64,000 bases of DNA from NCBI GenBank assembly GCA_043803105.1, contig JAZDKJ010000005.1, positions 64,001 through 128,000 of the forward strand, in the 5' to 3' direction. The notes under the pieces were generated by a model that was given only the letters and a program-made list of their open reading frames with translations, searched no databases and was not told where the DNA came from. The first letter of the stretch is position 1. The number at the start of each line of letters is the position of its first letter. The position numbers and the translations under genes were made by a program. Shown here one piece after another: positions 1 through 64,000 of this stretch. This DNA comes from Candidatus Woesearchaeota archaeon. Its GTDB lineage: Archaea > Nanobdellota > Nanobdellia > Woesearchaeales > JAZDKJ01.

Positions 1-488
1 AAGAAGGCCTGGTAAAGACAGTAGGGATTGGCCTTGGGATATCCAGAAAGAAAGGCATAGAGATATGCAACTTCATAAGAGGCAAATCGCTTGAACGAGC
101 AAAGAAAATCATGGACAATGTAATGGAGCAGAAAGAGGCAATACCTTACAGAAGGTTCAACAAAGACACAGGACACAAACCAGGGATAGGGCCAGGAAGA
201 TACCCAATAAAGACATGCAAGGAAATAAAAGTGTTGCTCGAGAGGCTCGAAGCAAGCGCAAACCAAAAAGGGCTTGAGACAAAATCACTCATAATAAGCC
301 ATATATCAGCACAGCAAGGCGGAAAGCAGTGGCACTACGGAAGACAGAGAAGGAGAATGCAGAAAAGGGCGCACATAGAAATCGTGGCGCAGGAAGCAAG
401 GAAGCAAGAGGCCCCGAAGCAAAAGAAGCCGGAAAAAAAGGCCATAGAAGCTAAGCCAGAGCACAAAAAAACCAAGGCTAACAAATGA
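1..488 (+). CDS. rpl22: 50S ribosomal protein uL22 (5' end outside window)
   Basis: Frame open from base 3 (…ICNFIRGKSLERAKKIM…); GRYPIK and HIEIV motifs; sits just before rps3. Confidence 0.95.
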   Translation, partial: EGLVKTVGIGLGISRKKGIEICNFIRGKSLERAKKIMDNVMEQKEAIPYRRFNKDTGHKPGIGPGRYPIKTCKEIKVLLERLEASANQKGLETKSLIISHISAQQGGKQWHYGRQRRRMQKRAHIEIVAQEARKQEAPKQKKPEKKAIEAKPEHKKTKANK

Positions 489-1228
489 TTGAGAAAAAAT
501 TCGTGGAACAAAAAATGAAGGAGCACCAGATTGAAGAATACATCAGCTCAAAACTCAAGAATGTGGGACATAGCCACACAAAGCTACAAAGGACCCCACT
601 TGGAGAAAAAATCATAATCTCAACATCACACCCAGGTTTAGTCGTCGGCAGGAAAGGCGACAACATCAAAGACCTAACAATAGCACTGAAAAACGAATTC
701 AAGCTAGAGAACCCGCAGCTCGAGATAAGCGAGGTAGAAAACCCGAACCTGGACGCAAGGATAGTGGCAGAAAGGATCGCTAGCACGCTAGAGAAATTTG
801 GGTCAAACAAGTTCAAGGGAGTAGGCCACAAGACAATGACTGATGTGCTCAACGCAGGAGCACTTGGGGTTGAGATACTCATATCAGGGAAGATACCTGG
901 GGCAAGGGCAAAGACATGGAGGTTCTATCAGGGTTACCTGAAGAAGTGTGGCGACATCGCAATAACCGGAGTGAAGGAAGCAAAGGTCTCTGCGCAGCTA
1001 AAATCAGGAACCATTGGCGTAAAAGTAAGGATAATGCCCCCTGACATCGTACTTCCGGACAGGATAAGACTAAGGACAGAGCAGCCACTCACAATAGAAG
1101 AAGGCAAGAAAGAGGAAATAAAAGAAGTAAAAGAAGTAAAAAAGCCAGAGGCAAAAAAGCCGAGAAGGCAGAGAAAGCAAGTAAATGAAAAGCAAAGAAC
1201 TAAAGCAGATGCAGAAGAGCGAGCTTGA
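485..1228 (+). CDS. rps3: 30S ribosomal protein uS3
   Basis: KH domain PGLVVGRKG; GALGVEILISGK; operon order. Confidence 0.97.
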   Translation: MIEKKFVEQKMKEHQIEEYISSKLKNVGHSHTKLQRTPLGEKIIISTSHPGLVVGRKGDNIKDLTIALKNEFKLENPQLEISEVENPNLDARIVAERIASTLEKFGSNKFKGVGHKTMTDVLNAGALGVEILISGKIPGARAKTWRFYQGYLKKCGDIAITGVKEAKVSAQLKSGTIGVKVRIMPPDIVLPDRIRLRTEQPLTIEEGKKEEIKEVKEVKKPEAKKPRRQRKQVNEKQRTKADAEERA

Positions 1229-1397
1229 AGCAAAGCTCTCTGAACTTAGAAAAGACCTTATGAAGCAGAACGCCCAGATAGCAACAGGAACAACCCCAAA
1301 AAGCCCTGGACAGATAAGAAATTCAAAGAGGACGATAGCCAGAATACTCACTCAACTCAATAGAGAACAAACCAAGGAGGTTGCAACCAAAGGATGA
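1185..1397 (+). CDS. rpl29: 50S ribosomal protein uL29
   Basis: 70 aa, KRTIARILT motif, follows rps3. Confidence 0.95.
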   Translation: MKSKELKQMQKSELEAKLSELRKDLMKQNAQIATGTTPKSPGQIRNSKRTIARILTQLNREQTKEVATKG

Positions 1398-1702
1398 AGG
1401 AAATATGTCCAAAATGTGGGCTGCCAAAAGAGCTGTGCGTATGTGAGACCATAGCCAAAGAGAACCAAAAAATCGTGGTGAAAGTGATACAAAAGAAGTT
1501 CGGGAAAACCTACACTGTGATCGAAGGAATAGACCCTAAGGAAATTGACTTAAAAGAGCTCATGAAAAAGCTCAAGAACCAATTCGCTTGCGGCGGAACC
1601 GTCAAGAAAGGGATAATCGAGCTTCAGGGAGATCACAAGCAAAAGGTACGCAAGGCACTCGTGCAGACAGGCTTTGCCCAAGGGACAATAGAAGTCCACT
1701 AG
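1394..1702 (+). CDS. Translation initiation factor SUI1/aIF1 homolog
   Basis: CPKCGLPKELCVCE; FACGGTVK; IELQGDH. Confidence 0.95.
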   Translation: MKEICPKCGLPKELCVCETIAKENQKIVVKVIQKKFGKTYTVIEGIDPKEIDLKELMKKLKNQFACGGTVKKGIIELQGDHKQKVRKALVQTGFAQGTIEVH

Positions 1703-1712
1703 GGGGCAGACG

Positions 1713-1961
1713 ATGAACGCAGCCACAAGAGAAATAATAGGAGCAAAAGCAAAAATCACAAGCTCAACAAACAAATCAACAGAAGGGATCCAAGGCATCA
1801 TAATCGACGAGACAAAAAACATGATCAGCATACGAACAATCAGCGGAGACAAGAAAATCATCAAGAAGGCAAGTGTATTCGAGATTGATGGGGAAAGAAT
1901 AAGCGGGGATGAACTCGTTGGAAGACCTGAAGAGAGGATAAAAAGATGGATACGAAAGTAA
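1713..1961 (+). CDS. rnp1: Ribonuclease P protein component 1 (Rpp29/Pop4 family)
   Basis: GIIIDETKNM and LVGRPEERIK motifs; conserved archaeal position. Confidence 0.9.
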   Translation: MNAATREIIGAKAKITSSTNKSTEGIQGIIIDETKNMISIRTISGDKKIIKKASVFEIDGERISGDELVGRPEERIKRWIRK

Positions 1962-2242
1962 AATGCGATGATCAAAACTGCCCAATCCACGGCAGATTAA
2001 GGACTCACGGGAAGACATTCATCGGAAAAGTCATCAAGACAGGAATGCAGAAAACAGCAACAGTAGAATGGACAAGGCTTCGAAAGGTCCAAAAGTACGA
2101 AAGGTATGAGAAAAAAAGGACAAGGATAAAGGTGCACAACAGCGCATGCATAAACGCAGCAACAGGAGACACTGTAAAGATAATGGAATCAAGGCCTATA
2201 TCAAAAACAAAGCACTTCGCGATAATTGAGAAGGTACAATGA
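1946..2242 (+). CDS. rps17: 30S ribosomal protein uS17
   Basis: CDDQNCPIHG; KYERYEK; RPISKTKHF. Confidence 0.97.
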   Translation: MDTKVKCDDQNCPIHGRLRTHGKTFIGKVIKTGMQKTATVEWTRLRKVQKYERYEKKRTRIKVHNSACINAATGDTVKIMESRPISKTKHFAIIEKVQ

Positions 2243-2640
2243 AAGCATCAAGATCATACATCACAAGGGCACTCCCGGTAGGATGCCAGGTAGAGACCTG
2301 CGACAATTCAGGGGCAAAGGTAATCAGGGTATTTAGCGCTGTCGGAATGAAGACAGTGCAGGGAAGAAAACCCAGCTGTGGGGTTGCGGACCTGGTCATG
2401 GCCTCGGTCAAGAAGGGAAGGCCAGACATGAGAAAACAGGTGGTGTACGCAATAATAGTCAGGCAGAAGAAGGAATTCAGGAGGCCTGACGGGATGCGGA
2501 TCAAGTTCGAAGACAACTCAGCAGTCGTGCTAAAGGATGAAAAGGGAAACCCAAAGGGCACGATATTCAAGGGAGCTATCGCAAAAGAGGTATGCGACAG
2601 ATGGCCTGCCATAGCAAAGATAGCAAACCTCATAGTATAA
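2239..2640 (+). CDS. rpl14: 50S ribosomal protein uL14
   Basis: DNSGAK; FEDNSAV; GNPKGT. Confidence 0.97.
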   Translation: MKASRSYITRALPVGCQVETCDNSGAKVIRVFSAVGMKTVQGRKPSCGVADLVMASVKKGRPDMRKQVVYAIIVRQKKEFRRPDGMRIKFEDNSAVVLKDEKGNPKGTIFKGAIAKEVCDRWPAIAKIANLIV

Positions 2641-2641
2641 A

Positions 2642-3025
2642 ATGAAAAAAAAATATTCATCAAGCTGGAAAGGGTCGAGCAAGGCAAGAAAGCAGAGAAA
2701 ATACAGGTTCAACGCACCACTGCACATAAAGCAGAAATTCATGAGCTCGCACCTGTCAAAGGAACTCAGGGCAAAACACAAACTGAGATCAGTGCAGCTA
2801 AGGAAAGGGGACAAGGTAAAGATCGCAAGAGGGCAATTCAAGAACAAGACAGGCAAAGTGGACAGAATCGACCTTAAGAGCGAGCGAGTATATATATCAA
2901 GCATCGAGATAATAAAAAAGGACGGAAGCAAAGTACTCTATCCATTGCACCCGTCAAACCTTGTGATCCAGGAACTGAACCTTGATGACAAGAAAAGAAA
3001 AGAAAAGCTAAAGGAAACAAAATGA
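2642..3025 (+). CDS. rpl24: 50S ribosomal protein uL24
   Basis: RKQRKYRFNAPLH; KOW motif RKGDKVKIARG; LHPSNL. Confidence 0.97.
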   Translation: MKKKYSSSWKGSSKARKQRKYRFNAPLHIKQKFMSSHLSKELRAKHKLRSVQLRKGDKVKIARGQFKNKTGKVDRIDLKSERVYISSIEIIKKDGSKVLYPLHPSNLVIQELNLDDKKRKEKLKETK

Positions 3026-3708
3026 GCAGGTATTTCAAGAGAATAACAGCACCAAGAAGCTGGAAGGTACAGCGGAAGACAAACGTGTTCCTCTTAAGGC
3101 CACACCCAGGAGCGCACTCACTGGAGAGGGGACTGCCCCTTGCCATAATACTTAGGGACTACCTCGGATACGCAAAGAACCTAAAAGAGGCAAAGATGAT
3201 ATTGCAGACAAAAAATGTGCTCGTCGACAATGAAAGAAGGAAGAGCGAACACTTCCTCGCCGGGCTCCTTGACGTAATAACAATCAAGGAAACCAAGGAG
3301 CACTTCAGGCTCATACTCAACAAGAAAGGACACCTCGAATTGCTCAAGATAGCAGACAAGGAAGCAGGCATCAAGCCAAAGAAGATACTTAACAAGACTG
3401 TAATAAAGAAAGGGGTGCTACAGCTGAACCTCTCTGACGGGACAAACCAGATAACAAAAGAGCAAGGCTACAAGACAGGAGACACCATATTGGTGGAGTT
3501 CCCGCAAAAGATAGTGGCACACTACAAGCTGGCAAACGAGGCGGCAGTGTACATCACAGGTGGAAAGCACCAGGGAGAAAGGGCAACAGTGGAAGGAATA
3601 AGCGAACACGGAATCATGTGCAAGACTGAGCACGCCAATTATGTGGCACAAAAAAAGCATGTGTTTGTCATAGGTGACAAGCAGCCATGCATCACGCTAG
3701 GCAAGTAA
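3022..3708 (+). CDS. rps4e: 30S ribosomal protein eS4
   Basis: KRITAPRSW; PGAH; ITGGKHQG. Confidence 0.96.
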   Translation: MSRYFKRITAPRSWKVQRKTNVFLLRPHPGAHSLERGLPLAIILRDYLGYAKNLKEAKMILQTKNVLVDNERRKSEHFLAGLLDVITIKETKEHFRLILNKKGHLELLKIADKEAGIKPKKILNKTVIKKGVLQLNLSDGTNQITKEQGYKTGDTILVEFPQKIVAHYKLANEAAVYITGGKHQGERATVEGISEHGIMCKTEHANYVAQKKHVFVIGDKQPCITLGK

Positions 3709-3710
3709 TC

Positions 3711-4226
3711 ATGAACCAGATGCAACAAGTTAAACTGGAGAAAATAACCCTAAATATAGGTGCGGGAAAAGACCAGAAAAAGCTAGAGCTTGGACTAAAG
3801 CTACTCAAGAAAATCACTGAGATAGAGCCTGTAAGGACAGTAACCAACAAGAGGATCCCAAACTGGGGACTAAGGCCAGGCCTTCCAATAGGATGTAAGA
3901 TAACATTGCGAAAGGCAGCTGCACTTGAAACACTAAAAAGGCTGCTTGAGGCAAAAGAGGGAAGGCTGCGGGAAAGCCAGTTCGACCAGAACGGCAACAT
4001 TGCATTTGGGTTACCAGAATACATAGACATACCAGGGGTAGGATACGACCCAGAAATTGGCGTCCTTGGCCTAGAGGTATGCGTCACACTGGAAAAGCCG
4101 GGCTTTCGGATAAAGAAAAGGAGGCTCCTAAAGAGGAAAATCCCTCCAAAGCACCGGATAAGCAGGGATGAGGCAATCAATTTCATGAAAAACAACTTCA
4201 AGGTAAGTCTAGGAGAGGAAGAATGA
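3711..4226 (+). CDS. rpl5: 50S ribosomal protein uL5
   Basis: KITLNIGAG; PIGCKITLR; FDQNGN; ATG at 3711 after the rps4e stop. Confidence 0.96.
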
Positions 4227-4453
4227 CAACAAGCGACTATCACAAGGTATTCAAGCAGCTAAAGGCAAAACCCTTCAAGCTGCAAAAATTCATGAAGCAC
4301 AATGCGCCAAAGAAAAGGACAATGGGCGTGGCAACAAGGCACTGCAGGAGATGCGGCAGAAACAAGGCACACATCGACAGCTACGGATTGAACTTGTGCA
4401 GGCAGTGCTTTAGGGAAGTGGCAACGCAAATCGGATTCAAGAAGTTCAGCTAA
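4223..4453 (+). CDS. rps14: 30S ribosomal protein uS14
   Basis: CRRC…LCRQCFRE zinc finger. Confidence 0.96.
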
Positions 4454-4454
4454 A

Positions 4455-4847
4455 ATGACACTAAACGACCCAGTAGCAAACGCATTATCAGTTGTAGAGC
4501 ACCAGGAAAGGATAGGCGGCACATCATGCAAGATAAAGCCGGCATCAAACCTGATAAAACAGATACTAAAGATCCTCGCAGACGAACACTATACCGGAAG
4601 CTTCACTGAGATAAAAGACCGGAAGGGCAATGTCATAAAGCTTACCCTCACAGGAGCAATAAACAGCTGCGGGGTTGTGAAGCCCAGGTTTGCGTTGAAG
4701 AGCATAGACTACGAAAAATTCGAAAAAAGATACCTGCCTGCAAAGGGCATGGGAATACTGATTGTGTCCACAAGCAAGGGAATGATGACAAACACCCAGG
4801 CAAAGGAAAAAAAGCTTGGCGGAAAACTCATTGCCTACTGCTACTGA
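4455..4847 (+). CDS. rps8: 30S ribosomal protein uS8
   Basis: NDPVANAL; IVSTSKG; GGKLIAYCY. Confidence 0.97.
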   Translation: MTLNDPVANALSVVEHQERIGGTSCKIKPASNLIKQILKILADEHYTGSFTEIKDRKGNVIKLTLTGAINSCGVVKPRFALKSIDYEKFEKRYLPAKGMGILIVSTSKGMMTNTQAKEKKLGGKLIAYCY

Positions 4848-4848
4848 A

Positions 4849-5391
4849 ATGAACCAGACAACAGAAAAACTGCAGATACCAGAGGGAATAAAGGTAACAG
4901 TAGAGGGCAATTCAGTAAAGGTAGCGGGCAAACATGGCATGGTGGAGAGAAGGATAGAAGATCCAAGGATAACAATCAAACTTGAAGCCAACAGCATCGT
5001 AATCTCTGCAGATCGAACAACAAAAAGAGAAAGGACAAAGATAGGCACATGGAGGGCGCATTTAGCCAACATGTTAAGGGGGGCAGAGTCAGGCCACACC
5101 TACACACTCAAGATATGCTCAGGACACTTCCCAATGAACGTGTCAACAACAGAAAAAGAATTCACAATCAAGAACTTCCTAGGAGAGAAGGTACCAAGGA
5201 AGCTTGGCCTAAAAGAAGGGGCTAAAGTGAAGATAGAAGGAGACCTTGTGCGCATAGAGAGCACAAGCAAGGAATTAGCAGGACAGACAGCAGCAGACAT
5301 AGAGCAGATGTGTAAAATTAGGGGAAGGGACTCCAGGATATTCCAGGATGGGATATGGATCATAGAGAAAGACGGCAAACCACTCAAATGA
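4849..5391 (+). CDS. rpl6: 50S ribosomal protein uL6
   Basis: HFPM; NFLGEK; DSRIFQDGIWI. Confidence 0.96.
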   Translation: MNQTTEKLQIPEGIKVTVEGNSVKVAGKHGMVERRIEDPRITIKLEANSIVISADRTTKRERTKIGTWRAHLANMLRGAESGHTYTLKICSGHFPMNVSTTEKEFTIKNFLGEKVPRKLGLKEGAKVKIEGDLVRIESTSKELAGQTAADIEQMCKIRGRDSRIFQDGIWIIEKDGKPLK

Positions 5392-5993
5392 ACTCATTAC
5401 TACAGGCAAGAAGACAACTGAAGAAAAAAAAGCCAGACTTCATAATGCAGGACAAGCACAAGAAGGCAAGGCTAAAGACAGCCTGGAGAAAGCCAAAGGG
5501 CTCAGACTCAAAAATGCGAGTCGGCTTTAGGGGATACAGAAGGTCGGTGGAGATAGGATGGGGTTCGCCAAAAGAGGTTAAGCATCTGCACCCAACAGGA
5601 TTAAGACCTGTGGTTGTCCAGAATGCCAAGGGCTTGGAGAAACTCGACAGCAAAACCGACGGGATAATAATCGGCAGCAGTGTGGGCACAAGAAAGAGGG
5701 TTGAGATAATAACCGAGGCAATCAAGAAAAACCTGAGAATACTCAACATCAAGGACCCAAGGCAATTCTTGGAAGAGACGAACAAGAGACTGCAGGCAAA
5801 AGTAGAAGAGAAGAAACAGCAGACAAAGGAAAAGGAAGAGAAAGACAAGGAAAAGAAAGCTGCAGCACAGAAGAAGGAGACAGAAAAGAAAAAAGAAGAG
5901 CCAAAGGACGAACTGGCTGAAAAAGTAGAGGAAGAAGAAAAGAAAAAACAAGAAAAAGAAGAAAAAGACAAGATACTCATCAGGAAAACATGA
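5388..5993 (+). CDS. rpl32e: 50S ribosomal protein eL32 with long K/E-rich C-terminal extension
   Basis: WRKPKGSDSKMR; HPTG; operon order. Confidence 0.93.
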   Translation: MNSLLQARRQLKKKKPDFIMQDKHKKARLKTAWRKPKGSDSKMRVGFRGYRRSVEIGWGSPKEVKHLHPTGLRPVVVQNAKGLEKLDSKTDGIIIGSSVGTRKRVEIITEAIKKNLRILNIKDPRQFLEETNKRLQAKVEEKKQQTKEKEEKDKEKKAAAQKKETEKKKEEPKDELAEKVEEEEKKKQEKEEKDKILIRKT

Positions 5994-6433
5994 CAAACGC
6001 AATGCAAAAACGGCTAGCAGCACAAGTGATGAAGTGCTCACCCAACAGGGTTAGGTTTGACACTGAGAAACTTGACGAGATAAAGCAGGCAATAACCAAG
6101 CATGACATACGAGGATTGGTAAGCGGGGGAGCAATATACGAAAAGCCGGAGAGGGGAGTTTCAAGGTCAAGGGCGAGATTCGCGCACAAACAGAGAACCA
6201 AGGGAAGGCGTAAGGGAGTCGGAACAAGGAAGGGATCGAAGAACGCAAGGCTCAACCAGAAAAGGGTATGGATAGAGAAAATCCGGGCACAAAAGGCATT
6301 GCTCCTAACATTAAAGGAAAACAAGACTATCACACCACAACTTTACAGAAGGCTGTACATGAGCGCGAAAGGAGGATTCTTCAGAAGCGTGAGGCACATT
6401 AAACTCTACATCAACGAGCAAATCAAAAAATGA
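5990..6433 (+). CDS. rpl19e: 50S ribosomal protein eL19
   Basis: QKRLAA; GRRKGVGTRKG; YMSAKGGFF. Confidence 0.96.
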   Translation: MTNAMQKRLAAQVMKCSPNRVRFDTEKLDEIKQAITKHDIRGLVSGGAIYEKPERGVSRSRARFAHKQRTKGRRKGVGTRKGSKNARLNQKRVWIEKIRAQKALLLTLKENKTITPQLYRRLYMSAKGGFFRSVRHIKLYINEQIKK

Positions 6434-7011
6434 AAACACGAAGCATGCCATACAGGAGAAAGTTTGAAGGCAGAACCAACTACAAGAAAAGACTAAAGCT
6501 CCTGTTGTCAAACAAGCCCAGGCTGGTGATACGCAAATCCAACAAGCACATATCACTGCAGCTAATAGACTACACACCAGAGGGCGATGTGGTGATTGCG
6601 CAGGCGCACTCAGGGCAACTAAAAAAATACGGAATCGACACAAGCAAGAACAACATACCAAGCGCATACCTCACAGGAATGCTCCTTGGCAAGATGGCAA
6701 AAGCAAAGAAAATCAAGGAAGCGGTGCTTGACATCGGGCTGTACAGCTCAACAAAGGGATCGAGGCTTTATGCAGCACTGAAAGGGGCGATGGATGCAGG
6801 CCTTTACGTTATGCACTCAGAAGAGATCCTGCCCAGCAAGGAAAGAATAGCAGGTAACCACATGCAGGAACACGCAAAAGCCATATCAAAACAAGCAGAA
6901 AAATACGCAAAATACTACAGCAATTACCTAAAACAAAAGGTGGAAGCTTTACAAATCACGCAATACTTCAACACAGCAAGGGAGAAAATACAAAATGAAA
7001 CCAACAAATGA
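6430..7011 (+). CDS. rpl18: 50S ribosomal protein uL18
   Basis: EGRTNYKKRL; SAYLTG; AVLDIG. Confidence 0.96.
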   Translation: MKTRSMPYRRKFEGRTNYKKRLKLLLSNKPRLVIRKSNKHISLQLIDYTPEGDVVIAQAHSGQLKKYGIDTSKNNIPSAYLTGMLLGKMAKAKKIKEAVLDIGLYSSTKGSRLYAALKGAMDAGLYVMHSEEILPSKERIAGNHMQEHAKAISKQAEKYAKYYSNYLKQKVEALQITQYFNTAREKIQNETNK

Positions 7012-7747
7012 GCCGGCTGAGGAAAGGCGAGAGCAGCCAAAGGTAGAAATCTGGCAGCCGAGAACTGAACTTGGAAGAGCAGTAAAGGACGGCAAGCTCA
7101 CAAAGATAGATGAAATCCTTGACAGCGGAAGGAAGATACTCGAAAAAGAAATAGTTGACGCACTTCTCCCGAACCTGGAATCAGACTTGCTACTCATTGG
7201 ACAATCAAGGGGAAAATTCGGAGGGGGCAAGAGAAGGGTCTTTCGCCAGACCCAGAAGAAAACAAAGGAAGGAAACAAGCCACACTTCGCAACACTTGCT
7301 GTAGTCGGAAACAGAAACGGCTACGTAGGCGTGGGTTATGGAAAAGCAAAAGAGACAGTGCCTGCAAGGGAAAAGGCGATAAGGAGGGCAAAGCTCAACC
7401 TCATAAAAATCCGCAGGGGCTGCGGAAGCTGGCAGTGCGGATGCGGAAAGCCACACTCATTACCCTTCAGCATAGAAGGAAAGTGCGGGTCAGTAGAGAT
7501 AAAACTCATGCCTGCACCAAAGGGCAAGGGGCTGTGCACAGAGAGGGAAGTGCAGAAAATACTTGCCTTAGCAGGAATCAAAGATGCATGGTCGCAGACA
7601 GAGGGGCAGACAAGAAAAAAGATGAACCTTGTGGAAGCGTGCATGAAAGCATTAAAGAAACTCACACAGACAAAGATGAGACCAGAAGAAAGGTCAAACC
7701 TATCAGTGGTTGACGGAGAGGAAAAACCGGCTGAGGCAAAAGAATGA
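6995..7747 (+). CDS. rps5: 30S ribosomal protein uS5
   Basis: WQPRTELG; VGNRNGYVGVG; RRGCGSWQC. Confidence 0.97.
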   Translation: MKPTNEPAEERREQPKVEIWQPRTELGRAVKDGKLTKIDEILDSGRKILEKEIVDALLPNLESDLLLIGQSRGKFGGGKRRVFRQTQKKTKEGNKPHFATLAVVGNRNGYVGVGYGKAKETVPAREKAIRRAKLNLIKIRRGCGSWQCGCGKPHSLPFSIEGKCGSVEIKLMPAPKGKGLCTEREVQKILALAGIKDAWSQTEGQTRKKMNLVEACMKALKKLTQTKMRPEERSNLSVVDGEEKPAEAKE

Positions 7748-8148
7748 TCGCAGCAATAAGGATAAGGGGGTCAGAGGGGATACACCGTAGCGTACAAGAC
7801 ACGCTCGAACTCTTGCACCTGCACAAAAAGAATTTCTGCGCGATAATACAGAAAAAGCCGTCAAGCATAGGAATGCTCAGAAAAGCAAAAGACTACATCA
7901 CCTGGGGAGAGATAGACGATAACACCATAAAGATACTATATGAAAAAAGGGGAGAAGAATACAAGGGAAACCCGGAAAGGAAAACAAAGTACATCACAGT
8001 AAACGGAAAAAAACTGAAACCATTCTTCAGGCTCCACCCACCAAGAGGGGGTTTTGAGAGAGCGGGAATAAAGCAGCCCTACACACTTGGGGGTGCTTTA
8101 GGACAGAGAAAAGATGGAATCAGCAAGCTCATACAAAAGATGATCTAG
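7744..8148 (+). CDS. rpl30: 50S ribosomal protein uL30
   Basis: AIRIRG; KDYITWGE; FRLHPPRGG. Confidence 0.96.
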   Translation: MIAAIRIRGSEGIHRSVQDTLELLHLHKKNFCAIIQKKPSSIGMLRKAKDYITWGEIDDNTIKILYEKRGEEYKGNPERKTKYITVNGKKLKPFFRLHPPRGGFERAGIKQPYTLGGALGQRKDGISKLIQKMI

Positions 8149-8149
8149 G

Positions 8150-8560
8150 ATGACAATAAACAAAAGAAAAAAGAACTCAAGGCAGCGCGGAAGCATGAGC
8201 CATGGCTGGGGAGCAAAGAAAAAGCACAGGGGGGCAGGAAACCGCGGCGGAAGGGGCATGGCGGGCACTGGCAAAAGAGGGGACCAGAAAAAGATAAGCA
8301 TACTCAAGATAAAGAACTACTTCGGAAAGCACGGATTCAAGATCAAGGGAAACAGACCAACAATCACAGCGATAAACGTCGAAGAGCTGAACAGGTTTGG
8401 CAAAGAGACAATCAACCTCACAGAGTTAGGGTATAACAAGCTACTTGGAAATGGAAGGCCGGGCAAGAAGTACAACATAACTGTCGAATCATGCTCTGAA
8501 AAGGCAAAACAGAAAATCGAGGAAGCTGGTGGCAAGGTCAACACACCGGCAAAGGCCTGA
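8150..8560 (+). CDS. rpl15: 50S ribosomal protein uL15
   Basis: HGWG; GNRGGRGMAG; KIEEAGG. Confidence 0.96.
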   Translation: MTINKRKKNSRQRGSMSHGWGAKKKHRGAGNRGGRGMAGTGKRGDQKKISILKIKNYFGKHGFKIKGNRPTITAINVEELNRFGKETINLTELGYNKLLGNGRPGKKYNITVESCSEKAKQKIEEAGGKVNTPAKA

Positions 8561-9948
8561 TGGGAATCTGGAACGACATACTTTCAAACCTTCCTGAGGT
8601 AGCAGGGCCAACACAGAAAAAACTGTCATTCAAGGAAAAACTTAAGTGGACCGGAATCACGCTACTATTATTCTTTGTCCTCGGATATGTACCATTGTTC
8701 GGACTCGGGAAGAATGCACTGCAGCAGTTCGAGTACCTTTCGGTCATCCTTGGAGCAAAATTCGGGTCACTAATCTCGCTAGGCATAGGGCCGATAGTGA
8801 CAGGATCAATAGTGCTGCAACTACTTAACGGCTCGGGGATAGTCAAGTTCGACCTGACAACGCATGAGGGAAAAAAGACATTCCAGGGAGTGCAAAAACT
8901 ATTGTCAATATTCTTTGTCATATTCGAAGGGGCAATCTACGTGTTCATGGGAGGGCTTGCACCACCGCCAGAAATGGCTGGCACAAGCATGTATCTCTGG
9001 GTGCAGTTGTTGCTGGTATTCCAGCTCTTTGTGGGCGGAATACTCATACTATTCATGGATGAGGTTGTTAGCAAATGGGGATTTGGTTCAGGAATATCAC
9101 TCTTCATAGCAGCAGGAGTTTCTGAGACAATATTCATAAGGGCATTCTCGCCACTGGCAAGCCCGACAAACCCGAGCGTGGCAGTAGGTGCAATACCAGC
9201 ACTATTCCAGTCATTATCAGCAGGAGACCCTGTGACAGCAGGATTGATGTTAGCGGCAGTGATATCAACAATACTTGTCTTTGTGGTTGCGGTATACATC
9301 CAGGCAATGAAGATAGAAATACCGCTAAGCTTCGGAAGGATAAGAGGCCACGGAATAAGGTGGCCACTAAGCTTTGTATACACAAGCAACATCCCGGTAA
9401 TACTCGTGGCAGCGCTTCTCGCGAACATCCAACTATGGGCAAGGCTACTACAGAACTTCGGCTATCCGCTGCTTGGAACCTTTGTAGGAAACAACCCGGC
9501 AACAGGGCTCGTGGCATGGATAAACTCACCAAACATAGTGGGAAACCTAATCAAGGGAAGCATAAGCTTTGCAGACATCTGGCATTCGGGAATATACCTA
9601 TTGATTTTCATGGCGGGATGCGTGGTGTTCTCGCTATTCTGGGTACAGACATCAGGCATGGACGCAAGATCACAGGCCAAACAGATAATGGCATCAGGAC
9701 TGCAGATACCAGGATTCAGGAAAGACGAGAGAGTGCTTGAAAGGCTGCTTGACAGGTACATTGGGCCATTGACGGTCATGGGAGCAATAGCAGTAGGATT
9801 CCTCGCAGCGCTCGCAGACCTCACAGGAGCGCTTACAAGCGGAACAGGACTTTTGTTGACAGTAATGATAGTGTACAGGCTTTACGAAGAAATTTCAAAA
9901 CAGCACATGATGGACATGAACCCTATGCTAAGGAAGTTCATAGAATAA
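8560..9948 (+). CDS. secY: Preprotein translocase subunit SecY
   Basis: Multi-TM; LGIGPIVT; GSGISLFIAAG; YTSNIP; IPGFR. Confidence 0.98.
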   Translation: MGIWNDILSNLPEVAGPTQKKLSFKEKLKWTGITLLLFFVLGYVPLFGLGKNALQQFEYLSVILGAKFGSLISLGIGPIVTGSIVLQLLNGSGIVKFDLTTHEGKKTFQGVQKLLSIFFVIFEGAIYVFMGGLAPPPEMAGTSMYLWVQLLLVFQLFVGGILILFMDEVVSKWGFGSGISLFIAAGVSETIFIRAFSPLASPTNPSVAVGAIPALFQSLSAGDPVTAGLMLAAVISTILVFVVAVYIQAMKIEIPLSFGRIRGHGIRWPLSFVYTSNIPVILVAALLANIQLWARLLQNFGYPLLGTFVGNNPATGLVAWINSPNIVGNLIKGSISFADIWHSGIYLLIFMAGCVVFSLFWVQTSGMDARSQAKQIMASGLQIPGFRKDERVLERLLDRYIGPLTVMGAIAVGFLAALADLTGALTSGTGLLLTVMIVYRLYEEISKQHMMDMNPMLRKFIE

Positions 9949-9981
9949 AGATTTAAATATACGGAGGATTCATAAAAAAGA

Positions 9982-10740
9982 ATGGTGTTCGAATCAATAC
10001 TTAACCCTATATTCTTGCCTTTGTTTACATTACCGAGCGCAATAAGCATAGCAATAATATCAGTACTCCTGTCATTTATCGTGACTATAGTCTATAAGTA
10101 CACAACAGACCAGAAAATGATGAAGGAACTGAAAGACCACATGAAAGAGATGCAGAAAAAGATAAAGGAGCACAGGAGCGACCCAAAAAAGGCGATGGAG
10201 CTTCAAAAGCAGGCAATGGAATCAAACATGAAATACATGGTGCACAGCTTCAAGCCCACACTCATAACGTTCATCCCGATAATAATACTGTTTGGATACC
10301 TAAATTCTGTCATGGCATACTATCCAATAATGCCTGGACAAGAGTTCAGCACAACGGCGGCATTCGCAAAGGGAACAATAGGAAGGGTGACACTAACAGT
10401 GCCTCAAGGATTTGAAATGAACGGAAACGCCACGCAGCCGATAAAGGAGAACCAGGCAAGCTGGCAGCTCAAGGCACCAGCGGGAACATTCTATCTCAAG
10501 TACGAATATAATGGACAGGTGCAGCAAAAACAGGTAATAATCACAGGGCAAAGGCAATATGCGCCAGTGCTAGAAGCGTACAAGAACAGCCCAATAGTAT
10601 CAGTGAGATTAAACAACCAAGCAATACATCCTTTCGGCGGACTGTCTATATTCGGATGGATGCCAGGCTGGCTCGGAACATACATTATCTTCTCAATAGC
10701 AGCGAGCATGGTATTCAGGAAATTTCTTAATGTGTACTAA
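9982..10740 (+). CDS. EMC3/TMCO1/DUF106 (Oxa1 superfamily) membrane protein
   Basis: TM, coiled coil, FKPTLITFIP, terminal WLGTYIIFS…FRKFL; typical position after secY. Confidence 0.85.
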   Translation: MVFESILNPIFLPLFTLPSAISIAIISVLLSFIVTIVYKYTTDQKMMKELKDHMKEMQKKIKEHRSDPKKAMELQKQAMESNMKYMVHSFKPTLITFIPIIILFGYLNSVMAYYPIMPGQEFSTTAAFAKGTIGRVTLTVPQGFEMNGNATQPIKENQASWQLKAPAGTFYLKYEYNGQVQQKQVIITGQRQYAPVLEAYKNSPIVSVRLNNQAIHPFGGLSIFGWMPGWLGTYIIFSIAASMVFRKFLNVY

Positions 10741-10787
10741 CACACGAAACGCAAACTTTTTAAGCCTGTGTGCAGTGACTGCAAAGA

Positions 10788-12518
10788 GTGAGAAACAAAG
10801 CAATACTAGGTTTGTTATTTCTTCTCTTCATAGGGATAGCCCAAGCAAAATCATACACCCTCGACCTTGCAGACATAAGCTTTACGGTAAATCCTGACGC
10901 AAGCATCTCTGTAAACGAAACCATCACTTACAGCTTTTCTGGACAGTTCAGCTATGCATACATCGAGCTGCAAGAAAACAAAGGTTCTGTTGATAACATA
11001 AATGTATATGATATAAGCTCTGGCAAAGCCCTCCCAGTTGCCTTTAGCATCAGCAATGCGGCTGGAGCAAAGAATGTCAGGTGGGAATTCAATGCAGCTG
11101 ATGAAAAGAAGAGCTTCCTTATACAGTACACCTTGAGGGATGTGCTATTTGTTTATAACGACGTTGCAGAATTTAACTGGAAGATTTGGGGGGATGGATG
11201 GGACCATCAACTCAAGGAAATAAGAGGAAGGTTTGAATTACCTAACAAAGCCCAGAGCAATAAGGATGTATACACGTGGGGGCATCCGGACCTTGAAGGA
11301 AGAATAGCAATCATTAACAACAAAACAGTGATCTACCAGGCATACAATGTGCCTGCACGTCAATGGGTTGAGCTGAGGGTTGTGTTCCCGAGGGAGTTAT
11401 TGCCTGGAATCAGCGATGCAGCAAAAGAACAAACAACAGGCCTTCAACAAATCATTAGCGAGGAGAGCACCTTTGCGAACCAGGCAAGAGTCAGCCTTCC
11501 ACTGCAAGTTTTGTATCTTGTCATACCACCACTAATTGTAATCTTGATATTCATCGGGCTTTACCTGAAACTTGGACGAGAACCGAAAGTGCAGGAAAAC
11601 CAGATTTATGAAAGAGAAGTGCCTTATGATTATTCTCCGGCAATCGTGAGCAGCCTAATAAGGCAGAACAGCAAAAAGCCCACGGCAAAAGACTTTGTGG
11701 CAGAGTTGCTAAACCTATGCCTCAAAGGAAAACTCAAACTTGAACTAATCAAAAAAAAGAAAATCCTTGGGATGTTTGGCTCTGACACAGACTACAAAAT
11801 AATCATAACAAACAAGACAGGAAAACTTAAGCCTCATGAAGAAAAAGTGTTAAAGATAATCAAACAATATGCAAAAGGCAGCTCGATACTCTTCTCTAGC
11901 TTGGAGAAGGAGATAAGGCAGGACAGAAGGGACTTCCAAAAGCAATTTATTGAATGGCAGGGCATGGTCAAAAAAGAAGCAATAACACAAGAGTTCTTTG
12001 CCAAACAAAATTCCTACCTTTGGTTTAACATTGGCAGTGTGGGATTGATTGTTGCTGGACTCCTACTAAACATGAGGATAAGCTTAATCGTAGCAGGAAT
12101 AGTTGGACTCATGATAAACAATATCTTCATTGACGCGCTTCCGAGAAGGACACAGAAAGGGCAGGAACACTATCTCAGGTGGATGCACCTCAAGAAATTC
12201 CTGAAAGACTTCTCTGCAATGAAAGAGCACCCACCAGAATCCATAGCTGTCTGGGAAAGATACCTTGTCTACGGAGTGACTTTGGGAGTGAGCGACAAAG
12301 TGGAGAAGGCAATGAAATTGATATTACCGGACAAGCAATACAAGTCCTCAATATTTGTCGGAGCAGTAAGCTACCATGCCATAAGCACCGCAGGTTTTAG
12401 CCATGCTGTAGATTCTTTCAGCACTTCGTTTGCAGGAGCATCGGGCACTGCAGGCGGAGGAGGCTTTGGAGGCGGCGGAGGCGGTGGCGGAGGAGGCGGT
12501 GGTGGCGGGGCTGGCTAA
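10788..12518 (+). CDS. DUF2207 family membrane protein
   Basis: Signal peptide; WERYLVYGVTLGV; Gly-rich C-terminus GGGGFGGGGGG. Confidence 0.85.
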   Translation: MRNKAILGLLFLLFIGIAQAKSYTLDLADISFTVNPDASISVNETITYSFSGQFSYAYIELQENKGSVDNINVYDISSGKALPVAFSISNAAGAKNVRWEFNAADEKKSFLIQYTLRDVLFVYNDVAEFNWKIWGDGWDHQLKEIRGRFELPNKAQSNKDVYTWGHPDLEGRIAIINNKTVIYQAYNVPARQWVELRVVFPRELLPGISDAAKEQTTGLQQIISEESTFANQARVSLPLQVLYLVIPPLIVILIFIGLYLKLGREPKVQENQIYEREVPYDYSPAIVSSLIRQNSKKPTAKDFVAELLNLCLKGKLKLELIKKKKILGMFGSDTDYKIIITNKTGKLKPHEEKVLKIIKQYAKGSSILFSSLEKEIRQDRRDFQKQFIEWQGMVKKEAITQEFFAKQNSYLWFNIGSVGLIVAGLLLNMRISLIVAGIVGLMINNIFIDALPRRTQKGQEHYLRWMHLKKFLKDFSAMKEHPPESIAVWERYLVYGVTLGVSDKVEKAMKLILPDKQYKSSIFVGAVSYHAISTAGFSHAVDSFSTSFAGASGTAGGGGFGGGGGGGGGGGGGGAG

Positions 12519-12557
12519 TCGCAAAGTATTTTAAGCAGTATTCTTTCTAAAGCCTTG

Positions 12558-13292
12558 ATGGAAATCACAGTGATTGCTTCAGGCAGTAACGGCAACAGTT
12601 GCTTGGTGGAAGAGAAAGGAGTAAGTTTGCTTATCGATGCAGGAAAGAGCTGCAGGGAGACAGAGGCAAGGCTAAATCGTCAGGGAAAAAGCCTGGAAAA
12701 TGTGGACGCATTACTGATAACACATTCACACGTTGACCATATCTGCGGAGCTGATGTCATAAGCAGAAAATACAATATACCAATTTACGCAACGAAGGGT
12801 ACGCAAAGAGAAGCTGCAATTGGCGGATACTGCGTAAAGCAATTTCCAAGAGACTCAACTTTTTTCATAAAAGGGCTAACAATCAGGCCAGTGCAGACAA
12901 GCCACGATGTGACAAGCTGCGGATTTACAGTCGGAAAATTCGGGATATTCACTGATACCGGCATTGTAACAGAACAAATGCAGAACATAATTCCAAAACT
13001 AGAGGCAGTGCTGATCGAATCAAACCATGACATAGACATGGTGCTAAAAGGCCCTTATCCGATATTCTTAAAGCACAGGATATTGTCTGATTCGGGGCAC
13101 CTGAGCAACATCCATGCAAGCCAATTGGTAGCTGAAAAAGGCAAGAATCTTTCCCTGGTAATGTTAGGGCATCTTTCAGCAATCAACAACACAGAAGAAT
13201 TGGCAAGAAAAACATTTGAGACCATAGTGAAGAGAAAAATAGAATATGCTGTATGCTCAAGAGACAAGGAGACTGGAAGCTGGAGCGTATAA
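12558..13292 (+). CDS. MBL-fold metallo-hydrolase (YycJ/WalJ-like)
   Basis: ASGSNGN; THSHVDH; ESNHD; GHLSN. Confidence 0.9.
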   Translation: MEITVIASGSNGNSCLVEEKGVSLLIDAGKSCRETEARLNRQGKSLENVDALLITHSHVDHICGADVISRKYNIPIYATKGTQREAAIGGYCVKQFPRDSTFFIKGLTIRPVQTSHDVTSCGFTVGKFGIFTDTGIVTEQMQNIIPKLEAVLIESNHDIDMVLKGPYPIFLKHRILSDSGHLSNIHASQLVAEKGKNLSLVMLGHLSAINNTEELARKTFETIVKRKIEYAVCSRDKETGSWSV

Positions 13293-13358
13293 AAAACTTA
13301 AGCTGTACGGCATCAAGAAGTCTGCAAAGCACAACTATTTCAAATATGCACATCACAC

Positions 13359-14300
13359 TTAGCAGGTTTCTTCCCAGGACCTATAACACTTCTGCAATGC
13401 TTCACACCAGGAATAGCCAGCAGAGGGAATGCAGCCTTGTGCGTCGCGATCTCCACCCAGCAGATTTGCCTGAGGGCTATAAAGAGAAGAGCTTAAGCTC
13501 GATACACCAGCGTGGACGCGTATCTCAATATTTTCAGCACCCTCAACATAGTTATGCAAATAGGTGTTGCCCTGCTTTGTGAATCCAGGAAGGTCAACTG
13601 AGGAGAGACCGCTCTCAACGACAATCCTGGTTCCATAATCCTCAGGCAATTGCAGCAAAAGCTGGCTTGCGCCAATCTCAAGGTCTGCCTTTAGAGGATT
13701 ATGGCCAAGTCGCATAGTAGTGGAGGAAGCCCCAGCGTGCAACTTAAGGTCTGTCACCTGCAAATTAGAGAAATCCAGATTCGCCTTGGCAGCACCGTAA
13801 TCAAGCTTGAGAGAGTAGGCAATCCTTGGAGAAAGCTCGAGATTCCAGATGTCACTTGTGCCGAAGGCTGAACGCCTGCTCAAGATAATATGGTTGCCAT
13901 TCAAAGCCAACAGAGGGTCCTGCGGATTACCTGTAGTGCCGCTGTTTCTGACAAGATAATCACTCGAACCTTGGCTTAAGTTCAGTTCTGCAGCACCCAA
14001 AGCAAGTTCCAGTGAAGCACTATTCAAGTCCCCAGCAGGCAACTCCTGAAGAAAATGCCTTGGCTCAACAAAATTTGGTGTTGAAGGGAACAACAAAATA
14101 ATCAAGACTATAGCTATAATCGCTACAAGCCACCACTTAAGGCGAACAAGGACAGCAAAGCCCAAGACAATAATCAGAATAGGCCAGATGTACTGCCAAT
14201 TAGCAATCGAGAAGCTGAAAAAACCCATTGCCCTAAACAGGAAAAACAGGCCAATTGCTACGAGAAACGCGCCAAAAAATCGTGATGGAGCGTCAGTCAT
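13359..14300 (-). CDS. LiaF/LiaG-like membrane protein (DUF5668-type TM, beta-rich domain, C-terminal Cys-rich motif)
   Basis: N-terminal TMs with WP motif; repeated GA-x-x-L beta strands; C-terminal GGDRDAQGCIPSAGYSWC. Confidence 0.6.
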   Translation of the reverse strand: MTDAPSRFFGAFLVAIGLFFLFRAMGFFSFSIANWQYIWPILIIVLGFAVLVRLKWWLVAIIAIVLIILLFPSTPNFVEPRHFLQELPAGDLNSASLELALGAAELNLSQGSSDYLVRNSGTTGNPQDPLLALNGNHIILSRRSAFGTSDIWNLELSPRIAYSLKLDYGAAKANLDFSNLQVTDLKLHAGASSTTMRLGHNPLKADLEIGASQLLLQLPEDYGTRIVVESGLSSVDLPGFTKQGNTYLHNYVEGAENIEIRVHAGVSSLSSSLYSPQANLLGGDRDAQGCIPSAGYSWCEALQKCYRSWEETC

Positions 14301-14464
14301 TTCCTCCTCCTGAAAATAATAAACAATCCGACTGCAATTATGAGAAAAGGCCAGGCATAGTTAAAGCTAAGCCAATTGAGCTGATTTAACAGGAGGCCTA
14401 CACCTACAATAAGGATCAGCACACCTGCAAGAATCCTGCCAGAAAGGTTTCTTTCCTCTTTCAT
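14297..14464 (-). CDS. Small DUF5668/LiaI-like membrane protein (55 aa, absent from ORF track)
   Basis: MKEERNLSGRILAGVLILIVGVGLLLNQLNWLSFNYAWPFLIIAVGLFIIFRRRK; ATGA overlaps with both neighbours. Confidence 0.8.
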   Translation of the reverse strand: MKEERNLSGRILAGVLILIVGVGLLLNQLNWLSFNYAWPFLIIAVGLFIIFRRRK

Positions 14465-14892
14465 TTTTTGCGCCTCCCAATCAAGTATATTCCCAAGAGA
14501 ATCAAGAGAGCAGGCCAGATGAAATTAAAGCTGAACCAGTGAAACATATTCTTCAATAGGAATAAGGCACCAATAAGAATAATAACAAAGCCAATAACGA
14601 AATGGCCTGTATGGCTCTCTTTCTTATCATGAACTGACTGCGCTTTCTTTGCAAGCTTTTTTGCAGTACGCTCTGCCATAGTGTCAACAGATGGCTTTTG
14701 GTCAGGGTTAAGTGGCATTACAATCCACAATACAATATAGATAATCAGACCGGTGCCCCACGCCAGAGTCAGAAGAACTGTTGCAAGCCTTATCCAGACT
14801 GGGTCAGCATCATAGAACTCTGCAATGCCACCGCAGACTCCTGCAATAATCTTGTCCTGGCGCGAGCGAAACATCCTTTTTTGTCCTTTCAT
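14461..14892 (-). CDS. PspC domain protein
   Basis: RSRQDKIIAGVCGGIAE…YIVLWIVMP. Confidence 0.9.
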   Translation of the reverse strand: MKGQKRMFRSRQDKIIAGVCGGIAEFYDADPVWIRLATVLLTLAWGTGLIIYIVLWIVMPLNPDQKPSVDTMAERTAKKLAKKAQSVHDKKESHTGHFVIGFVIILIGALFLLKNMFHWFSFNFIWPALLILLGIYLIGRRKK

Positions 14893-15130
14893 GAATATCA
14901 CCTGCTCTTCAACAATAGTTTTTGGTTTATAAATTGTTCCAAGGAATCCTACATTGAAAGCTCAATCATGAGCTGCAGAATACACTCTGCCAGAACAGGA
15001 TCCATGGAATCAAGGTTTCCGTCATTCATACCTGTAAATAATCAGAAGGCCTTTATAAGCATAGGCAAGGAAAGATAAATAGGATTCCTACATAAAAGGC
15101 TTTTTATAGTAGAATAAACAATCAATAAAC

Positions 15131-15769
15131 ATGCTGCAATACATAGAAACGATATACACTACAATTGTCGTATTATCATGCCTTTTTGTAGCTGTGCGAA
15201 CTCATAAACTCTATAAATTGAGCGGGCATGAGGGCATAGGCTCTTTTCGGAACGCATTCATCTACATGGGCTTGGCGTTCATTGCCCGTTACGTGATGTT
15301 AACACTCTTCTCGCTAAAGTTTGTCACAAGCCCGACGCTCGGGTTTGCGCTGGCAACGCAATTGGCCATGATATACTTGTATTGCATAGCAGGGTTCTCC
15401 CTTGTATACAGCCTGGTATGGAAGGGCGCTGAAAAGAAGCAGGCATATCTAGTGCACCTGCTCGCTATAGGAATAGCTGTTGCAAGCATCTATAAGGCCT
15501 ATTTCCTTTACTTCTCACAGCTGGCAGTGTTTGGATATGCGGCAATATCATGCTACTCAACATACAGGGAAACAAAGCAGAGGTTCATCCAAGTGTATTT
15601 CATAGCATTGATACTTGCTTTTGCAGGATACCTGGCAAACCTTCTAAATTATTTCCTTGCGCCAATAAGTCCAACATTCGTGATTTACACGTATGGCATA
15701 ACTGTAGTAACATTCCTGATATTTGTTTATGGGGTAATAAGGGCAGAATGGCTAAGCGAGAAAGGCTAG
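15131..15769 (+). CDS. Multi-pass membrane protein (putative sensor)
   Basis: About 7 hydrophobic segments; overlaps downstream wHTH gene. Confidence 0.65.
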   Translation: MLQYIETIYTTIVVLSCLFVAVRTHKLYKLSGHEGIGSFRNAFIYMGLAFIARYVMLTLFSLKFVTSPTLGFALATQLAMIYLYCIAGFSLVYSLVWKGAEKKQAYLVHLLAIGIAVASIYKAYFLYFSQLAVFGYAAISCYSTYRETKQRFIQVYFIALILAFAGYLANLLNYFLAPISPTFVIYTYGITVVTFLIFVYGVIRAEWLSEKG

Positions 15770-16014
15770 AGGTAATAAACGACATACTGAAGGTCATACG
15801 CGACAACAGGAGCGTAAGACCAACAAAAGTGCTCCACTCATCAAACCTAAGCCCTCAGATGTTCAAGGAGTACATAGACGAACTGCTTACAAAGAAGTTT
15901 ATTGAACAAAGAGAAGAAGACGACAAAAAATTCTATTCGCTGACAGAAAAGGGCTATGAATTCCTGCAAAAATACAAGGCAATGACAGAACTCATAGCAA
16001 ACTTCGGGCTTTGA
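15748..16014 (+). CDS. Winged-helix DNA-binding protein
   Basis: KRERLEVINDIL…SNLS…YSLTEKG pattern of small archaeal wHTH proteins. Confidence 0.8.
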   Translation: MAKRERLEVINDILKVIRDNRSVRPTKVLHSSNLSPQMFKEYIDELLTKKFIEQREEDDKKFYSLTEKGYEFLQKYKAMTELIANFGL

Positions 16015-16038
16015 ACAGGAGTAAACTTCCAGAAACAG

Positions 16039-16308
16039 TCAAAACTGGAAGCCTTTTTTTGCAACATACGCAACAGCAGCAGCAATTCCGCAATAGAGGG
16101 ACAACTGACCGATTTTATAGCTCTTACTTTTCTCAAATTGTTTGTCAGTCTGTAGCATCTCGTTTCTCCTAAGTTGAAACTCGCCCCAAACCCAGTAACC
16201 AATCAACGAGACTCTGCCTGCTGCACGCTCCACGCCTGCAAAAAATGCAGTATGCAATGGCAAACATGCAATCCCGAAAACAACTTCATCAAGACTATGT
16301 TTTCCCAT
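16039..16308 (-). CDS. Hypothetical protein
   Basis: 89 aa ORF with ATG filling an intergenic gap. Confidence 0.4.
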   Translation of the reverse strand: MGKHSLDEVVFGIACLPLHTAFFAGVERAAGRVSLIGYWVWGEFQLRRNEMLQTDKQFEKSKSYKIGQLSLYCGIAAAVAYVAKKGFQF

Positions 16309-16340
16309 AAATAAAGGAAGTCAGCTCTAATTTTTAAAGC

Positions 16341-16610
16341 TTACTTGTCAAGCAGATTTCGCAAGCGCTGAGAAACAGCCTTTGTTTGCGAGGAAAAACC
16401 AAAGTAGCCCAAGAACCAGCCAACATAATAAGTAATCTCACCTGAGCGTGTTCTGTATATCCTACCTATATCATATACAACTCCGCTCCTCTCTTCCTTT
16501 GGAAGGTGAGGCAGCTTACGCTGTTGCCAGCCATTTGCAGCACCGTCTACAAGCGCTTCAAGCTGAGGGTGCGGTTCTTTAATGTATTTGAAGGCAAAAT
16601 ACTCTACCAT
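16341..16610 (-). CDS. Hypothetical protein
   Basis: 89 aa ORF with ATG, divergent from uvrA. Confidence 0.4.
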   Translation of the reverse strand: MVEYFAFKYIKEPHPQLEALVDGAANGWQQRKLPHLPKEERSGVVYDIGRIYRTRSGEITYYVGWFLGYFGFSSQTKAVSQRLRNLLDK

Positions 16611-16697
16611 AAACGGAAATGTAGCAGAAGATTATTTAAAACTATTGCCAGTTCAAGCAACACAACCTATTTAAATGCTGATTCTTTCTTAACGGCC

Positions 16698-19484
16698 ATG
16701 AAAAACATAGTGATAAAGGGGGCAAGGCAGCACAATCTAAAAAACATTAACCTTACTCTGCCGAGAGATAAGCTCATAGTTCTCACAGGCCTATCCGGCT
16801 CTGGAAAAAGCACTCTTGCGTTTGACACAATCTATGCAGAAGGCCAGAGGAGATATGTGGAGAGCCTGTCTGCTTATGCACGGCAGTTCATAGGCCAGAT
16901 CGGAAAGCCGGATGTTGACTCCATAGAAGGGCTGAGCCCTGCAATATCGATAGAGCAAAAATCCACGAGCAAAAACCCCAGGTCAACTGTCGGCACTGTG
17001 ACAGAGATATATGACTATCTAAGGTTATTGTTTGCGAGGATTGGCATTCCTTATTGTCCAGAGCACAACCTGAAGATAGAAGGGCAAAGCGCTGAACGGA
17101 TAGCAGACCAGATTGAAGGCACTGTCACCATACTTGCGCCCATAATCAGGCAGAAAAAGGGGACATACGAGAAACTAGTCGAGGACCTTAACAAAGAAGG
17201 ATATGCAAAGGTAAGGATCGACAAGGTCATCCAAGGGACAGACGAGGAAGCAAAGCTTGACAGATACAAAAAGCATGACATAGAAATCGTTGTGGACAAG
17301 GTAAAGCCAAGCGAAAGGACGAGGCTTGTAGAGGCAATAGAGAACGCAATAAAAAAAGCTGAGGGGCTTGTAATAACTGTGGATGACGATGGAAAAGAGA
17401 AGTTGTACTCCAGTAGGATGGCATGCCCGAAATGTGGATTGATGTTTGAGGAACTTCAACCCAGAATGTTCTCATTCAACTCACCATTCGGGGCGTGCGA
17501 GAATTGCCATGGGCTAGGAATCAGGATGGACTTTGACCCTGACCTGATGATTCCTGACAAGGCAAAGAGCATAGCTGACGGGGCAATAACTCTGTACAAG
17601 AACGCGATGGATGGATGGAGGGTGCAATACCTTGGAGCAATAGCAAAGCACTATGGTTTTGACATATTCACTCCAATAAACAGGCTCACGAAACAACAAT
17701 TTGATGTGCTGATGCACGGTGGCAACGACAGGATAAAATACAACATGAGCATGAAAAATGGCGAATCCAACTGGTCAGGGACAGGAGAATGGGAGGGGCT
17801 GATACCCCAATCAGAAAGGCTTTATCGGCAGACAGAATCAGAGTACAGAAGAGAAGAGCTGGAAAGGTTCATGCAGGTGAGCTCTTGCGAGGCATGCAAG
17901 GGAAAAAAGCTTAAGCCAAAGGTATTGGCAGTAAAAGTAGCAGGAGAGTCCATAATAGACATAACAGACCTTTCAATAAAGGACGCGATAGAATTCTTCG
18001 ATAAAGTCCAACTAACTGAAAAAGAAAAGGAGATCTCCAAGCAAGTGATAAAGGAGATAAGGGCAAGACTTGATTTTCTGGACAAGGTAGGGCTGAACTA
18101 TCTGACATTGTCAAGGACAGCAGGAACGCTTTCAGGCGGAGAGGCTCAAAGGATAAGGCTCGCAACCCAAATCGGCTCAAACCTGATGGGAGTACTGTAC
18201 GTACTTGATGAACCATCCATAGGGCTTCACCAAAGGGACAACAAGAAACTGATAAAGACGCTGTTCAAATTGAGAGACCTCGGCAACACACTCATAGTTG
18301 TAGAGCATGACGAAGAGACGATCAGAAATGCAGACTATGTTGTGGACCTTGGGCCTGGGGCAGGGCTTCACGGAGGCAGGATAGTTGCAGAGGGAACCCC
18401 AAAACAGGTGGAGAAGGCAAAAAACAGCCTGACAGGAATGTATCTTTCTGGCAGGATGAAGATAGAAACCCCGACAAACAGAAGAAAGGCAGACAAATAC
18501 ATAAGGTTGCTGGGATGCAGGGAGAACAACCTCAAATCTATAAATGCAAAAATACCTGTAGGACTTTTAACCCTGATAACAGGGGTGAGCGGGAGCGGCA
18601 AATCTACTTTGATTTCTGAGATACTCTACAAAGCGCTGATGAAAAGGCTGTACAACTCAAAAGAGAGTGCTGGTAAGCATGACAAACTCGTGCTTGAACA
18701 AGAGATAGAAAAGGTAATCGTTATCGACCAAAGCCCGATAGGAAGAACACCAAGGAGCAATCCTGCAACGTACACAAAACTGTTTGACGAGATAAGACGC
18801 CTGTTCTCTGAAACACCAGAAGCAAAGGTTCGGGGTTACAAGCCAGGAAGATTCTCATTCAATGTTGAGGGAGGCAGGTGCGAGGCATGCCAGGGAGATG
18901 GGCTAATAAAAATAGAGATGAACTTTCTGCCTGATGTCTACATAGAATGCGAGGAGTGCAAGGGAACAAGATATAATGCTGAAACACTTGAGGTGAGGTA
19001 CAAGGGAAAATCGATAGCAGAGGTGCTTAACCTCACAGTAGAAGAGGCATACACACTGTTCGAGAACATACCATCAATCAAGGCAAAACTGGACACACTC
19101 CTCAGGGTTGGCCTGAGCTATATAAAACTCGGGCAGAGCTCAACAACACTCTCAGGAGGAGAGGCACAAAGAATCAAGATAACGAGGGAGCTTGCGAAAA
19201 GAGAGTCAGGAAAGACGGTCTATCTGCTTGATGAGCCCACAACAGGGCTTCATTTTCATGACGTCAAAAAACTGATAAATGTACTTGACGAGCTAGTTGA
19301 CAAGGGAAACAGCGTTGTTGTGATTGAGCACAACCTTGATGTCATAAAGTCAGCAGACTATATAATAGACCTTGGGCCTGATGGCGGAGATTTGGGCGGG
19401 AGAATAATAGCAGAGGGAACCCCTGAAGAGGTTGCAAGAAACCCGAAGAGCTATACTGGAGAATTCCTCAAGAGGATGCTTTAG
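16698..19484 (+). CDS. uvrA: Excinuclease ABC subunit A
   Basis: GARQHNLKN; two Walker A motifs GSGKS; two LSGGEAQR signatures; Zn fingers. Confidence 0.98.
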   Translation: MKNIVIKGARQHNLKNINLTLPRDKLIVLTGLSGSGKSTLAFDTIYAEGQRRYVESLSAYARQFIGQIGKPDVDSIEGLSPAISIEQKSTSKNPRSTVGTVTEIYDYLRLLFARIGIPYCPEHNLKIEGQSAERIADQIEGTVTILAPIIRQKKGTYEKLVEDLNKEGYAKVRIDKVIQGTDEEAKLDRYKKHDIEIVVDKVKPSERTRLVEAIENAIKKAEGLVITVDDDGKEKLYSSRMACPKCGLMFEELQPRMFSFNSPFGACENCHGLGIRMDFDPDLMIPDKAKSIADGAITLYKNAMDGWRVQYLGAIAKHYGFDIFTPINRLTKQQFDVLMHGGNDRIKYNMSMKNGESNWSGTGEWEGLIPQSERLYRQTESEYRREELERFMQVSSCEACKGKKLKPKVLAVKVAGESIIDITDLSIKDAIEFFDKVQLTEKEKEISKQVIKEIRARLDFLDKVGLNYLTLSRTAGTLSGGEAQRIRLATQIGSNLMGVLYVLDEPSIGLHQRDNKKLIKTLFKLRDLGNTLIVVEHDEETIRNADYVVDLGPGAGLHGGRIVAEGTPKQVEKAKNSLTGMYLSGRMKIETPTNRRKADKYIRLLGCRENNLKSINAKIPVGLLTLITGVSGSGKSTLISEILYKALMKRLYNSKESAGKHDKLVLEQEIEKVIVIDQSPIGRTPRSNPATYTKLFDEIRRLFSETPEAKVRGYKPGRFSFNVEGGRCEACQGDGLIKIEMNFLPDVYIECEECKGTRYNAETLEVRYKGKSIAEVLNLTVEEAYTLFENIPSIKAKLDTLLRVGLSYIKLGQSSTTLSGGEAQRIKITRELAKRESGKTVYLLDEPTTGLHFHDVKKLINVLDELVDKGNSVVVIEHNLDVIKSADYIIDLGPDGGDLGGRIIAEGTPEEVARNPKSYTGEFLKRML

Positions 19485-19496
19485 GAATTATTGGTT

Positions 19497-20552
19497 TTAT
19501 TTCTTACCAATTATCAGATTTATTCTTCTCACCAGCTTTGGAGAGATATAATGTGCAACTGTTACAGTATGGCTAGGCAACCATTCTTCTGTCTTTTTAG
19601 AAAACTTTTTATGACCTAACTTCTCTGCAATTTCATTATATACTTCTTTTATTTCATTCTTTGTGGGATGCGGATTTTTTTTGAGATATTTCTCAATTGT
19701 AAAAGTTGCATAATAAGACCTAACTAAATGCGGATAGAATCTTTTTCCGCAATATTTCAAGAAAGCACTTTCAAATTCAGTATCCCTTATAACATGATGC
19801 AGACCATTAGTAAAAACATACTCGTTAGGCCTTAGAGTTCTTATTTTCTTTGCAAGAGACGTGACATAAACCTCTGGAAATTCTTCCTCTATTTTTTGCG
19901 GAACCCCATTTTTGCCAGAAAACGTGAACATTACATTATCCTTTTGTATTTTTATATCTTTTTTTCGTAGGGTTGTAAGACCTTCGTGACCATTTATTTT
20001 ATCGTACACCTCACCACCTACACGCATATAAGTTTTAAGTAAGGTATAAAGCGGAAGAGCCATGAAATCCTTATTTCTTAAACCAAACAGCACATTTCTT
20101 CTCAATTTAGGCAAAACCTTTTCAAATTCATCAACTTTTTTGTATTTGGTATCCTGCGATTTTAGTTTTTTGTCTAAAGTGTATACATACGCGTATTCGC
20201 CGTTCGGATTTTGATAGATAACGTCCCAATGATGATTATTTGTCTGATCATGAATAGTCAAATGAGGAGAGAACAAAGAATATGCTCTGTCCAGTTTTTT
20301 CCCATTTGGAAGAATGATTATCCTTTCTCCAGCAACATGGTTATTGGGCAACAAATAACCTTTCAGGAAAGCCTTATCTTTGGAGTCAAGAAGAACATTG
20401 AATCTATTATGCAATTTAAAATAATTAACTATTTTTTTAACATTGCTTATATCAAAGTGATTTTCCCGAGTCCAGCCGGCCCTTGTTTTCCTTTGCGCAA
20501 TTAAGTCCTTTGCCCTTATTCTGATTGCACTTGCAGGAATATTTTTTTTCAT
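19497..20552 (-). CDS. Type IB topoisomerase-like protein (short bacterial/viral type) with HxxR motif
   Basis: MRVG, GLTTL, FSGKNG, PHLVRSY, LGH and HYISP match the TopIB catalytic core (R,K,R,H,Y). Confidence 0.75.
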   Translation of the reverse strand: MKKNIPASAIRIRAKDLIAQRKTRAGWTRENHFDISNVKKIVNYFKLHNRFNVLLDSKDKAFLKGYLLPNNHVAGERIIILPNGKKLDRAYSLFSPHLTIHDQTNNHHWDVIYQNPNGEYAYVYTLDKKLKSQDTKYKKVDEFEKVLPKLRRNVLFGLRNKDFMALPLYTLLKTYMRVGGEVYDKINGHEGLTTLRKKDIKIQKDNVMFTFSGKNGVPQKIEEEFPEVYVTSLAKKIRTLRPNEYVFTNGLHHVIRDTEFESAFLKYCGKRFYPHLVRSYYATFTIEKYLKKNPHPTKNEIKEVYNEIAEKLGHKKFSKKTEEWLPSHTVTVAHYISPKLVRRINLIIGKK

Positions 20553-20652
20553 TATTTGCAGAATATGCAGTTCCAGTTAATTTAAATGTTTGCATGTTTC
20601 AATAATTCGAATTTTTGTAAGATTTATAAGGCTGGGAGTTTTTCAGAACAGC

Positions 20653-22194
20653 ATGATAAAGCTTGGGACTTTGCCAGCAAACCCTGGATGCTATTTATTC
20701 AAGGATGCAACAAAAAGAGTAATCTATGTAGGAAAGGCAAAAGAGCTGCGCAAGAGAGTTGCAAATTACTTTACCAAGAAGAATTTGGATGCAAAGACTG
20801 AGGCTCTTGTTGACCACATTGATTCAGTGGAGTTTTTTATAACAAACAATGCGGTTGAAGCGCTAATTCTTGAGAACAACCTGATAAAAAGAAACCAGCC
20901 AAAATACAACATTAACCTCAAGGACTCCAAAAGATATGCTTATATCCAGATAACAGATGAGGATTTTCCAAAACTACTCACTGCACGCAAAATCACAGAA
21001 GGAAAGTTCTTCGGGCCATTCGTGTCCGGGCTGGAAAGAGACTATGTGCAACAACTGCTTATCAGGAATTTCAAGATTCGCACATGCAAGGGATTTCCAA
21101 AAAGGCCGTGCCTTAGACACCACATCAACCTTTGTGATGCTCCCTGTGTTGGGCATGTAACAAAAGAGAGATACAATGAGAGGATAACAAGGATAACATC
21201 AATACTAAGAGGAAAGACCAGAGAACTCGCAGCAGAACTAAAAGAGCAAATGAGTGAACAATCGAAGCAGCAAAACTATGAGGCTGCCATAGAAATAAGG
21301 GATCAACTCAAAGCAGTTGAGAGCCTTAAGGAAAGACAAACAGTGGAGAGACAAAAAGAGTACAATGAAGACATCATCAACTATATTATACGAGACAACA
21401 AGGTCTACCTGCTGCTCTTCAACATCTACAAGGGAACGCTATCAAACAAAGACGAGTTTGAATTCGACTTTTCAGAAGAGTTCCTGGAAGAATTCATAGT
21501 GCAATATTATTCGGATCATGAAATACCAAGAGAACTCATCTTGCCAACAGGGGTGGATGAGTCTATCGAGCAATATCTTCATAATGTGAAGAGAAAAAAA
21601 GTCAATGTCACAATACCAAAAATAGGAGAGAAAAAAGACCTTCTCGAACTAGTAAAGAAAAACATTGAGATAAGCTTTTTTGCAGATGAATCCAAGATGG
21701 AAGAATTGCAGAAGAAACTTAAGCTGCAGGACATGCCTCGCGTCATTGAATGTTTTGACATCTCGCATCTGTCAGGAACATCCACGGTTGGCTCCATGGT
21801 ACAATTCCGCAACGGAAAACCAGACAAAAGCAACTACAGAAGATTCAAGATACAATCAGTAAATGGAATTGATGACCTTAGGGCAATAGCAGAGATTGTT
21901 AGAAGAAGGTATACACGATTAAAAAACGAAAACCTAGAAATGCCTCACTTGGTTGTCATTGATGGCGGAGTTGGACAACTGAATTTTGCGCTGGAAGAAC
22001 TAAAGAGACTTGAAATAAGTATACCAACAATATCACTTGCAAAACAATTTGAAGAAGTTCATTTGCCAGGACTGAAATTCCCTATAAAACCAGAGGGAAA
22101 GGCCTTGCGATTCCTTCAAGAGGTAAGGGACGAAGCGCACAGGTTTGCGATAAAATACAACAGACTTCTGAGGAGAAAGGAAATAATAGGTTAA
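20653..22194 (+). CDS. uvrC: Excinuclease ABC subunit C (no C-terminal HhH domain)
   Basis: GIY-YIG PGCYLF…YVGKA; IECFDISH; IDGG; RDEAHRFA. Confidence 0.96.
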   Translation: MIKLGTLPANPGCYLFKDATKRVIYVGKAKELRKRVANYFTKKNLDAKTEALVDHIDSVEFFITNNAVEALILENNLIKRNQPKYNINLKDSKRYAYIQITDEDFPKLLTARKITEGKFFGPFVSGLERDYVQQLLIRNFKIRTCKGFPKRPCLRHHINLCDAPCVGHVTKERYNERITRITSILRGKTRELAAELKEQMSEQSKQQNYEAAIEIRDQLKAVESLKERQTVERQKEYNEDIINYIIRDNKVYLLLFNIYKGTLSNKDEFEFDFSEEFLEEFIVQYYSDHEIPRELILPTGVDESIEQYLHNVKRKKVNVTIPKIGEKKDLLELVKKNIEISFFADESKMEELQKKLKLQDMPRVIECFDISHLSGTSTVGSMVQFRNGKPDKSNYRRFKIQSVNGIDDLRAIAEIVRRRYTRLKNENLEMPHLVVIDGGVGQLNFALEELKRLEISIPTISLAKQFEEVHLPGLKFPIKPEGKALRFLQEVRDEAHRFAIKYNRLLRRKEIIG

Positions 22195-22238
22195 ACCACA
22201 AGCTTAGATTTAAAAACCTGTAGAGCTTCCAAGAGCAG

Positions 22239-24182
22239 ATGGAATTCAAATTAAAAGCAAGCTTTAAGCCAGCCGGTTCACAGCCGGAGGCAATAAAGAA
22301 GCTCGTTGAAGGGATCAAAAAAGGCTATGACTCCCAGACACTCTTAGGTGTAACGGGCAGCGGAAAAACTTTCAGTATGGCTAATATCATAGCACAAGTC
22401 CAGAAGCCAACACTGGTCTTGGCACATAACAAGACCCTTGCTGCACAACTTTATAACGAATTTAAGGATTTCTTTCCAGAGAACAGGATAGAATATTTTG
22501 TATCATATTATGACTATTACCAGCCTGAAAGCTACATACCGCAAAGAGACCTGTACATTGAGAAGGATGCCCAGATCAACCCAAAGATAGAGCAGATGAG
22601 GCTATCAGCAACAGCTTCGCTGATGTCCAGAAAAGACGTGATTGTGGTGGCGTCAGTATCATGCATCTATGGCCTAGGCAATCCTGAAAATTTCAGGAAT
22701 TTAGGGTTTGAACTGGCAATAAAGCAGGACATGCCAAGAGAGCAGCTGCTAAGAAGGCTCGTCGACATACAATACGAAAGAAACGATGTAGAGCTGATAC
22801 CTGGAAGATTTAGAGTAAAGGGGAACATCATAGACTTGATCCCAGGATACTACAACAACATAATCAGGATAGAGCTTGAAGAGGATAAAGTGGCAAGCAT
22901 AAAGGAACTGGACAAGAACACAATGCAGGCAATAGAAAAAATGGACCACTACTACGTATATCCAGCAAGGCACTTTGTCATAGCACAGGATGAGAAAGAA
23001 CAGGCAATAGTTGCAATAAAAAAAGAACTGCAAGAGAGGCTGCCAAAGCTAGGGCTGATTGAGGCGCACAGGCTAAAGCAAAGAACTCTATATGACATAG
23101 AAATGATAGAGGAAACAGGATACTGCAAGGGAATAGAAAACTACTCAAGGCATTTTGACAGAAGAAATGAGGGTGAAAAGCCTTACTGCCTGCTGGACTA
23201 TTTTCCAGATGACTTCTTGCTTTTTATTGATGAAAGCCACCAAACAATACCCCAACTGCATGGAATGTATAACGGAGACAAATCAAGGAAACAAACATTA
23301 GTGGATTATGGTTTCAGGTTGCCGTCTGCATTTGACAACAGGCCTTTGAAGTTTGAGGAATTTGAAACATACATGAAAAAAGTGGTCTACGTATCAGCAA
23401 CACCCTCAGAATATGAGCTAAAGCACAGCAAGCAAGTGGTTGAACAGATAATCAGGCCTACAGGGCTAATCGACCCAATTGTTGAGGTCAGGCAAAGCGA
23501 GGGCCAGATAGCTGATGTGATAAGGGAAATCAAGGACACAATCGCCAAAGGAAACAGGGTGCTTCTCACAACACTGACCAAAAAACTTGCGGAAGAGCTA
23601 AGCGAGCACTTGGCATCACGGGAAATAAAAACAAGGTACCTGCACTCCGAGGTTGAAACCCTGGAGAGAACAGAAATAATAAGGCAGCTAAGGCTTGGGA
23701 AGTTTGACGTACTCGTGGGAATAAACCTTCTCCGCGAGGGATTGGACATACCGGAGGTTGCGTTCATCGGAATACTTGATGCTGACAAGGAAGGCTTTTT
23801 GCGAGACACTAGAAGCCTGATACAAACAATAGGAAGGGCAGCGCGAAACACAGAGAGCAGGGTTGTGCTTTACGCAGATAAGTTGACTGACTCGATAAAG
23901 GCAGCGGTAGCAGAAACAAACAGAAGAAGAAGCCTGCAGATGGAATACAACGAGAAGAACAAGATAATCCCGAAAACCATCATAAAGCCAATAAGGGACA
24001 AAGAGATAGAAGTAGAGGACGTAAAGCACATACCCAAAGCAGACATACCGAACCTATTGATTCAGCTCGAGGCTGAGATGAGGGAATCTGCAGAGAGGCT
24101 TGACTTTGAGAGGGCAATAGCCATAAGAGATCAGATAAAAAGGTTCCGGGGAAGACTAGAGGATAAGCAGCAAAATTTATAA
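22239..24182 (+). CDS. uvrB: Excinuclease ABC subunit B
   Basis: GVTGSGKT; YYDYYQPE; DESH; GRAARN. Confidence 0.98.
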   Translation: MEFKLKASFKPAGSQPEAIKKLVEGIKKGYDSQTLLGVTGSGKTFSMANIIAQVQKPTLVLAHNKTLAAQLYNEFKDFFPENRIEYFVSYYDYYQPESYIPQRDLYIEKDAQINPKIEQMRLSATASLMSRKDVIVVASVSCIYGLGNPENFRNLGFELAIKQDMPREQLLRRLVDIQYERNDVELIPGRFRVKGNIIDLIPGYYNNIIRIELEEDKVASIKELDKNTMQAIEKMDHYYVYPARHFVIAQDEKEQAIVAIKKELQERLPKLGLIEAHRLKQRTLYDIEMIEETGYCKGIENYSRHFDRRNEGEKPYCLLDYFPDDFLLFIDESHQTIPQLHGMYNGDKSRKQTLVDYGFRLPSAFDNRPLKFEEFETYMKKVVYVSATPSEYELKHSKQVVEQIIRPTGLIDPIVEVRQSEGQIADVIREIKDTIAKGNRVLLTTLTKKLAEELSEHLASREIKTRYLHSEVETLERTEIIRQLRLGKFDVLVGINLLREGLDIPEVAFIGILDADKEGFLRDTRSLIQTIGRAARNTESRVVLYADKLTDSIKAAVAETNRRRSLQMEYNEKNKIIPKTIIKPIRDKEIEVEDVKHIPKADIPNLLIQLEAEMRESAERLDFERAIAIRDQIKRFRGRLEDKQQNL

Positions 24183-24206
24183 AGCAGACTTGCTGGAATA
24201 AGAAAA

Positions 24207-24551
24207 ATGGATGCATGGGGATGGTTTCTGGCTATTATGTTAGTGATTCTAATATTGCTTGTAGCAGCAATGGTCTTGTTCAAGCCAAAAAAGAAGACTC
24301 CCACTGATTATCATGGCCTGTTCATGATAGGCGCACTCTGGGTCATTATAGGCATACCCTTTAGGAACTATTGGCTTGCAGGAATAGGTGCGATATTCAT
24401 TGTGGTTGCGCTTGCGAACAAGCACAAATGGAAGAAAAACAAGCAAAGCTGGCAGAAGCTCAACAGGTCTGAAAAAATCACAAGACTTGTACTATACATT
24501 CTGATGGCAATTGTCATCCTGGCTGGCCTCGTAGGGTATTTCAAGCAATGA
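24207..24551 (+). CDS. Hypothetical membrane protein
   Basis: Four hydrophobic segments. Confidence 0.6.
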   Translation: MDAWGWFLAIMLVILILLVAAMVLFKPKKKTPTDYHGLFMIGALWVIIGIPFRNYWLAGIGAIFIVVALANKHKWKKNKQSWQKLNRSEKITRLVLYILMAIVILAGLVGYFKQ

Positions 24552-25036
24552 GAGAGCTGTTCGACAATCTACCGAGAATCTCGCTACAAGACAACTGTGA
24601 CTTTCTCATAGACAGCTGCTTCTTTGTATGGATATTTGAAAAGAACAAGGAGAAGGAGTTTGAAAGGGTTCTCGAAAAAAGCATATGCGCGATAACATCC
24701 TTTAATGCAGACGAACTGGCACATATTAGCCATAGACTAAATGACAAGGTCAGGGAAAGTGCGAGAAAAGAGTTAAAGAAATCAGAGCACCTTTTCCTCT
24801 TGGATGTTCCGGTAAAGCCGGGGAACAAGATGGAGGAAATTGAGTTTGTGAAGCGGATAGTCCCAGAATTCAATTGTGTGGAGCATGACCCAAGCGATGC
24901 TGTAATCCTTGCGGCGGCGGTAAGCACAGGCGCAAATGTGCTCACACGGGATAAGCATGACCTATTCAACGCAAGAATGGCGAATTGCCTGAACAGGTAT
25001 TCTATCAAGGTTCTGAATACCTTTGAAAGGGTCTGA
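24548..25036 (+). CDS. PIN domain protein
   Basis: FLIDSC; DPSDAVILAAA; LTRDKH. Confidence 0.75.
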   Translation: MRELFDNLPRISLQDNCDFLIDSCFFVWIFEKNKEKEFERVLEKSICAITSFNADELAHISHRLNDKVRESARKELKKSEHLFLLDVPVKPGNKMEEIEFVKRIVPEFNCVEHDPSDAVILAAAVSTGANVLTRDKHDLFNARMANCLNRYSIKVLNTFERV

Positions 25037-25194
25037 CAACCAGAATGCAACAAGGCCATCTTAGTCATTATCACTAATGATAATCAAGATCATTGTTGAA
25101 TTGTCGGATTTTATCAGGGTAGGAGAAACAATTCTTGTTGTTCAATAAGCTTAGCAACAATAGTTTTATAACAATACCAAATTTCTAAGGGAGC

Positions 25195-27129
25195 ATGGAA
25201 TTCAAAGGGTTCGTCCTTGACAAGTTCCAAGAAGAAGCAATCAGCTCGATTGAGAAAAACCATTCTGCAATAGTTTCAGCACCGACAGGAAGCGGAAAGA
25301 CACTCATAGCAGACTACATAATCGACAGGGAGCTAAAGGTCGGAAAAAGAGTGATATACACATCACCTATCAAAGCATTATCAAACCAGAAATACCATGA
25401 CTTCTGCGAAGATTATGGAGAAGAAAAAATCGGGATAATGACCGGAGACATAGTGATACGCCCTGAGGCACCGATTCTAATAATGACCACAGAAGTCTAC
25501 AGAAACAAGGCAATAGTGAGAGACGAAATGCTAAAAGAAATCAGCTATTGCATAATGGACGAAATACACTTCATAGCAGATGAAGAAAGAGGGCATGTCT
25601 GGGAAGAGTCAATCATATTTGCGCCGGAACAAACAAGGTTCCTGTTCTTGTCAGCGACTATACCCAATGCAAGAGAATTTGCATCATGGGTAACCACAAT
25701 CAAAGAACATAAGGTAGATGTTGTGGAACAAAGCGAGCGTCCTGTGCCGCTAGAAATCTCGTTCTATGACTCTGAACTTGGAATCACTACGCTTAAAAAA
25801 ATAAAAGAAAGAAAAGAGTTAGACAATATTCCTGACTATAAAGAGCTTTTTTCCAGGCATCAAAGGCATATAACAAGAATCAGGCCACCCGATCTCACTG
25901 AACTCATTACTGAACTAAGGAAACAAGAAAGATTGCCTTGCATATGCTTTGTCTTCTCAAGAGCAAAAACGCAAGAGTACGGATTAAGACTGGCAAAACA
26001 GGAGTTTTTGGGTACAGAAGAAAAAACCAAGGTTTCAATGATTGTCTCTGCAGAAATGCAAAAGCTTAGCCAGGGAGTGAAACAACTAAAGTCAACAATA
26101 AACCTTAGAAACTGCATGGCAAAGGGAGTCGCATTCCATAACGCAGGCATGCTGCCAGAGGCAAAACATCTTGTGGAAAAACTTTTTTCGATGGGACTGA
26201 TAAAAGTGCTTTTCGCAACAGAGACTTTTGCTGTAGGAATAAACATGCCTGCGCGAACAGTTGTTTTTGATTCCCTTAGGAAGTTTACAGGAACAGAGTT
26301 TCGGTCAATGAACAGCAAGGAGTTTTTCCAGCTTGCAGGAAGGGCTGGCAGAAGGGGAATAGACAAGGTGGGATATGCAATAGCAATAATCCACAGGCCA
26401 AGCGCAGACCTAGAGCAAATAGCAAAATTCACGAAGAAGGATGACATGCCCATCAAAAGCCAATTTCGGCTTTCGTATAACTCTGTCCTGAACATGATTG
26501 ACCTGCATACCAAAGAGGAGATTGAAGTAATACTAAAAATGAACTTTTTCACATTCCAGGAGACCAAAGGCAACAAGAGAATGGTAAGCCACATAAGGGC
26601 AAGGTTTGACAATCTTGCAAAGGAACTACACAAAATGAAGTATGTGGAAAATGGGAAACTAACAGCGCTTGGCAGGTTCACAACAAAGATATTTTCCAAC
26701 GAAATAGAAATATCACAATTGTTTGCTGCAACAAACCATGAATTTGACGAATATGACATGCTTTTGACACTTGGGAGCTTGGTCTATGAAGAAAAAAAAG
26801 AGCATCAATTCGAGGCAACCTATCCAACGAAAAAAATCAACAGATTGATGCTGCTGGTACAATCCAATCCATACCTGCGAAAGCACGAATGGATAAAAAA
26901 TATGGAGAAAATAACAGCAATATTGTACCCAACATACCAGCAGAAGAAATTTGAGGACATAATGAAAAACACCAACATGCCTGAGGGCGACCTGATAAGG
27001 TTTTTTGGACAGCTAACTGACAAACTGGAACAGATAGACAGGGCCTCAACTGACAGCAGGCAAAGGCAGATAGTAAGGAATTGCAAGCATCTGATAAAGA
27101 ATACTCTTTCTGGAATACAGGTACTGTAA
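25195..27129 (+). CDS. Ski2/HelY-like DExH-box helicase
   Basis: APTGSGKT; PIKALSNQK; DEIH; ATETFAVGINMPA; AGRAGRRG. Confidence 0.93.
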   Translation: MEFKGFVLDKFQEEAISSIEKNHSAIVSAPTGSGKTLIADYIIDRELKVGKRVIYTSPIKALSNQKYHDFCEDYGEEKIGIMTGDIVIRPEAPILIMTTEVYRNKAIVRDEMLKEISYCIMDEIHFIADEERGHVWEESIIFAPEQTRFLFLSATIPNAREFASWVTTIKEHKVDVVEQSERPVPLEISFYDSELGITTLKKIKERKELDNIPDYKELFSRHQRHITRIRPPDLTELITELRKQERLPCICFVFSRAKTQEYGLRLAKQEFLGTEEKTKVSMIVSAEMQKLSQGVKQLKSTINLRNCMAKGVAFHNAGMLPEAKHLVEKLFSMGLIKVLFATETFAVGINMPARTVVFDSLRKFTGTEFRSMNSKEFFQLAGRAGRRGIDKVGYAIAIIHRPSADLEQIAKFTKKDDMPIKSQFRLSYNSVLNMIDLHTKEEIEVILKMNFFTFQETKGNKRMVSHIRARFDNLAKELHKMKYVENGKLTALGRFTTKIFSNEIEISQLFAATNHEFDEYDMLLTLGSLVYEEKKEHQFEATYPTKKINRLMLLVQSNPYLRKHEWIKNMEKITAILYPTYQQKKFEDIMKNTNMPEGDLIRFFGQLTDKLEQIDRASTDSRQRQIVRNCKHLIKNTLSGIQVL

Positions 27130-27213
27130 ATTCAACTGGCAGTAATCCAATAGATCGCTTTCTGCAAAACATTTATATATAAGTTTATATAAAAATATAT
27201 AAATTTATATAAC

Positions 27214-27354
27214 ATGACCAGAAAGACAATTTCGCTGTCAGTGGACGACAGGGTGCATGCAGAATACATGGCACTATGCAAGAAGAATGGCATAGTCATG
27301 TCCAAGCAGATAGAGAACTTCATGCAGGAGATAATTAACCGGTTCAGAAAATGA
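27214..27354 (+). CDS. Small ribbon-helix-helix-like protein (46 aa, absent from ORF track)
   Basis: MTRKTISLSVDDRVHAEYMALCKKNGIVMSKQIENFMQE…; ATGA overlap with the protease gene. Confidence 0.65.
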   Translation: MTRKTISLSVDDRVHAEYMALCKKNGIVMSKQIENFMQEIINRFRK

Positions 27355-30300
27355 AGTGCATCTACCTTGTTGTCCTCATAATACTTCTCTGCAGTACAGC
27401 CTACGCTATTGAGATAGACAAAGGGGTTTATGATGAGCTTGGCAAAAGAGGAAGTGCATCTGTAATCGTTGAGCTCAATGACATAAAAACGCCAGGGACA
27501 CAACTTCAAGCAAGAAAAGTCGGGATAGAGCAGGCAATAGACAACACTCTTAAGAGACTGAAGAACCAGAACGGAACAATAAGAGTCATCCACGAATTCG
27601 GGAATGTGAATGCCTTTGTTGGAAATATCAGTTACGAAGCGTTATCAAAACTTGCGACAGACAGCGGCATTAAGAGCATACACCTCAAAGAAACACTGCA
27701 CATCCAACTGGCAGACACCAGGGAACAGATAAAGGCTGACGAGGCGCAAGGACTTGAGCTAGGTGGCCTTGGGATTGATGGCAGGGGGCAGACAGTGTGC
27801 TTACTTGACACAGGAGTGGACTACACGCACGAGAACCTTGGTGGAGGATATGGAATCAAGGTGATTGACGGCCATGACTATGTGAACAACGACAATGACC
27901 CGATGGATGACAATGGGCATGGAACACACGTGGCAGGGATAATCATCTCAAACCACACCACCTACAGGGGCATTGCACCTGGTGCAAAGATAGTGGCAGT
28001 AAAGGTCTGCAAAAGCAACGGAGACTGCGACAATGACAAAATCATAGCCGGAATGGACTGGTGCCTGAACAATGCGAGCAAATACAACATCTCGGCAATA
28101 AGTATCAGCATAGGAGACGGAGAAGCGTACAACAGGAGCACCTGTCCGACATGGATGGACGATGCACTAAACCAGGCAAGAGCACAAAACATAGTGGTGA
28201 GCGTGAGTTCAGGCAATGACTTCAACAAGGGCGGAATATCATACCCTGCGTGCTCGCCAAACACAACCTCAGTTGGGGCAGCATCAAAGGACAACAGCAT
28301 CACAGACTATTCAAACACAGCAAGCATACTCGACCTTATCGCTCCAGGTGGCGCACCAGGAAATGAGGTAAGGTCCACAAACCTGGGAGGGGGGTTTGCA
28401 GAAAGGTTTGGAACCTCGATGGCAGCGCCGCACGTGGCGGCAACGGTTGCACTACTCAAAGAATTCTACAGATTACAGGAAGGCAGTGTGCTAATGGCAG
28501 ATAGAGCAATAGCTGCAATGAAACAAAGCGGGACAAATATCACAGACAGCGGAAACGGGCTTGTGTTCCCATTAGTCAATGCCTATGACGCAATAAATCA
28601 ATTAGACAACAGAACTCCGATAATAAACCTGAGCCCTGAGAACGGATTCACAACCAAGAACCTAAGTTACACAATAAGGGCAACAAGCAACGAAGTGCTA
28701 AGAACTGCAATACTTGAGTGGAACGGCACAAACCTGACAATGCAGGGAAAGGGCAGGCTGTGGAACTACACAGTAACAGGAAGCACAGAGATGAGATACA
28801 AAGTCATTGCAAATGATTCTGCCAACAATTTCGGGATTTCCTCAGTCAATACAATGACCCTAAACGACTCAGCTCCAATAATCACTAACCATTATCCTTT
28901 GGCAAACAAGAGTGTCAAGGAGCCACTGAACGCAAGCTTCAACATCAGCTATGTTGAACCGAACGGCCAGGCTGTGCAGATAAACTGGTATAAGAATAAT
29001 GCAATGGTATCGAACACAACAAAGTACAATTTCCCTGGAAGCTATAGCAGCGCAGGCAACTACACAATAAAGGTAGTGCTAAATGACAGCCACTACGCGA
29101 CAATAATGGAATGGCGACTCTCTGTCAACAACACAAACAGAAAACCGACAATAGCTGCTGCGTGGATTAGCCCCACAAGGCCGGGAGACAACTCAAGCCT
29201 GAGATGCAACAACGGCAGCATCACAGATGAAGACAATGACAACATTACATTATTCTATGATTGGTACAATGGAAGCTGGAGAGGAATAAACAACCCAATA
29301 TTGATGGAAGGCAACACGAGCTGGCAGAGCAGGTGGAACTGCTCAATAAAGGCGTTTGACGGAACAGAAAACTCGACAGCAAAGGTCTCAGCTTCAGTTA
29401 TAATCAACAACACCGCACCAGCAATCATTGCTAGCAATCCGGCAGACAATCGTATCTCAATCAAGGAACCGAACAACCAGACATTCAATGTAACGGTAGC
29501 GGACAACGATCCCATAACTTTTGTTTGGACAATTAACGGGACAGATACAGGAAGCCAAGGCAGTTATGAATTCAAAGGCAATTACAGCTCAAAGGGAAGC
29601 TATGCAATAGGCGTTGTGGCAGGCGACGGCAGCCTTAATACAAGCAGGAGCTGGACTCTTGTAGTCAACCACACAAACAGGCAGCCAGAACAGACGCAAG
29701 AGCTAGTCACACAAAAACTGTACCTGAGAGAGAACAATACAATCAACCTCAGCCTATACTTCAGAGACCCTGACGGTGACAGCCTAAATTACAGCGCCTG
29801 GTCAACAAACATTACTGTCACAATAAGTTCAGGCATAGCAACCATCAAGGCAGGCAACCAGACTGGCAGTTTTCTTGCAAGCATTAATGCAAGCGACGGA
29901 CTGCTCAAGAAGGAAAACAGCTTCAACGTGACAGTGACAAAGGACAAGGACGGGGATAATCACAACTCAATAAACAGTGGAGGGGATGACTGCAATGACA
30001 ACCAAGCAGACATCTATCCCGGGGCAAGCTGCTCGTCAGAGTGCTACAGCGGGACCTACAGCGACCAATGTGCGTGCACAGGTGGCAGGAACACATGCAG
30101 GTCATCTGGGGGCGGAGGCGGCGGCGGAGGCAGCGCTGCAACGAAGCTTGCAGGCACTTCACGGTATTTTGATAGTATAGAACCTGGACTGGAGGTAAGG
30201 GTTTACACAGACATAGCAATAAGTGCTGTAGTGTTTGCAACCAACAAGCCAAAAACAGGTGTGACAATATCAGTAAAGGAAAGCAAACTCAACAGGACAG

Positions 30301-30926
30301 AAGAGGTGTACCAATACCTGCAGATTGACCATCAAAACCTTGAGGAGAGCGACATAGACCACTTGACATTAATCTTCAAAGTGAACAACTCATGGCTAAA
30401 AGACCGGGGACAGGTGTTATTGAAAAGAAGGGTGCAAAACCAATGGGAGAGGCTCAATACCACAAAGATAAATCAAACAGCAGAATACTCATTTTATAGT
30501 GCTGTGAGCAAAGGCTTGTCAGTATTTGCTATAACCGCAGAGAAGCGCATGCCTCAAAGCGCAAGCACTATGATCAAAGAGGCACCCGAACCGCAGCAAA
30601 TAATCACAGAAAAACCAGTGCAATATACAAGCGAACCAACACCGGAATCAACACAGCCTGCAAAAGAGACAAAATGGTCAACGAGTATCACAGGTGTAGT
30701 ACTAACGATTCTAGCTTGCATAATAGTCATCTCAATAGCTGCACAAAGAAGAGGGGCAAACCTCGGAGAGCTTGACAGGTACCTCGACACAAGGCTTGCG
30801 GCAGGAGAGAACGCGGAAGATATAAAGACCAAACTAAGGGTAGAAGGCTGGCCGGAAGAAATAATCGAAAAGCAGCTAACAAAGGTGAGGGGAAAGAATT
30901 CAGCCCAGGTCATCGATATTAATTAG
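27351..30926 (+). CDS. Secreted S8 (subtilisin) protease with Ig-like repeats, PGF-pre-PGF-like domain and C-terminal TM
   Basis: Signal peptide; LDTG, HGTHVAG, GTSMAAPHVA; many N-x-S/T sequons; GLSVFAI. Confidence 0.92.
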   Translation: MKCIYLVVLIILLCSTAYAIEIDKGVYDELGKRGSASVIVELNDIKTPGTQLQARKVGIEQAIDNTLKRLKNQNGTIRVIHEFGNVNAFVGNISYEALSKLATDSGIKSIHLKETLHIQLADTREQIKADEAQGLELGGLGIDGRGQTVCLLDTGVDYTHENLGGGYGIKVIDGHDYVNNDNDPMDDNGHGTHVAGIIISNHTTYRGIAPGAKIVAVKVCKSNGDCDNDKIIAGMDWCLNNASKYNISAISISIGDGEAYNRSTCPTWMDDALNQARAQNIVVSVSSGNDFNKGGISYPACSPNTTSVGAASKDNSITDYSNTASILDLIAPGGAPGNEVRSTNLGGGFAERFGTSMAAPHVAATVALLKEFYRLQEGSVLMADRAIAAMKQSGTNITDSGNGLVFPLVNAYDAINQLDNRTPIINLSPENGFTTKNLSYTIRATSNEVLRTAILEWNGTNLTMQGKGRLWNYTVTGSTEMRYKVIANDSANNFGISSVNTMTLNDSAPIITNHYPLANKSVKEPLNASFNISYVEPNGQAVQINWYKNNAMVSNTTKYNFPGSYSSAGNYTIKVVLNDSHYATIMEWRLSVNNTNRKPTIAAAWISPTRPGDNSSLRCNNGSITDEDNDNITLFYDWYNGSWRGINNPILMEGNTSWQSRWNCSIKAFDGTENSTAKVSASVIINNTAPAIIASNPADNRISIKEPNNQTFNVTVADNDPITFVWTINGTDTGSQGSYEFKGNYSSKGSYAIGVVAGDGSLNTSRSWTLVVNHTNRQPEQTQELVTQKLYLRENNTINLSLYFRDPDGDSLNYSAWSTNITVTISSGIATIKAGNQTGSFLASINASDGLLKKENSFNVTVTKDKDGDNHNSINSGGDDCNDNQADIYPGASCSSECYSGTYSDQCACTGGRNTCRSSGGGGGGGGSAATKLAGTSRYFDSIEPGLEVRVYTDIAISAVVFATNKPKTGVTISVKESKLNRTEEVYQYLQIDHQNLEESDIDHLTLIFKVNNSWLKDRGQVLLKRRVQNQWERLNTTKINQTAEYSFYSAVSKGLSVFAITAEKRMPQSASTMIKEAPEPQQIITEKPVQYTSEPTPESTQPAKETKWSTSITGVVLTILACIIVISIAAQRRGANLGELDRYLDTRLAAGENAEDIKTKLRVEGWPEEIIEKQLTKVRGKNSAQVIDIN

Positions 30927-31511
30927 CGGCACAATTGAACCTTCAGGCAACCTTGGGCAGGCAGTATTGACAAAACAGTCAACAAAATTGAAATCCTGCA
31001 GAGAATCCAGGTCAAAAGTATTGTCAATGAAGACATAAGATTTCTTGGCCAGCTTTTCGGAAAGCGCAAAGGCTTGCTTCAGATGCTCCTGGCCAGGCTT
31101 AGTACTTACAAGAAAGCCTAGAGTGGAAGAGCGCAGAAATTTTATCTTGGCAAGCTGCTTCTGCCTCAACAATGCTTGAACTGAAGAATCATCAATCCCA
31201 GAAAGCCTTGAATCAAAAGGGTTGAAGACAAATACGGGCTTTTTAGTCTTCATCTTTATCATCAAAGGATGGAACTCGCCAGTGCCAACAAAGAGAAAGG
31301 AATTGACCTTGGCTTTTTCTGCCTTAGAAACATCGCAACCTAGTACAGAACCTATAAGGATGGAACCCTTGAGCTTCCTTGAAAGAGCCTTTACCTGGGC
31401 CTCATACTGGACTGTTGTAACAAGGCCAACTGGCTTGGGAAAATCCTTGAACATGAAAAGATTAAGGTTGACCTTTTGCAGACTCGATGCTTTGATGAAA
31501 AGGGTTTTCAT
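30900..31511 (-). CDS. dph2: Diphthamide biosynthesis Dph2 family protein (short form)
   Basis: VLGC; GTGEFHP; STKPGQ; VNTACPR. Confidence 0.85.
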   Translation of the reverse strand: MKTLFIKASSLQKVNLNLFMFKDFPKPVGLVTTVQYEAQVKALSRKLKGSILIGSVLGCDVSKAEKAKVNSFLFVGTGEFHPLMIKMKTKKPVFVFNPFDSRLSGIDDSSVQALLRQKQLAKIKFLRSSTLGFLVSTKPGQEHLKQAFALSEKLAKKSYVFIDNTFDLDSLQDFNFVDCFVNTACPRLPEGSIVPLINIDDLG

Positions 31512-31544
31512 GAGTTGATGAATATGTAGAATGTTAATATAGGT

Positions 31545-31958
31545 TTATAAATCCTCTTCTGAGATTACGCTAATCCCGTTTTTCTTAAGCAAGGCGGTGG
31601 TGACACCGTCTCCCTCAAGCGATTTGCCAGAAAATGTTCCATCAGGAATCCTACCTGAACCGCAAGAAGGGCTTGCTTGCTTAAGGATTGCCTCCTTGAC
31701 ACCAAACAGCTTGGCAAGCTTCAAGGTCTCGGTTGCGCCTGCAACAAACTGAATTGTTACATCCTTGCCTGACTTAGAGAAAACCTTAGCGCCGTGCTGC
31801 TCTGAAGGCTCCCTTGGTGTGGGCAGGCCGCCCAACTGTTCTGGACAAACAGGGATCAAGATTTCTTTTCTTAGCAGCTGCAGAACTTTTTCACAAGGTT
31901 TGCTCTTGCCATCCCACCTGCAAGTTACGCCCAATAAACATGCGCTACATAGCTTCAT
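31545..31958 (-). CDS. DUF523 / 2-thiouracil desulfurase family protein
   Basis: SACLLG; CPEQLGGLPTPR; SPSCG; GDGVT. Confidence 0.9.
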   Translation of the reverse strand: MKLCSACLLGVTCRWDGKSKPCEKVLQLLRKEILIPVCPEQLGGLPTPREPSEQHGAKVFSKSGKDVTIQFVAGATETLKLAKLFGVKEAILKQASPSCGSGRIPDGTFSGKSLEGDGVTTALLKKNGISVISEEDL

Positions 31959-31993
31959 AGTCATCAGGAGAGTCCATGGCAATTTAAATCTTG

Positions 31994-33877
31994 CTAAGCC
32001 TTTTGAGAAATCTTCTTCAAGATGGCTTCTTTTCCAGTCCAATCAATAGACTCGCGGAGCACCTCAACAATATTGCTCACAGGGATGATATGCACCTTTT
32101 CAAGCTTTTTAGCGTCAACAACAATATCCTTAAGGTTTGATTGCGGCACAATAATCTTCTTGATGCCAGCGTCAATAGCAGCTTCAACCTTGGAGGAAAC
32201 TCCACCGACAGGCAAAACATCTCCCCTGACAGAGAGAGAGCCAGTCATCGCATAATCCTGCTTTATGGGAACCCGTTTCAAGGCAGAGATAATGGCTGTT
32301 GCCACTGCAATACTGGCAGAGTCGCCCTCAACTCCTTCATAGGTCTGCAAAAACTGGACATAAACATCATAATTCTCCTTGATATCCTCACCGAAAAAGC
32401 TCTTTATTATAGCAGAGACGTTCTTGATAGCCTCTTTTGCGATCTTCCCGAGCTGGCCTGTAGCAATAAACTCTGTCGCGTTTCCGCCAGGGGTTACTTC
32501 TGCTTCGATTGGAAGGATGATTCCAGAATATGAATCAGCGCCTCCTATTACAGCAAGTCCGTTAACCCGGCCAACCTTCTTACCCTTTGTAACAATAACC
32601 TCATACTCTTTCTTGCGCTCAATATAACTGTCTGCTATCTGGTGCTCAAGAGGCCTTGCTATGGTCTTTGCCTTGTTGATATGGGCAACTTCAACATACT
32701 TTGCCTTTTCCTCAGTTGCAATGTCGCCGGCTGCCCTGATAAGCCCGCCAAGCTCGCGCAACCTCAAGGTCAGATGACCTTTCCTATTTGCCATCCTTCT
32801 TGCCTGCTGGACCATCTCTGTTACAGCATCCCTTGAAAAATGCGGAATCTTCTTGTCCTTAACAACCTCCTGTGCAACGAAAAAAGCGATCTTGTCGCGG
32901 TTCTCCTCAGTGTCCTTCATCGTCTCTTTCATGAACACCTCATAACCATAACCACGAATCCTTGACCTCAAGGCAGGATGCATGTTCTTGACAGTCTCAG
33001 GGTTGCCTGCTGCAACCAGGATAAAATTGCAAGGCACAGGCTCTGTGCGCACCATTGCGCCAGCAGACCTCTCGCTCTGGCCTGTGATAGAATACTTTCC
33101 TTCCTGCAATGCTGTAAGAAGCTCTTGCTGTGTAGAAGGCTGCAAAGTGGCAATCTCATCAACGAAAAGCACTCCCATGTTAGCCTTGTGAATCATTCCG
33201 GCAACGACGCGTTCGTGAGCAGGAGTGCCTAAACCGCCTGATTGGAAAGGATCGTGAAGCACATCGCCGAGCAGGGCACCAGCATGAGCGCCAGTAGCAT
33301 CACAAAACGGAGCAGTCTTCTGGCCAAAATTATCAACAACAAGCTTGGGAGGCTGGACTTTTTGATTTGCCACCCGTCTGCTAAGGTTCAGGCTGACAAC
33401 AAAAAGACCTGCAACAATAAGGAAGCCAATTATCGTAGAGGCAGTCATTATTGCAGCGACGGTGGCACCGTACGCATTCTTGAAATAAGAGAAAGTCCAC
33501 ATAGATAAAAGAATTGAGACTGCGGACAGACCAAGAAGGATCAATATTCCCTGGTTCTTGAACATTCCCATGGCTTGAATGCGCGCCCTGTTCACCAATT
33601 CCCTGCCTTGACCAGCAGAAACGACCCTGATAAGAGGCATGTTCTCATCATTAGCGTTGCTAAACGAGAGCACATCCTGCAACTTTTCCTTGGGCAAGAG
33701 CTCTGCCAGGGCAAGGCCAAGCATAGACTTTCCAGTACCTGGCTCACCAATAAGAAGAACATGGCGCCGTTGGTTAGCAGCCTTTTTCATGACCTGAACA
33801 GCCTCATCCTGGCCGATGACCTGCTCTATGATCCTCTTGGGAACCTTGATGTCCTCTGTAGACTTGAACTTAAGCAT
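31994..33877 (-). CDS. lonB: Archaeal ATP-dependent protease LonB
   Basis: GEPGTGKS; TM insert in AAA domain; EGDSAS; VGGVSSK. Confidence 0.96.
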
Positions 33878-33949
33878 TGGGGATTTGAATACGTAAGGCT
33901 TTATAAAGTTTGTTTTTAAAGAGTCTTTTAAGAAAGAAATCTGCGCTGC

Positions 33950-34459
33950 TCAAGGGCAATTCTTGCGCAACCTATGCAAGGTGGTCTTCATTACAGTCTC
34001 GATGTCAAAGTTATCAGAAACCTTGATAGTGATGTCTACATATTTCCTGTAGAGAGCAATTCTTTCTTTGAAAAGCGCTTCTAATCCCTTGTTTTTCAGC
34101 CCTACAATTCCTCTTGTTGAAGCGTTCGTGAGCCTGTTCTTCAAACCCTGCAAAGGGCAGTCCAGAAAAATGACAGTGGATTTTTCCTTAAGAAACTGCA
34201 TAGCTTTGGCAGAATAAACAACGCTCCCTCCTGGAGAGATGATACAATTTTTTAGCTTGCCTAAGCCTAAAATTGTCTGTTCCTCAAACCGAATAAAGGC
34301 TTCATCTCCAAGCTTCTCAAGTATTTGCTGCAGCTTAAGCTTCCTCTTCTCCTCCATGATTATGTCAACGTCAAGAAACTTATAGCCCAAAACTCTTGCA
34401 AGTTCTTTACCGAGAACACTTTTTCCAGAACCAGGCATTCCAATAAAAGTAATATTCAT
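33950..34459 (-). CDS. aroK: Shikimate kinase (bacterial AroK-type)
   Basis: IGMPGSGKS; D-x-D; SPGGS; ER..LY. Confidence 0.85.
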   Translation of the reverse strand: MNITFIGMPGSGKSVLGKELARVLGYKFLDVDIIMEEKRKLKLQQILEKLGDEAFIRFEEQTILGLGKLKNCIISPGGSVVYSAKAMQFLKEKSTVIFLDCPLQGLKNRLTNASTRGIVGLKNKGLEALFKERIALYRKYVDITIKVSDNFDIETVMKTTLHRLRKNCP

Positions 34460-34639
34460 AACGATATGTTTGCAAAAGAAGCATAAAAAGGTTGCTATTG
34501 CAAGTTTTGGTTGGACGAACAAGGACAGGAGCATGCTCTTAGTCAAACAACCTAAAGCTTTAAAAGAGGTTTTGCGACTATCTTGACTATAAGTCAAGTA
34601 TTAATGATTTGAATCCGAAGAGGAGGTTTCTGCGGTAAC

Positions 34640-34954
34640 ATGGTAAAACACATATGGGGATTTTATGTTCCCCTTGAAAAGCAGACAGAATTTGAAAGGC
34701 TTAACAGTCCAGCCGGACCTTGGCATCGGTTCTTTGACGGAAGTCCTGATTTTCTAGGCACATACTATCTTAAAAGCCTGGAAACAGTATTGAAGGATGA
34801 GCAAAAAGCAAGAGAATATCTCACTTTTGATATCTGGAAGTCAGAAGAATCATTCTATAAATATATTCAGCAACATAAGAAGGAATTTAATAATCTATCT
34901 GAAGAAAATCTAGAACTCATTATTGCAAAATTCCATCTGGGATGGTTTGCCTAA
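34640..34954 (+). CDS. Hypothetical protein (dimeric alpha-beta barrel/ABM-like)
   Basis: FERL…GPW…F…FLGT…YLTFDIWKSEESF pattern. Confidence 0.5.
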   Translation: MVKHIWGFYVPLEKQTEFERLNSPAGPWHRFFDGSPDFLGTYYLKSLETVLKDEQKAREYLTFDIWKSEESFYKYIQQHKKEFNNLSEENLELIIAKFHLGWFA

Positions 34955-35001
34955 AAATGAAGGCTAAACATTTAAATATTGCCTACAAACCAGTTGGCAG
35001 G

Positions 35002-35388
35002 ATGAAGAAAATCCTTCTGGACACAAACTTCCTCTTAATACCGGCAATGCTCAAAGTGGACATATTCGCAGAGATGGAAAGGATCATTGAAGAGGCATAT
35101 GAGGTTTGCGTTTTGGACAAGACTGTGGATGAGCTCAACAGCATCAGGGAAAAGCAGACAGTGAGATATAGGAAGGCAGCGCAACTTGCATTGAAGCTAA
35201 TAGAAGCAATGCATATTAAGGTCATAAAAACAGAAAGCATTAAAAACGTTGATGAAATCATCCTGGAAGAGGCAGACAGTAAGTTTTTTATAGTAGCTAC
35301 GCAGGATGGTGCCTTAAAAAGGAAACTGAGGACAAAACAGGTTCCTGTGATCGTTTTAAGGCAAAAGAAACATCTGATTTTGACATAG
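35002..35388 (+). CDS. PIN domain protein (Fcf1/Utp24-like)
   Basis: ILLDTNFL; VDE; VATQD..LK; position upstream of rpoE1. Confidence 0.88.
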   Translation: MKKILLDTNFLLIPAMLKVDIFAEMERIIEEAYEVCVLDKTVDELNSIREKQTVRYRKAAQLALKLIEAMHIKVIKTESIKNVDEIILEEADSKFFIVATQDGALKRKLRTKQVPVIVLRQKKHLILT

Positions 35389-35395
35389 GGGAAAA

Positions 35396-35995
35396 ATGTT
35401 TTACAAATCTGTAGTAAAAGACCACATAAGAGTACCACCAAAAATGTTTGAGGTGGCTGTTGATGAGGCAGTGCTCAAGAGAATCAAGCAGAAATACTCT
35501 GGATTCATTGACAAGGACCTTGGCATAATTGTTGATGTCTCAAAGGTAAACGAGATAAAAGAAGGTGTCATCATACCTGGCGATGGTGCACCGTACTATG
35601 AGACAGTATTTGAGCTAATCACTTTCAAACCAGAGCTTCAGGAAGTGGTGTTCGGGAAGATAAAGGACATCGCAGACTTTGGGGCCTTCATAAACATCGG
35701 GCCGATAGACGGAATGATTCACATATCACAGACAATGGACGACTTTGTGTCTTTCTCAAAGGACAAGGCATTGATGGGAAAGGAAACGAAGCATTCGCTG
35801 AAAGTTGGAGACAGGTGCAAGGCAAGAATAATTGCCGTGAGTTTCAAAGAGCTAACTAATCCAAAGTTAGGGCTCACAATGAGGCAGCCTGGCCTCGGGA
35901 AACTTGAATGGCTGGCTGAAGCAGCGAAGAAAGAGGAATCAAAAGAAGCAGCCCCAAAGGCCAAAGAAACCAAAGGAAAGAAGAAGGAAAAATAG
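35396..35995 (+). CDS. rpoE1: DNA-directed RNA polymerase subunit E' (Rpo7)
   Basis: IRVPP; IPGDGA; S1 domain; LTMRQPGLGK. Confidence 0.96.
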   Translation: MFYKSVVKDHIRVPPKMFEVAVDEAVLKRIKQKYSGFIDKDLGIIVDVSKVNEIKEGVIIPGDGAPYYETVFELITFKPELQEVVFGKIKDIADFGAFINIGPIDGMIHISQTMDDFVSFSKDKALMGKETKHSLKVGDRCKARIIAVSFKELTNPKLGLTMRQPGLGKLEWLAEAAKKEESKEAAPKAKETKGKKKEK

Positions 35996-36005
35996 GTATT
36001 TCGGA

Positions 36006-36066
36006 TGAGCAACAAAAAATTAACGAATTTTTTGAGCACCCAAAAATCCCAAGGTGATTTTTGATG
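36006..36066. repeat. Double-hairpin REP-like element
   Basis: CAAAAAATT-AACG-AATTTTTTG, linker AGCACC, CAAAAATC-CCAAGGT-GATTTTTG; same layout as the insertion at 49047-49098. Confidence 0.55.
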
Positions 36067-36252
36067 AGCAAAAAGAAAGTCTGCAAGAAATGCAAGTTGT
36101 TTGTGGAAGGGAATGAATGCCCGATATGCAAAGGCAACCAGTTCACAAACTCATTCCAAGGAAGAATGTATGTGATGGATGTCAACAAGTCAGAGATAGG
36201 AAAGAAAATCGGAATAACGGTAAAGGGCGAGTACGCAATCAAGATAAGATGA
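36064..36252 (+). CDS. spt4: Transcription elongation factor Spt4 (RpoE'')
   Basis: CKKC…CPIC; SEIGKKIGI; GEYAIKIR. Confidence 0.93.
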   Translation: MSKKKVCKKCKLFVEGNECPICKGNQFTNSFQGRMYVMDVNKSEIGKKIGITVKGEYAIKIR

Positions 36253-36542
36253 ACCTGCAAATCGTAGAGCAAAAAACAAATGCTTTCCTGTCAAGGAAAG
36301 AGATAAAGGCAACGCTAAGCTATGACAATGCAACTCCGTCAAAGGAAGAGCTAAAAAAGCAGTTTGCAACAGCAACAAAGGCTGATGTGAACACTGTAGT
36401 AATCAAGCATATCTACCCGGGATTCGGGCACAAGCAGGCGACAGTACTGGTCTACCAATATGACAAGCCTGAGAGCGTAGCAAAGTTCGAGCCTAAAAAG
36501 AAAGAAAAAAAGGCAAAAGGCGCTGAAGAGAAGGCGAAATAA
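36249..36542 (+). CDS. rps24e: 30S ribosomal protein eS24
   Basis: NAFLSRKEI; ATPS; operon order. Confidence 0.9.
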
Positions 36543-36544
36543 AT

Positions 36545-36718
36545 ATGGCAAGAAAACAATCAAAGAAGCACCCTACAAAGGTGTGGAAACTCTATGTGCA
36601 GGGAAAGTCGAAAAACAAGTTCTGCCCAAAATGCGGCAAAGGCTATTTTCTCGCTGCACACAAAGACCGGTCAACCTGCGGAAAATGCGGGTATACTGAG
36701 TTTATAAGAAAATCATAA
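36545..36718 (+). CDS. rps27ae: 30S ribosomal protein eS31 (S27ae), absent from ORF track
   Basis: [28 protein letters not shown]. Confidence 0.95.
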
Positions 36719-36742
36719 GAAAGGAAAATAGTTCATCTTCTT
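36719..36742 (+). repeat. 24-bp direct repeat, left copy
   Basis: GAAAGGAAAATAGTTCATCTTCTT, identical to 37743-37766. Confidence 0.9.
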
Positions 36743-36773
36743 GTGCAAGGAAACAAGCAAGCAATTGCTGCCT

Positions 36774-37346
36774 TTAAGTCCTTAATATTTTCATCAAATA
36801 GTATTCTACAGCCCACTGCTCGAAAAAATCCTGAAATTCATCCTGGGCTTCTAGCGGAACAAAAATAACATTTCTAGCTAGGATCCTACCATTCCTCTCC
36901 CTGAGCAGGCCACCATGTTTTTTCTTGCCATGCAAGGCATAATAAAACAAAACCTTCTTGCTCTTTTCCAGTGAAACAAGACTGAAACTAATTAACGCAC
37001 CAGATGAAAAACCAACTTGCTCGCAAAGTCGCTTCCCGGTCAAAAGAGAAAAGCCCTCTAATAACAAGGTTCTGTACAAAACATTAGACAGGATGTTCTC
37101 AATAAGGACTAGATTCAGATGAGTTCGCTGCGGGAAGAAGGCATTAAATTTCTTTTGCAGCTCCAAAATTTTCAATGCTTCGGTATTCTTCAGAATAATA
37201 GCTACATCAGTATCATGAGTGACATCTTTTCCCCTAGCAACTGAACCAAAGAGAATGACATCTACGATATTCTTATCATATTCTTGATACAATCTCTTTG
37301 AACTCTTCGTCAAATTTTCCAAGATGGATAATTTTTTTGGTTTCAT
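36774..37346 (-). CDS. Minimal nucleotidyltransferase (MNT) domain protein
   Basis: LFGSVARG…DTDVAI. Confidence 0.85.
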   Translation of the reverse strand: MKPKKLSILENLTKSSKRLYQEYDKNIVDVILFGSVARGKDVTHDTDVAIILKNTEALKILELQKKFNAFFPQRTHLNLVLIENILSNVLYRTLLLEGFSLLTGKRLCEQVGFSSGALISFSLVSLEKSKKVLFYYALHGKKKHGGLLRERNGRILARNVIFVPLEAQDEFQDFFEQWAVEYYLMKILRT

Positions 37347-37644
37347 TTTTCAATAAACTGCACGAGTCTTTTGTCAATTCTGAAGAGTAAGTCTCCTGAT
37401 ACGAGGCAAAAACAGAGTCAACAGAACTGTAAACTTCTGGAAAATCCTTTTCCAACAATCTAAACCTTTCCGAATGATTCTTTGGAGGAAAACCTCTCTT
37501 GCGTAAGATCAACAAATCACAAAGCTGTGTAATAGCCTTAAAGTATGCTGTTACAGCAAGCCTAAACCTGCGCTTTTTCTCCTGGTCAAGACCTCCTTCA
37601 ATAAATTCTATGAACCCTTCTTTTAGTAGCTCTTCAGTCGTCAT
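37276..37644 (-). CDS. HEPN-like protein
   Basis: Helical; PKNHSERFRLL; paired with the MNT gene. Confidence 0.7.
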   Translation of the reverse strand: MTTEELLKEGFIEFIEGGLDQEKKRRFRLAVTAYFKAITQLCDLLILRKRGFPPKNHSERFRLLEKDFPEVYSSVDSVFASYQETYSSELTKDSCSLLKNETKKIIHLGKFDEEFKEIVSRI

Positions 37645-37737
37645 TTTACCTTGGTAAATTAAAAGTCTATATAAATGTTATTATTTATCTTAGTAAATAT
37701 ATTGGCTTAAAAGTTATTATATTTTACCTTGGTAAAT
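37644..37737. promoter_or_regulatory. Three palindromic operator-like boxes upstream of the HEPN-MNT pair
   Basis: TTTACC-TT-GGTAAA at ~37645 and ~37723; degenerate TTTATCTTAGTAAA at ~37684. Confidence 0.6.
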
Positions 37738-37742
37738 CAGGC

Positions 37743-37766
37743 GAAAGGAAAATAGTTCATCTTCTT
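37743..37766 (+). repeat. 24-bp direct repeat, right copy
   Basis: Identical to 36719-36742. Confidence 0.9.
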
Positions 37767-37855
37767 CTCTTCCTTTGCCACGACAAACCAGTAATCGTCA
37801 ATCATGCCAGCAAAGCGGAAACCATATGTTCTAGAAACAAAAATAACTCTTTGCT

Positions 37856-38749
37856 TTAATCCTCAGGCCTTGACTGCAGAATAAGCAAATCCTCAGTGGT
37901 AAGCTTCTGGCCTTTCTTTAGCTTTTCCTGGACAGAGACTTCCTTGTTCTTCAGCTCTTCCTCGAGCTTCTTACGCTTTTCCTTCCTTGTCTCTTCCTTC
38001 TCCAGATTGAGCTTCTGGTTCAGATCATTTAGCACAGGCAATTGCTCCTTTAGCTTGGAATTCACTTCATTGAACTGCTGCTTGAACTCCAAAAACTTCT
38101 TGTAAGCCTCTTCCTCCTGCGTCTTAAGCTCATCAATCTTCGAACCTGCTGCCATCACAGACTCATGGCATTGCTGGCTCAGCTTTGCAGCCTGCTGGAC
38201 CTCATTATGCTTGTCAGAAGCCTTATACTTCAAGTCACGGACATCTTTATTCAAATCCCTGATCTTGTTGTTCAAAGCGACAACTTCCTTTGCCTCGTTG
38301 TACTTTTTCTTCAGGTCCTTGATGTTCTTCATGAGCTTCTTCTCTTTCTCAAAAGAAACAACATTTGTTTCCAGGTTGAATTCAAGCCTGTCAATGTCCT
38401 GCTTCAAGAAAGAGATGTCACGGGTAATGTTCAATTTCTTCATCAAGGCATCGCGCTCTGTCCTAAGCGACTTCAAGAGATTAAGCTTGTCCTTCAAAGG
38501 TGTTGTGAGATTCTCGCGTTCTTCCTTGTTTTTCTTCACAGTATCTGTGAAGGAATTACGCTGGTCCTTGGCCAGCTTGGCTTCAGAGATAAGCCTGCCT
38601 ATCTCTTTAGAAAAATCTTCCTTTTTCCTGAACCACTGCTCTTTCTGTGAATCAATGAGGTTGAGACTATCTCGAAGCTCTTGAACAGTCTTCTTGGTTT
38701 CATCTAGCTTCTTGAATAGCTCATCCTTCTCTGTTGACATCCATTCCAC
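37856..38749 (-). CDS. Archaeal coiled-coil protein (COG1340-like)
   Basis: Long heptad pattern; terminal KLKKGQKLTTEDLLILQ. Confidence 0.8.
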   Translation of the reverse strand: MEWMSTEKDELFKKLDETKKTVQELRDSLNLIDSQKEQWFRKKEDFSKEIGRLISEAKLAKDQRNSFTDTVKKNKEERENLTTPLKDKLNLLKSLRTERDALMKKLNITRDISFLKQDIDRLEFNLETNVVSFEKEKKLMKNIKDLKKKYNEAKEVVALNNKIRDLNKDVRDLKYKASDKHNEVQQAAKLSQQCHESVMAAGSKIDELKTQEEEAYKKFLEFKQQFNEVNSKLKEQLPVLNDLNQKLNLEKEETRKEKRKKLEEELKNKEVSVQEKLKKGQKLTTEDLLILQSRPED

Positions 38750-38754
38750 GTAGT

Positions 38755-39057
38755 TTAGCCGAACAATGCGCCAAGTCCTGCGGCAGCGCTCATCTCGTCC
38801 TTCTTCTCTTCCTTTTTCTCCTCTTTCTTCTCAGGAGCCTGCTTTTTCTCGGAAACAGGAGCTACTACAGCCACTGGAGCGGCTGCGGCGTGCTTAATGA
38901 CCTCATCAATGTTGACACCCTGCAAGGATGCAACGAGAGCCTTAAGTCGCGCTTCGTCAGGCTTTACGCCTGCAGCCTCAAGGACCTTTTTCACGCTAAC
39001 CTCATCAACCTGCTTGCCTGCCTTATGCAGCAGCATTGCCGCGTAAATGTATTCCAT
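38755..39057 (-). CDS. rpl12: 50S ribosomal protein P1 (L12p)
   Basis: [11 protein letters not shown]; [10 protein letters not shown]. Confidence 0.97.
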
Positions 39058-39079
39058 TTTTCTAACCTCCTCAGGATAG

Positions 39080-40030
39080 TTACCTTCTCAATGTGCCTTT
39101 GCGCACAAGCTCTTTAGCGAGGTCTTCGACCTCATTAGTCTCTTTCTGCTTGACAATCTTTGCCTTGTCAGGCAGTGACTCATCAGCATCAATATTTGCT
39201 GTAGACTTCACCAGCCTTGCCTCAATGACAGCCTGCTCGACCATCTCAGAGACAGTATCCTTTGTCAGAATCTTTCCCTCCTTAGCGATTGCCCTGGCAT
39301 GCAAATGAGCCTTTGAAAGCAACTGCTTGATAGTTCCAGGTGAAGCATAAGAGATTTCGAGAGCGAGCGACATTGCACAGGCATGAGCCAAAGCAATGTT
39401 TGAGACAAACTGCTTCTCGTCAACATCCAAGACTTTCTTTGTGAAGAGCACACCGTGCTCCAAAGTGACTACAAGGTCTAGGCCGACTTCCATGGGCTCG
39501 ATGCCAAGCCTTACGAGCATTGCTGCAAGCTTATCAGAAATTGGCTTACCTTCCCTGCAGACAACAGCGTCTTCTCGTATTGTTATCTTGCCTGCCTCGA
39601 CCTGCGTCTTGATACCTAGAGCACCAAGCTCGCCGATCACAGGACCTGGGGCAAAGCTTGTCGGGCCTGCAGTAACAATAATATCATGCGGAGCAAGCTG
39701 GCCTGCCTTTGCAGGGGCTTTGGACTTATTTTCCTTTAATACCTTGAAAAGAGCGAAAGGATTCTCTTTGGTAAAGATCATTGCAGGCATTCCTAAAAGG
39801 TGGTCCTTTAAGACTTCGAAACCCTTTGCCTTGTCAAGAGCAATCTTGAACAGGCGCTTCTTTGTCATGAAAATGATGACTTTGCCGCGGAGATTTTCTC
39901 TCATCCGCTGCAGTTGAGGGGCAGGAAGGTTAGACATGTTCACAACACCGACAATTGGATATTTGCCGATATTATCGACTATTTCAGAAACAACTTTCTG
40001 CTTGTATTGAGGGATCTTGTGCATGTTCAT
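39080..40030 (-). CDS. rpl10: 50S ribosomal protein uL10 (P0)
   Basis: APAKAG; GPTSFAPGP; [10 protein letters not shown]. Confidence 0.96.
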
Positions 40031-40689
40031 TCCTTCGCATCAATTCGGACGGGCTTTCCCATTGTGAACTTGAGATAAACGCTTCTTACATTGTTCTTCT
40101 CATTTGGCAAGAGATGAACCAGACCGTTATAGACTGTCATGATGTTGTCAGCAACCTCTGCATCAGGCATTGACTGGCTGCCAACCCTGACTTGAATGAC
40201 AGGTTGGGTTTTCGCTTTCAATGGAAGGGTTGTCTGCAATTTATCATAGAGCTGTTTTAGGTTTGCCTGGGGCGGGACAACGCAACCAAGCTTTGGATTC
40301 GGCATCTTGCTTCTTGGGCCAAGAACCTTACCAAACTGCAAAGCAACCTTTGGCATTATGTTAGCCTGGGCAATAAAAAAGTCGAATTCTTTTGCCAGTT
40401 TCTTGATTGTCTTCTTTTCCTTGTACTGCTCAGCAGCCTCTTCTAGGGTGATTGCCTTGTCACAGACAGAACGGGCCTGCTGAAGCAGTTCAGCTGCGAC
40501 AAATGCGGCAATCTTTCGCTTCTTTCCGGTGCTGTAATGCAAGGTAACAAAAGAATCAATCTGCTGGTCAGGCTTCTTCAAGTCAAGATTCTTAAGATTG
40601 ATAATAAGATCATAAGACTGAGTAAAGTTCCTTTTCTCTTCGACAGATTTCAACTGTGCCAGAAATTTCAGTACGCTTGCTTGATCCAT
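40027..40689 (-). CDS. rpl1: 50S ribosomal protein uL1
   Basis: RNFTQSYDL; LGPRSKMP; KFTMGKP. Confidence 0.96.
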   Translation of the reverse strand: MDQASVLKFLAQLKSVEEKRNFTQSYDLIINLKNLDLKKPDQQIDSFVTLHYSTGKKRKIAAFVAAELLQQARSVCDKAITLEEAAEQYKEKKTIKKLAKEFDFFIAQANIMPKVALQFGKVLGPRSKMPNPKLGCVVPPQANLKQLYDKLQTTLPLKAKTQPVIQVRVGSQSMPDAEVADNIMTVYNGLVHLLPNEKNNVRSVYLKFTMGKPVRIDAKE

Positions 40690-40790
40690 TCTACCCTCCT
40701 ATTGCATCAAGGCAATAGTCTACGGGATTACTTTGTTCCAAGAAAACTAGAAGCGATTTATAAAGTTAATGGTTTTTTGGTGTAGAATGC

Positions 40791-40979
40791 CTAAATGACT
40801 TTGTCCGCTGGGAGGTTAGGTTCCTGCGGGATTTCCTGCTGTTGAAGTAAAGTTAGCTCATCCTTGAGCTTGTTAAGATAGGGAACCTTGTTAACATTAA
40901 GCTGGTTTTTTGTCTGGTCCCATTCCATGACACGAATCTGACGCCTTAAATCCTCAAGCCTTTCTTGCATAGCTAACAC
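40791..40979 (-). CDS. Small hypothetical protein
   Basis: 62 aa coiled-coil-like ORF. Confidence 0.45.
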   Translation of the reverse strand: MLAMQERLEDLRRQIRVMEWDQTKNQLNVNKVPYLNKLKDELTLLQQQEIPQEPNLPADKVI

Positions 40980-41064
40980 CCCTGCAGAAAGAAAAGAGTC
41001 TTCTGCAATATAAAAATGTATCTACAAAAAAAGATTTATAAGCTCATGAAGTCTTCTCAAGTTC

Positions 41065-41961
41065 ATGGAGAAGAAACTAGTGGGAGGGCAGGCAGTCATC
41101 GAGGGAGTGATGATGCGCTGCGAGAACAAAGTTGCGACTGCTGTGAGAAAAGGGAACTCTATAAAGGTGAAAAAAGAAAAAATCAGCTCAATTTCTGATA
41201 AGTACAGGATTCTCAAATGGCCATTTGTTCGAGGCATTGTGAACCTGATAGAGCTCCTTATTATTGGAATAAAGACGCTTGAGTACTCTGCACAAGAGGC
41301 AAGCGGAAAAAAGGAGCAGATAAGCAAGACAGCGATGGCACTCACAATAGTTATAGCGCTGGTGTTTGGCATAGTGATTTTCGTATTGATACCATACATT
41401 CTGACCACAGTACTAGGCTTCAAGGAGCAGAGCATGCCACTGGGATTCAACCTTGTTGACGGGTTATTCAGGCTTGCGATGCTTGTAGGTTATGTAATCT
41501 TGATAGGATCGTTCAAAGACATCCGGAGGGTGTTTGAGTACCATGGGGCAGAGCACAAAGCTGTTGCGTGCTTTGAGCACGGGAAAACCTTGAATGTAAA
41601 AAATTGCAGGAAATACTCTACAAAGCATACGCGATGCGGCACCTCATTCCTCATGTTTGTCATTTTAGTTGGAATAGTTCTGTTCTCTTTTGTTCCTTTA
41701 GCTGTCTCTTCTGTTTCGCCAGGAATAATGAGCAGCCATGGCTTCTTGAGGTATGCAACGCTGTTCTTGTCGCGAATACTGATCCTGCCAATAATATCAG
41801 GAATAGCTTACGAGATACTCAGGATAAGCGCAAGATACGAAGACAGCAAATTGGTCAAGCCTATTTTGCTGCCTGGTTTGTACGTGCAAAAACTCACGAC
41901 AAGAGAGCCGGATGATAAACAAGTTGAGGTTGCAATCAAGGCACTAAAGGCAGTAATTTAG
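41065..41961 (+). CDS. DUF1385 family membrane protein
   Basis: GGQAVIEGVMMR; YHGAEHK; RCGTSF; TTREP. Confidence 0.92.
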   Translation: MEKKLVGGQAVIEGVMMRCENKVATAVRKGNSIKVKKEKISSISDKYRILKWPFVRGIVNLIELLIIGIKTLEYSAQEASGKKEQISKTAMALTIVIALVFGIVIFVLIPYILTTVLGFKEQSMPLGFNLVDGLFRLAMLVGYVILIGSFKDIRRVFEYHGAEHKAVACFEHGKTLNVKNCRKYSTKHTRCGTSFLMFVILVGIVLFSFVPLAVSSVSPGIMSSHGFLRYATLFLSRILILPIISGIAYEILRISARYEDSKLVKPILLPGLYVQKLTTREPDDKQVEVAIKALKAVI

Positions 41962-42587
41962 CTGCACTTCTTCACAGTATATATCGAGCCAGAACGTGTA
42001 TCCACAATGTGCTCGTTAGAATATTGGGTTGAATTCAAGGCTGGGAGAAGGAATTGCACTCTAAGCAGATAGACCTTGTTTCTCTGGAGCATGAAATCCG
42101 CCTGGCCAAGCTTGTCAGAGATGACAAAGTAAATGAAACCAGTACCAAGGTTATGGGAAATGTCAACATCATTGTAATCCGAATCTGACTTGACCTGGAC
42201 TGTCACGTTGCTTGCAATGGTGCCAAGCCTGAAGAAGATAACACCGCCGTTAACACCGTACACGCAGGCAGGGTTCACTGTAACACTCTGAATATAAGAA
42301 CCATTCTCGTTCGTGAGAACTGGGGTTAGGTTTGTTGTGAGCACAGGGAAACACCGGTCAACATCCTCAACAACCATGCCATTGGGGCAGACATACTTTG
42401 TATAGGTATTGTTCTGCACAATAGTTATCTTAGGACAGGAATTGATGTCTTGGACGGGGCATTTCTCGCATACCGGACATTCTTTGCATGAAGTATTCTG
42501 AATCTGCTGCAGGGGACATGTAATGGGTGCAGCGCAACCAAGCAGCAAGAGAATAAAGACAGCACCAGCAGCCAAAATCTTATACAT
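41958..42587 (-). CDS. Cys-rich lipoprotein-like hypothetical protein
   Basis: Lipobox LLLGC; CPxC repeats. Confidence 0.6.
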   Translation of the reverse strand: MYKILAAGAVFILLLLGCAAPITCPLQQIQNTSCKECPVCEKCPVQDINSCPKITIVQNNTYTKYVCPNGMVVEDVDRCFPVLTTNLTPVLTNENGSYIQSVTVNPACVYGVNGGVIFFRLGTIASNVTVQVKSDSDYNDVDISHNLGTGFIYFVISDKLGQADFMLQRNKVYLLRVQFLLPALNSTQYSNEHIVDTRSGSIYTVKKCS

Positions 42588-42728
42588 ATTAACTGCTGTG
42601 GGTTGACCGAATATATATATTTATTCCAAAAGAAGAATAAAATTTGACTTTAATATTCTTAAAAGAATAATATTGTCACAAAGATATTTAAAGGGACTGG
42701 AAAAGATGCAAGGCAAGGAGGGATAGAA

Positions 42729-43883
42729 ATGGGAAAATATTATTTTACATCTGAATCAGTAACAGAAGGGCACCCTGACAAGATATGCGACCAGATTTCT
42801 GACGCAGTGCTAGACGAACTCTTCAAGCAAGACCCTTATTCAAGGGTTGCGGTTGAGTGCCTTACAACCACAGGAACAGTGCACGTGGCAGGAGAGGTGA
42901 CAACAAAGGGCTATGCTGACGTGCAGAAGATTGCAAGGCAAACGCTTCACGACATTGGCTATTGCGACCCAAGGTTTGGCATAGACTGCGAGGACGCAGG
43001 GGTATGGGTCTCGATACATTCACAGAGCGCTGATATCTCCAAAGGCGTAACTGAGCAAGGAAGCCACGAGCAGGGAGCAGGAGACCAGGGAATGATGTTC
43101 GGGTTTGCATGCAATGAGACAAAAGAGCTGATGCCTCTGCCGATAATGCTCGCGCATAAGCTTTGCATGAAGCTTTCGGAGGTCAGGAAAAAGTCCATAA
43201 TAAAAGACATAGGGCCTGACGGGAAATCCCAAGTGACTGTGGAATACCAGGACGGAAAACCAAAGAGAATTGACGCTGTAGTGATAGCCCAACAGCACAC
43301 TGAGGAATGCTCAGAAGAAAAACTCAGGGCTGAAATAATAGAGAAGGTGATAAAACCGGTCTGCGGCCAATACCTAGACAAAGACACAAAGTTGTTCATA
43401 AACGCCACGGGAAGGTTTGTCATCGGAGGTCCTGAAGGAGACACTGGCGTTACTGGTAGGAAGATAATCGTTGACACATACGGAGGGATGGGAAGGCATG
43501 GCGGGGGCTGCTTCTCAGGAAAAGACCCTACAAAGGTGGACAGGTCAGCTGCTTACGCATGCAGGTATATAGCAAAAAACATAGTGGCAGCTGGACTCGC
43601 TGACAGATGTGAAGTACAGCTAGCTTATGCAATAGGCGTAGCAGAACCGATGAACATCTTTGTTGAGACTTTTGGCACAGGAAAAATACCTGAAGAGAAA
43701 ATCTCAGAGCTTGTGCGAAAACACTTCCCAGTAAAACCAAAGGACATACTGGACCAGCTGAATCTACGAAGGCCAATCTACAAGAAGACAGCAGCGTACG
43801 GGCACTTTGGAAGGGAAGATCCTGACTTTACCTGGGAGCGTGTTGATAAAGCCGAGATATTACGCAAAGAGGCTGGACTTTAA
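42729..43883 (+). CDS. metK: S-adenosylmethionine synthetase (bacterial/eukaryotic-type MAT)
   Basis: [13 protein letters not shown]; GAGDQG; GGGCFSGKD; YGHFGR. Confidence 0.98.
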
Positions 43884-44037
43884 GAAAAGTTCCGTCTTGA
43901 AATTTATTTTTTTGTTTTATTTTTAATGAAAAGCAGGGCAGAATAGACGAGATTTCTATCGTAACATTTAGCAAAAGTGTGGCTACAAAAGTGCTACAAA
44001 ATTCATGATTTCTGCAAGACCTAATTGAAAACTTTAT

Positions 44038-44057
44038 ATATCAATGCCTGTTGATAT
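44038..44057. promoter_or_regulatory. Putative ArsR operator
   Basis: ATATCAA-N6-TTGATAT directly upstream of arsR. Confidence 0.6.
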
Positions 44058-44063
44058 GTTTAA

Positions 44064-44351
44064 ATGCCAGACAAAAATAGATTGCTGCTATTCAAAGCAC
44101 TAGGCGAAGAAACGAAGTATAGGATTATTGAGCTTCTCCTAAAAAAAGGAGGATGCACTTGTGAGACAGGAGAGTATTGCGCCTGTGAAATTCCTTCTAT
44201 TATCAAGAGAACACAATCTAACACATCTATGCATCTTGCGAAGCTGCAAGAATGGGGGATAGTAAACTCAAGAAGAGAAGGCAAGAAAATACTTTACTCA
44301 ATTAAGGATAAGCGAGTATATGAAATTTTCAAGATATTGAATGACAAATAA
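44064..44351 (+). CDS. arsR: ArsR/SmtB family regulator
   Basis: FKALG; CACE; TQSNTSMHL; RREGK..LY. Confidence 0.9.
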   Translation: MPDKNRLLLFKALGEETKYRIIELLLKKGGCTCETGEYCACEIPSIIKRTQSNTSMHLAKLQEWGIVNSRREGKKILYSIKDKRVYEIFKILNDK

Positions 44352-44364
44352 ATAAGGGGGCAAA

Positions 44365-45108
44365 ATGAAACATGAGGATATAAAGAAAGCAGTGAGAAAA
44401 AGCTATTCAAAGATAGCCGATACAGGTTGCGGTTGCTCTTGCGGATGCAATAATATGGATAATGAGCAAATTGCCAAGAGTTTAGGTTACTCTGAGCAAG
44501 ATATTAAGGCAGTGCCAGAAGCAAATCTTGGACTTGGTTGTGGTAATCCTACTGCTTTAGGGGAGATAAAAGAAGGGATGGTAGTTCTTGATTTAGGCTC
44601 AGGGGCAGGGTTTGATTGCTTTCTTGCGGCAAAAAAAGTTGGAAAGAAGGGCAAAGTTATAGGTGTGGACATGACTGAAAAGATGATTAAGAAAGCAAGA
44701 GAAAATGCAAAAAAATATGGTCTTAACAATGTTGAATTCAGGTTAGGAGACATTGAGGAATTGCCCGTAGATGATAACTCCATTGATATTATCATCAGCA
44801 ATTGCGTCATTAATCTCTCACCTGACAAAGCCAAAGTTTTTGGTGAAGCATTCAGAGTGTTACGGAAAGGCGGAAAACTACTTGTTTCAGATATGGTTTT
44901 ATTGAAAGAACTTTCTGAAATGGATAAGAACGATGAAAAATTAATTACTAGGTGTGTTGGCGTGGCTATACTGAAGAATCAATATCTAAAACTGATTAAG
45001 GATGCTGGATTAAATGTCAAGATTCTCTCGGAAGATAAGGAGATAAGCGATAGGCAGTACAGTGGATTGCCTGTTGAAAGCCTAAAATTAACCGCATATA
45101 AGAAATGA
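44365..45108 (+). CDS. arsM: Arsenite methyltransferase
   Basis: GLGCGNP; [12 protein letters not shown]; ISNCVINL. Confidence 0.92.
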
Positions 45109-45119
45109 GGGATACGACC

Positions 45120-45350
45120 ATGAAAATTGAAATACTTGGAACAGGTTGTCCGAAGTGCAAGATGCTTGAAGCCAATGCAAAAAAGGCTGTTGAAGAATTG
45201 AGAATCAAGGCAGAGATTGTCAAAGTAACAGAAATAGACAAGATAGTAGACTATGGTGTTATGTCTACACCAGCACTGGTAGTTGATGGCAAAGTGAAGT
45301 CGTATGGCAAAATAGCTAATGTTGAAGAGATCAAGAAATTCTTAAGATGA
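45120..45350 (+). CDS. Small thioredoxin-like redox-active disulfide protein (ArsE-like)
   Basis: LGTGCPKC; YGVMSTPALVVDG. Confidence 0.9.
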   Translation: MKIEILGTGCPKCKMLEANAKKAVEELRIKAEIVKVTEIDKIVDYGVMSTPALVVDGKVKSYGKIANVEEIKKFLR

Positions 45351-45361
45351 GACAAAAATAA

Positions 45362-46429
45362 ATGATAGTTACAGATTTATTCATAGCGGGCATAAAGGCA
45401 GTAATTGAGTATGTTGCAGCTCATGTTCTAACTTGCCTTGTCCCTGCCTTCTTTATTGCTGGAGCTATGTCAGCCCTGCTTCCAAAAGAAAAAATCACCC
45501 AATACCTTGGTCAAAAAGTTTCAAAGCTTAAGGCATACCCCCTGTCAGTTGTCGCAGGTTTGTTACTGGCAGTCTGTTCCTGCACAATCTTACCCTTATT
45601 TGCAGGTATAAAGAAGAAAGGCGCAGGGATAGGTCCTGCTTTAGCATTCTTGTATACGGCTCCTGCTACAAATATAATGGCTATTCTCTTTACTGGAAGC
45701 GTTTTAGGATGGAACTTTGCTCTCGCCAGAATAATCTTATCTGTCACTTTTGCAATAGTTATCGGCATAATAATATCTACAATATTCAAGAAAGAAGATT
45801 TGGAGGAAGAGAAAAAGGCAACTCCTGCTCTTGTTAGCGCTAAGGTGCAGGATAGCAAAGATATGCCATTCTTCCAGAAGCACAGGCTAATATTCTTTTT
45901 CATTACACTTGTATCAATACTCATTGTAGGAACGAGAGTGAATGGGTATTTAAGGTACGTAATCATAGCTGGCTTAATTGTTATTTTAACACTCTTGACC
46001 AAATTGCTTTTCTCAAAAGAAGAAACCAAATCATGGCTTTTTGAAACTTGGACATTCACAAAGAAGATTTTTCCACTTCTTTTAGGAGGCATCTTCTTAG
46101 CAGGTGTCTTAACAGCACTCCTACCTCAAAACTTCCTAGCTACCTTCATGGGCAAAAATACTCTGTTTGCCAATCTTATTGCCGTATTATTTGGCGTATT
46201 TATGTATTTCCCGACCTTGGTAGAAGTTCCAATGGCAAAAATGTTCTTAGGACTTGGCATGGCAAAAGGACCACTATTTGCCTATCTGCTTGCAGACCCA
46301 GTAATCTCACTTGCAAGCATTCTTGTGGTAAGAAAATTCATAGGGACCAAAAGAACCCTAGTTTATGTGGGCTTAATCATAGTGTTCACAACAATCTCAG
46401 GATTGATATACGGAGCGATAGTAGGGTGA
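45362..46429 (+). CDS. DUF318/ArsP family permease
   Basis: HVLTCLVPAFFIAG; AVCSCTILPLFAG; YFPTLVEVP. Confidence 0.88.
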   Translation: MIVTDLFIAGIKAVIEYVAAHVLTCLVPAFFIAGAMSALLPKEKITQYLGQKVSKLKAYPLSVVAGLLLAVCSCTILPLFAGIKKKGAGIGPALAFLYTAPATNIMAILFTGSVLGWNFALARIILSVTFAIVIGIIISTIFKKEDLEEEKKATPALVSAKVQDSKDMPFFQKHRLIFFFITLVSILIVGTRVNGYLRYVIIAGLIVILTLLTKLLFSKEETKSWLFETWTFTKKIFPLLLGGIFLAGVLTALLPQNFLATFMGKNTLFANLIAVLFGVFMYFPTLVEVPMAKMFLGLGMAKGPLFAYLLADPVISLASILVVRKFIGTKRTLVYVGLIIVFTTISGLIYGAIVG

Positions 46430-46440
46430 TAGGTGGAAAA

Positions 46441-46902
46441 ATGAAAGCAACGATAATAATCATGGCTCTAATAGCTCTATTTTTGCAGGGATGTGCTGAC
46501 ACAAACCAGAATTCTTCAATCACAGAAGATTTGTTAAGTAATCAGAGTGCCAAGGCATCAGTAGAAAAGATTGAAGTTTTCCATTTTCACGGAACGAACC
46601 AATGCTATTCATGCAAAACAGTAGGAGCATATGCAAATGAGACAGTATACACATATTATGCTGCCGAGATTCAGTCAGGCAAGATTGTGTTCAATTCCGT
46701 TAATTACGACCTGATAGATAATAAAGTAACAGCCATGAAATATGGCGTTAGTGGTTCATCACTGTGGATAGGAGTATATGACAGCCAAGGATTCCATCCT
46801 GAACAGAACACCAATGTATGGTATAAGATTAATGACAAGCAAGATTTTATGACTTACCTTAAAAGGATCATTGATAGAAGACTGGCAGGAGATTTTAGCT
46901 AG
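46441..46902 (+). CDS. ArsF-like thioredoxin-fold lipoprotein
   Basis: Lipobox LQGC; VFHFHGTNQCYSC; YGVSGSSL. Confidence 0.7.
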   Translation: MKATIIIMALIALFLQGCADTNQNSSITEDLLSNQSAKASVEKIEVFHFHGTNQCYSCKTVGAYANETVYTYYAAEIQSGKIVFNSVNYDLIDNKVTAMKYGVSGSSLWIGVYDSQGFHPEQNTNVWYKINDKQDFMTYLKRIIDRRLAGDFS

Positions 46903-46903
46903 A

Positions 46904-47614
46904 ATGGGATTGATGGCTTTTATGGAGGCTATGGGGAGCAGTAGTATACCACTGATTGCTGCTTTCTTTATCGGGTTGATGACCGCCATAGCTCCTTGCC
47001 CTCTAACCACAAATATCACAGCCATTGCCTACATCTCAAAGAAGATAGGAGATAGCAAACGAACTCTGCTAATTGGATTGATATACACTCTAGGAAGGGC
47101 ACTTACTTATGTAGCTATTGCTTCAGTAATCGTTTGGTTAGGGTTAAATATTCAAGCAATTGCTCTCCCATTGCAGAAATACAGCAATATACTTCTTGGA
47201 CCATTGCTTATAATAATCGGAATAGTCCTGCTTGAACTAGTAAAGCTTGATTTTATCAAAGGATTTTCTGGAATCAATAAACTTGAGGAACAGGTTTCTA
47301 AACAACGGTATTTTGGAAGCTTTCTCCTTGGAGTGATATTTGCTTTAGCATTCTGCCCATTCAGCGCTGTTCTGTTCTTTGGTATGCTTATCCCTCTCGC
47401 TTTAAAAGCAGGAGATGGGATAGTTATCCCATCGGTTTTTGCGTTAGCAACAGGCCTACCTGTGATTATTTTTTCTTTCATCTTGGTGCACAGCGTAACA
47501 AAACTGGCAAAGGTGATGAACAAGGTTAGGATAGTTGACAGATGGGTAAGGAATGTTGCAGGGGTTGTTTTTATCGGAGCAGGAATTTACTACTCAGTGT
47601 CTGTTTTCTTGTGA
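46904..47614 (+). CDS. ArsG-like (CcdA/DsbD family) membrane protein
   Basis: GLMTAIAPCPLTTNITA; ALAFCPFS; ATGLPV. Confidence 0.8.
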   Translation: MGLMAFMEAMGSSSIPLIAAFFIGLMTAIAPCPLTTNITAIAYISKKIGDSKRTLLIGLIYTLGRALTYVAIASVIVWLGLNIQAIALPLQKYSNILLGPLLIIIGIVLLELVKLDFIKGFSGINKLEEQVSKQRYFGSFLLGVIFALAFCPFSAVLFFGMLIPLALKAGDGIVIPSVFALATGLPVIIFSFILVHSVTKLAKVMNKVRIVDRWVRNVAGVVFIGAGIYYSVSVFL

Positions 47615-47616
47615 AA

Positions 47617-47650
47617 AAACTCCGCTCTTCCCGATATATGCCCCGAAAAG
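47617..47650 (+). repeat. Type B site (B1)
   Basis: AAACTCCGCTCTTCCCGA-TATATGCCCCGAAAAG, 2 nt after the arsG-like stop. Confidence 0.85.
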
Positions 47651-47689
47651 TATTTATATTCCTTTTCGTCTATGTTTCTCGACGAGAAG

Positions 47690-47765
47690 AAACTCGACTC
47701 ATCCCGACTTTGCCTGGGAGAAGATTGACAAAGCAGAAGTGCTGAGAAAAGAAGCAGGACTTTAG
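47690..47765 (+). repeat. metK 3'-end copy A1
   Basis: AAACTCGACTC then HPDFAWEKIDKAEVLRKEAGL* (metK ends [21 protein letters not shown]). Confidence 0.95.
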
Positions 47766-47860
47766 TCATTTATTATGACGTGAAGGTTATTTTTTTATTT
47801 TCTTCTTTCGGTTTATAGAAGTGATTTCTCTTTTAATTATGTGTAAACCCTCCTTTAAAA

Positions 47861-48673
47861 TCAAACCATTTCTTCCTTGCACGCAACTAAGTAACTTCTT
47901 ACCAAATCCAAATCAAGGCAGTCATCTGTTCTAACTCCGCTTTCAACATCGATACTTACCCTATTTGGAAAAAACGGTAATAAGGACCTAATTAATGGTC
48001 TGACATTGGATGGTTTTATCCCTCCAGCATAAACCAATCCTAAGTGGTTTAAACCACTATTTGCAATAATACTCTTTCCGAATTTTACTGCCAAACAGCC
48101 CTCATCAAGATTCAGGTCTAAATTAGTCCCGTGGCTAGGGTCAAACATTGCATAATCAATAACACCTCTTCTATCAATAACTTGGCCAACTAACGGTTCT
48201 ACTTGTCCAGTTGATACGTCTTCAACTTTATCTCCTTTCCAAACCGCATATCCTTCTTGAGGAGACTGTTTGTTTGATACTGCCACTTTGAAAATCACTG
48301 TGAAACCCATTTCCTTAATCTTGCTCAGAACATCTAGTGATGCAGGCAATGTGTTAAGCTGGAGTAATGTAACTGAAGGAGTTACTCCTAACCTAACAAT
48401 CGTTTCCAAATCTCCAATTATCGTTTCATTATTTTTTGTATAATAATGCACCGCAGTAATGAATCCATAACCTCTTGTTAGTCTGTCTAGATACCCTAAA
48501 TCTGCAAACTTTGGCTGTCTTGTGTTTTGGCTCCCTTGGTTTATGCTCTTATTAGAGACTTGGTAACCAATAGCCAACGGAAGCGTAAAATCTACCTCAT
48601 GGCAAATTCCAGCTATTCCGCCGAGCTGATCGCTGTTAGAAATAGCACTTACTGAGATATAATTTACTGGCAT
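47861..48673 (-). CDS. TIM-barrel protein, phosphoribosylanthranilate-isomerase-like fold
   Basis: FDPSHGT; YAGGIKPSNV; IDVESGVR. Confidence 0.6.
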   Translation of the reverse strand: MPVNYISVSAISNSDQLGGIAGICHEVDFTLPLAIGYQVSNKSINQGSQNTRQPKFADLGYLDRLTRGYGFITAVHYYTKNNETIIGDLETIVRLGVTPSVTLLQLNTLPASLDVLSKIKEMGFTVIFKVAVSNKQSPQEGYAVWKGDKVEDVSTGQVEPLVGQVIDRRGVIDYAMFDPSHGTNLDLNLDEGCLAVKFGKSIIANSGLNHLGLVYAGGIKPSNVRPLIRSLLPFFPNRVSIDVESGVRTDDCLDLDLVRSYLVACKEEMV

Positions 48674-48823
48674 AAAACAATGAATATTCTATCCCTTTTA
48701 AACGTTTATATTGCAGAGAGATACTTAGCTATTCCTAATGCATATCAAATGGTTTTACCGAATTTATGGAAAGTACTCTTTGTAAAAGGTCAGTATCAGC
48801 AGATTTAAAATCTTATATGTCAC

Positions 48824-48856
48824 AATCTCAGCTCATCCTGACCAATGCCACAAAAG
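48824..48856 (+). repeat. Type B site (B2)
   Basis: AATCTCAGCTCATCCTGA-CCAATGCCACAAAAG. Confidence 0.75.
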
Positions 48857-48898
48857 GTATTTATACTTCTGGTTCGTCTACATTTATAGACGGAAAGA

Positions 48899-48974
48899 GA
48901 AATCCGCCCACTCTCCCGTTACCTGGGAGAAGACTGACAAAGCAGAAGTGCTGAGAAAGGAAGCAGGCTTATAG
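48899..48974 (+). repeat. metK 3'-end copy A2
   Basis: Encodes TWEKTDKAEVLRKEAGL*. Confidence 0.93.
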
Positions 48975-49046
48975 AAAAATATCAGGACGACAATGACATT
49001 TTTTTATTATTTTTTTTTGTTGAAAAGTCGGGATTATAGTCGAGAT

Positions 49047-49098
49047 GCTCAGAAATTATAAATTTCTGGCACGCTAAAAATCATAGATTTTTGAGCGT
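49047..49098. mobile_element. 52-bp double-hairpin (REP/MITE-like) insertion
   Basis: Interrupts CGAGAT|TTCTATCGT, which is intact at 43948-43962; hairpins CAGAAATT/AATTTCTG and AAAAATC/GATTTTT. Confidence 0.65.
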
Positions 49099-49265
49099 TT
49101 CTATCGTACTAAAAAGCAAGAATGTGGCTACATTGGTGCTACAATACATAAGAAAAAAGACCACTCTTTGCATTAATGATCAAAATATTGTTTATTGATC
49201 AATATATTGCTTCAAGCTGGCCATCACTCAGAAAATCTTATAAATATGCTGAATATAAAACCTAT

Positions 49266-50096
49266 ATGAAGATTATACTACTCGGAACAGCAGGGGTGGT
49301 ACCTATTCCTAGATTGGGATGCTCTTGCGAGATATGCCTTGAAGCCCGAAAAAAGGGCATTCCTTATAGTAGGACAGGTACATCGCTATTTGTAGAAGAC
49401 ATCGATTTGCTTTTTGACACCCCTGAGGAGATTAGGGCCTAACTTGAAAGAGAAAAGATTAATTCCTTAAAGCATGTAATCCTAACACATTGGCATCCTG
49501 ATCACACCTTAGGGTTGAGGATTCTAGAACAATACAATTTTGATTTTGTCAACAAGGTTTCTTTACATGAACCTGTCATGGTATATATTTCACGAGACCA
49601 ATTTGACATGTTCAAAAAACTCTCTTGCGGAGGTTTTCTTGATTTCTATGAGAAGAAAGGTATTATCAAGCTTGTTTTCATTGAACCGAACAAGAAAATT
49701 ACAATTGGCAAAATTTCGATAGAACCAATATTGATAGAATTCACGAAGGGATTTTACTTTGTAATATCTGAAGGCAAAAAAAAGGTAGTCTATGCGCCTT
49801 GCGAATATCACCATTTAGAAGTAGATGTCACAACACGAAATGTTGATGTCTTCATAGCGCATAATCTTTTTTGGGAGGATAGGTCAATCAGTCCGCGAAA
49901 GGTGCCTCCCTCGGATGAAGATAGTTTTGAGCAAATGCTCAATCATGCAAAAGAGATGAATGCCAGGAGAATTGTAATTACACACATAGAAGAAACTTTC
50001 AAGCTAAATCACGATGAACTCAATGCAGTATTAAGAAAGAAATTTCCTGGGTACAATGTTGAAGCAGGTTATGATAGCATGAAAATAATTTTATGA
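49266..50096 (+). pseudogene. MBL-fold hydrolase (PhnP-like) with in-frame stop
   Basis: LGTAG…PRLGCSCEIC; in-frame TAA at 49440-49442; THWHPDH follows in the same frame. Confidence 0.85.
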
Positions 50097-50124
50097 AGTT
50101 GCTTGATTAAGAAGACAAAAATTA

Positions 50125-50475
50125 TTACGGGCTGTATCTTGTCCTGTCCCTTGGGAAAAGGCTCGCCTGCCTGACATTCTCTAAACCAAGAAATTTGGCA
50201 GTCAACCGTTCCCCTCCTATACCAAAACCACCATGAGGGGGCATACCATATTTGAAAGCTGCAAGATAGCCTTCAAACTCATCTAGATTCATGTTATTTT
50301 TCTTCATGGCAGCTATTAGCATGTCGTAATCGTGAATCCTCTGCCCGCTTGTGGTTACTTCGAGACCGTTCATAATAAGGTCAAACGAATTTGTGAGACC
50401 ATCGTTCTTACCTGAAGGCATCGTATAAAAAGGTCTGGCTTCCGATGGATATTCGGTAAGAAAAACAAAGGGCAA
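50125..50475 (-). pseudogene. aspS: Aspartyl-tRNA synthetase C-terminal fragment
   Basis: RPFYTMP; SGQRIHD; YGMPPHGGFGIGGERL; LFPRD; N-terminal part missing. Confidence 0.85.
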
Positions 50476-50577
50476 ATTCGAGTCTTGTTATATGAAACTG
50501 AGTTATCTCACAGGAAGATGGCTGCTGAAATTAGCATATACTTGCTTGAGAATTTTGGATTAATGATTTCGAATTGA
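50473..50577 (+). pseudogene. 3' fragment paralogous to ORF 52398-53114
   Basis: QIRVLLYETELSHRKMAAEISIYLLENFGLMISN* vs QIRVLLEETKLAHRKMAAEINTYLLESFGLNISS*. Confidence 0.85.
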
Positions 50578-50607
50578 AAGTATCTTTTGCAAGGCAATTT
50601 AATAACG

Positions 50608-50620
50608 AAATGCCCCAAAA
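50608..50620 (+). repeat. Partial type B site (right arm only)
   Basis: AAATGCCCCAAAA. Confidence 0.5.
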
Positions 50621-50629
50621 ACTTTTTAT

Positions 50630-50965
50630 CTAGAATATCTTGACAAGCTCTTCTTTAACTTTTTTGAATGTGTTCTCCTTCAGAGACCCAATCTTCATGA
50701 TTATTAGTGATTTTTCTACACAAAATATCTTGTCAACCCTGATTCTACTCTCTGTAACAAGTTTTCCAGCAGACATATCCTGTTGGCTTATCAGAACTGA
50801 ATATGGCTCATCTTTTATCACTGAGGTCAATGGCACCATTATGCAATCTGCAGACTTCTTGTTCAACAGGTCATTTGAGACGACAAGCGCAGGCCTTACC
50901 TTATTTTGCTTCAAATCGGAAAAAGGATAAGGCAACAATACTATGTCTCTTTGCGAGACAATCAT
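50630..50965 (-). CDS. MazF/PemK family toxin
   Basis: DIVLLPYPFSD; KVRPALVVSND; VPLTS. Confidence 0.92.
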   Translation of the reverse strand: MIVSQRDIVLLPYPFSDLKQNKVRPALVVSNDLLNKKSADCIMVPLTSVIKDEPYSVLISQQDMSAGKLVTESRIRVDKIFCVEKSLIIMKIGSLKENTFKKVKEELVKIF

Positions 50966-51219
50966 TTCAGGTACGACCCCCAGATGTCATCAGATTTATT
51001 GTCCCAAACTTTCTTTAAGGATTTCTCGCTGAATTTCAAAATATCCTTGAATTCATCCTTTAGCTTTTTTTCAGTGTCCTTGGATTTCTCCAACACTATT
51101 TTCCCATCTACCTGAAGCATAACAAGGTCATCCCCCTTCTCAATCCCAAGACTTTCTCTTACGGATTGCGGGATGGCTATTTGCCCCTTGTCAGACACTT
51201 TTACAGTTGCAATGCTCAT
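50962..51219 (-). CDS. AbrB/MazE family antitoxin
   Basis: KGQIAIPQSVRESLGIEKGD. Confidence 0.9.
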   Translation of the reverse strand: MSIATVKVSDKGQIAIPQSVRESLGIEKGDDLVMLQVDGKIVLEKSKDTEKKLKDEFKDILKFSEKSLKKVWDNKSDDIWGSYLK

Positions 51220-51237
51220 TTTGTCACCACTTTATGC

Positions 51238-51255
51238 AGTAAGAATTTTCTTACT
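51238..51255. promoter_or_regulatory. Palindromic operator upstream of mazEF-like pair
   Basis: AGTAAGAA-TT-TTCTTACT. Confidence 0.6.
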
Positions 51256-51280
51256 TATAAAGATTGCGTTTATTTCAACA

Positions 51281-51313
51281 AAACTCCGCCCTTCCAGATA
51301 AATGCCCCAAAAG
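51281..51313 (+). repeat. Type B site (B3)
   Basis: AAACTCCGCCCTTCCAGA-TAAATGCCCCAAAAG. Confidence 0.85.
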
Positions 51314-51364
51314 CAGATGGCCTACAAGATATATAGCATAATATAATCAATTCTTGTTTTAGGT

Positions 51365-51673
51365 TTATATCATCAATAGAAGTGGAATGATTGAGTTATT
51401 CCCTTTTTCTGTGATAATCTCACTTATCTTATCGTATCGCTCGAGGTTAAGGTAATATTTCCAGCCATGCTGTTTTTTCTTTTTACAACATATGTTCTGC
51501 TTCAACAGGGCATCAAGAACAATCTCAACTTTATCAACGTCTTCTTTTGGGATTCCAGATTTCAGGACATGAATATATGCAGAACCTTTTCCAAAACAGT
51601 TTGAGTCAAATAACTTCTTAACAATTGTCCTGCTAATTTTTATATATTCGCTCCTCTTTATCTTTGCCATCAA
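51365..51673 (-). CDS. Small hypothetical protein, possibly winged-helix
   Basis: 102 aa basic ORF; …LLKQNI…KYYLN. Confidence 0.5.
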   Translation of the reverse strand: MMAKIKRSEYIKISRTIVKKLFDSNCFGKGSAYIHVLKSGIPKEDVDKVEIVLDALLKQNICCKKKKQHGWKYYLNLERYDKISEIITEKGNNSIIPLLLMI

Positions 51674-51774
51674 GTGAAATAACGCTTATCTTGTATATAA
51701 TTAGATGGTCTAAATTTAGCCCCTTGTAGGCCTAAAAGAAAGCTTTAAATACATGTTTATCTTTCAAGATTCCA

Positions 51775-52147
51775 ATGGAGAAATCAGTTTTTTTTGGCGG
51801 AGGAGGGAAATACCCCGAAGAACAGGATATGGAGTTTCTTAATAGTACATTCCGAATATGATTACTCCATGAGAGAAATCGCAAGATACTCACAAGTAGG
51901 TTACACAACATTAAAAGGAATTTGGATAGATTTTAAGAAAAAGAAGATAGTTACGCAAACACGACTTGTTGGAAGAGCAAAGATGTACAAGTTAAATCTG
52001 AAGAATCCTGTTGTAAATAAATTTGTGGAGTACTATTGGGCTGTGGTGGAAGCGGTCATAAGAAAGGAAAACAACATCAGCGAGGATGATACAGTAACCC
52101 ATCCTTCTTCGGCTGATGCGATTCCCCTTTCTACAAAAAGCATTTAA
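51775..52147 (+). pseudogene. Winged-helix protein with apparent +1 frameshift in a T8 run
   Basis: ATG at 51775 (MEKSVF) is out of frame with the AEEGNTPKNRIW…GRAKMYKLN body; T8 at 51788-51795. Confidence 0.55.
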
Positions 52148-52169
52148 TGGCTGATTTTCGAACGAAGTA

Positions 52170-52245
52170 AAACTCTGCTCATCCGGACTTTACATGGGAA
52201 TGGGTAGATAAAGCGGAAGTCCTGCGGAGGGAAGCAGGCTTGTAA
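52170..52245 (+). repeat. metK 3'-end copy A3
   Basis: AAACTCTGCTC then HPDFTWEWVDKAEVLRREAGL*. Confidence 0.95.
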
Positions 52246-52397
52246 GCCAAAGTCAAGACGTGAACGTCATTTTTTATTTTTGTTTTTTATTGAAAAATCG
52301 AAGCTTGTGGACGATATTTCTTTCGTTGTATAAGCAAGATTGTAGCTACATTAGTGCGACGCAAAGTGTTTTAAGGATTAAATGATTCCTCTCAACG

Positions 52398-53114
52398 ATG
52401 GTATACTTACCTAGTCTTGTTGAGTATTTTCAAATTGAAATAGAAGCCCTCAACGGAGTCAGTTGCTCTACAAGAGCTTCTTCATACATTGTGCCTGAAG
52501 ATATCTTTGCCCAAAAAGCAAAGTTTGAACCCAGATTTCAAAAGGCCCAAGAAAAAAGCTTACCATATACATGGATTGTCTGGGAAGAACCACTAACAGT
52601 GGGAGTTTACTTTCCAAGCACACTTTTGCAAAGTCTGGACAATTGCAGATTTGTCAATACAGCTGATGCTTTAGATGTCTTGGAAGAAACGAGTCATTTC
52701 TTATATATTCATAATTACGCTGCGAGATTCAAGGAAATGCCTCATTATATCAATCTGGAAATAGTAGCTTCCTTAGAGAAATATTTTGTTACCAAGCAGA
52801 AAGCAAAGACTTTGAAAGAATTTGATATGGGTCCTGTAAGAACAGTGTGCTTCAATGGTGCTTATCGAGATACTTTGGACATGGACCATATTATTGGTCA
52901 CTCTTTGGCAGAGCCATTAGCCAAAAAATTGGATGAAGTTGAAGATGAAGCAGGATTATCCCAAAGAAATGAATTATACAGAAAATTCTATAATAAGGGA
53001 AACAAAGAGCAAATCCGAGTGTTGTTGGAAGAGACTAAGTTGGCACACAGGAAGATGGCTGCCGAAATCAATACTTATCTGCTTGAGAGTTTTGGATTAA
53101 ATATCTCAAGCTGA
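52398..53114 (+). CDS. Hypothetical protein
   Basis: 238 aa ORF; LEETSHFLY motif; paralogous fragment at 50473. Confidence 0.7.
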   Translation: MVYLPSLVEYFQIEIEALNGVSCSTRASSYIVPEDIFAQKAKFEPRFQKAQEKSLPYTWIVWEEPLTVGVYFPSTLLQSLDNCRFVNTADALDVLEETSHFLYIHNYAARFKEMPHYINLEIVASLEKYFVTKQKAKTLKEFDMGPVRTVCFNGAYRDTLDMDHIIGHSLAEPLAKKLDEVEDEAGLSQRNELYRKFYNKGNKEQIRVLLEETKLAHRKMAAEINTYLLESFGLNISS

Positions 53115-53140
53115 TGTATCTGCTTTAAGGTTAAGTACAA

Positions 53141-53173
53141 AAACTCCGCTTTTCCCGATATATGCCCCGAAAG
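53141..53173 (+). repeat. Type B site (B4)
   Basis: AAACTCCGCTTTTCCCGA-TATATGCCCCGAAAG. Confidence 0.88.
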
Positions 53174-53216
53174 CTACTGTATCTCTCCTGTAATTATCAT
53201 TTATTAAGCTCCTTAT

Positions 53217-53234
53217 TTACTTACATGTAAGTAA
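53217..53234. promoter_or_regulatory. Perfect 18-bp palindrome, putative operator
   Basis: TTACTTACATGTAAGTAA upstream of the AbiEi-like gene. Confidence 0.65.
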
Positions 53235-53266
53235 CATTTATATACTAGTTATGATACTTACATAGT

Positions 53267-53836
53267 ATGCGAGGCGATAAACGAGAAAGGATATTGAGAG
53301 TATTGCTCAACAGCAAAGAGCCTTTAAGCAAGAATGAGCTCTCAAAACGAGCAGATTGCAGTAGGCAGTGGGTTATCCTTTATCTGAAAGAGTTAGAGAA
53401 GAAGAAGCTTATCAAGGGCACCGCTCCAAGTAATAGAAAAAAACTTTTAGAATATTGGATTATCTTAGCAAAGAAACCTAAAAAATTCAGGAGTTATATG
53501 GTTAAGGAACCACTAGATCTTTTAAAAAAGTCAAAATTAGATTATACGCTGACAACCTATCAGGCAGAGAACATTGTTCAGCATTATCTTTTCCCCTCAA
53601 GAATAGATGTTTACATAAAAGAAGAAGATTTGAATAGTTGGCACAGCCTAATGACCAAGAATGGATTATATGGAAAAGGAAATGTTAAGGTGATAGTAGC
53701 AGATCCGCATGTTATGTATGGAAAACGAATTATAGATGGACTTTCAATAGTCTCACTGCCACAACTTATATTGGATTTAACTCAAGAAGGTGGTCCATGC
53801 CAGGAAGCTGCCGAGATGCTCATGAAGAGGTTATAA
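53267..53836 (+). CDS. wHTH plus AbiEi-like (type IV TA) antitoxin
   Basis: N-terminal HTH; C-terminal VSLPQLILDL…G…EAAEML. Confidence 0.7.
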   Translation: MRGDKRERILRVLLNSKEPLSKNELSKRADCSRQWVILYLKELEKKKLIKGTAPSNRKKLLEYWIILAKKPKKFRSYMVKEPLDLLKKSKLDYTLTTYQAENIVQHYLFPSRIDVYIKEEDLNSWHSLMTKNGLYGKGNVKVIVADPHVMYGKRIIDGLSIVSLPQLILDLTQEGGPCQEAAEMLMKRL

Positions 53837-54600
53837 TGTATAAGGAATTTGAGACTAGAATATCGTACAAGTATTTGAAAGAGGTAATCAACACTCTAGA
53901 AGAGCCTATTTGCATACTTGGCGGTTGGGCAGTATTCTTTCATGTAAATAACAGATTTGAGAAAGCACAAGGCAGGCCTTATTTAGGAAGCAGAGATATT
54001 GACTTGGGCTTCCAAATGAAGACAAATTTGAAAGAAACAACTTTGGCTCAAACAATTAGGATTCTCAAAGAAGAACTCAAGTTTAAGCCGTTAAGTTTCA
54101 GGCTTATGAAAGAAATCCATACTGAAACAGAGGAAGAGCTAAAAGAAGGTGAGACTGTCTCTACTCACTTTATCTTTCCAATGTATGTTGATTTGATAGT
54201 TGACTCTATTCCTGACAACTTCAAGAATATTTTTGGATTTAACCCAATAGATGAGCCTTTATTGAAACAAGTTTTTGAGAACAAGGAATCCACAATGGTC
54301 ACTGAATTCAATAGAAAATTATTGCTTCCCACCCCTAAGCTTCTTTTAGGCATGAAAGTCAATTCCCTGCCAAATAGAGATAAAGACCATAAGCGAATAA
54401 AAGACATTTGTGACATGTTCGCTTTGTTGTGGTATACAGATATAAAGGCAGAAAAAGTTAATCTCGGAGATTACGCTTCAAAAAAAGCTATTATAAAAGC
54501 TGTTCAAACAATAAATAACCAGGATTACGAAAAAGTGGCTGCTCAAATTGGGCATAGTGCTGAAGAAATTAAGAGAGTCATCAGCCTATTATTACAATAA
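53836..54600 (+). CDS. AbiEii-like nucleotidyltransferase toxin
   Basis: ILGGWAV; SRDIDL; K…R…KD..D. Confidence 0.7.
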   Translation: MYKEFETRISYKYLKEVINTLEEPICILGGWAVFFHVNNRFEKAQGRPYLGSRDIDLGFQMKTNLKETTLAQTIRILKEELKFKPLSFRLMKEIHTETEEELKEGETVSTHFIFPMYVDLIVDSIPDNFKNIFGFNPIDEPLLKQVFENKESTMVTEFNRKLLLPTPKLLLGMKVNSLPNRDKDHKRIKDICDMFALLWYTDIKAEKVNLGDYASKKAIIKAVQTINNQDYEKVAAQIGHSAEEIKRVISLLLQ

Positions 54601-54704
54601 TGAAACCTGCTCATTTAAACAAACGTCATCCAATTTTTACAAGATTGTCGGTATATTTCTTCGTAAAAAGCCAGGATAAGCAGATTTATGAATTCAAGTA
54701 GCAC

Positions 54705-54737
54705 AAACTCTGCCCACTCCGACTAATGCCCCGAAAG
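54705..54737 (+). repeat. Type B site (B5)
   Basis: AAACTCTGCCCACTCCGA-CTAATGCCCCGAAAG; upstream ~70 nt resembles that of B2. Confidence 0.82.
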
Positions 54738-54821
54738 CCAATCAGTTGTATTTGTCCACAGCCAGGATTACAAACATTTTAATATCCGAATACAGTGGAT
54801 ATCTGGTGAGGTGAGAAATTG

Positions 54822-55034
54822 ATGTCCAAAAAAGATATGAAAAATCAGTGTTTTAACCATGGCTCCTTTCACCATGGCTGCGGCGGAGCGCTTTATGGCC
54901 TTGGGTTTATTGGTTCGGCTGTGTATTACATTTCCACAGCAACAGGCTTTTGGATGGGAGTGTTGGGATTTTTGAAAGCGATTGTTTGGCCAGCATTCTT
55001 GGTATATTCGCTAATGAAATCCTTGGGGATGTAA
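54822..55034 (+). CDS. Small membrane protein
   Basis: GGALYGLGFIGSAVYYI…KAIVWPAFLVY; upstream GGTGAGGTGA RBS. Confidence 0.75.
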   Translation: MSKKDMKNQCFNHGSFHHGCGGALYGLGFIGSAVYYISTATGFWMGVLGFLKAIVWPAFLVYSLMKSLGM

Positions 55035-55048
55035 AGTTATAGGAGCAG

Positions 55049-55125
55049 AAACTCGACTCATCCTGACTTTACCTGGGAGCATGTAGATAAGGCAGAGATA
55101 CTAAAAAAGGAAGCAGGATTGTTAG
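55049..55125 (+). repeat. metK 3'-end copy A4
   Basis: AAACTCGACTC then HPDFTWEHVDKAEILKKEAGL; stop shifted out of frame by one base. Confidence 0.95.
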
Positions 55126-55335
55126 TTGCGTTATCGTCACAATTCCCATTTTTTTATATTTAATTTTTTTTGTGTAAAGACATCATTTTGGGATGAGATT
55201 TCTCTTGTAAATTAAATTAAGTACAAAATTCGGACGCATCGAAGATTTTACAACAACTGGGAAATTTTCACTAAACATTTGGACGATGAAGATGATGATT
55301 ACATCCGAACAAACGAAATATTTATATAGAACTAT

Positions 55336-55376
55336 TAGTTCCTATATATGAACCATTAGTTCCGATATAGGAACTG
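55336..55376. promoter_or_regulatory. Tandem palindromic operators upstream of wHTH-MNT
   Basis: TAGTTCCTATATATGAAC and AGTTCC-GATATA-GGAACT. Confidence 0.55.
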
Positions 55377-55390
55377 CAGGTTATTATGCC

Positions 55391-55984
55391 ATGAAAACGC
55401 CAACTGAAAAGGAGAATGAAGCATTGTTGTTGATATTCAAGGATTTTAGTAGCGACTACAATGCTAACTCAATCTCGAAAAAACTGAATATAACGCCAAG
55501 AGGTTCTTTAAAGATATTGAATAGTCTTTACTCAGAAAAGACCCTAGTAAGAAAAAAGCTTGGCAAAGCTATCTTTTATAAAATCGATTTTGAAGATAAT
55601 TACACTAAAAAATTGATTGAAGCCCTATTGATAAAAGAATCCAAGGAAAAAGCAGAAAGGTGGCTGCATGAATTTGGAGGATTAGCTGAAACTGCGCAGA
55701 TTGTATTAATCTATGGTTCGACTCTAAGAAACTATGACAAAGCCAAGGATGTAGATTTACTGGTGATTATTGAGAAAGAGAGGTATAAGGAAGTTAAAAA
55801 ATTTATTGATGAGAAAAACAATATTTCCTACAAGCCAATACATCCGCTAATAATGACCTTATCAGATTTGGAAAAGAACTTGAAAAACAAAAATCCTGCA
55901 ATGGTTAATGCCATAAGAGAAAGTTATGTTCTTCAAGGTCATGATAAAATGATAGGGGTAGTAAAAAATGTCACAAGCTTCTAA
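55391..55984 (+). CDS. wHTH-MNT nucleotidyltransferase fusion (antitoxin-like)
   Basis: N-terminal wHTH; IYGS…KDVDLLV. Confidence 0.82.
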   Translation: MKTPTEKENEALLLIFKDFSSDYNANSISKKLNITPRGSLKILNSLYSEKTLVRKKLGKAIFYKIDFEDNYTKKLIEALLIKESKEKAERWLHEFGGLAETAQIVLIYGSTLRNYDKAKDVDLLVIIEKERYKEVKKFIDEKNNISYKPIHPLIMTLSDLEKNLKNKNPAMVNAIRESYVLQGHDKMIGVVKNVTSF

Positions 55985-56480
55985 TAAAGTTAAGTGGTGT
56001 CTTAACAAGGCAAAGAAGGAATTAGCAGAAATTGGGATGCATCGTGGATTAGTAGAACAAGAACAAGACTATAAAGTGGCAGCACTTCATATAGCAAAAG
56101 CACGACATAACCTCAATGCAGCATTATTTTTTGAGAAAAACAATTATTCTGACTGGTCTGCAAGTGCTTTCTTCTATTGCATATATCATTGCTTTTTAGC
56201 AATCCTGCACAGATTCGGATACGAATCAAGAAACCAGGAATGCACTATTGCAGTAATTGAAATGCTAAAAGAACAAGGCAAAATTGCTATTGATGATAGA
56301 TTCATCAGCACTTTAAAGATTTCGAAGGCAAAAGACGATGAGCATAGCTTAGTTAAGATAAGGGAAGATTTTCAGTATGGCACAAACATAGAGTTTCAGA
56401 AGAAAGAACAATTTGAAGAGCTTACCATAATGTGCAAGGAAGCAATAGAAGCAACAAATAAAATTATCTTCAGCAAATAA
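55968..56480 (+). CDS. HEPN domain protein
   Basis: KARHNL; FYCIYH; GYESRNQEC; REDFQY. Confidence 0.82.
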   Translation: MSQASNKVKWCLNKAKKELAEIGMHRGLVEQEQDYKVAALHIAKARHNLNAALFFEKNNYSDWSASAFFYCIYHCFLAILHRFGYESRNQECTIAVIEMLKEQGKIAIDDRFISTLKISKAKDDEHSLVKIREDFQYGTNIEFQKKEQFEELTIMCKEAIEATNKIIFSK

Positions 56481-56525
56481 AACTCAGCCCATTCCGACCT
56501 TACATGGCAAAAAACGGACAAGGTT
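56480..56525 (+). repeat. metK 3'-end copy A5 (truncated, degenerate)
   Basis: AAACTCAGCCC then HSDLTWQKTDK; abuts the HEPN stop codon. Confidence 0.8.
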
Positions 56526-56942
56526 AGATTAGCAACGGACGGGATTTTAAGAGGTTCAGAAATCCCTTGATCTCCAAATTCTCTTGTTCTTGACTTTATA
56601 AACTTTCAGGAACTGAATTCAGAACCAACCTTAACGAAGTATATAAGCACCATCTGCTCTTCTTAAAATGAACCTAGGTGGTGCAAAATTATACAAACCG
56701 AAAAGACAGCATTTGATCTGCAGATGAAGGAGCAACAAGTAGCGCATTGGGAAACCTACCATCAATTGCCTGGATGCAGGGAAATGGGAGAACATCTTGA
56801 CAAGCAACCTGAGGAGGCAAACTGGAATGGTCAAAGACTGACCCAAAAGTTAGAACCTACTGAGAGTTTTGTAGATGCAAGTTTTGTGGCTGAACGGGAA
56901 CTCGATCTCGTCCAGTCAATCCTTGTACTGCAACGTCTTTAA

Positions 56943-58661
56943 TTAAGGTCCTCTAAACTGTCTCAAGAGCCAGGCGAACAAGTTGTTCAACCATGAAGGC
57001 TTAGTAACAGTATGACCTAACGCTTGACCAGTAATCTGGTTGTTGTCAGTTGAAGCAGTTCCATTAGTACCCTGACCAGTCCCCCCAGTTTCTTGTCTAA
57101 TGTTGGCCAATTCTGCTGTCTGTAGCTCTGTTGGCACAGTCCTATCTTGGCCTACCGCATTTGTTTCAGTATGTTTACATGGTTGCTTTTGTTTTGATAT
57201 GACCTTGCTATTTGGGTAGGTGCATGTCTTTATTTGTATTCCTTCTGAATTGCATGCTGACCATTCTGAACACTGCCCATTAGCTCCCAAACTTCCGCTA
57301 CCTCCTGAACTTCCTCCTCCTCCTGAGGATCTCTTTTTCGCAGCCGGATTTGTCGGAATTGTTGGTGCCTGGAATTCGTTTACTGTTATTGTTATAGCTT
57401 CGCTTGCCGATTTTATACTGTCGTTAACTGTGAAGGTCACGTTAGTTACTCCCACATCAGTCACGTTTGGCATCCAGTTGAAGGTAGCAGTCCCGTCATA
57501 ATTGTTGGTAAAGTTTGCTGTTGCAGGTTTGCCGGCAATTACAAATGTTAAATTAAACCCGTCTGGACTTGTGGCTGTTATTGTGAAGTTAAGCAATGTA
57601 TCCTGCGTAACGCTCATTGAACCGATATGATTGAGTATCGGAGCAGCTGTCTGTACAATAACTACGCTTGTTGCGCTTACAGTTCCGCTCGTCGCACTAA
57701 TTGTAGCGCCGCCAGAAGCAACAGCAGTAACAAGACCGCTTGTAGCATTAACTGTAGCAACAGACAAATTGCTTGAAGCATAGGAGATGGTCGCACCTAT
57801 CAACGAACCATACTGATCAAGACTTGTAGCATTCAACTGCAAAGTAGATCCGACAGTAAGATTTGCTGATGTTGGTGCTAATATGATTGTTGTCAAAACA
57901 GGGACAATAGATGGTAATGAGACAGTATTGGCACTTAATGTAACAGCTGTTTGCGCCAATGCCCTTCCGTTTAATGTTGCGCCAGTATTCAACACAATCG
58001 CTGTTTGATCCAGAATGTTTCCATTGAAAACAGATGTTGTTCCAAGGGTTGTTTTGTCAGCGACTTGCCAGAAGATGTTGTATGCCTGGCAGCTACCGCT
58101 GAGAGTAACAATTGCACCACTGCCCACGGTGAGGGTTCCTGGTATCTGAAAGATGAAGACACCTGCGGAGTTGCCAAGGCAATCGAGAGTGACACCAGTG
58201 TTTATTACAACCCCAGTCCCCCATTTATAGAGCCCAGGAGTGAGAGTCATCCCACTAATATCTCCCGCACCTAGTTCAGTAACATCAGGTAATGAGCGTC
58301 CTGCCGCATCAGTGTACGCTGTTTCCATGTCGCTTATAGCTGTAGCCATAACCAATGGGGTTGGATCTGCATAGTCGGCTGCATAAACGCTTCCGTTAAC
58401 TAAAGATGATGTGGAAAATTGGTTCGATGCATCAAGTATCAGTCCAAATCCTGTGATCGCAGTGCTGTCGATAGGACTCACCCCAATATTTCCAACAATA
58501 GAGGTTGTGCCAGTGGTTGAGATTCCTGATTTTGCCAATATTACAAAATTCCCGGCTGTTCCGAGATCTACAGCTGGTTGTGCTGCATATACTGAACATA
58601 CTACAGATACAAAAACCATAAGATATACAAAGACGTTTGATAATATTTTTGTTTGTTTCAT
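56943..58661 (-). CDS. Secreted DUF3494 (ice-binding-type) protein with Ig-like domains
   Basis: VDLGTAGNFVILAKSGIS; AYTDAAGR; LTPGLYKW; NIFWQVA; NGRALAQTAVTL; Big_2-like YASSNLSVATV. Confidence 0.92.
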   Translation of the reverse strand: MKQTKILSNVFVYLMVFVSVVCSVYAAQPAVDLGTAGNFVILAKSGISTTGTTSIVGNIGVSPIDSTAITGFGLILDASNQFSTSSLVNGSVYAADYADPTPLVMATAISDMETAYTDAAGRSLPDVTELGAGDISGMTLTPGLYKWGTGVVINTGVTLDCLGNSAGVFIFQIPGTLTVGSGAIVTLSGSCQAYNIFWQVADKTTLGTTSVFNGNILDQTAIVLNTGATLNGRALAQTAVTLSANTVSLPSIVPVLTTIILAPTSANLTVGSTLQLNATSLDQYGSLIGATISYASSNLSVATVNATSGLVTAVASGGATISATSGTVSATSVVIVQTAAPILNHIGSMSVTQDTLLNFTITATSPDGFNLTFVIAGKPATANFTNNYDGTATFNWMPNVTDVGVTNVTFTVNDSIKSASEAITITVNEFQAPTIPTNPAAKKRSSGGGGSSGGSGSLGANGQCSEWSACNSEGIQIKTCTYPNSKVISKQKQPCKHTETNAVGQDRTVPTELQTAELANIRQETGGTGQGTNGTASTDNNQITGQALGHTVTKPSWLNNLFAWLLRQFRGP

Positions 58662-58919
58662 TTTTTAATTCCTCCCTAAATAATAAAATACCGTAATGGT
58701 AGCAATTTTTTCTGCCTGAAGTTCACATATAGTCCTTAACCCATTGATACAGTTTTATTCTGACTATTTTTTACTTCTTAGCAATAGTAATTACTTTTAT
58801 TACTATAAACATAAGTTATATACTATATATTCAATATATATGCTATAATTACGTCTATAATATAGGTACTGAAAATAAGTAGTTAGTTTTATATATAACA
58901 CTAAGTTATTATATATACT

Positions 58920-59912
58920 ATGGAAGATATTAGGGATGAAAGAAAATTAATTAAGTTTGGGAAATCAGCTTTTTGTATAACTGTGCCACATACGTGGCTG
59001 AAAAAAAACAGGATAAAGAAAGGCGATTCATTGTCTGTTCAGGAAACCCTAAGAAATTCTTTGGAGATAATGCCAAGGTATAGCTCTTCAAAGGATGCAG
59101 AGGAATTATTAATAGACATATCTGGAAAGTCGACTGATGAAATAATACAATTGCTGCTCTCCACATACCTAAATGGATATACACTTATCACCTTGCGCGG
59201 ACCAAATGCAGGAAAAATGGAATTCGTCAGAAAGCATGTACACGAATTTATTGCAGCTGAGATTATGGAAGTTACCTCAGACAGGATAGTAATCCAGGTT
59301 TTTTGGGACATAAAGACCATAAACCTAAATTCAATAATCATAAGGATAGGACATATCACAAAGAGCATTTTTTCAGAAACAATAGAGTTGGTTGATTCAG
59401 AAACAAATGTAACAGATATAGTGGAAAAAGGATTTGAGGTCCAGCGGCAAGTCTTGCTTGCAAGAAGGGCCATCCAAAGTGCCCTCAATAATTCGGTTAC
59501 AGCACACAAATTTAATCTTTCATCATTAGAGCTGCTCTATATCTCTTACATAATCTATTTTTTCGGAATGACTGGTGATTATATTGTTAAGGTAGCAAAA
59601 ATTATAGATAAGGCAAAACTCAATAAATCCAAGGATCTTTTGAAGGATCAGAATTCCAAAAAAGAGTTAAAGGCGTTAATTCAACGGACCTCAGATTATT
59701 ACGGAAAAGTCATCGATACTTACAATCAGCATAACAAACTTGTAAAGTTTGTATTTAGCGAATATGCTGATTTTGAAGACTCCATAGATGAGTTTAGAAG
59801 AAAGAACCTCCAAGTATGGGCACCGCTTTTGGCGGAATATCTAAAGATGATTGTATTCAAGATTAAGGAAACAGAATTCACGATGATCAGCATGGAGAAT
59901 GCACCAAAATAA
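58920..59912 (+). CDS. AbrB-PhoU-like regulator
   Basis: RKLIKFGKSAFCITVPHTW…IKKGD; YLNGY; helical C-terminus. Confidence 0.75.
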   Translation: MEDIRDERKLIKFGKSAFCITVPHTWLKKNRIKKGDSLSVQETLRNSLEIMPRYSSSKDAEELLIDISGKSTDEIIQLLLSTYLNGYTLITLRGPNAGKMEFVRKHVHEFIAAEIMEVTSDRIVIQVFWDIKTINLNSIIIRIGHITKSIFSETIELVDSETNVTDIVEKGFEVQRQVLLARRAIQSALNNSVTAHKFNLSSLELLYISYIIYFFGMTGDYIVKVAKIIDKAKLNKSKDLLKDQNSKKELKALIQRTSDYYGKVIDTYNQHNKLVKFVFSEYADFEDSIDEFRRKNLQVWAPLLAEYLKMIVFKIKETEFTMISMENAPK

Positions 59913-59947
59913 TTTATCCTTTTTCCTCTGGTTTTATAGATGGGAAG

Positions 59948-60028
59948 AAACTCGACTCATCGAGACTTTCCCTGGCAGCGAACAGACAAGGCTGAAACAT
60001 TCCAAAAGGAGGCAAGCACCTTAGTTTA
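59948..60028 (+). repeat. metK 3'-end copy A6 (degenerate)
   Basis: AAACTCGACTC then HRDFPWQRTDKAETFQKEA. Confidence 0.85.
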
Positions 60029-60532
60029 GTGTTCTCTCAGCTTATCAATTATCTTCAGGATCCTAGTCTTGTTAACAAAGAACCAGACCAGGCCAAAAGC
60101 GAAAATCATGAAAGACTCTGTGTTAAACTTTATGAAAGTCAAGAGCCAGGGAACGTTGAAACCATTCTGGAGAAGCAAGATTGTAGTGCCGTACAATAAA
60201 ACGTAGTAGCTGGTCATTATGGCCAGAATTGCAGCTAGTTTTTCGAATAGTCGCCTCCAGGAGTTTAGATAAAGAGGGATGGTTAAGGCTATGATCGTGA
60301 GAAACTCATAGAAAGTCTGGTAAAGCTCCAGAGCTCCAGTACTTGTGGCCAGGATGCAAGCGTCTTTGGATAAAATAACATTTATCCTTAAGCCATTACC
60401 TAATATAAACACGAAAAAGCTCGTCAGATAGCCTATGAAAGACCTTAAAGGGCTTACTGGCTGCAAAAAGACAAGGATGAACAGCACCAGATTGATTGCG
60501 GCAGCGGTCAGGAAGAACTTGAGCGGCTTCAT
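60026..60532 (-). CDS. Membrane protein, probably exosortase-associated
   Basis: Multi-TM; ATGA-coupled to the exosortase gene. Confidence 0.55.
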   Translation of the reverse strand: MKPLKFFLTAAAINLVLFILVFLQPVSPLRSFIGYLTSFFVFILGNGLRINVILSKDACILATSTGALELYQTFYEFLTIIALTIPLYLNSWRRLFEKLAAILAIMTSYYVLLYGTTILLLQNGFNVPWLLTFIKFNTESFMIFAFGLVWFFVNKTRILKIIDKLREH

Positions 60533-61029
60533 TTTGAACTCTTCTTGATGTAGAATAATACAGCGATCAATGTGAAGACAAAAAAAGTGGAGGGCCAAAG
60601 GAAGTCATGGACAAGATAGAAGACTTTTGTGCCGAAAAATGTCGAGACAAGTATGGTGAAAAGCCTCAGGATATTAAGGCCTATCAGCATAAACAAGCCA
60701 AAAACTCCGTATTTGAGGGTTTTTCTTGAGATGCCATACGATACCATAAAGGCAACGAAAAGCGAGTACATCGCCACTCCAGTGCATTCCTTTACGACGA
60801 TCATAGAGATTGAGTTAACTACAAGCTCATTATTCACTATGGTCACTGTTCCCTTTCCTATTATGAAAAGGAAGCACCTTATCACAAAAACAAAGAAGTT
60901 TATGAAAAAGTCAGATATTGGCCCCAGATTGAAGAACCAGCTCAATAAAAGAAAAACGCCAAGGAATTTTAAAATAAAAAATATTGATTTCTTTGCAAGT
61001 TCCTTATCTGCTGTATCTCTTGAAGCCAT
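60529..61029 (-). CDS. Exosortase/archaeosortase family protein
   Basis: Catalytic pattern ECTG (Cys), NILR (Arg), VHD (His) in a multi-TM protein. Confidence 0.85.
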   Translation of the reverse strand: MASRDTADKELAKKSIFFILKFLGVFLLLSWFFNLGPISDFFINFFVFVIRCFLFIIGKGTVTIVNNELVVNSISMIVVKECTGVAMYSLFVAFMVSYGISRKTLKYGVFGLFMLIGLNILRLFTILVSTFFGTKVFYLVHDFLWPSTFFVFTLIAVLFYIKKSSK

Positions 61030-62440
61030 AGAGTCCCAATATCAGAGTGAATGCTATAAGCAATATAAATAGCTTGTCACCCATGACAGGGATTGGTTTT
61101 GGGCTTGGTATGTCATTGTTGGTTATGGTACAAGTCTTTACATCCCCAGCATGCAACACTACTCTTCCATTGATTGAGCAGGCTCCGCCAAAACTTACAC
61201 TATACATTGGGTCTAACACTTCGGACACAATGTATGTACCTGCAATGAATGTGTTCTGTACACCACTAACTACTATTACACTGCCGACCTTTAATGTGAA
61301 GTTACTTACATTCTTTGTTCCACCATTATCATTAATGACAATCTTGTTCACAGTGAGTTTAGGGGAGTTTGCCGGCGGCGATGGAACATCATTATTTGTG
61401 ATTGTGCAAGTCTTGTTCTGTCCCATCGTGAGCGTCACCATACCGCTTGGAGAACAGTCACCAGTAATCGTGCCGTTGTATCCTGAGACTCCAATTTCAG
61501 ACACAACATACGAGCCTGGTGCAACCACATTCGCAATACCGCTCAGAACCGAGCTACCGTTAATTAACAGTGTGAAGTTACTAACATGTGCGGTGCCACC
61601 ATTATCATTAATGACAATCTTTTTCACAGTGAGGCTTGTTATGTTTGTTCCATTTATATTCGCCCCGCAGACATTAGAAATTTGATTGGCATCCAATGTA
61701 ATAGCTCCAGTTTGTGCCAGGGCTCGACCGTTCAAGCTTGCGCCTGTACCCAAACTGATGCTTGTGAGCGCCATAATGTTTCCTATGAAGGCAGTGCCTG
61801 AACCAATAGTCGCGGAGCTCGCGACTTTCCACCACACGTTGCATAGTGAGCCAATTCCATTGAGAAATTGAACTTTCGCGCCTACGCCTGGCGTTGTAGT
61901 GAGAGCGGCAGCAGCAGCAGTCGTCCGGAAAATCCAGACCCCAGCTGCGTTACCTGTGTCGTCAAGAGTGAGTGTTCCGGATAACCCAAATGCATTAGCA
62001 CAATAGACACCTGGAACAAGAGTTAATCCAACTAGGTCCTTGGTTACAGCTCCGTAGTTAACATCACACGCTACATTCGGTACAGCGCTAAGAGCAGCAA
62101 ATGCAGCAGTGCTAGCAGCCTGAGCATTAGTCAGTAAGCCAGGGTTTGTTACTCTGCACGGAAGAGGACCAGCAGCATCGACTGAGTATATTGTCCCAGT
62201 CACTTCTACGCACGTTAATCCAATACCAGCACCAGTGGCTGGACTCAACCCAACATTCCCAGTTATAGCAGACGTAGGAACATTAGTGATTCCTGGGGTT
62301 GCGGCTAGAACTGCGAAGGTGCTAGCTGCACCCAATGATGGCGAGGTCGCTGCTGAGACTTCGTTGACCGCCATTGTAAATACAGTAAAAACTGTCAAAA
62401 AAAGTATTAGATTTGTCGTAGATATATTTTTTTTGTTCAT
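61004..62440 (-). CDS. DUF3494 protein with two VINDNGGT repeats and a C-terminal sorting signal
   Basis: LGAASTFAVLA; LVPGVY; NVWWKVASSAT; GRALAQ; C-terminal PIPVMG, TM helix, KRYSR. Confidence 0.9.
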   Translation of the reverse strand: MNKKNISTTNLILFLTVFTVFTMAVNEVSAATSPSLGAASTFAVLAATPGITNVPTSAITGNVGLSPATGAGIGLTCVEVTGTIYSVDAAGPLPCRVTNPGLLTNAQAASTAAFAALSAVPNVACDVNYGAVTKDLVGLTLVPGVYCANAFGLSGTLTLDDTGNAAGVWIFRTTAAAAALTTTPGVGAKVQFLNGIGSLCNVWWKVASSATIGSGTAFIGNIMALTSISLGTGASLNGRALAQTGAITLDANQISNVCGANINGTNITSLTVKKIVINDNGGTAHVSNFTLLINGSSVLSGIANVVAPGSYVVSEIGVSGYNGTITGDCSPSGMVTLTMGQNKTCTITNNDVPSPPANSPKLTVNKIVINDNGGTKNVSNFTLKVGSVIVVSGVQNTFIAGTYIVSEVLDPMYSVSFGGACSINGRVVLHAGDVKTCTITNNDIPSPKPIPVMGDKLFILLIAFTLILGLYGFKRYSR

Positions 62441-62710
62441 CCAGTTCCCCCCGAGTAATTTTGCAAAAGTAACGAGATGGAGCAGGCTAAAGGGCTGCAG
62501 CCATATCTCTTTATCACAAACCCTTTTTTTGTTATGCAACTACTGTAGAGTGGTCCGTTTATATATAAACATTCTTATGGTCGAAAGATTATAACTGAAT
62601 GGTTATTAGAGAATATGGAAATTTTTGGGGAGTTTTGTCACTTCATGCGGTGACGATTATGAACAAAAAACCGAAAATAACATATAGTCTGACCGATTAT
62701 ATAGACTGGG

Positions 62711-63280
62711 GTGGTTACTATGTACGAGATGGATCCTAACTTTCCAAAGCTCACTGAAAATGACAAAGTGGTTCTCAAAAAAATACTTGATTCCAAAAGG
62801 ATCCCGGATAGTGACATTGCCAAAACCATGAACCTTTCTCCGCAGGCGATATTTAAGATAAGAAACAAATTAGAGAACTACGGCATTATCAAGGGATATA
62901 TGCCAATTGTTGATTTCAAGAAGATAGGAATTAATGTCATGGCTATACTAGTTATCCGCCTTACTTCTAAAGTCTGGAGAAAGTTTTCGGACGATCAAAT
63001 CTCCGATAGAATTTCTAAAGCCCATAATATCATTGATGCCTATAGGGTTGCTGATGAGCAAGCTTCTCACGTCCTGATACTTGGTTTTAGAGACACTTAT
63101 CAGAAGGAGCAGTATATTGCACAGATACAGACTAAGTTTGCAGAGGAAGTCCAGATAAAGGCAATATATACTTTTTCCGTGGACAAAATTATTTCACAAA
63201 ATCCATTGGGGCTCCTGCACGAAATAGTCAATAAGAAAGAATTTTCCCCTGATGACTTGTTCTTAGAACAGCCTTCTTAA
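62711..63280 (+). CDS. Lrp/AsnC family regulator
   Basis: IPDSDIAK…KLENYGIIKGY..VDFKKIG. Confidence 0.85.
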   Translation: MVTMYEMDPNFPKLTENDKVVLKKILDSKRIPDSDIAKTMNLSPQAIFKIRNKLENYGIIKGYMPIVDFKKIGINVMAILVIRLTSKVWRKFSDDQISDRISKAHNIIDAYRVADEQASHVLILGFRDTYQKEQYIAQIQTKFAEEVQIKAIYTFSVDKIISQNPLGLLHEIVNKKEFSPDDLFLEQPS

Positions 63281-63520
63281 ATATGATGATATTTCGTTGA
63301 GAGTGCATAACTTTTTCTTCTGTTTATTGAAAAAATTATAATCATCAACTTATTTCTATTAATCTGTTAAAACTCCCTACCATAAGCATTAGAACTTCCA
63401 CGATGTTACTAATTAGAGGGTTGCGAAGGCAAAAGCACTTACGAATGCTGAAAGTGATTGCAAGTTTTGGTTAAATGCAAGATAAATCAATGATAAAGGA
63501 TAAATAAAGGAGGGAACGAA

Positions 63521-63640
63521 ATGGCAAAATCAAGCAGAGGCGGAAGAATGACTGCAGCAAAAAGAAGAGCTGCAAAGAGTTCAGGCGGCAAAGGAAAGGT
63601 TAAAAACAGACCTGCCGGAAAAAAAATAATGAAGACTTAG
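63521..63640 (+). CDS. Small basic protein (39 aa, absent from ORF track)
   Basis: MAKSSRGGRMTAAKRRAAKSSGGKGKVKNRPAGKKIMKT; strong RBS AAGGAGG upstream. Confidence 0.6.
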   Translation: MAKSSRGGRMTAAKRRAAKSSGGKGKVKNRPAGKKIMKT

Positions 63641-63739
63641 AGCTCTCAACAAAAGGTCTCAACAAGGAAGATTTATTGCTTCAAGGTTGAGCCTATGTTT
63701 TTTCCATTATTAAGGATGTTGATGATTAAACAGTCAATC

Positions 63740-63904
63740 ATGGAGAAGGCAATGAAAATGGTAAAGGAAAATAAATCAACAGGGGCTTTGAACATAATCT
63801 TATGCAGGCATTGTCATAAAGAAATAACAAGTCCCGGATTAGTCGGCATGTCACTGGTATGTCCTTATTGTAAAATACCAGTAAATGGTCAATACCATCC
63901 GTGA
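63740..63904 (+). CDS. Small zinc-finger protein
   Basis: CRHC…CPYC; start codon uncertain. Confidence 0.5.
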   Translation: MEKAMKMVKENKSTGALNIILCRHCHKEITSPGLVGMSLVCPYCKIPVNGQYHP

Positions 63905-64000
63905 GTGTCCATATTTACCTTTTTTTAGAGAATATTGACATTATCTGCAGTAGGTGCAGGCACTTAGACAATAGCATGATAAAGGATAAATAATGATGAG

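What the first reader, a model, noticed from the sequence alone, without database searches (positions are those of the whole stretch)
47617..54737. A second site class shares the left arm and core but has a different right arm, cutting the array into 1-2 gene cassettes
Seen: sites at 47617, 48824, 51281, 53141 and 54705 (partial at 50608) read AAACTCNGCNYWYYCNGA followed by YNWATGCCMCRAAAG rather than the metK tail. The metK-tail sites share the 18-nt left part, and native metK shares only ATCCTGA. Sites sit right after cargo stop codons: B1 2 nt after the arsG-like stop, B4 26 nt after 53114, A4 14 nt after 55034, and A5 overlapping the HEPN stop. B sites bracket the MazEF pair and the AbiE-like pair exactly. 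Inference: one recombination core (around CCNGA) is used with two alternative partners. That gives about 12 same-orientation sites in 12.5 kb, a layout like attC-punctuated integron arrays but without canonical attC (GTTRRRY) boxes.
Basis: partly seen in the sequence, partly recalled or inferred. Interest (0 to 1): 0.82.

Follow-up and report, generated by a model that had tools for sequence, protein, structure and literature searches.

The report
Gene-cassette stack behind archaeal metK
Behind the essential metK gene of a small Woesearchaeales archaeon lies a 16-kb stack of imported gene packets, each bounded by one short DNA site that comes in two versions; it looks like a recombinase-built gene-capture platform whose enzyme is still unknown.

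Summary
The 18-nt left arm occurs 10 times on the + strand between 47617 and 59948 (11 window hits against 1.57 expected). In the 1.56-Mb genome, 9 of 10 hits at one mismatch or fewer lie in this array. Five sites carry the second right arm, which occurs nowhere else.

The array is a tandem stack of at least six integrase-less mini-elements inserted into the metK 3' end. Each brings a replacement metK tail plus a conserved ~130-nt arm, which I call P' (tail-distal arm). The tails decay with distance from metK.

B sites are tail-less versions of the same site. In six other published Woesearchaeales genomes one B site belongs to the standard right end of such elements: B, a TATA-like box, a hairpin box, then the A site. 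In this genome B sites also stand alone and cut elements into 1-2-gene cassettes. The same MNT-HEPN cassette sits in different site contexts in four genomes.

Recombination at the shared core is the best reading but is inferred. No recombinase is linked to any array, no excision product was seen, and the site is not an attC. This is a new variant of tandem accretion with integron-like features.

The parts
42729..43883 (+). metK (384 aa). The native attachment core ATCCTGAC lies at 43819-43826. The present C-terminal tail (43821-43883) is presumably supplied by the newest element.
   Evidence: The tail is shared with the A sites (family D1).
43884..44063 (+). P'0: terminator-like hairpin, T-run and conserved arm (a GATTTCT-TCGT box and two GCTACA repeats).
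   Evidence: Alignment A1. nhmmer finds 5 copies, all in this array, and 0 in 80 metagenome metK loci.
44064..47614 (+). Unit 1 cargo: ArsR, SAM methyltransferase, thioredoxin_3, ArsP permease, ArsF-family protein, DsbD_2 membrane protein.
47617..47649 (+). B1 site (left arm, core and tail-less right arm).
47650..47689 (+). TATA-like box plus inverted-repeat box (TTCGTC...GACGA) between B1 and A1. This is an 'empty' 73-nt interval.
   Evidence: The same module is found in G088, G105, G217 and G119.
47690..47765 (+). A1 site plus metK tail copy 1 (reading frame and stop intact).
47861..48673 (-). Unit 2 cargo: 270-aa protein of unknown function (weak PRAI-like match).
48777..48856 (+). B2 module: 47 nt holding an inverted copy of the arm, then the B2 site (48824-48856).
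   Evidence: family D6; fold; inverted copy score 11; 0 of 300 shuffles reach it.
48904..48974 (+). A2 site (degenerate left arm) plus tail copy 2 (intact stop).
   Evidence: Homologous to G105 and G217.
48975..49175 (+). P'2, carrying a ~52-nt palindromic insert at about 49046-49097.
49176..50096 (+). Metallo-beta-lactamase-fold gene with one in-frame TAA at 49440 (pseudogene or read-through).
50125..50475 (-). C-terminal fragment (116 aa) of a class II aminoacyl-tRNA synthetase.
50457..50621 (+). 77% copy of the 3' end of ORF 52398-53114, followed by a decayed B site (right arm only, 50610-50621).
   Evidence: family D4.
50630..51219 (-). MazF (50630-50965) and MazE (50962-51219) cassette.
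51281..51313 (+). B3 site (stands alone).
51365..52147 (.). Cassette with a 102-aa (-) and a 117-aa (+) protein. The 117-aa protein weakly resembles the N-terminus of the MNT protein family.
52170..52245 (+). A3: a B-type left arm fused directly to tail copy 3 (intact).
52246..52397 (+). P'3.
52398..53114 (+). 238-aa protein of unknown function.
   Evidence: no family.
53141..53173 (+). B4 site (stands alone).
53267..54600 (+). 189-aa winged-helix protein plus 267-aa AbiEii-like nucleotidyltransferase.
54658..54737 (+). B5 module: 47 nt with a weak inverted arm copy (54688, - strand), then B5 (54705-54737).
   Evidence: (family D6).
54819..55034 (+). 71-aa small protein cassette.
55049..55125 (+). 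A4 site plus tail copy 4 (stop lost).
55126..55313 (+). P'4, ending in a probable decayed B site at about 55296-55313.
55391..56480 (+). MNT nucleotidyltransferase (55391-55984) and HEPN (55968-56480) cassette.
   Evidence: The same cassette is found in G212 and G008 (74-82% aa) and in G137 (43-47% aa).
56480..56553 (+). A5 site overlapping the HEPN stop, plus a degenerate tail copy 5.
56943..59912 (.). Oldest unit cargo: ice-binding protein with Ig-like domains (56943-58661, -) and a 330-aa protein (58920-59912, +).
59948..60026 (+). A6 site (2 mismatches), preceded by a shortened hairpin box, plus a degenerate tail copy 6. This is probably the lineage's original metK tail.

Best explanation
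Terms: the A site is the left arm plus a metK tail copy. The B site is the same left arm plus the tail-less right arm. P' is the conserved arm after each tail.

The region from 43.8 to 60.0 kb is an accretion island. It was built by repeated site-specific insertion of small, integrase-less elements into the 3' end of metK.

Each incoming element carries an attachment region made of these parts in order:
- a left half-site (AAACTCNRCYCWTCC);
- a core (NGAY);
- a replacement metK tail of about 20 codons;
- a terminator-like hairpin and T-run;
- the ~130-nt P' arm.

Insertion at the native core keeps metK whole and pushes older elements outward. This leaves junctions of left arm, core and old tail, which are the A sites.

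The B site is a tail-less version of the same site. It has the same half-site and core, then about 15 nt that weakly resemble the start of the tail and end in a purine-rich box. In complete right ends a TATA-like box follows.

One B site is part of the family's standard right end: B, TATA-like box, inverted-repeat box, then the A half-site. Because B and A share the half-site and core, the same recombinase can exchange strands between any two of them. That would insert or delete units that begin with a B right arm and end with a left arm. The results would be stand-alone B sites that cut elements into 1-2-gene cassettes, 73-nt 'empty' units, and A sites in which a B-type arm is fused directly to a tail.

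The recombinase acts in trans. It is most likely a tyrosine recombinase, either from an unseen helper element or a resident enzyme.

Shown: the anatomy, the confinement to this locus, conservation across genomes, and the same cassette in different site contexts.

Inferred: the strand exchange itself, the crossover position, and the enzyme.
For: (1) Confinement and polarity. 9 of 10 genome-wide left-arm hits are in the array and all are +. No site module has another copy in the genome.

(2) Ordered insertion. Six tail copies each encode a metK-like C-terminus with different nucleotides. Copies 1-3 are intact, copy 4 has lost its stop, and copies 5-6 are degenerate.

(3) An element family.
- The P' arm and the right end are conserved at about 70-78% in genomes of other families of the order.
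- P' is absent from 80 unrelated metK loci covering 937 kb.

(4) B sites as site-like boundaries.
- Homology among copies stops at the end of the 33-nt site in B3, B4, B5, the decayed site and the G212 site.
- G212 has tail, P', B, MNT-HEPN, A.
- G008 has the same without P'.
- G000 has tail4, P'4, a decayed B, MNT-HEPN, A5.
- G137 has MNT-HEPN, a B variant, the box, then the tail.

(5) Fusion products. B-type arms are joined directly to tails in A3, A5, G212-A and G008-A. Seven other right ends keep the 73-90-nt interval.

(6) Arm conservation. The arm at the HEPN stop is 15 of 19 identical between G000 and G137, while the coding DNA is 60% identical.

(7) Cargo. The cargo is accessory and typical of mobile DNA: arsenic-related genes, MazEF, MNT-HEPN, an AbiE-like pair and an ice-binding protein.
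Against: - No recombinase gene lies on any of the 11 array contigs examined.
- No virus or plasmid carrying the site was found in 3 viral scans.
- No circle, deletion variant or sequencing run was available.
- The closest relative's contig breaks inside metK, so no strain comparison was possible.
- The site lacks the dyad symmetry usual for tyrosine-recombinase cores. Inverted arm copies are significant in only 2 of 21 sites tested.
- Arm-to-tail fusions could arise by replication slippage between 18-nt direct repeats.
- Several stand-alone B sites occur only in G000. One further example rests on the unpublished genome G315.
- The similarity of the B right arm to the tail start is weak: 6.81 against 6.0 matches of 16. 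The sequences compared are related, so the shuffle test overstates it.
Confidence: 0.5

Rival explanations
1. The island is a stack of site-specifically integrated mini-elements, but the B site is only an accessory element of the element's right arm. It would be an arm-type binding site for the recombinase or a partner, doubling as the upstream half of an outward promoter. Stand-alone B sites would be relics left when later deletions removed the box, A site, tail and P' between neighbouring elements.
For: - In 6 published genomes the B site sits at a fixed place in the right end, followed by a TATA-like box and a conserved inverted-repeat box.
- The island clearly decays: a pseudogene, gene fragments, a B site lacking its arm, and P' lost in G008.
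- Only G000 has several stand-alone B sites.
Against: - Five stand-alone B sites (four in G000 and one in G212) end within about 3 nt of the same position, which random deletions would not give.
- The G212 order (tail, P', B, cassette, A) needs two separate precise deletions under this reading.
Confidence: 0.25
2. The same cassette model, but the enzyme is the host's own chromosome-resolution recombinase XerA. The cassettes would then be Xer-exploiting elements that use a non-dif site in metK.
For: - XerA is the only tyrosine recombinase found in G105 and G177, and G212 has only one such match, left unclassified. These genomes are 91%, 98% and 92% complete.
- G000 has a bona fide XerA, scoring 249.6 bits against a cut-off of 220.
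- No array contig encodes an integrase.
Against: - Archaeal dif sites are 11-bp inverted repeats around a 6-bp spacer (PMC2958812, passages read). The A and B sites show no such symmetry.
- The best site-like sequence elsewhere in the genome lies inside a coding gene.
- Genome bins often lack their plasmids and viruses, so a missing integrase is weak evidence.
Confidence: 0.12
3. No site-specific recombinase is involved. Cassettes are exchanged by homologous recombination, using the conserved metK end, tail copies and P' arms as homology. The short sites are conserved as transcription signals.
For: - The B right arm plus the following box looks like an archaeal BRE/TATA promoter; that consensus is recalled, not tested.
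- A hairpin and T-run follow each tail.
- The tails and P' arms offer 60-180 nt of homology.
Against: - This does not explain the left arm, which is not derived from metK: 0 of 41 native metK ends read that way. The arm is kept at cassette ends whatever the gene orientation.
- The tails are only 64-77% identical, which is poor substrate for homologous exchange.
Confidence: 0.08
4. It is a true integron array lacking its integrase (a CALIN, a cluster of attC sites lacking the integron integrase).
For: Same-orientation short sites between small cassettes rich in toxin-antitoxin genes, as described for archaeal integrons (PMC9668308, passages read).
Against: - No attC-like single-strand fold.
- No R'/R'' boxes (direct reading of the sites).
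- No IntI: the XerA match to the integron-integrase model is below its cut-off, 216.7 against 265.
- Cassettes lie on both strands and have their own promoter regions.
Confidence: 0.02

Closest known systems
Tandem accretion of integrative elements and CIMEs (cis-mobilizable elements), e.g. the ICESt1/ICESt3 family at the 3' end of fda in Streptococcus thermophilus (review PMC5704250, passages read; the fda example is recalled)
   Same: - Site-specific insertion into the 3' end of a protein-coding housekeeping gene.
- The element supplies a replacement gene end.
- Successive insertions at one site give arrays with internal att sites.
- Members without an integrase depend on a helper.
   Different: - Here the units are far smaller (0.07-3.9 kb) and none of the 6 has an integrase.
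- The host is a DPANN archaeon and the target is metK.
- A second, tail-less site class subdivides the units.
Tycheposon islands of Prochlorococcus (bioRxiv 10.1101/2020.12.28.424599, passages read)
   Same: New elements push older ones outward from a fixed attachment site. This leaves partial copies of the target and degenerate remnants in a streamlined genome, with adaptive or defence cargo.
   Different: - Tycheposons carry their own integrase (910 of 937 have a tyrosine recombinase) and target tRNA genes.
- No second site class is described in the passages I read.
Integron cassette arrays, including the archaeal ones (PMC9668308, passages read)
   Same: - Short same-orientation sites separate 1-2-gene cassettes.
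- Toxin-antitoxin cargo is common.
- Arrays without an integrase are common.
- The cassette boundary falls at the 3' edge of a conserved block.
   Different: - No attC palindrome or fold, and no IntI or attI.
- The platform is anchored in a gene end that is regenerated at each insertion.
- Cassettes lie on both strands.
Xer-exploiting elements (IMEX, integrative mobile elements exploiting Xer) and pdif modules of Acinetobacter plasmids (abstracts in the listing; details recalled)
   Same: Integrase-less units flanked by short recombination sites, possibly moved by a host-encoded recombinase. Tandem arrays occur at one site.
   Different: - Those sites are dif-like 28-bp dyads, and pdif sites alternate in orientation.
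- Here the sites are asymmetric and all face one way.
Tandem integrated elements in archaea (review PMC8371274, passages read)
   Same: Tandem integration at one locus and loss of integrase genes after integration are both reported.
   Different: The review contains no occurrence of metK, DPANN or Woesearchaeota. Those elements are viruses or plasmids of several kb, mostly at tRNA genes (the tRNA point is recalled).

Membership tests
Integron / CALIN | attC sites: imperfect palindromes that fold as single strands, with R''/L''/L'/R' boxes | tested here: not met
   Eight folds of B sites with flanks, on both strands, give z-scores from -1.93 to +1.43. Stand-alone B sites form no hairpin. No GTTRRRY box is seen in the sites.
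Integron / CALIN | IntI tyrosine recombinase with the IntI-specific extra domain, and an adjacent attI | tested here: not met
   The genome has 5 tyrosine-recombinase matches and none is on the window's contig. The best is XerA; its match to the integron-integrase model scores 216.7 against a cut-off of 265. The genome is 96.5% complete, so absence is not proven.
Integron / CALIN | IntegronFinder call | not testable with these tools
   The program is not available here.
Tandem accretion of site-specific integrative elements (CIME-like) | Direct repeats of the target gene's 3' end flanking each unit, all in one orientation | tested here: met
   There are 6 extra tail copies besides the native one, all +. 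The same is seen in G088, G212, G008, G217, G105, G119, G137 and G177.
Tandem accretion of site-specific integrative elements (CIME-like) | Conserved element-derived arms on both sides of the core | tested here: met
   The P' arm has 5 copies in G000 plus copies in G088, G217, G212, G148, G004 and G137. The right end is conserved in 6 published genomes.
Tandem accretion of site-specific integrative elements (CIME-like) | A related autonomous element encoding the cognate integrase | tested here: not met
   None lies on the 11 array contigs. The two site-pattern scans of IMG/VR returned 0 matches, and the 6 matches to the hairpin pattern are chance. Only a limited part of public data was searched.
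Tandem accretion of site-specific integrative elements (CIME-like) | Demonstrated excision or integration | not testable with these tools
   No sequencing run was listed.
Xer-dependent elements (IMEX / dif modules) | dif-like site: two ~11-bp inverted arms around a 6-bp spacer | tested here: not met
   No dyad was found within the sites. Inverted arm copies lie 17-18 nt upstream and are significant at only 2 of 21 sites. The criterion comes from PMC2958812 (passages read).
Xer-dependent elements (IMEX / dif modules) | Host Xer recombinase present | tested here: met
   XerA scores 249.6 bits against a cut-off of 220. This feature is necessary but not discriminating.
IS110-type RNA-guided or serine-recombinase elements | DEDD transposase or serine recombinase in the genome | tested here: not met
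   PF01548 and PF00239 each give 0 matches in the genome.

The most novel reading that the evidence does not exclude
Woesearchaeales carry an integron-like gene-capture platform that is mechanistically distinct from integrons. It would be anchored in the essential metK gene, whose end is regenerated at every capture. It would use one asymmetric double-strand half-site and core with two interchangeable right arms: a tail-bearing arm for entry at metK and a tail-less arm for entry at secondary sites. It would be driven in trans, possibly by the host's own XerA. This would give genome-reduced DPANN archaea a way to collect and shuffle 1-2-gene defence and stress cassettes without any cassette-borne recombinase.
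Probability: 0.3. Interest if true: 0.85.

Novelty: new variant of a known kind. Interest (0 to 1): 0.62.

Why it matters
DPANN archaea have tiny genomes, and little is known about how they gain accessory genes. This locus shows an ordered, datable record of at least six captures behind one housekeeping gene. The units are the size of integron cassettes, yet their site architecture is not that of integrons.

If the tail-less sites are active, this would be a second, independent solution to modular gene capture. It would also offer a compact site set (a 33-nt site plus a regenerating gene end) of interest for archaeal genetics.

If they are not active, the locus is still a clear archaeal example of accretion of integrase-less elements at a protein-coding gene. 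My searches found no description of that for metK or for Woesearchaeales.

Tried and rejected
- **Generic genome-wide motif:** rejected.
- **Known RNA family or tRNA target:** no Rfam match at E up to 1 over 42000-61000, and no tRNA in the window.
- **Left arm as diverged metK coding sequence:** rejected. 0 of 41 native metK C-termini from 36 metagenome loci and 5 genome loci read like the arm.
- **P' arm as the normal metK 3' region:** rejected. 0 hits in 80 metagenome metK loci.
- **80 nearest metK loci in metagenomes (58-79% identity, 937 kb):** 6 loci had left-arm hits at up to 2 mismatches. All lacked a tail or B arm, so I read them as chance. 0 of 80 had a second tail by my strict pattern.
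- **Left-arm scan of the order (401 genomes, up to 1 mismatch):** outside G000 there were 46 hits against about 38 for the reversed control. I fetched 11 single hits, and only G008 was real.
- **Viral contigs:** 0 matches to the A pattern and 0 to the arm-plus-GCC pattern. The 6 matches to the hairpin pattern have no arm or tail next to them.
- **Closest relative G078:** its contig ends inside metK and nothing matches the far flank, so no strain comparison was possible.
- **Sequencing runs:** none was listed.
- **Second target site elsewhere:** the full B pattern hit only metK-linked arrays.
- **Best site-like sequence outside the array (C6:235965):** it lies inside a 578-aa reading frame.
- **The left-arm-like hit at C8:18666:** it lies in a coding region near an unrelated 300-nt repeat.
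- **Cargo proteins as hidden recombinases:** no family match suggests one.
- **Not used:** Structure prediction, complex prediction, the search for homologous proteins and the search of protein representatives.
- **Supplements:** supplementary files of papers were closed. Data S3 of PMC9668308, the list of archaeal genomes with attC clusters, might show whether this genome was called there.

Full report
**Terms.** The A site is the left arm plus a metK tail copy. The B site is the same left arm plus a tail-less right arm. P' is the conserved arm that follows each tail. G-numbers are coded genomes of the same order as the window's genome (G000).

**What is there**

The window is contig C5:64001-128000 of a 1.56-Mb, 96.5%-complete genome. 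Record titles of related contigs and the metK neighbours place it in the Woesearchaeota/Woesearchaeales.

metK (42729-43883, +) follows ribosomal protein genes L10 and L1. From its last 63 nt to about 60030, every unit is bounded by one motif on the + strand.

Ten of these lie between 47617 and 59948. In the whole genome, 9 of 10 matches at up to 1 mismatch are in this stretch. A weight matrix built from 17 sites scores at least 16 bits ten times in the array and once in the remaining 1.548 Mb. That test is circular for the training sites.

The second right arm is weak on its own: 6 hits against 1.57 expected, and 1 of 100 shuffles reaches 6. Its exact form occurs only here.

**The tail-bearing (A) sites are junctions of stacked integrative elements**

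Sites at 47690, about 48904, 52170, 55049, 56480 and 59948 are each followed by about 60 nt encoding a metK-like C-terminus. They are 64-77% identical in nucleotides to one another and to the native end.

Copies 1-3 keep the frame and the stop. Copy 4 has lost its stop. Copies 5 and 6 are degenerate. That gradient is what repeated insertion at the metK-proximal core predicts: each newcomer supplies the working tail and pushes older units outward.

The left arm is not metK sequence. In 41 native metK ends from 36 metagenome and 5 genome loci, the residues before PDF/PEF are always of the GHFGR-x-x type. None reads like the arm. Homology between native metK and the A sites begins at ATCCNGAC.

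After each of five tails (the native one and copies 1-4) comes a hairpin, a T-run and a conserved ~130-nt arm, P' (alignment A1). A profile of P' finds its five copies in this array. It finds nothing else in the genome and nothing in 80 metK loci from metagenomes. P' therefore belongs to the element and not to metK.

**The same element family occurs elsewhere, usually as a single copy**

- With the full B pattern (up to 3 mismatches), 6 of 401 genomes of the order match. These include G000, and the reversed control gives 0 hits.
- Follow-up by left-arm scan and BLAST adds G008, G119, G137 and G177. G148 and G004 have P' next to metK.
- At least 10 of 401 sampled genomes therefore carry sites. 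They fall in nine coded families of the order. G315 is unpublished.
- This is a lower bound, because I followed up only 8 of the many one search hits.
- No other genome had more than two left-arm hits in the scan; G000 has at least 10.
- None of the 80 metagenome metK loci has a real site or a second tail.

**What the B site is**

In G088 a single 1.1-kb element shows the plain architecture, in this order:
1. the metK core;
2. a new tail;
3. the hairpin and T-run;
4. P';
5. one cargo gene;
6. a ~47-nt block;
7. the B site;
8. a TATA-like box;
9. an inverted-repeat box (TTCGTC...GACGA);
10. a second left arm and core;
11. the old tail.

The same right end (B, TATA-like box, hairpin box, A) recurs in G105, G217 and G119. 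It recurs as a variant in G137, and twice in G000 (B1/A1 and B2/A2). It is 70-78% identical across families. So one B site is a standard part of the family's right arm, 73-90 nt upstream of the crossover core.

The ~47-nt block holds an inverted copy of the arm. This copy is significant at B2 and in G105 (score 11; 0 of 300 shuffles reach it). It is marginal in G217 and B5, and absent at the other sites: 2 of 21 are clearly significant.

The B right arm weakly resembles the first ~15 nt of the tail, with a mean of 6.81 matches of 16 against 6.0 ± 0.22 for shuffles. The sequences compared are related, so this is only suggestive. The variants in G137 and in unpublished G315 look intermediate between the two arm types.

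I read B as a tail-less paralogue of the A site.

**Evidence that B sites behave as boundaries and not only as arm furniture**

- *Sharp homology limits.* B3, B4 and B5 stand alone. On both sides of the 33-nt site the sequence is cassette-specific, and the conserved block ends within about 3 nt of the same position in each. The same holds for the decayed copy at 50610-50621 and the G212 site.
- *A duplicated gene end with its site.* A 121-nt copy of the end of ORF 52398-53114, followed about 30 nt later by a B right arm, occurs twice. One copy is followed by MazEF and the other by the AbiE-like pair (family D4).
- *A shared module with different neighbours.* B2 and B5 share the 47-nt block and the site, but nothing beyond them on either side (family D6).
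- *One cassette in four contexts.* The MNT-HEPN cassette occurs in four genomes, always ending with a left arm at the HEPN stop:
  - G212: tail, P', B, cassette, A;
  - G008 (same genus): the same, without P' and with a degenerate arm;
  - G000: tail 4, P'4, a probable decayed B, cassette, A5;
  - G137 (43-47% protein identity): cassette, a B variant, the box, then the tail.

  The G212 order is simple if a unit beginning with a B right arm entered at a resident site. Under the 'relic' reading it needs two precise deletions.
- *Direct arm-to-tail fusions.* In A3, A5, G212-A and G008-A a B-type arm is fused directly to a tail. This is the product expected from exchange between a B core and the A core 73 nt downstream. 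Slippage between the direct repeats would give the same product, so this point is not decisive.
- *Arm conservation.* Between G000 and G137 the arm is 15 of 19 identical while the cassette's coding DNA is 60% identical. The numbers are small.

**Cargo**

| Unit | Content |
|---|---|
| 1 | ArsR, SAM methyltransferase, thioredoxin_3, ArsP permease, ArsF-family protein, DsbD_2 protein |
| 2 | 270-aa protein of unknown function |
| 3 | Decaying: metallo-beta-lactamase-fold gene with one in-frame TAA, a class II aminoacyl-tRNA synthetase C-terminal fragment, a gene-end fragment with a decayed B |
| 3, sub-cassettes | MazEF; then two small proteins |
| 4 | 238-aa unknown protein; then B4; then a winged-helix protein plus an AbiEii-like nucleotidyltransferase; then B5; then a 71-aa protein |
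| 5 | MNT-HEPN |
| 6 | Ice-binding protein with Ig-like domains, and a 330-aa protein |

The AbiEii-like name rests on atlas scores of 0.96-0.98 and TM 0.74 to a cluster in which 72% of members carry AbiEii. There is no Pfam or PADLOC hit for it.

Genes lie on both strands, so the sites are not gene-linked terminators.

**The enzyme is missing**

- The genome has five tyrosine-recombinase matches and none is on this contig. They are:
  - one bona fide XerA, scoring 249.6 against a cut-off of 220;
  - three proteins of about 415-430 aa with a C-terminal CxxC...CxxC motif;
  - one weak match.
- There is no serine recombinase and no IS110-type transposase. One Y1 transposase lies elsewhere.
- In ten other genomes with the system, no integrase lies on the array contig. 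G105 and G177 have only a Xer-like enzyme, and G212 has a single match that I did not classify.
- Three scans of viral contigs found no carrier.

The recombinase therefore acts in trans. It comes either from a helper that is unbinned or gone, or from a resident enzyme. XerA is the only universal candidate. However, the sites lack the 11-6-11 dyad of archaeal dif sites (PMC2958812, passages).

**Comparison with known systems**

- *Integrons.* The layout works like an integron array, but it fails the membership tests. There is no attC fold, no R boxes and no IntI, and cassettes lie on both strands. Archaeal integrons as described keep the bacterial attC and IntI features (PMC9668308, passages).
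- *Tandem accretion.* The closest known process is tandem accretion of integrative elements and integrase-less derivatives at the 3' end of a gene (PMC5704250, passages). The outward-pushing islands of tycheposons are similar (bioRxiv 10.1101/2020.12.28.424599, passages). Tandem integration and integrase loss are also noted for archaea (PMC8371274, passages).
- *What is new.* The target is metK. The host is a group of DPANN archaea. All units are very small and lack an integrase. A second, tail-less site class subdivides them.
- *Literature searches.* Searches for metK with integrase or attB, for Woesearchaeota with integron, and for Woesearchaeales with integrase found nothing relevant. Subscription journals are outside the library.

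**Verdict**

| Claim | My estimate |
|---|---|
| The observation | Confirmed |
| A stack of site-specifically inserted mini-elements at metK | About 0.85 (not a scored section of this report) |
| B sites are alternative crossover sites, making a true cassette array | About 0.5 |
| B sites are only arm or promoter furniture, with later deletions | About 0.25 |

Direct evidence of recombination is lacking. No sequencing run was listed, and the nearest relative's contig breaks inside metK. Such a break is what a repeated, variable locus tends to cause in assemblies.

Noticed in passing
window 49046-49097 (inside P'2); also L124 (G119) about 8830-8880: A ~52-nt strongly palindromic insert splits the conserved P' box. 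As RNA it folds at -20.5 kcal/mol. Short (45-65 nt, 78-96% identical) matches to it occur in dozens of the 401 genomes of the order, often on both strands at one place; I did not count them exactly. It looks like a widespread small palindromic repeat, a miniature mobile element or an unknown RNA motif. It has no Rfam match.
   Followed up: partly
G000 contig C8:18830-19140 and C8:25710-26000: Two ~300-nt direct repeats (76.5% identical) lie 6.9 kb apart. Each begins with a sequence like the left half of the palindromic insert. They may be the ends of another inserted element.
   Followed up: partly
window 50125-50475 (-): A stray 116-aa C-terminal fragment of a class II aminoacyl-tRNA synthetase sits inside the island. 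It is 28-38% identical to the two full-length paralogues elsewhere in the genome. It may be a relic of an element that targeted a synthetase gene end.
   Followed up: partly
window 49176-50096 (+): The metallo-beta-lactamase-fold gene is interrupted by a single in-frame TAA at 49440-49442. It is either a pseudogene or a case of stop read-through.
   Followed up: no
window 56943-58661 (-) and 60.9-62.4 kb (-): An ice-binding-domain surface protein is carried as island cargo. A 35%-identical paralogue lies just outside the island (C5:125676-126434, window 61676-62434).
   Followed up: no
G000 C7:31119-32372, C10:28832-30070, C6:519964-521256: Three paralogous ~415-430-aa tyrosine recombinases carry a C-terminal CxxC...CxxC zinc-ribbon-like tail. 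They match XerA models only weakly. Their sites and elements are unknown.
   Followed up: partly
L017 (G105) 2682-2800: A B-type site with a 2-nt shorter spacer is followed by an inverted left arm and then a second B site. This may be a small invertible or palindromic arrangement.
   Followed up: no
record titles: Two public records carrying this Woesearchaeales-type metK array are titled 'uncultured Methanosarcinales archaeon'. This is probably a taxonomic mislabel in the deposited bins.
   Followed up: no
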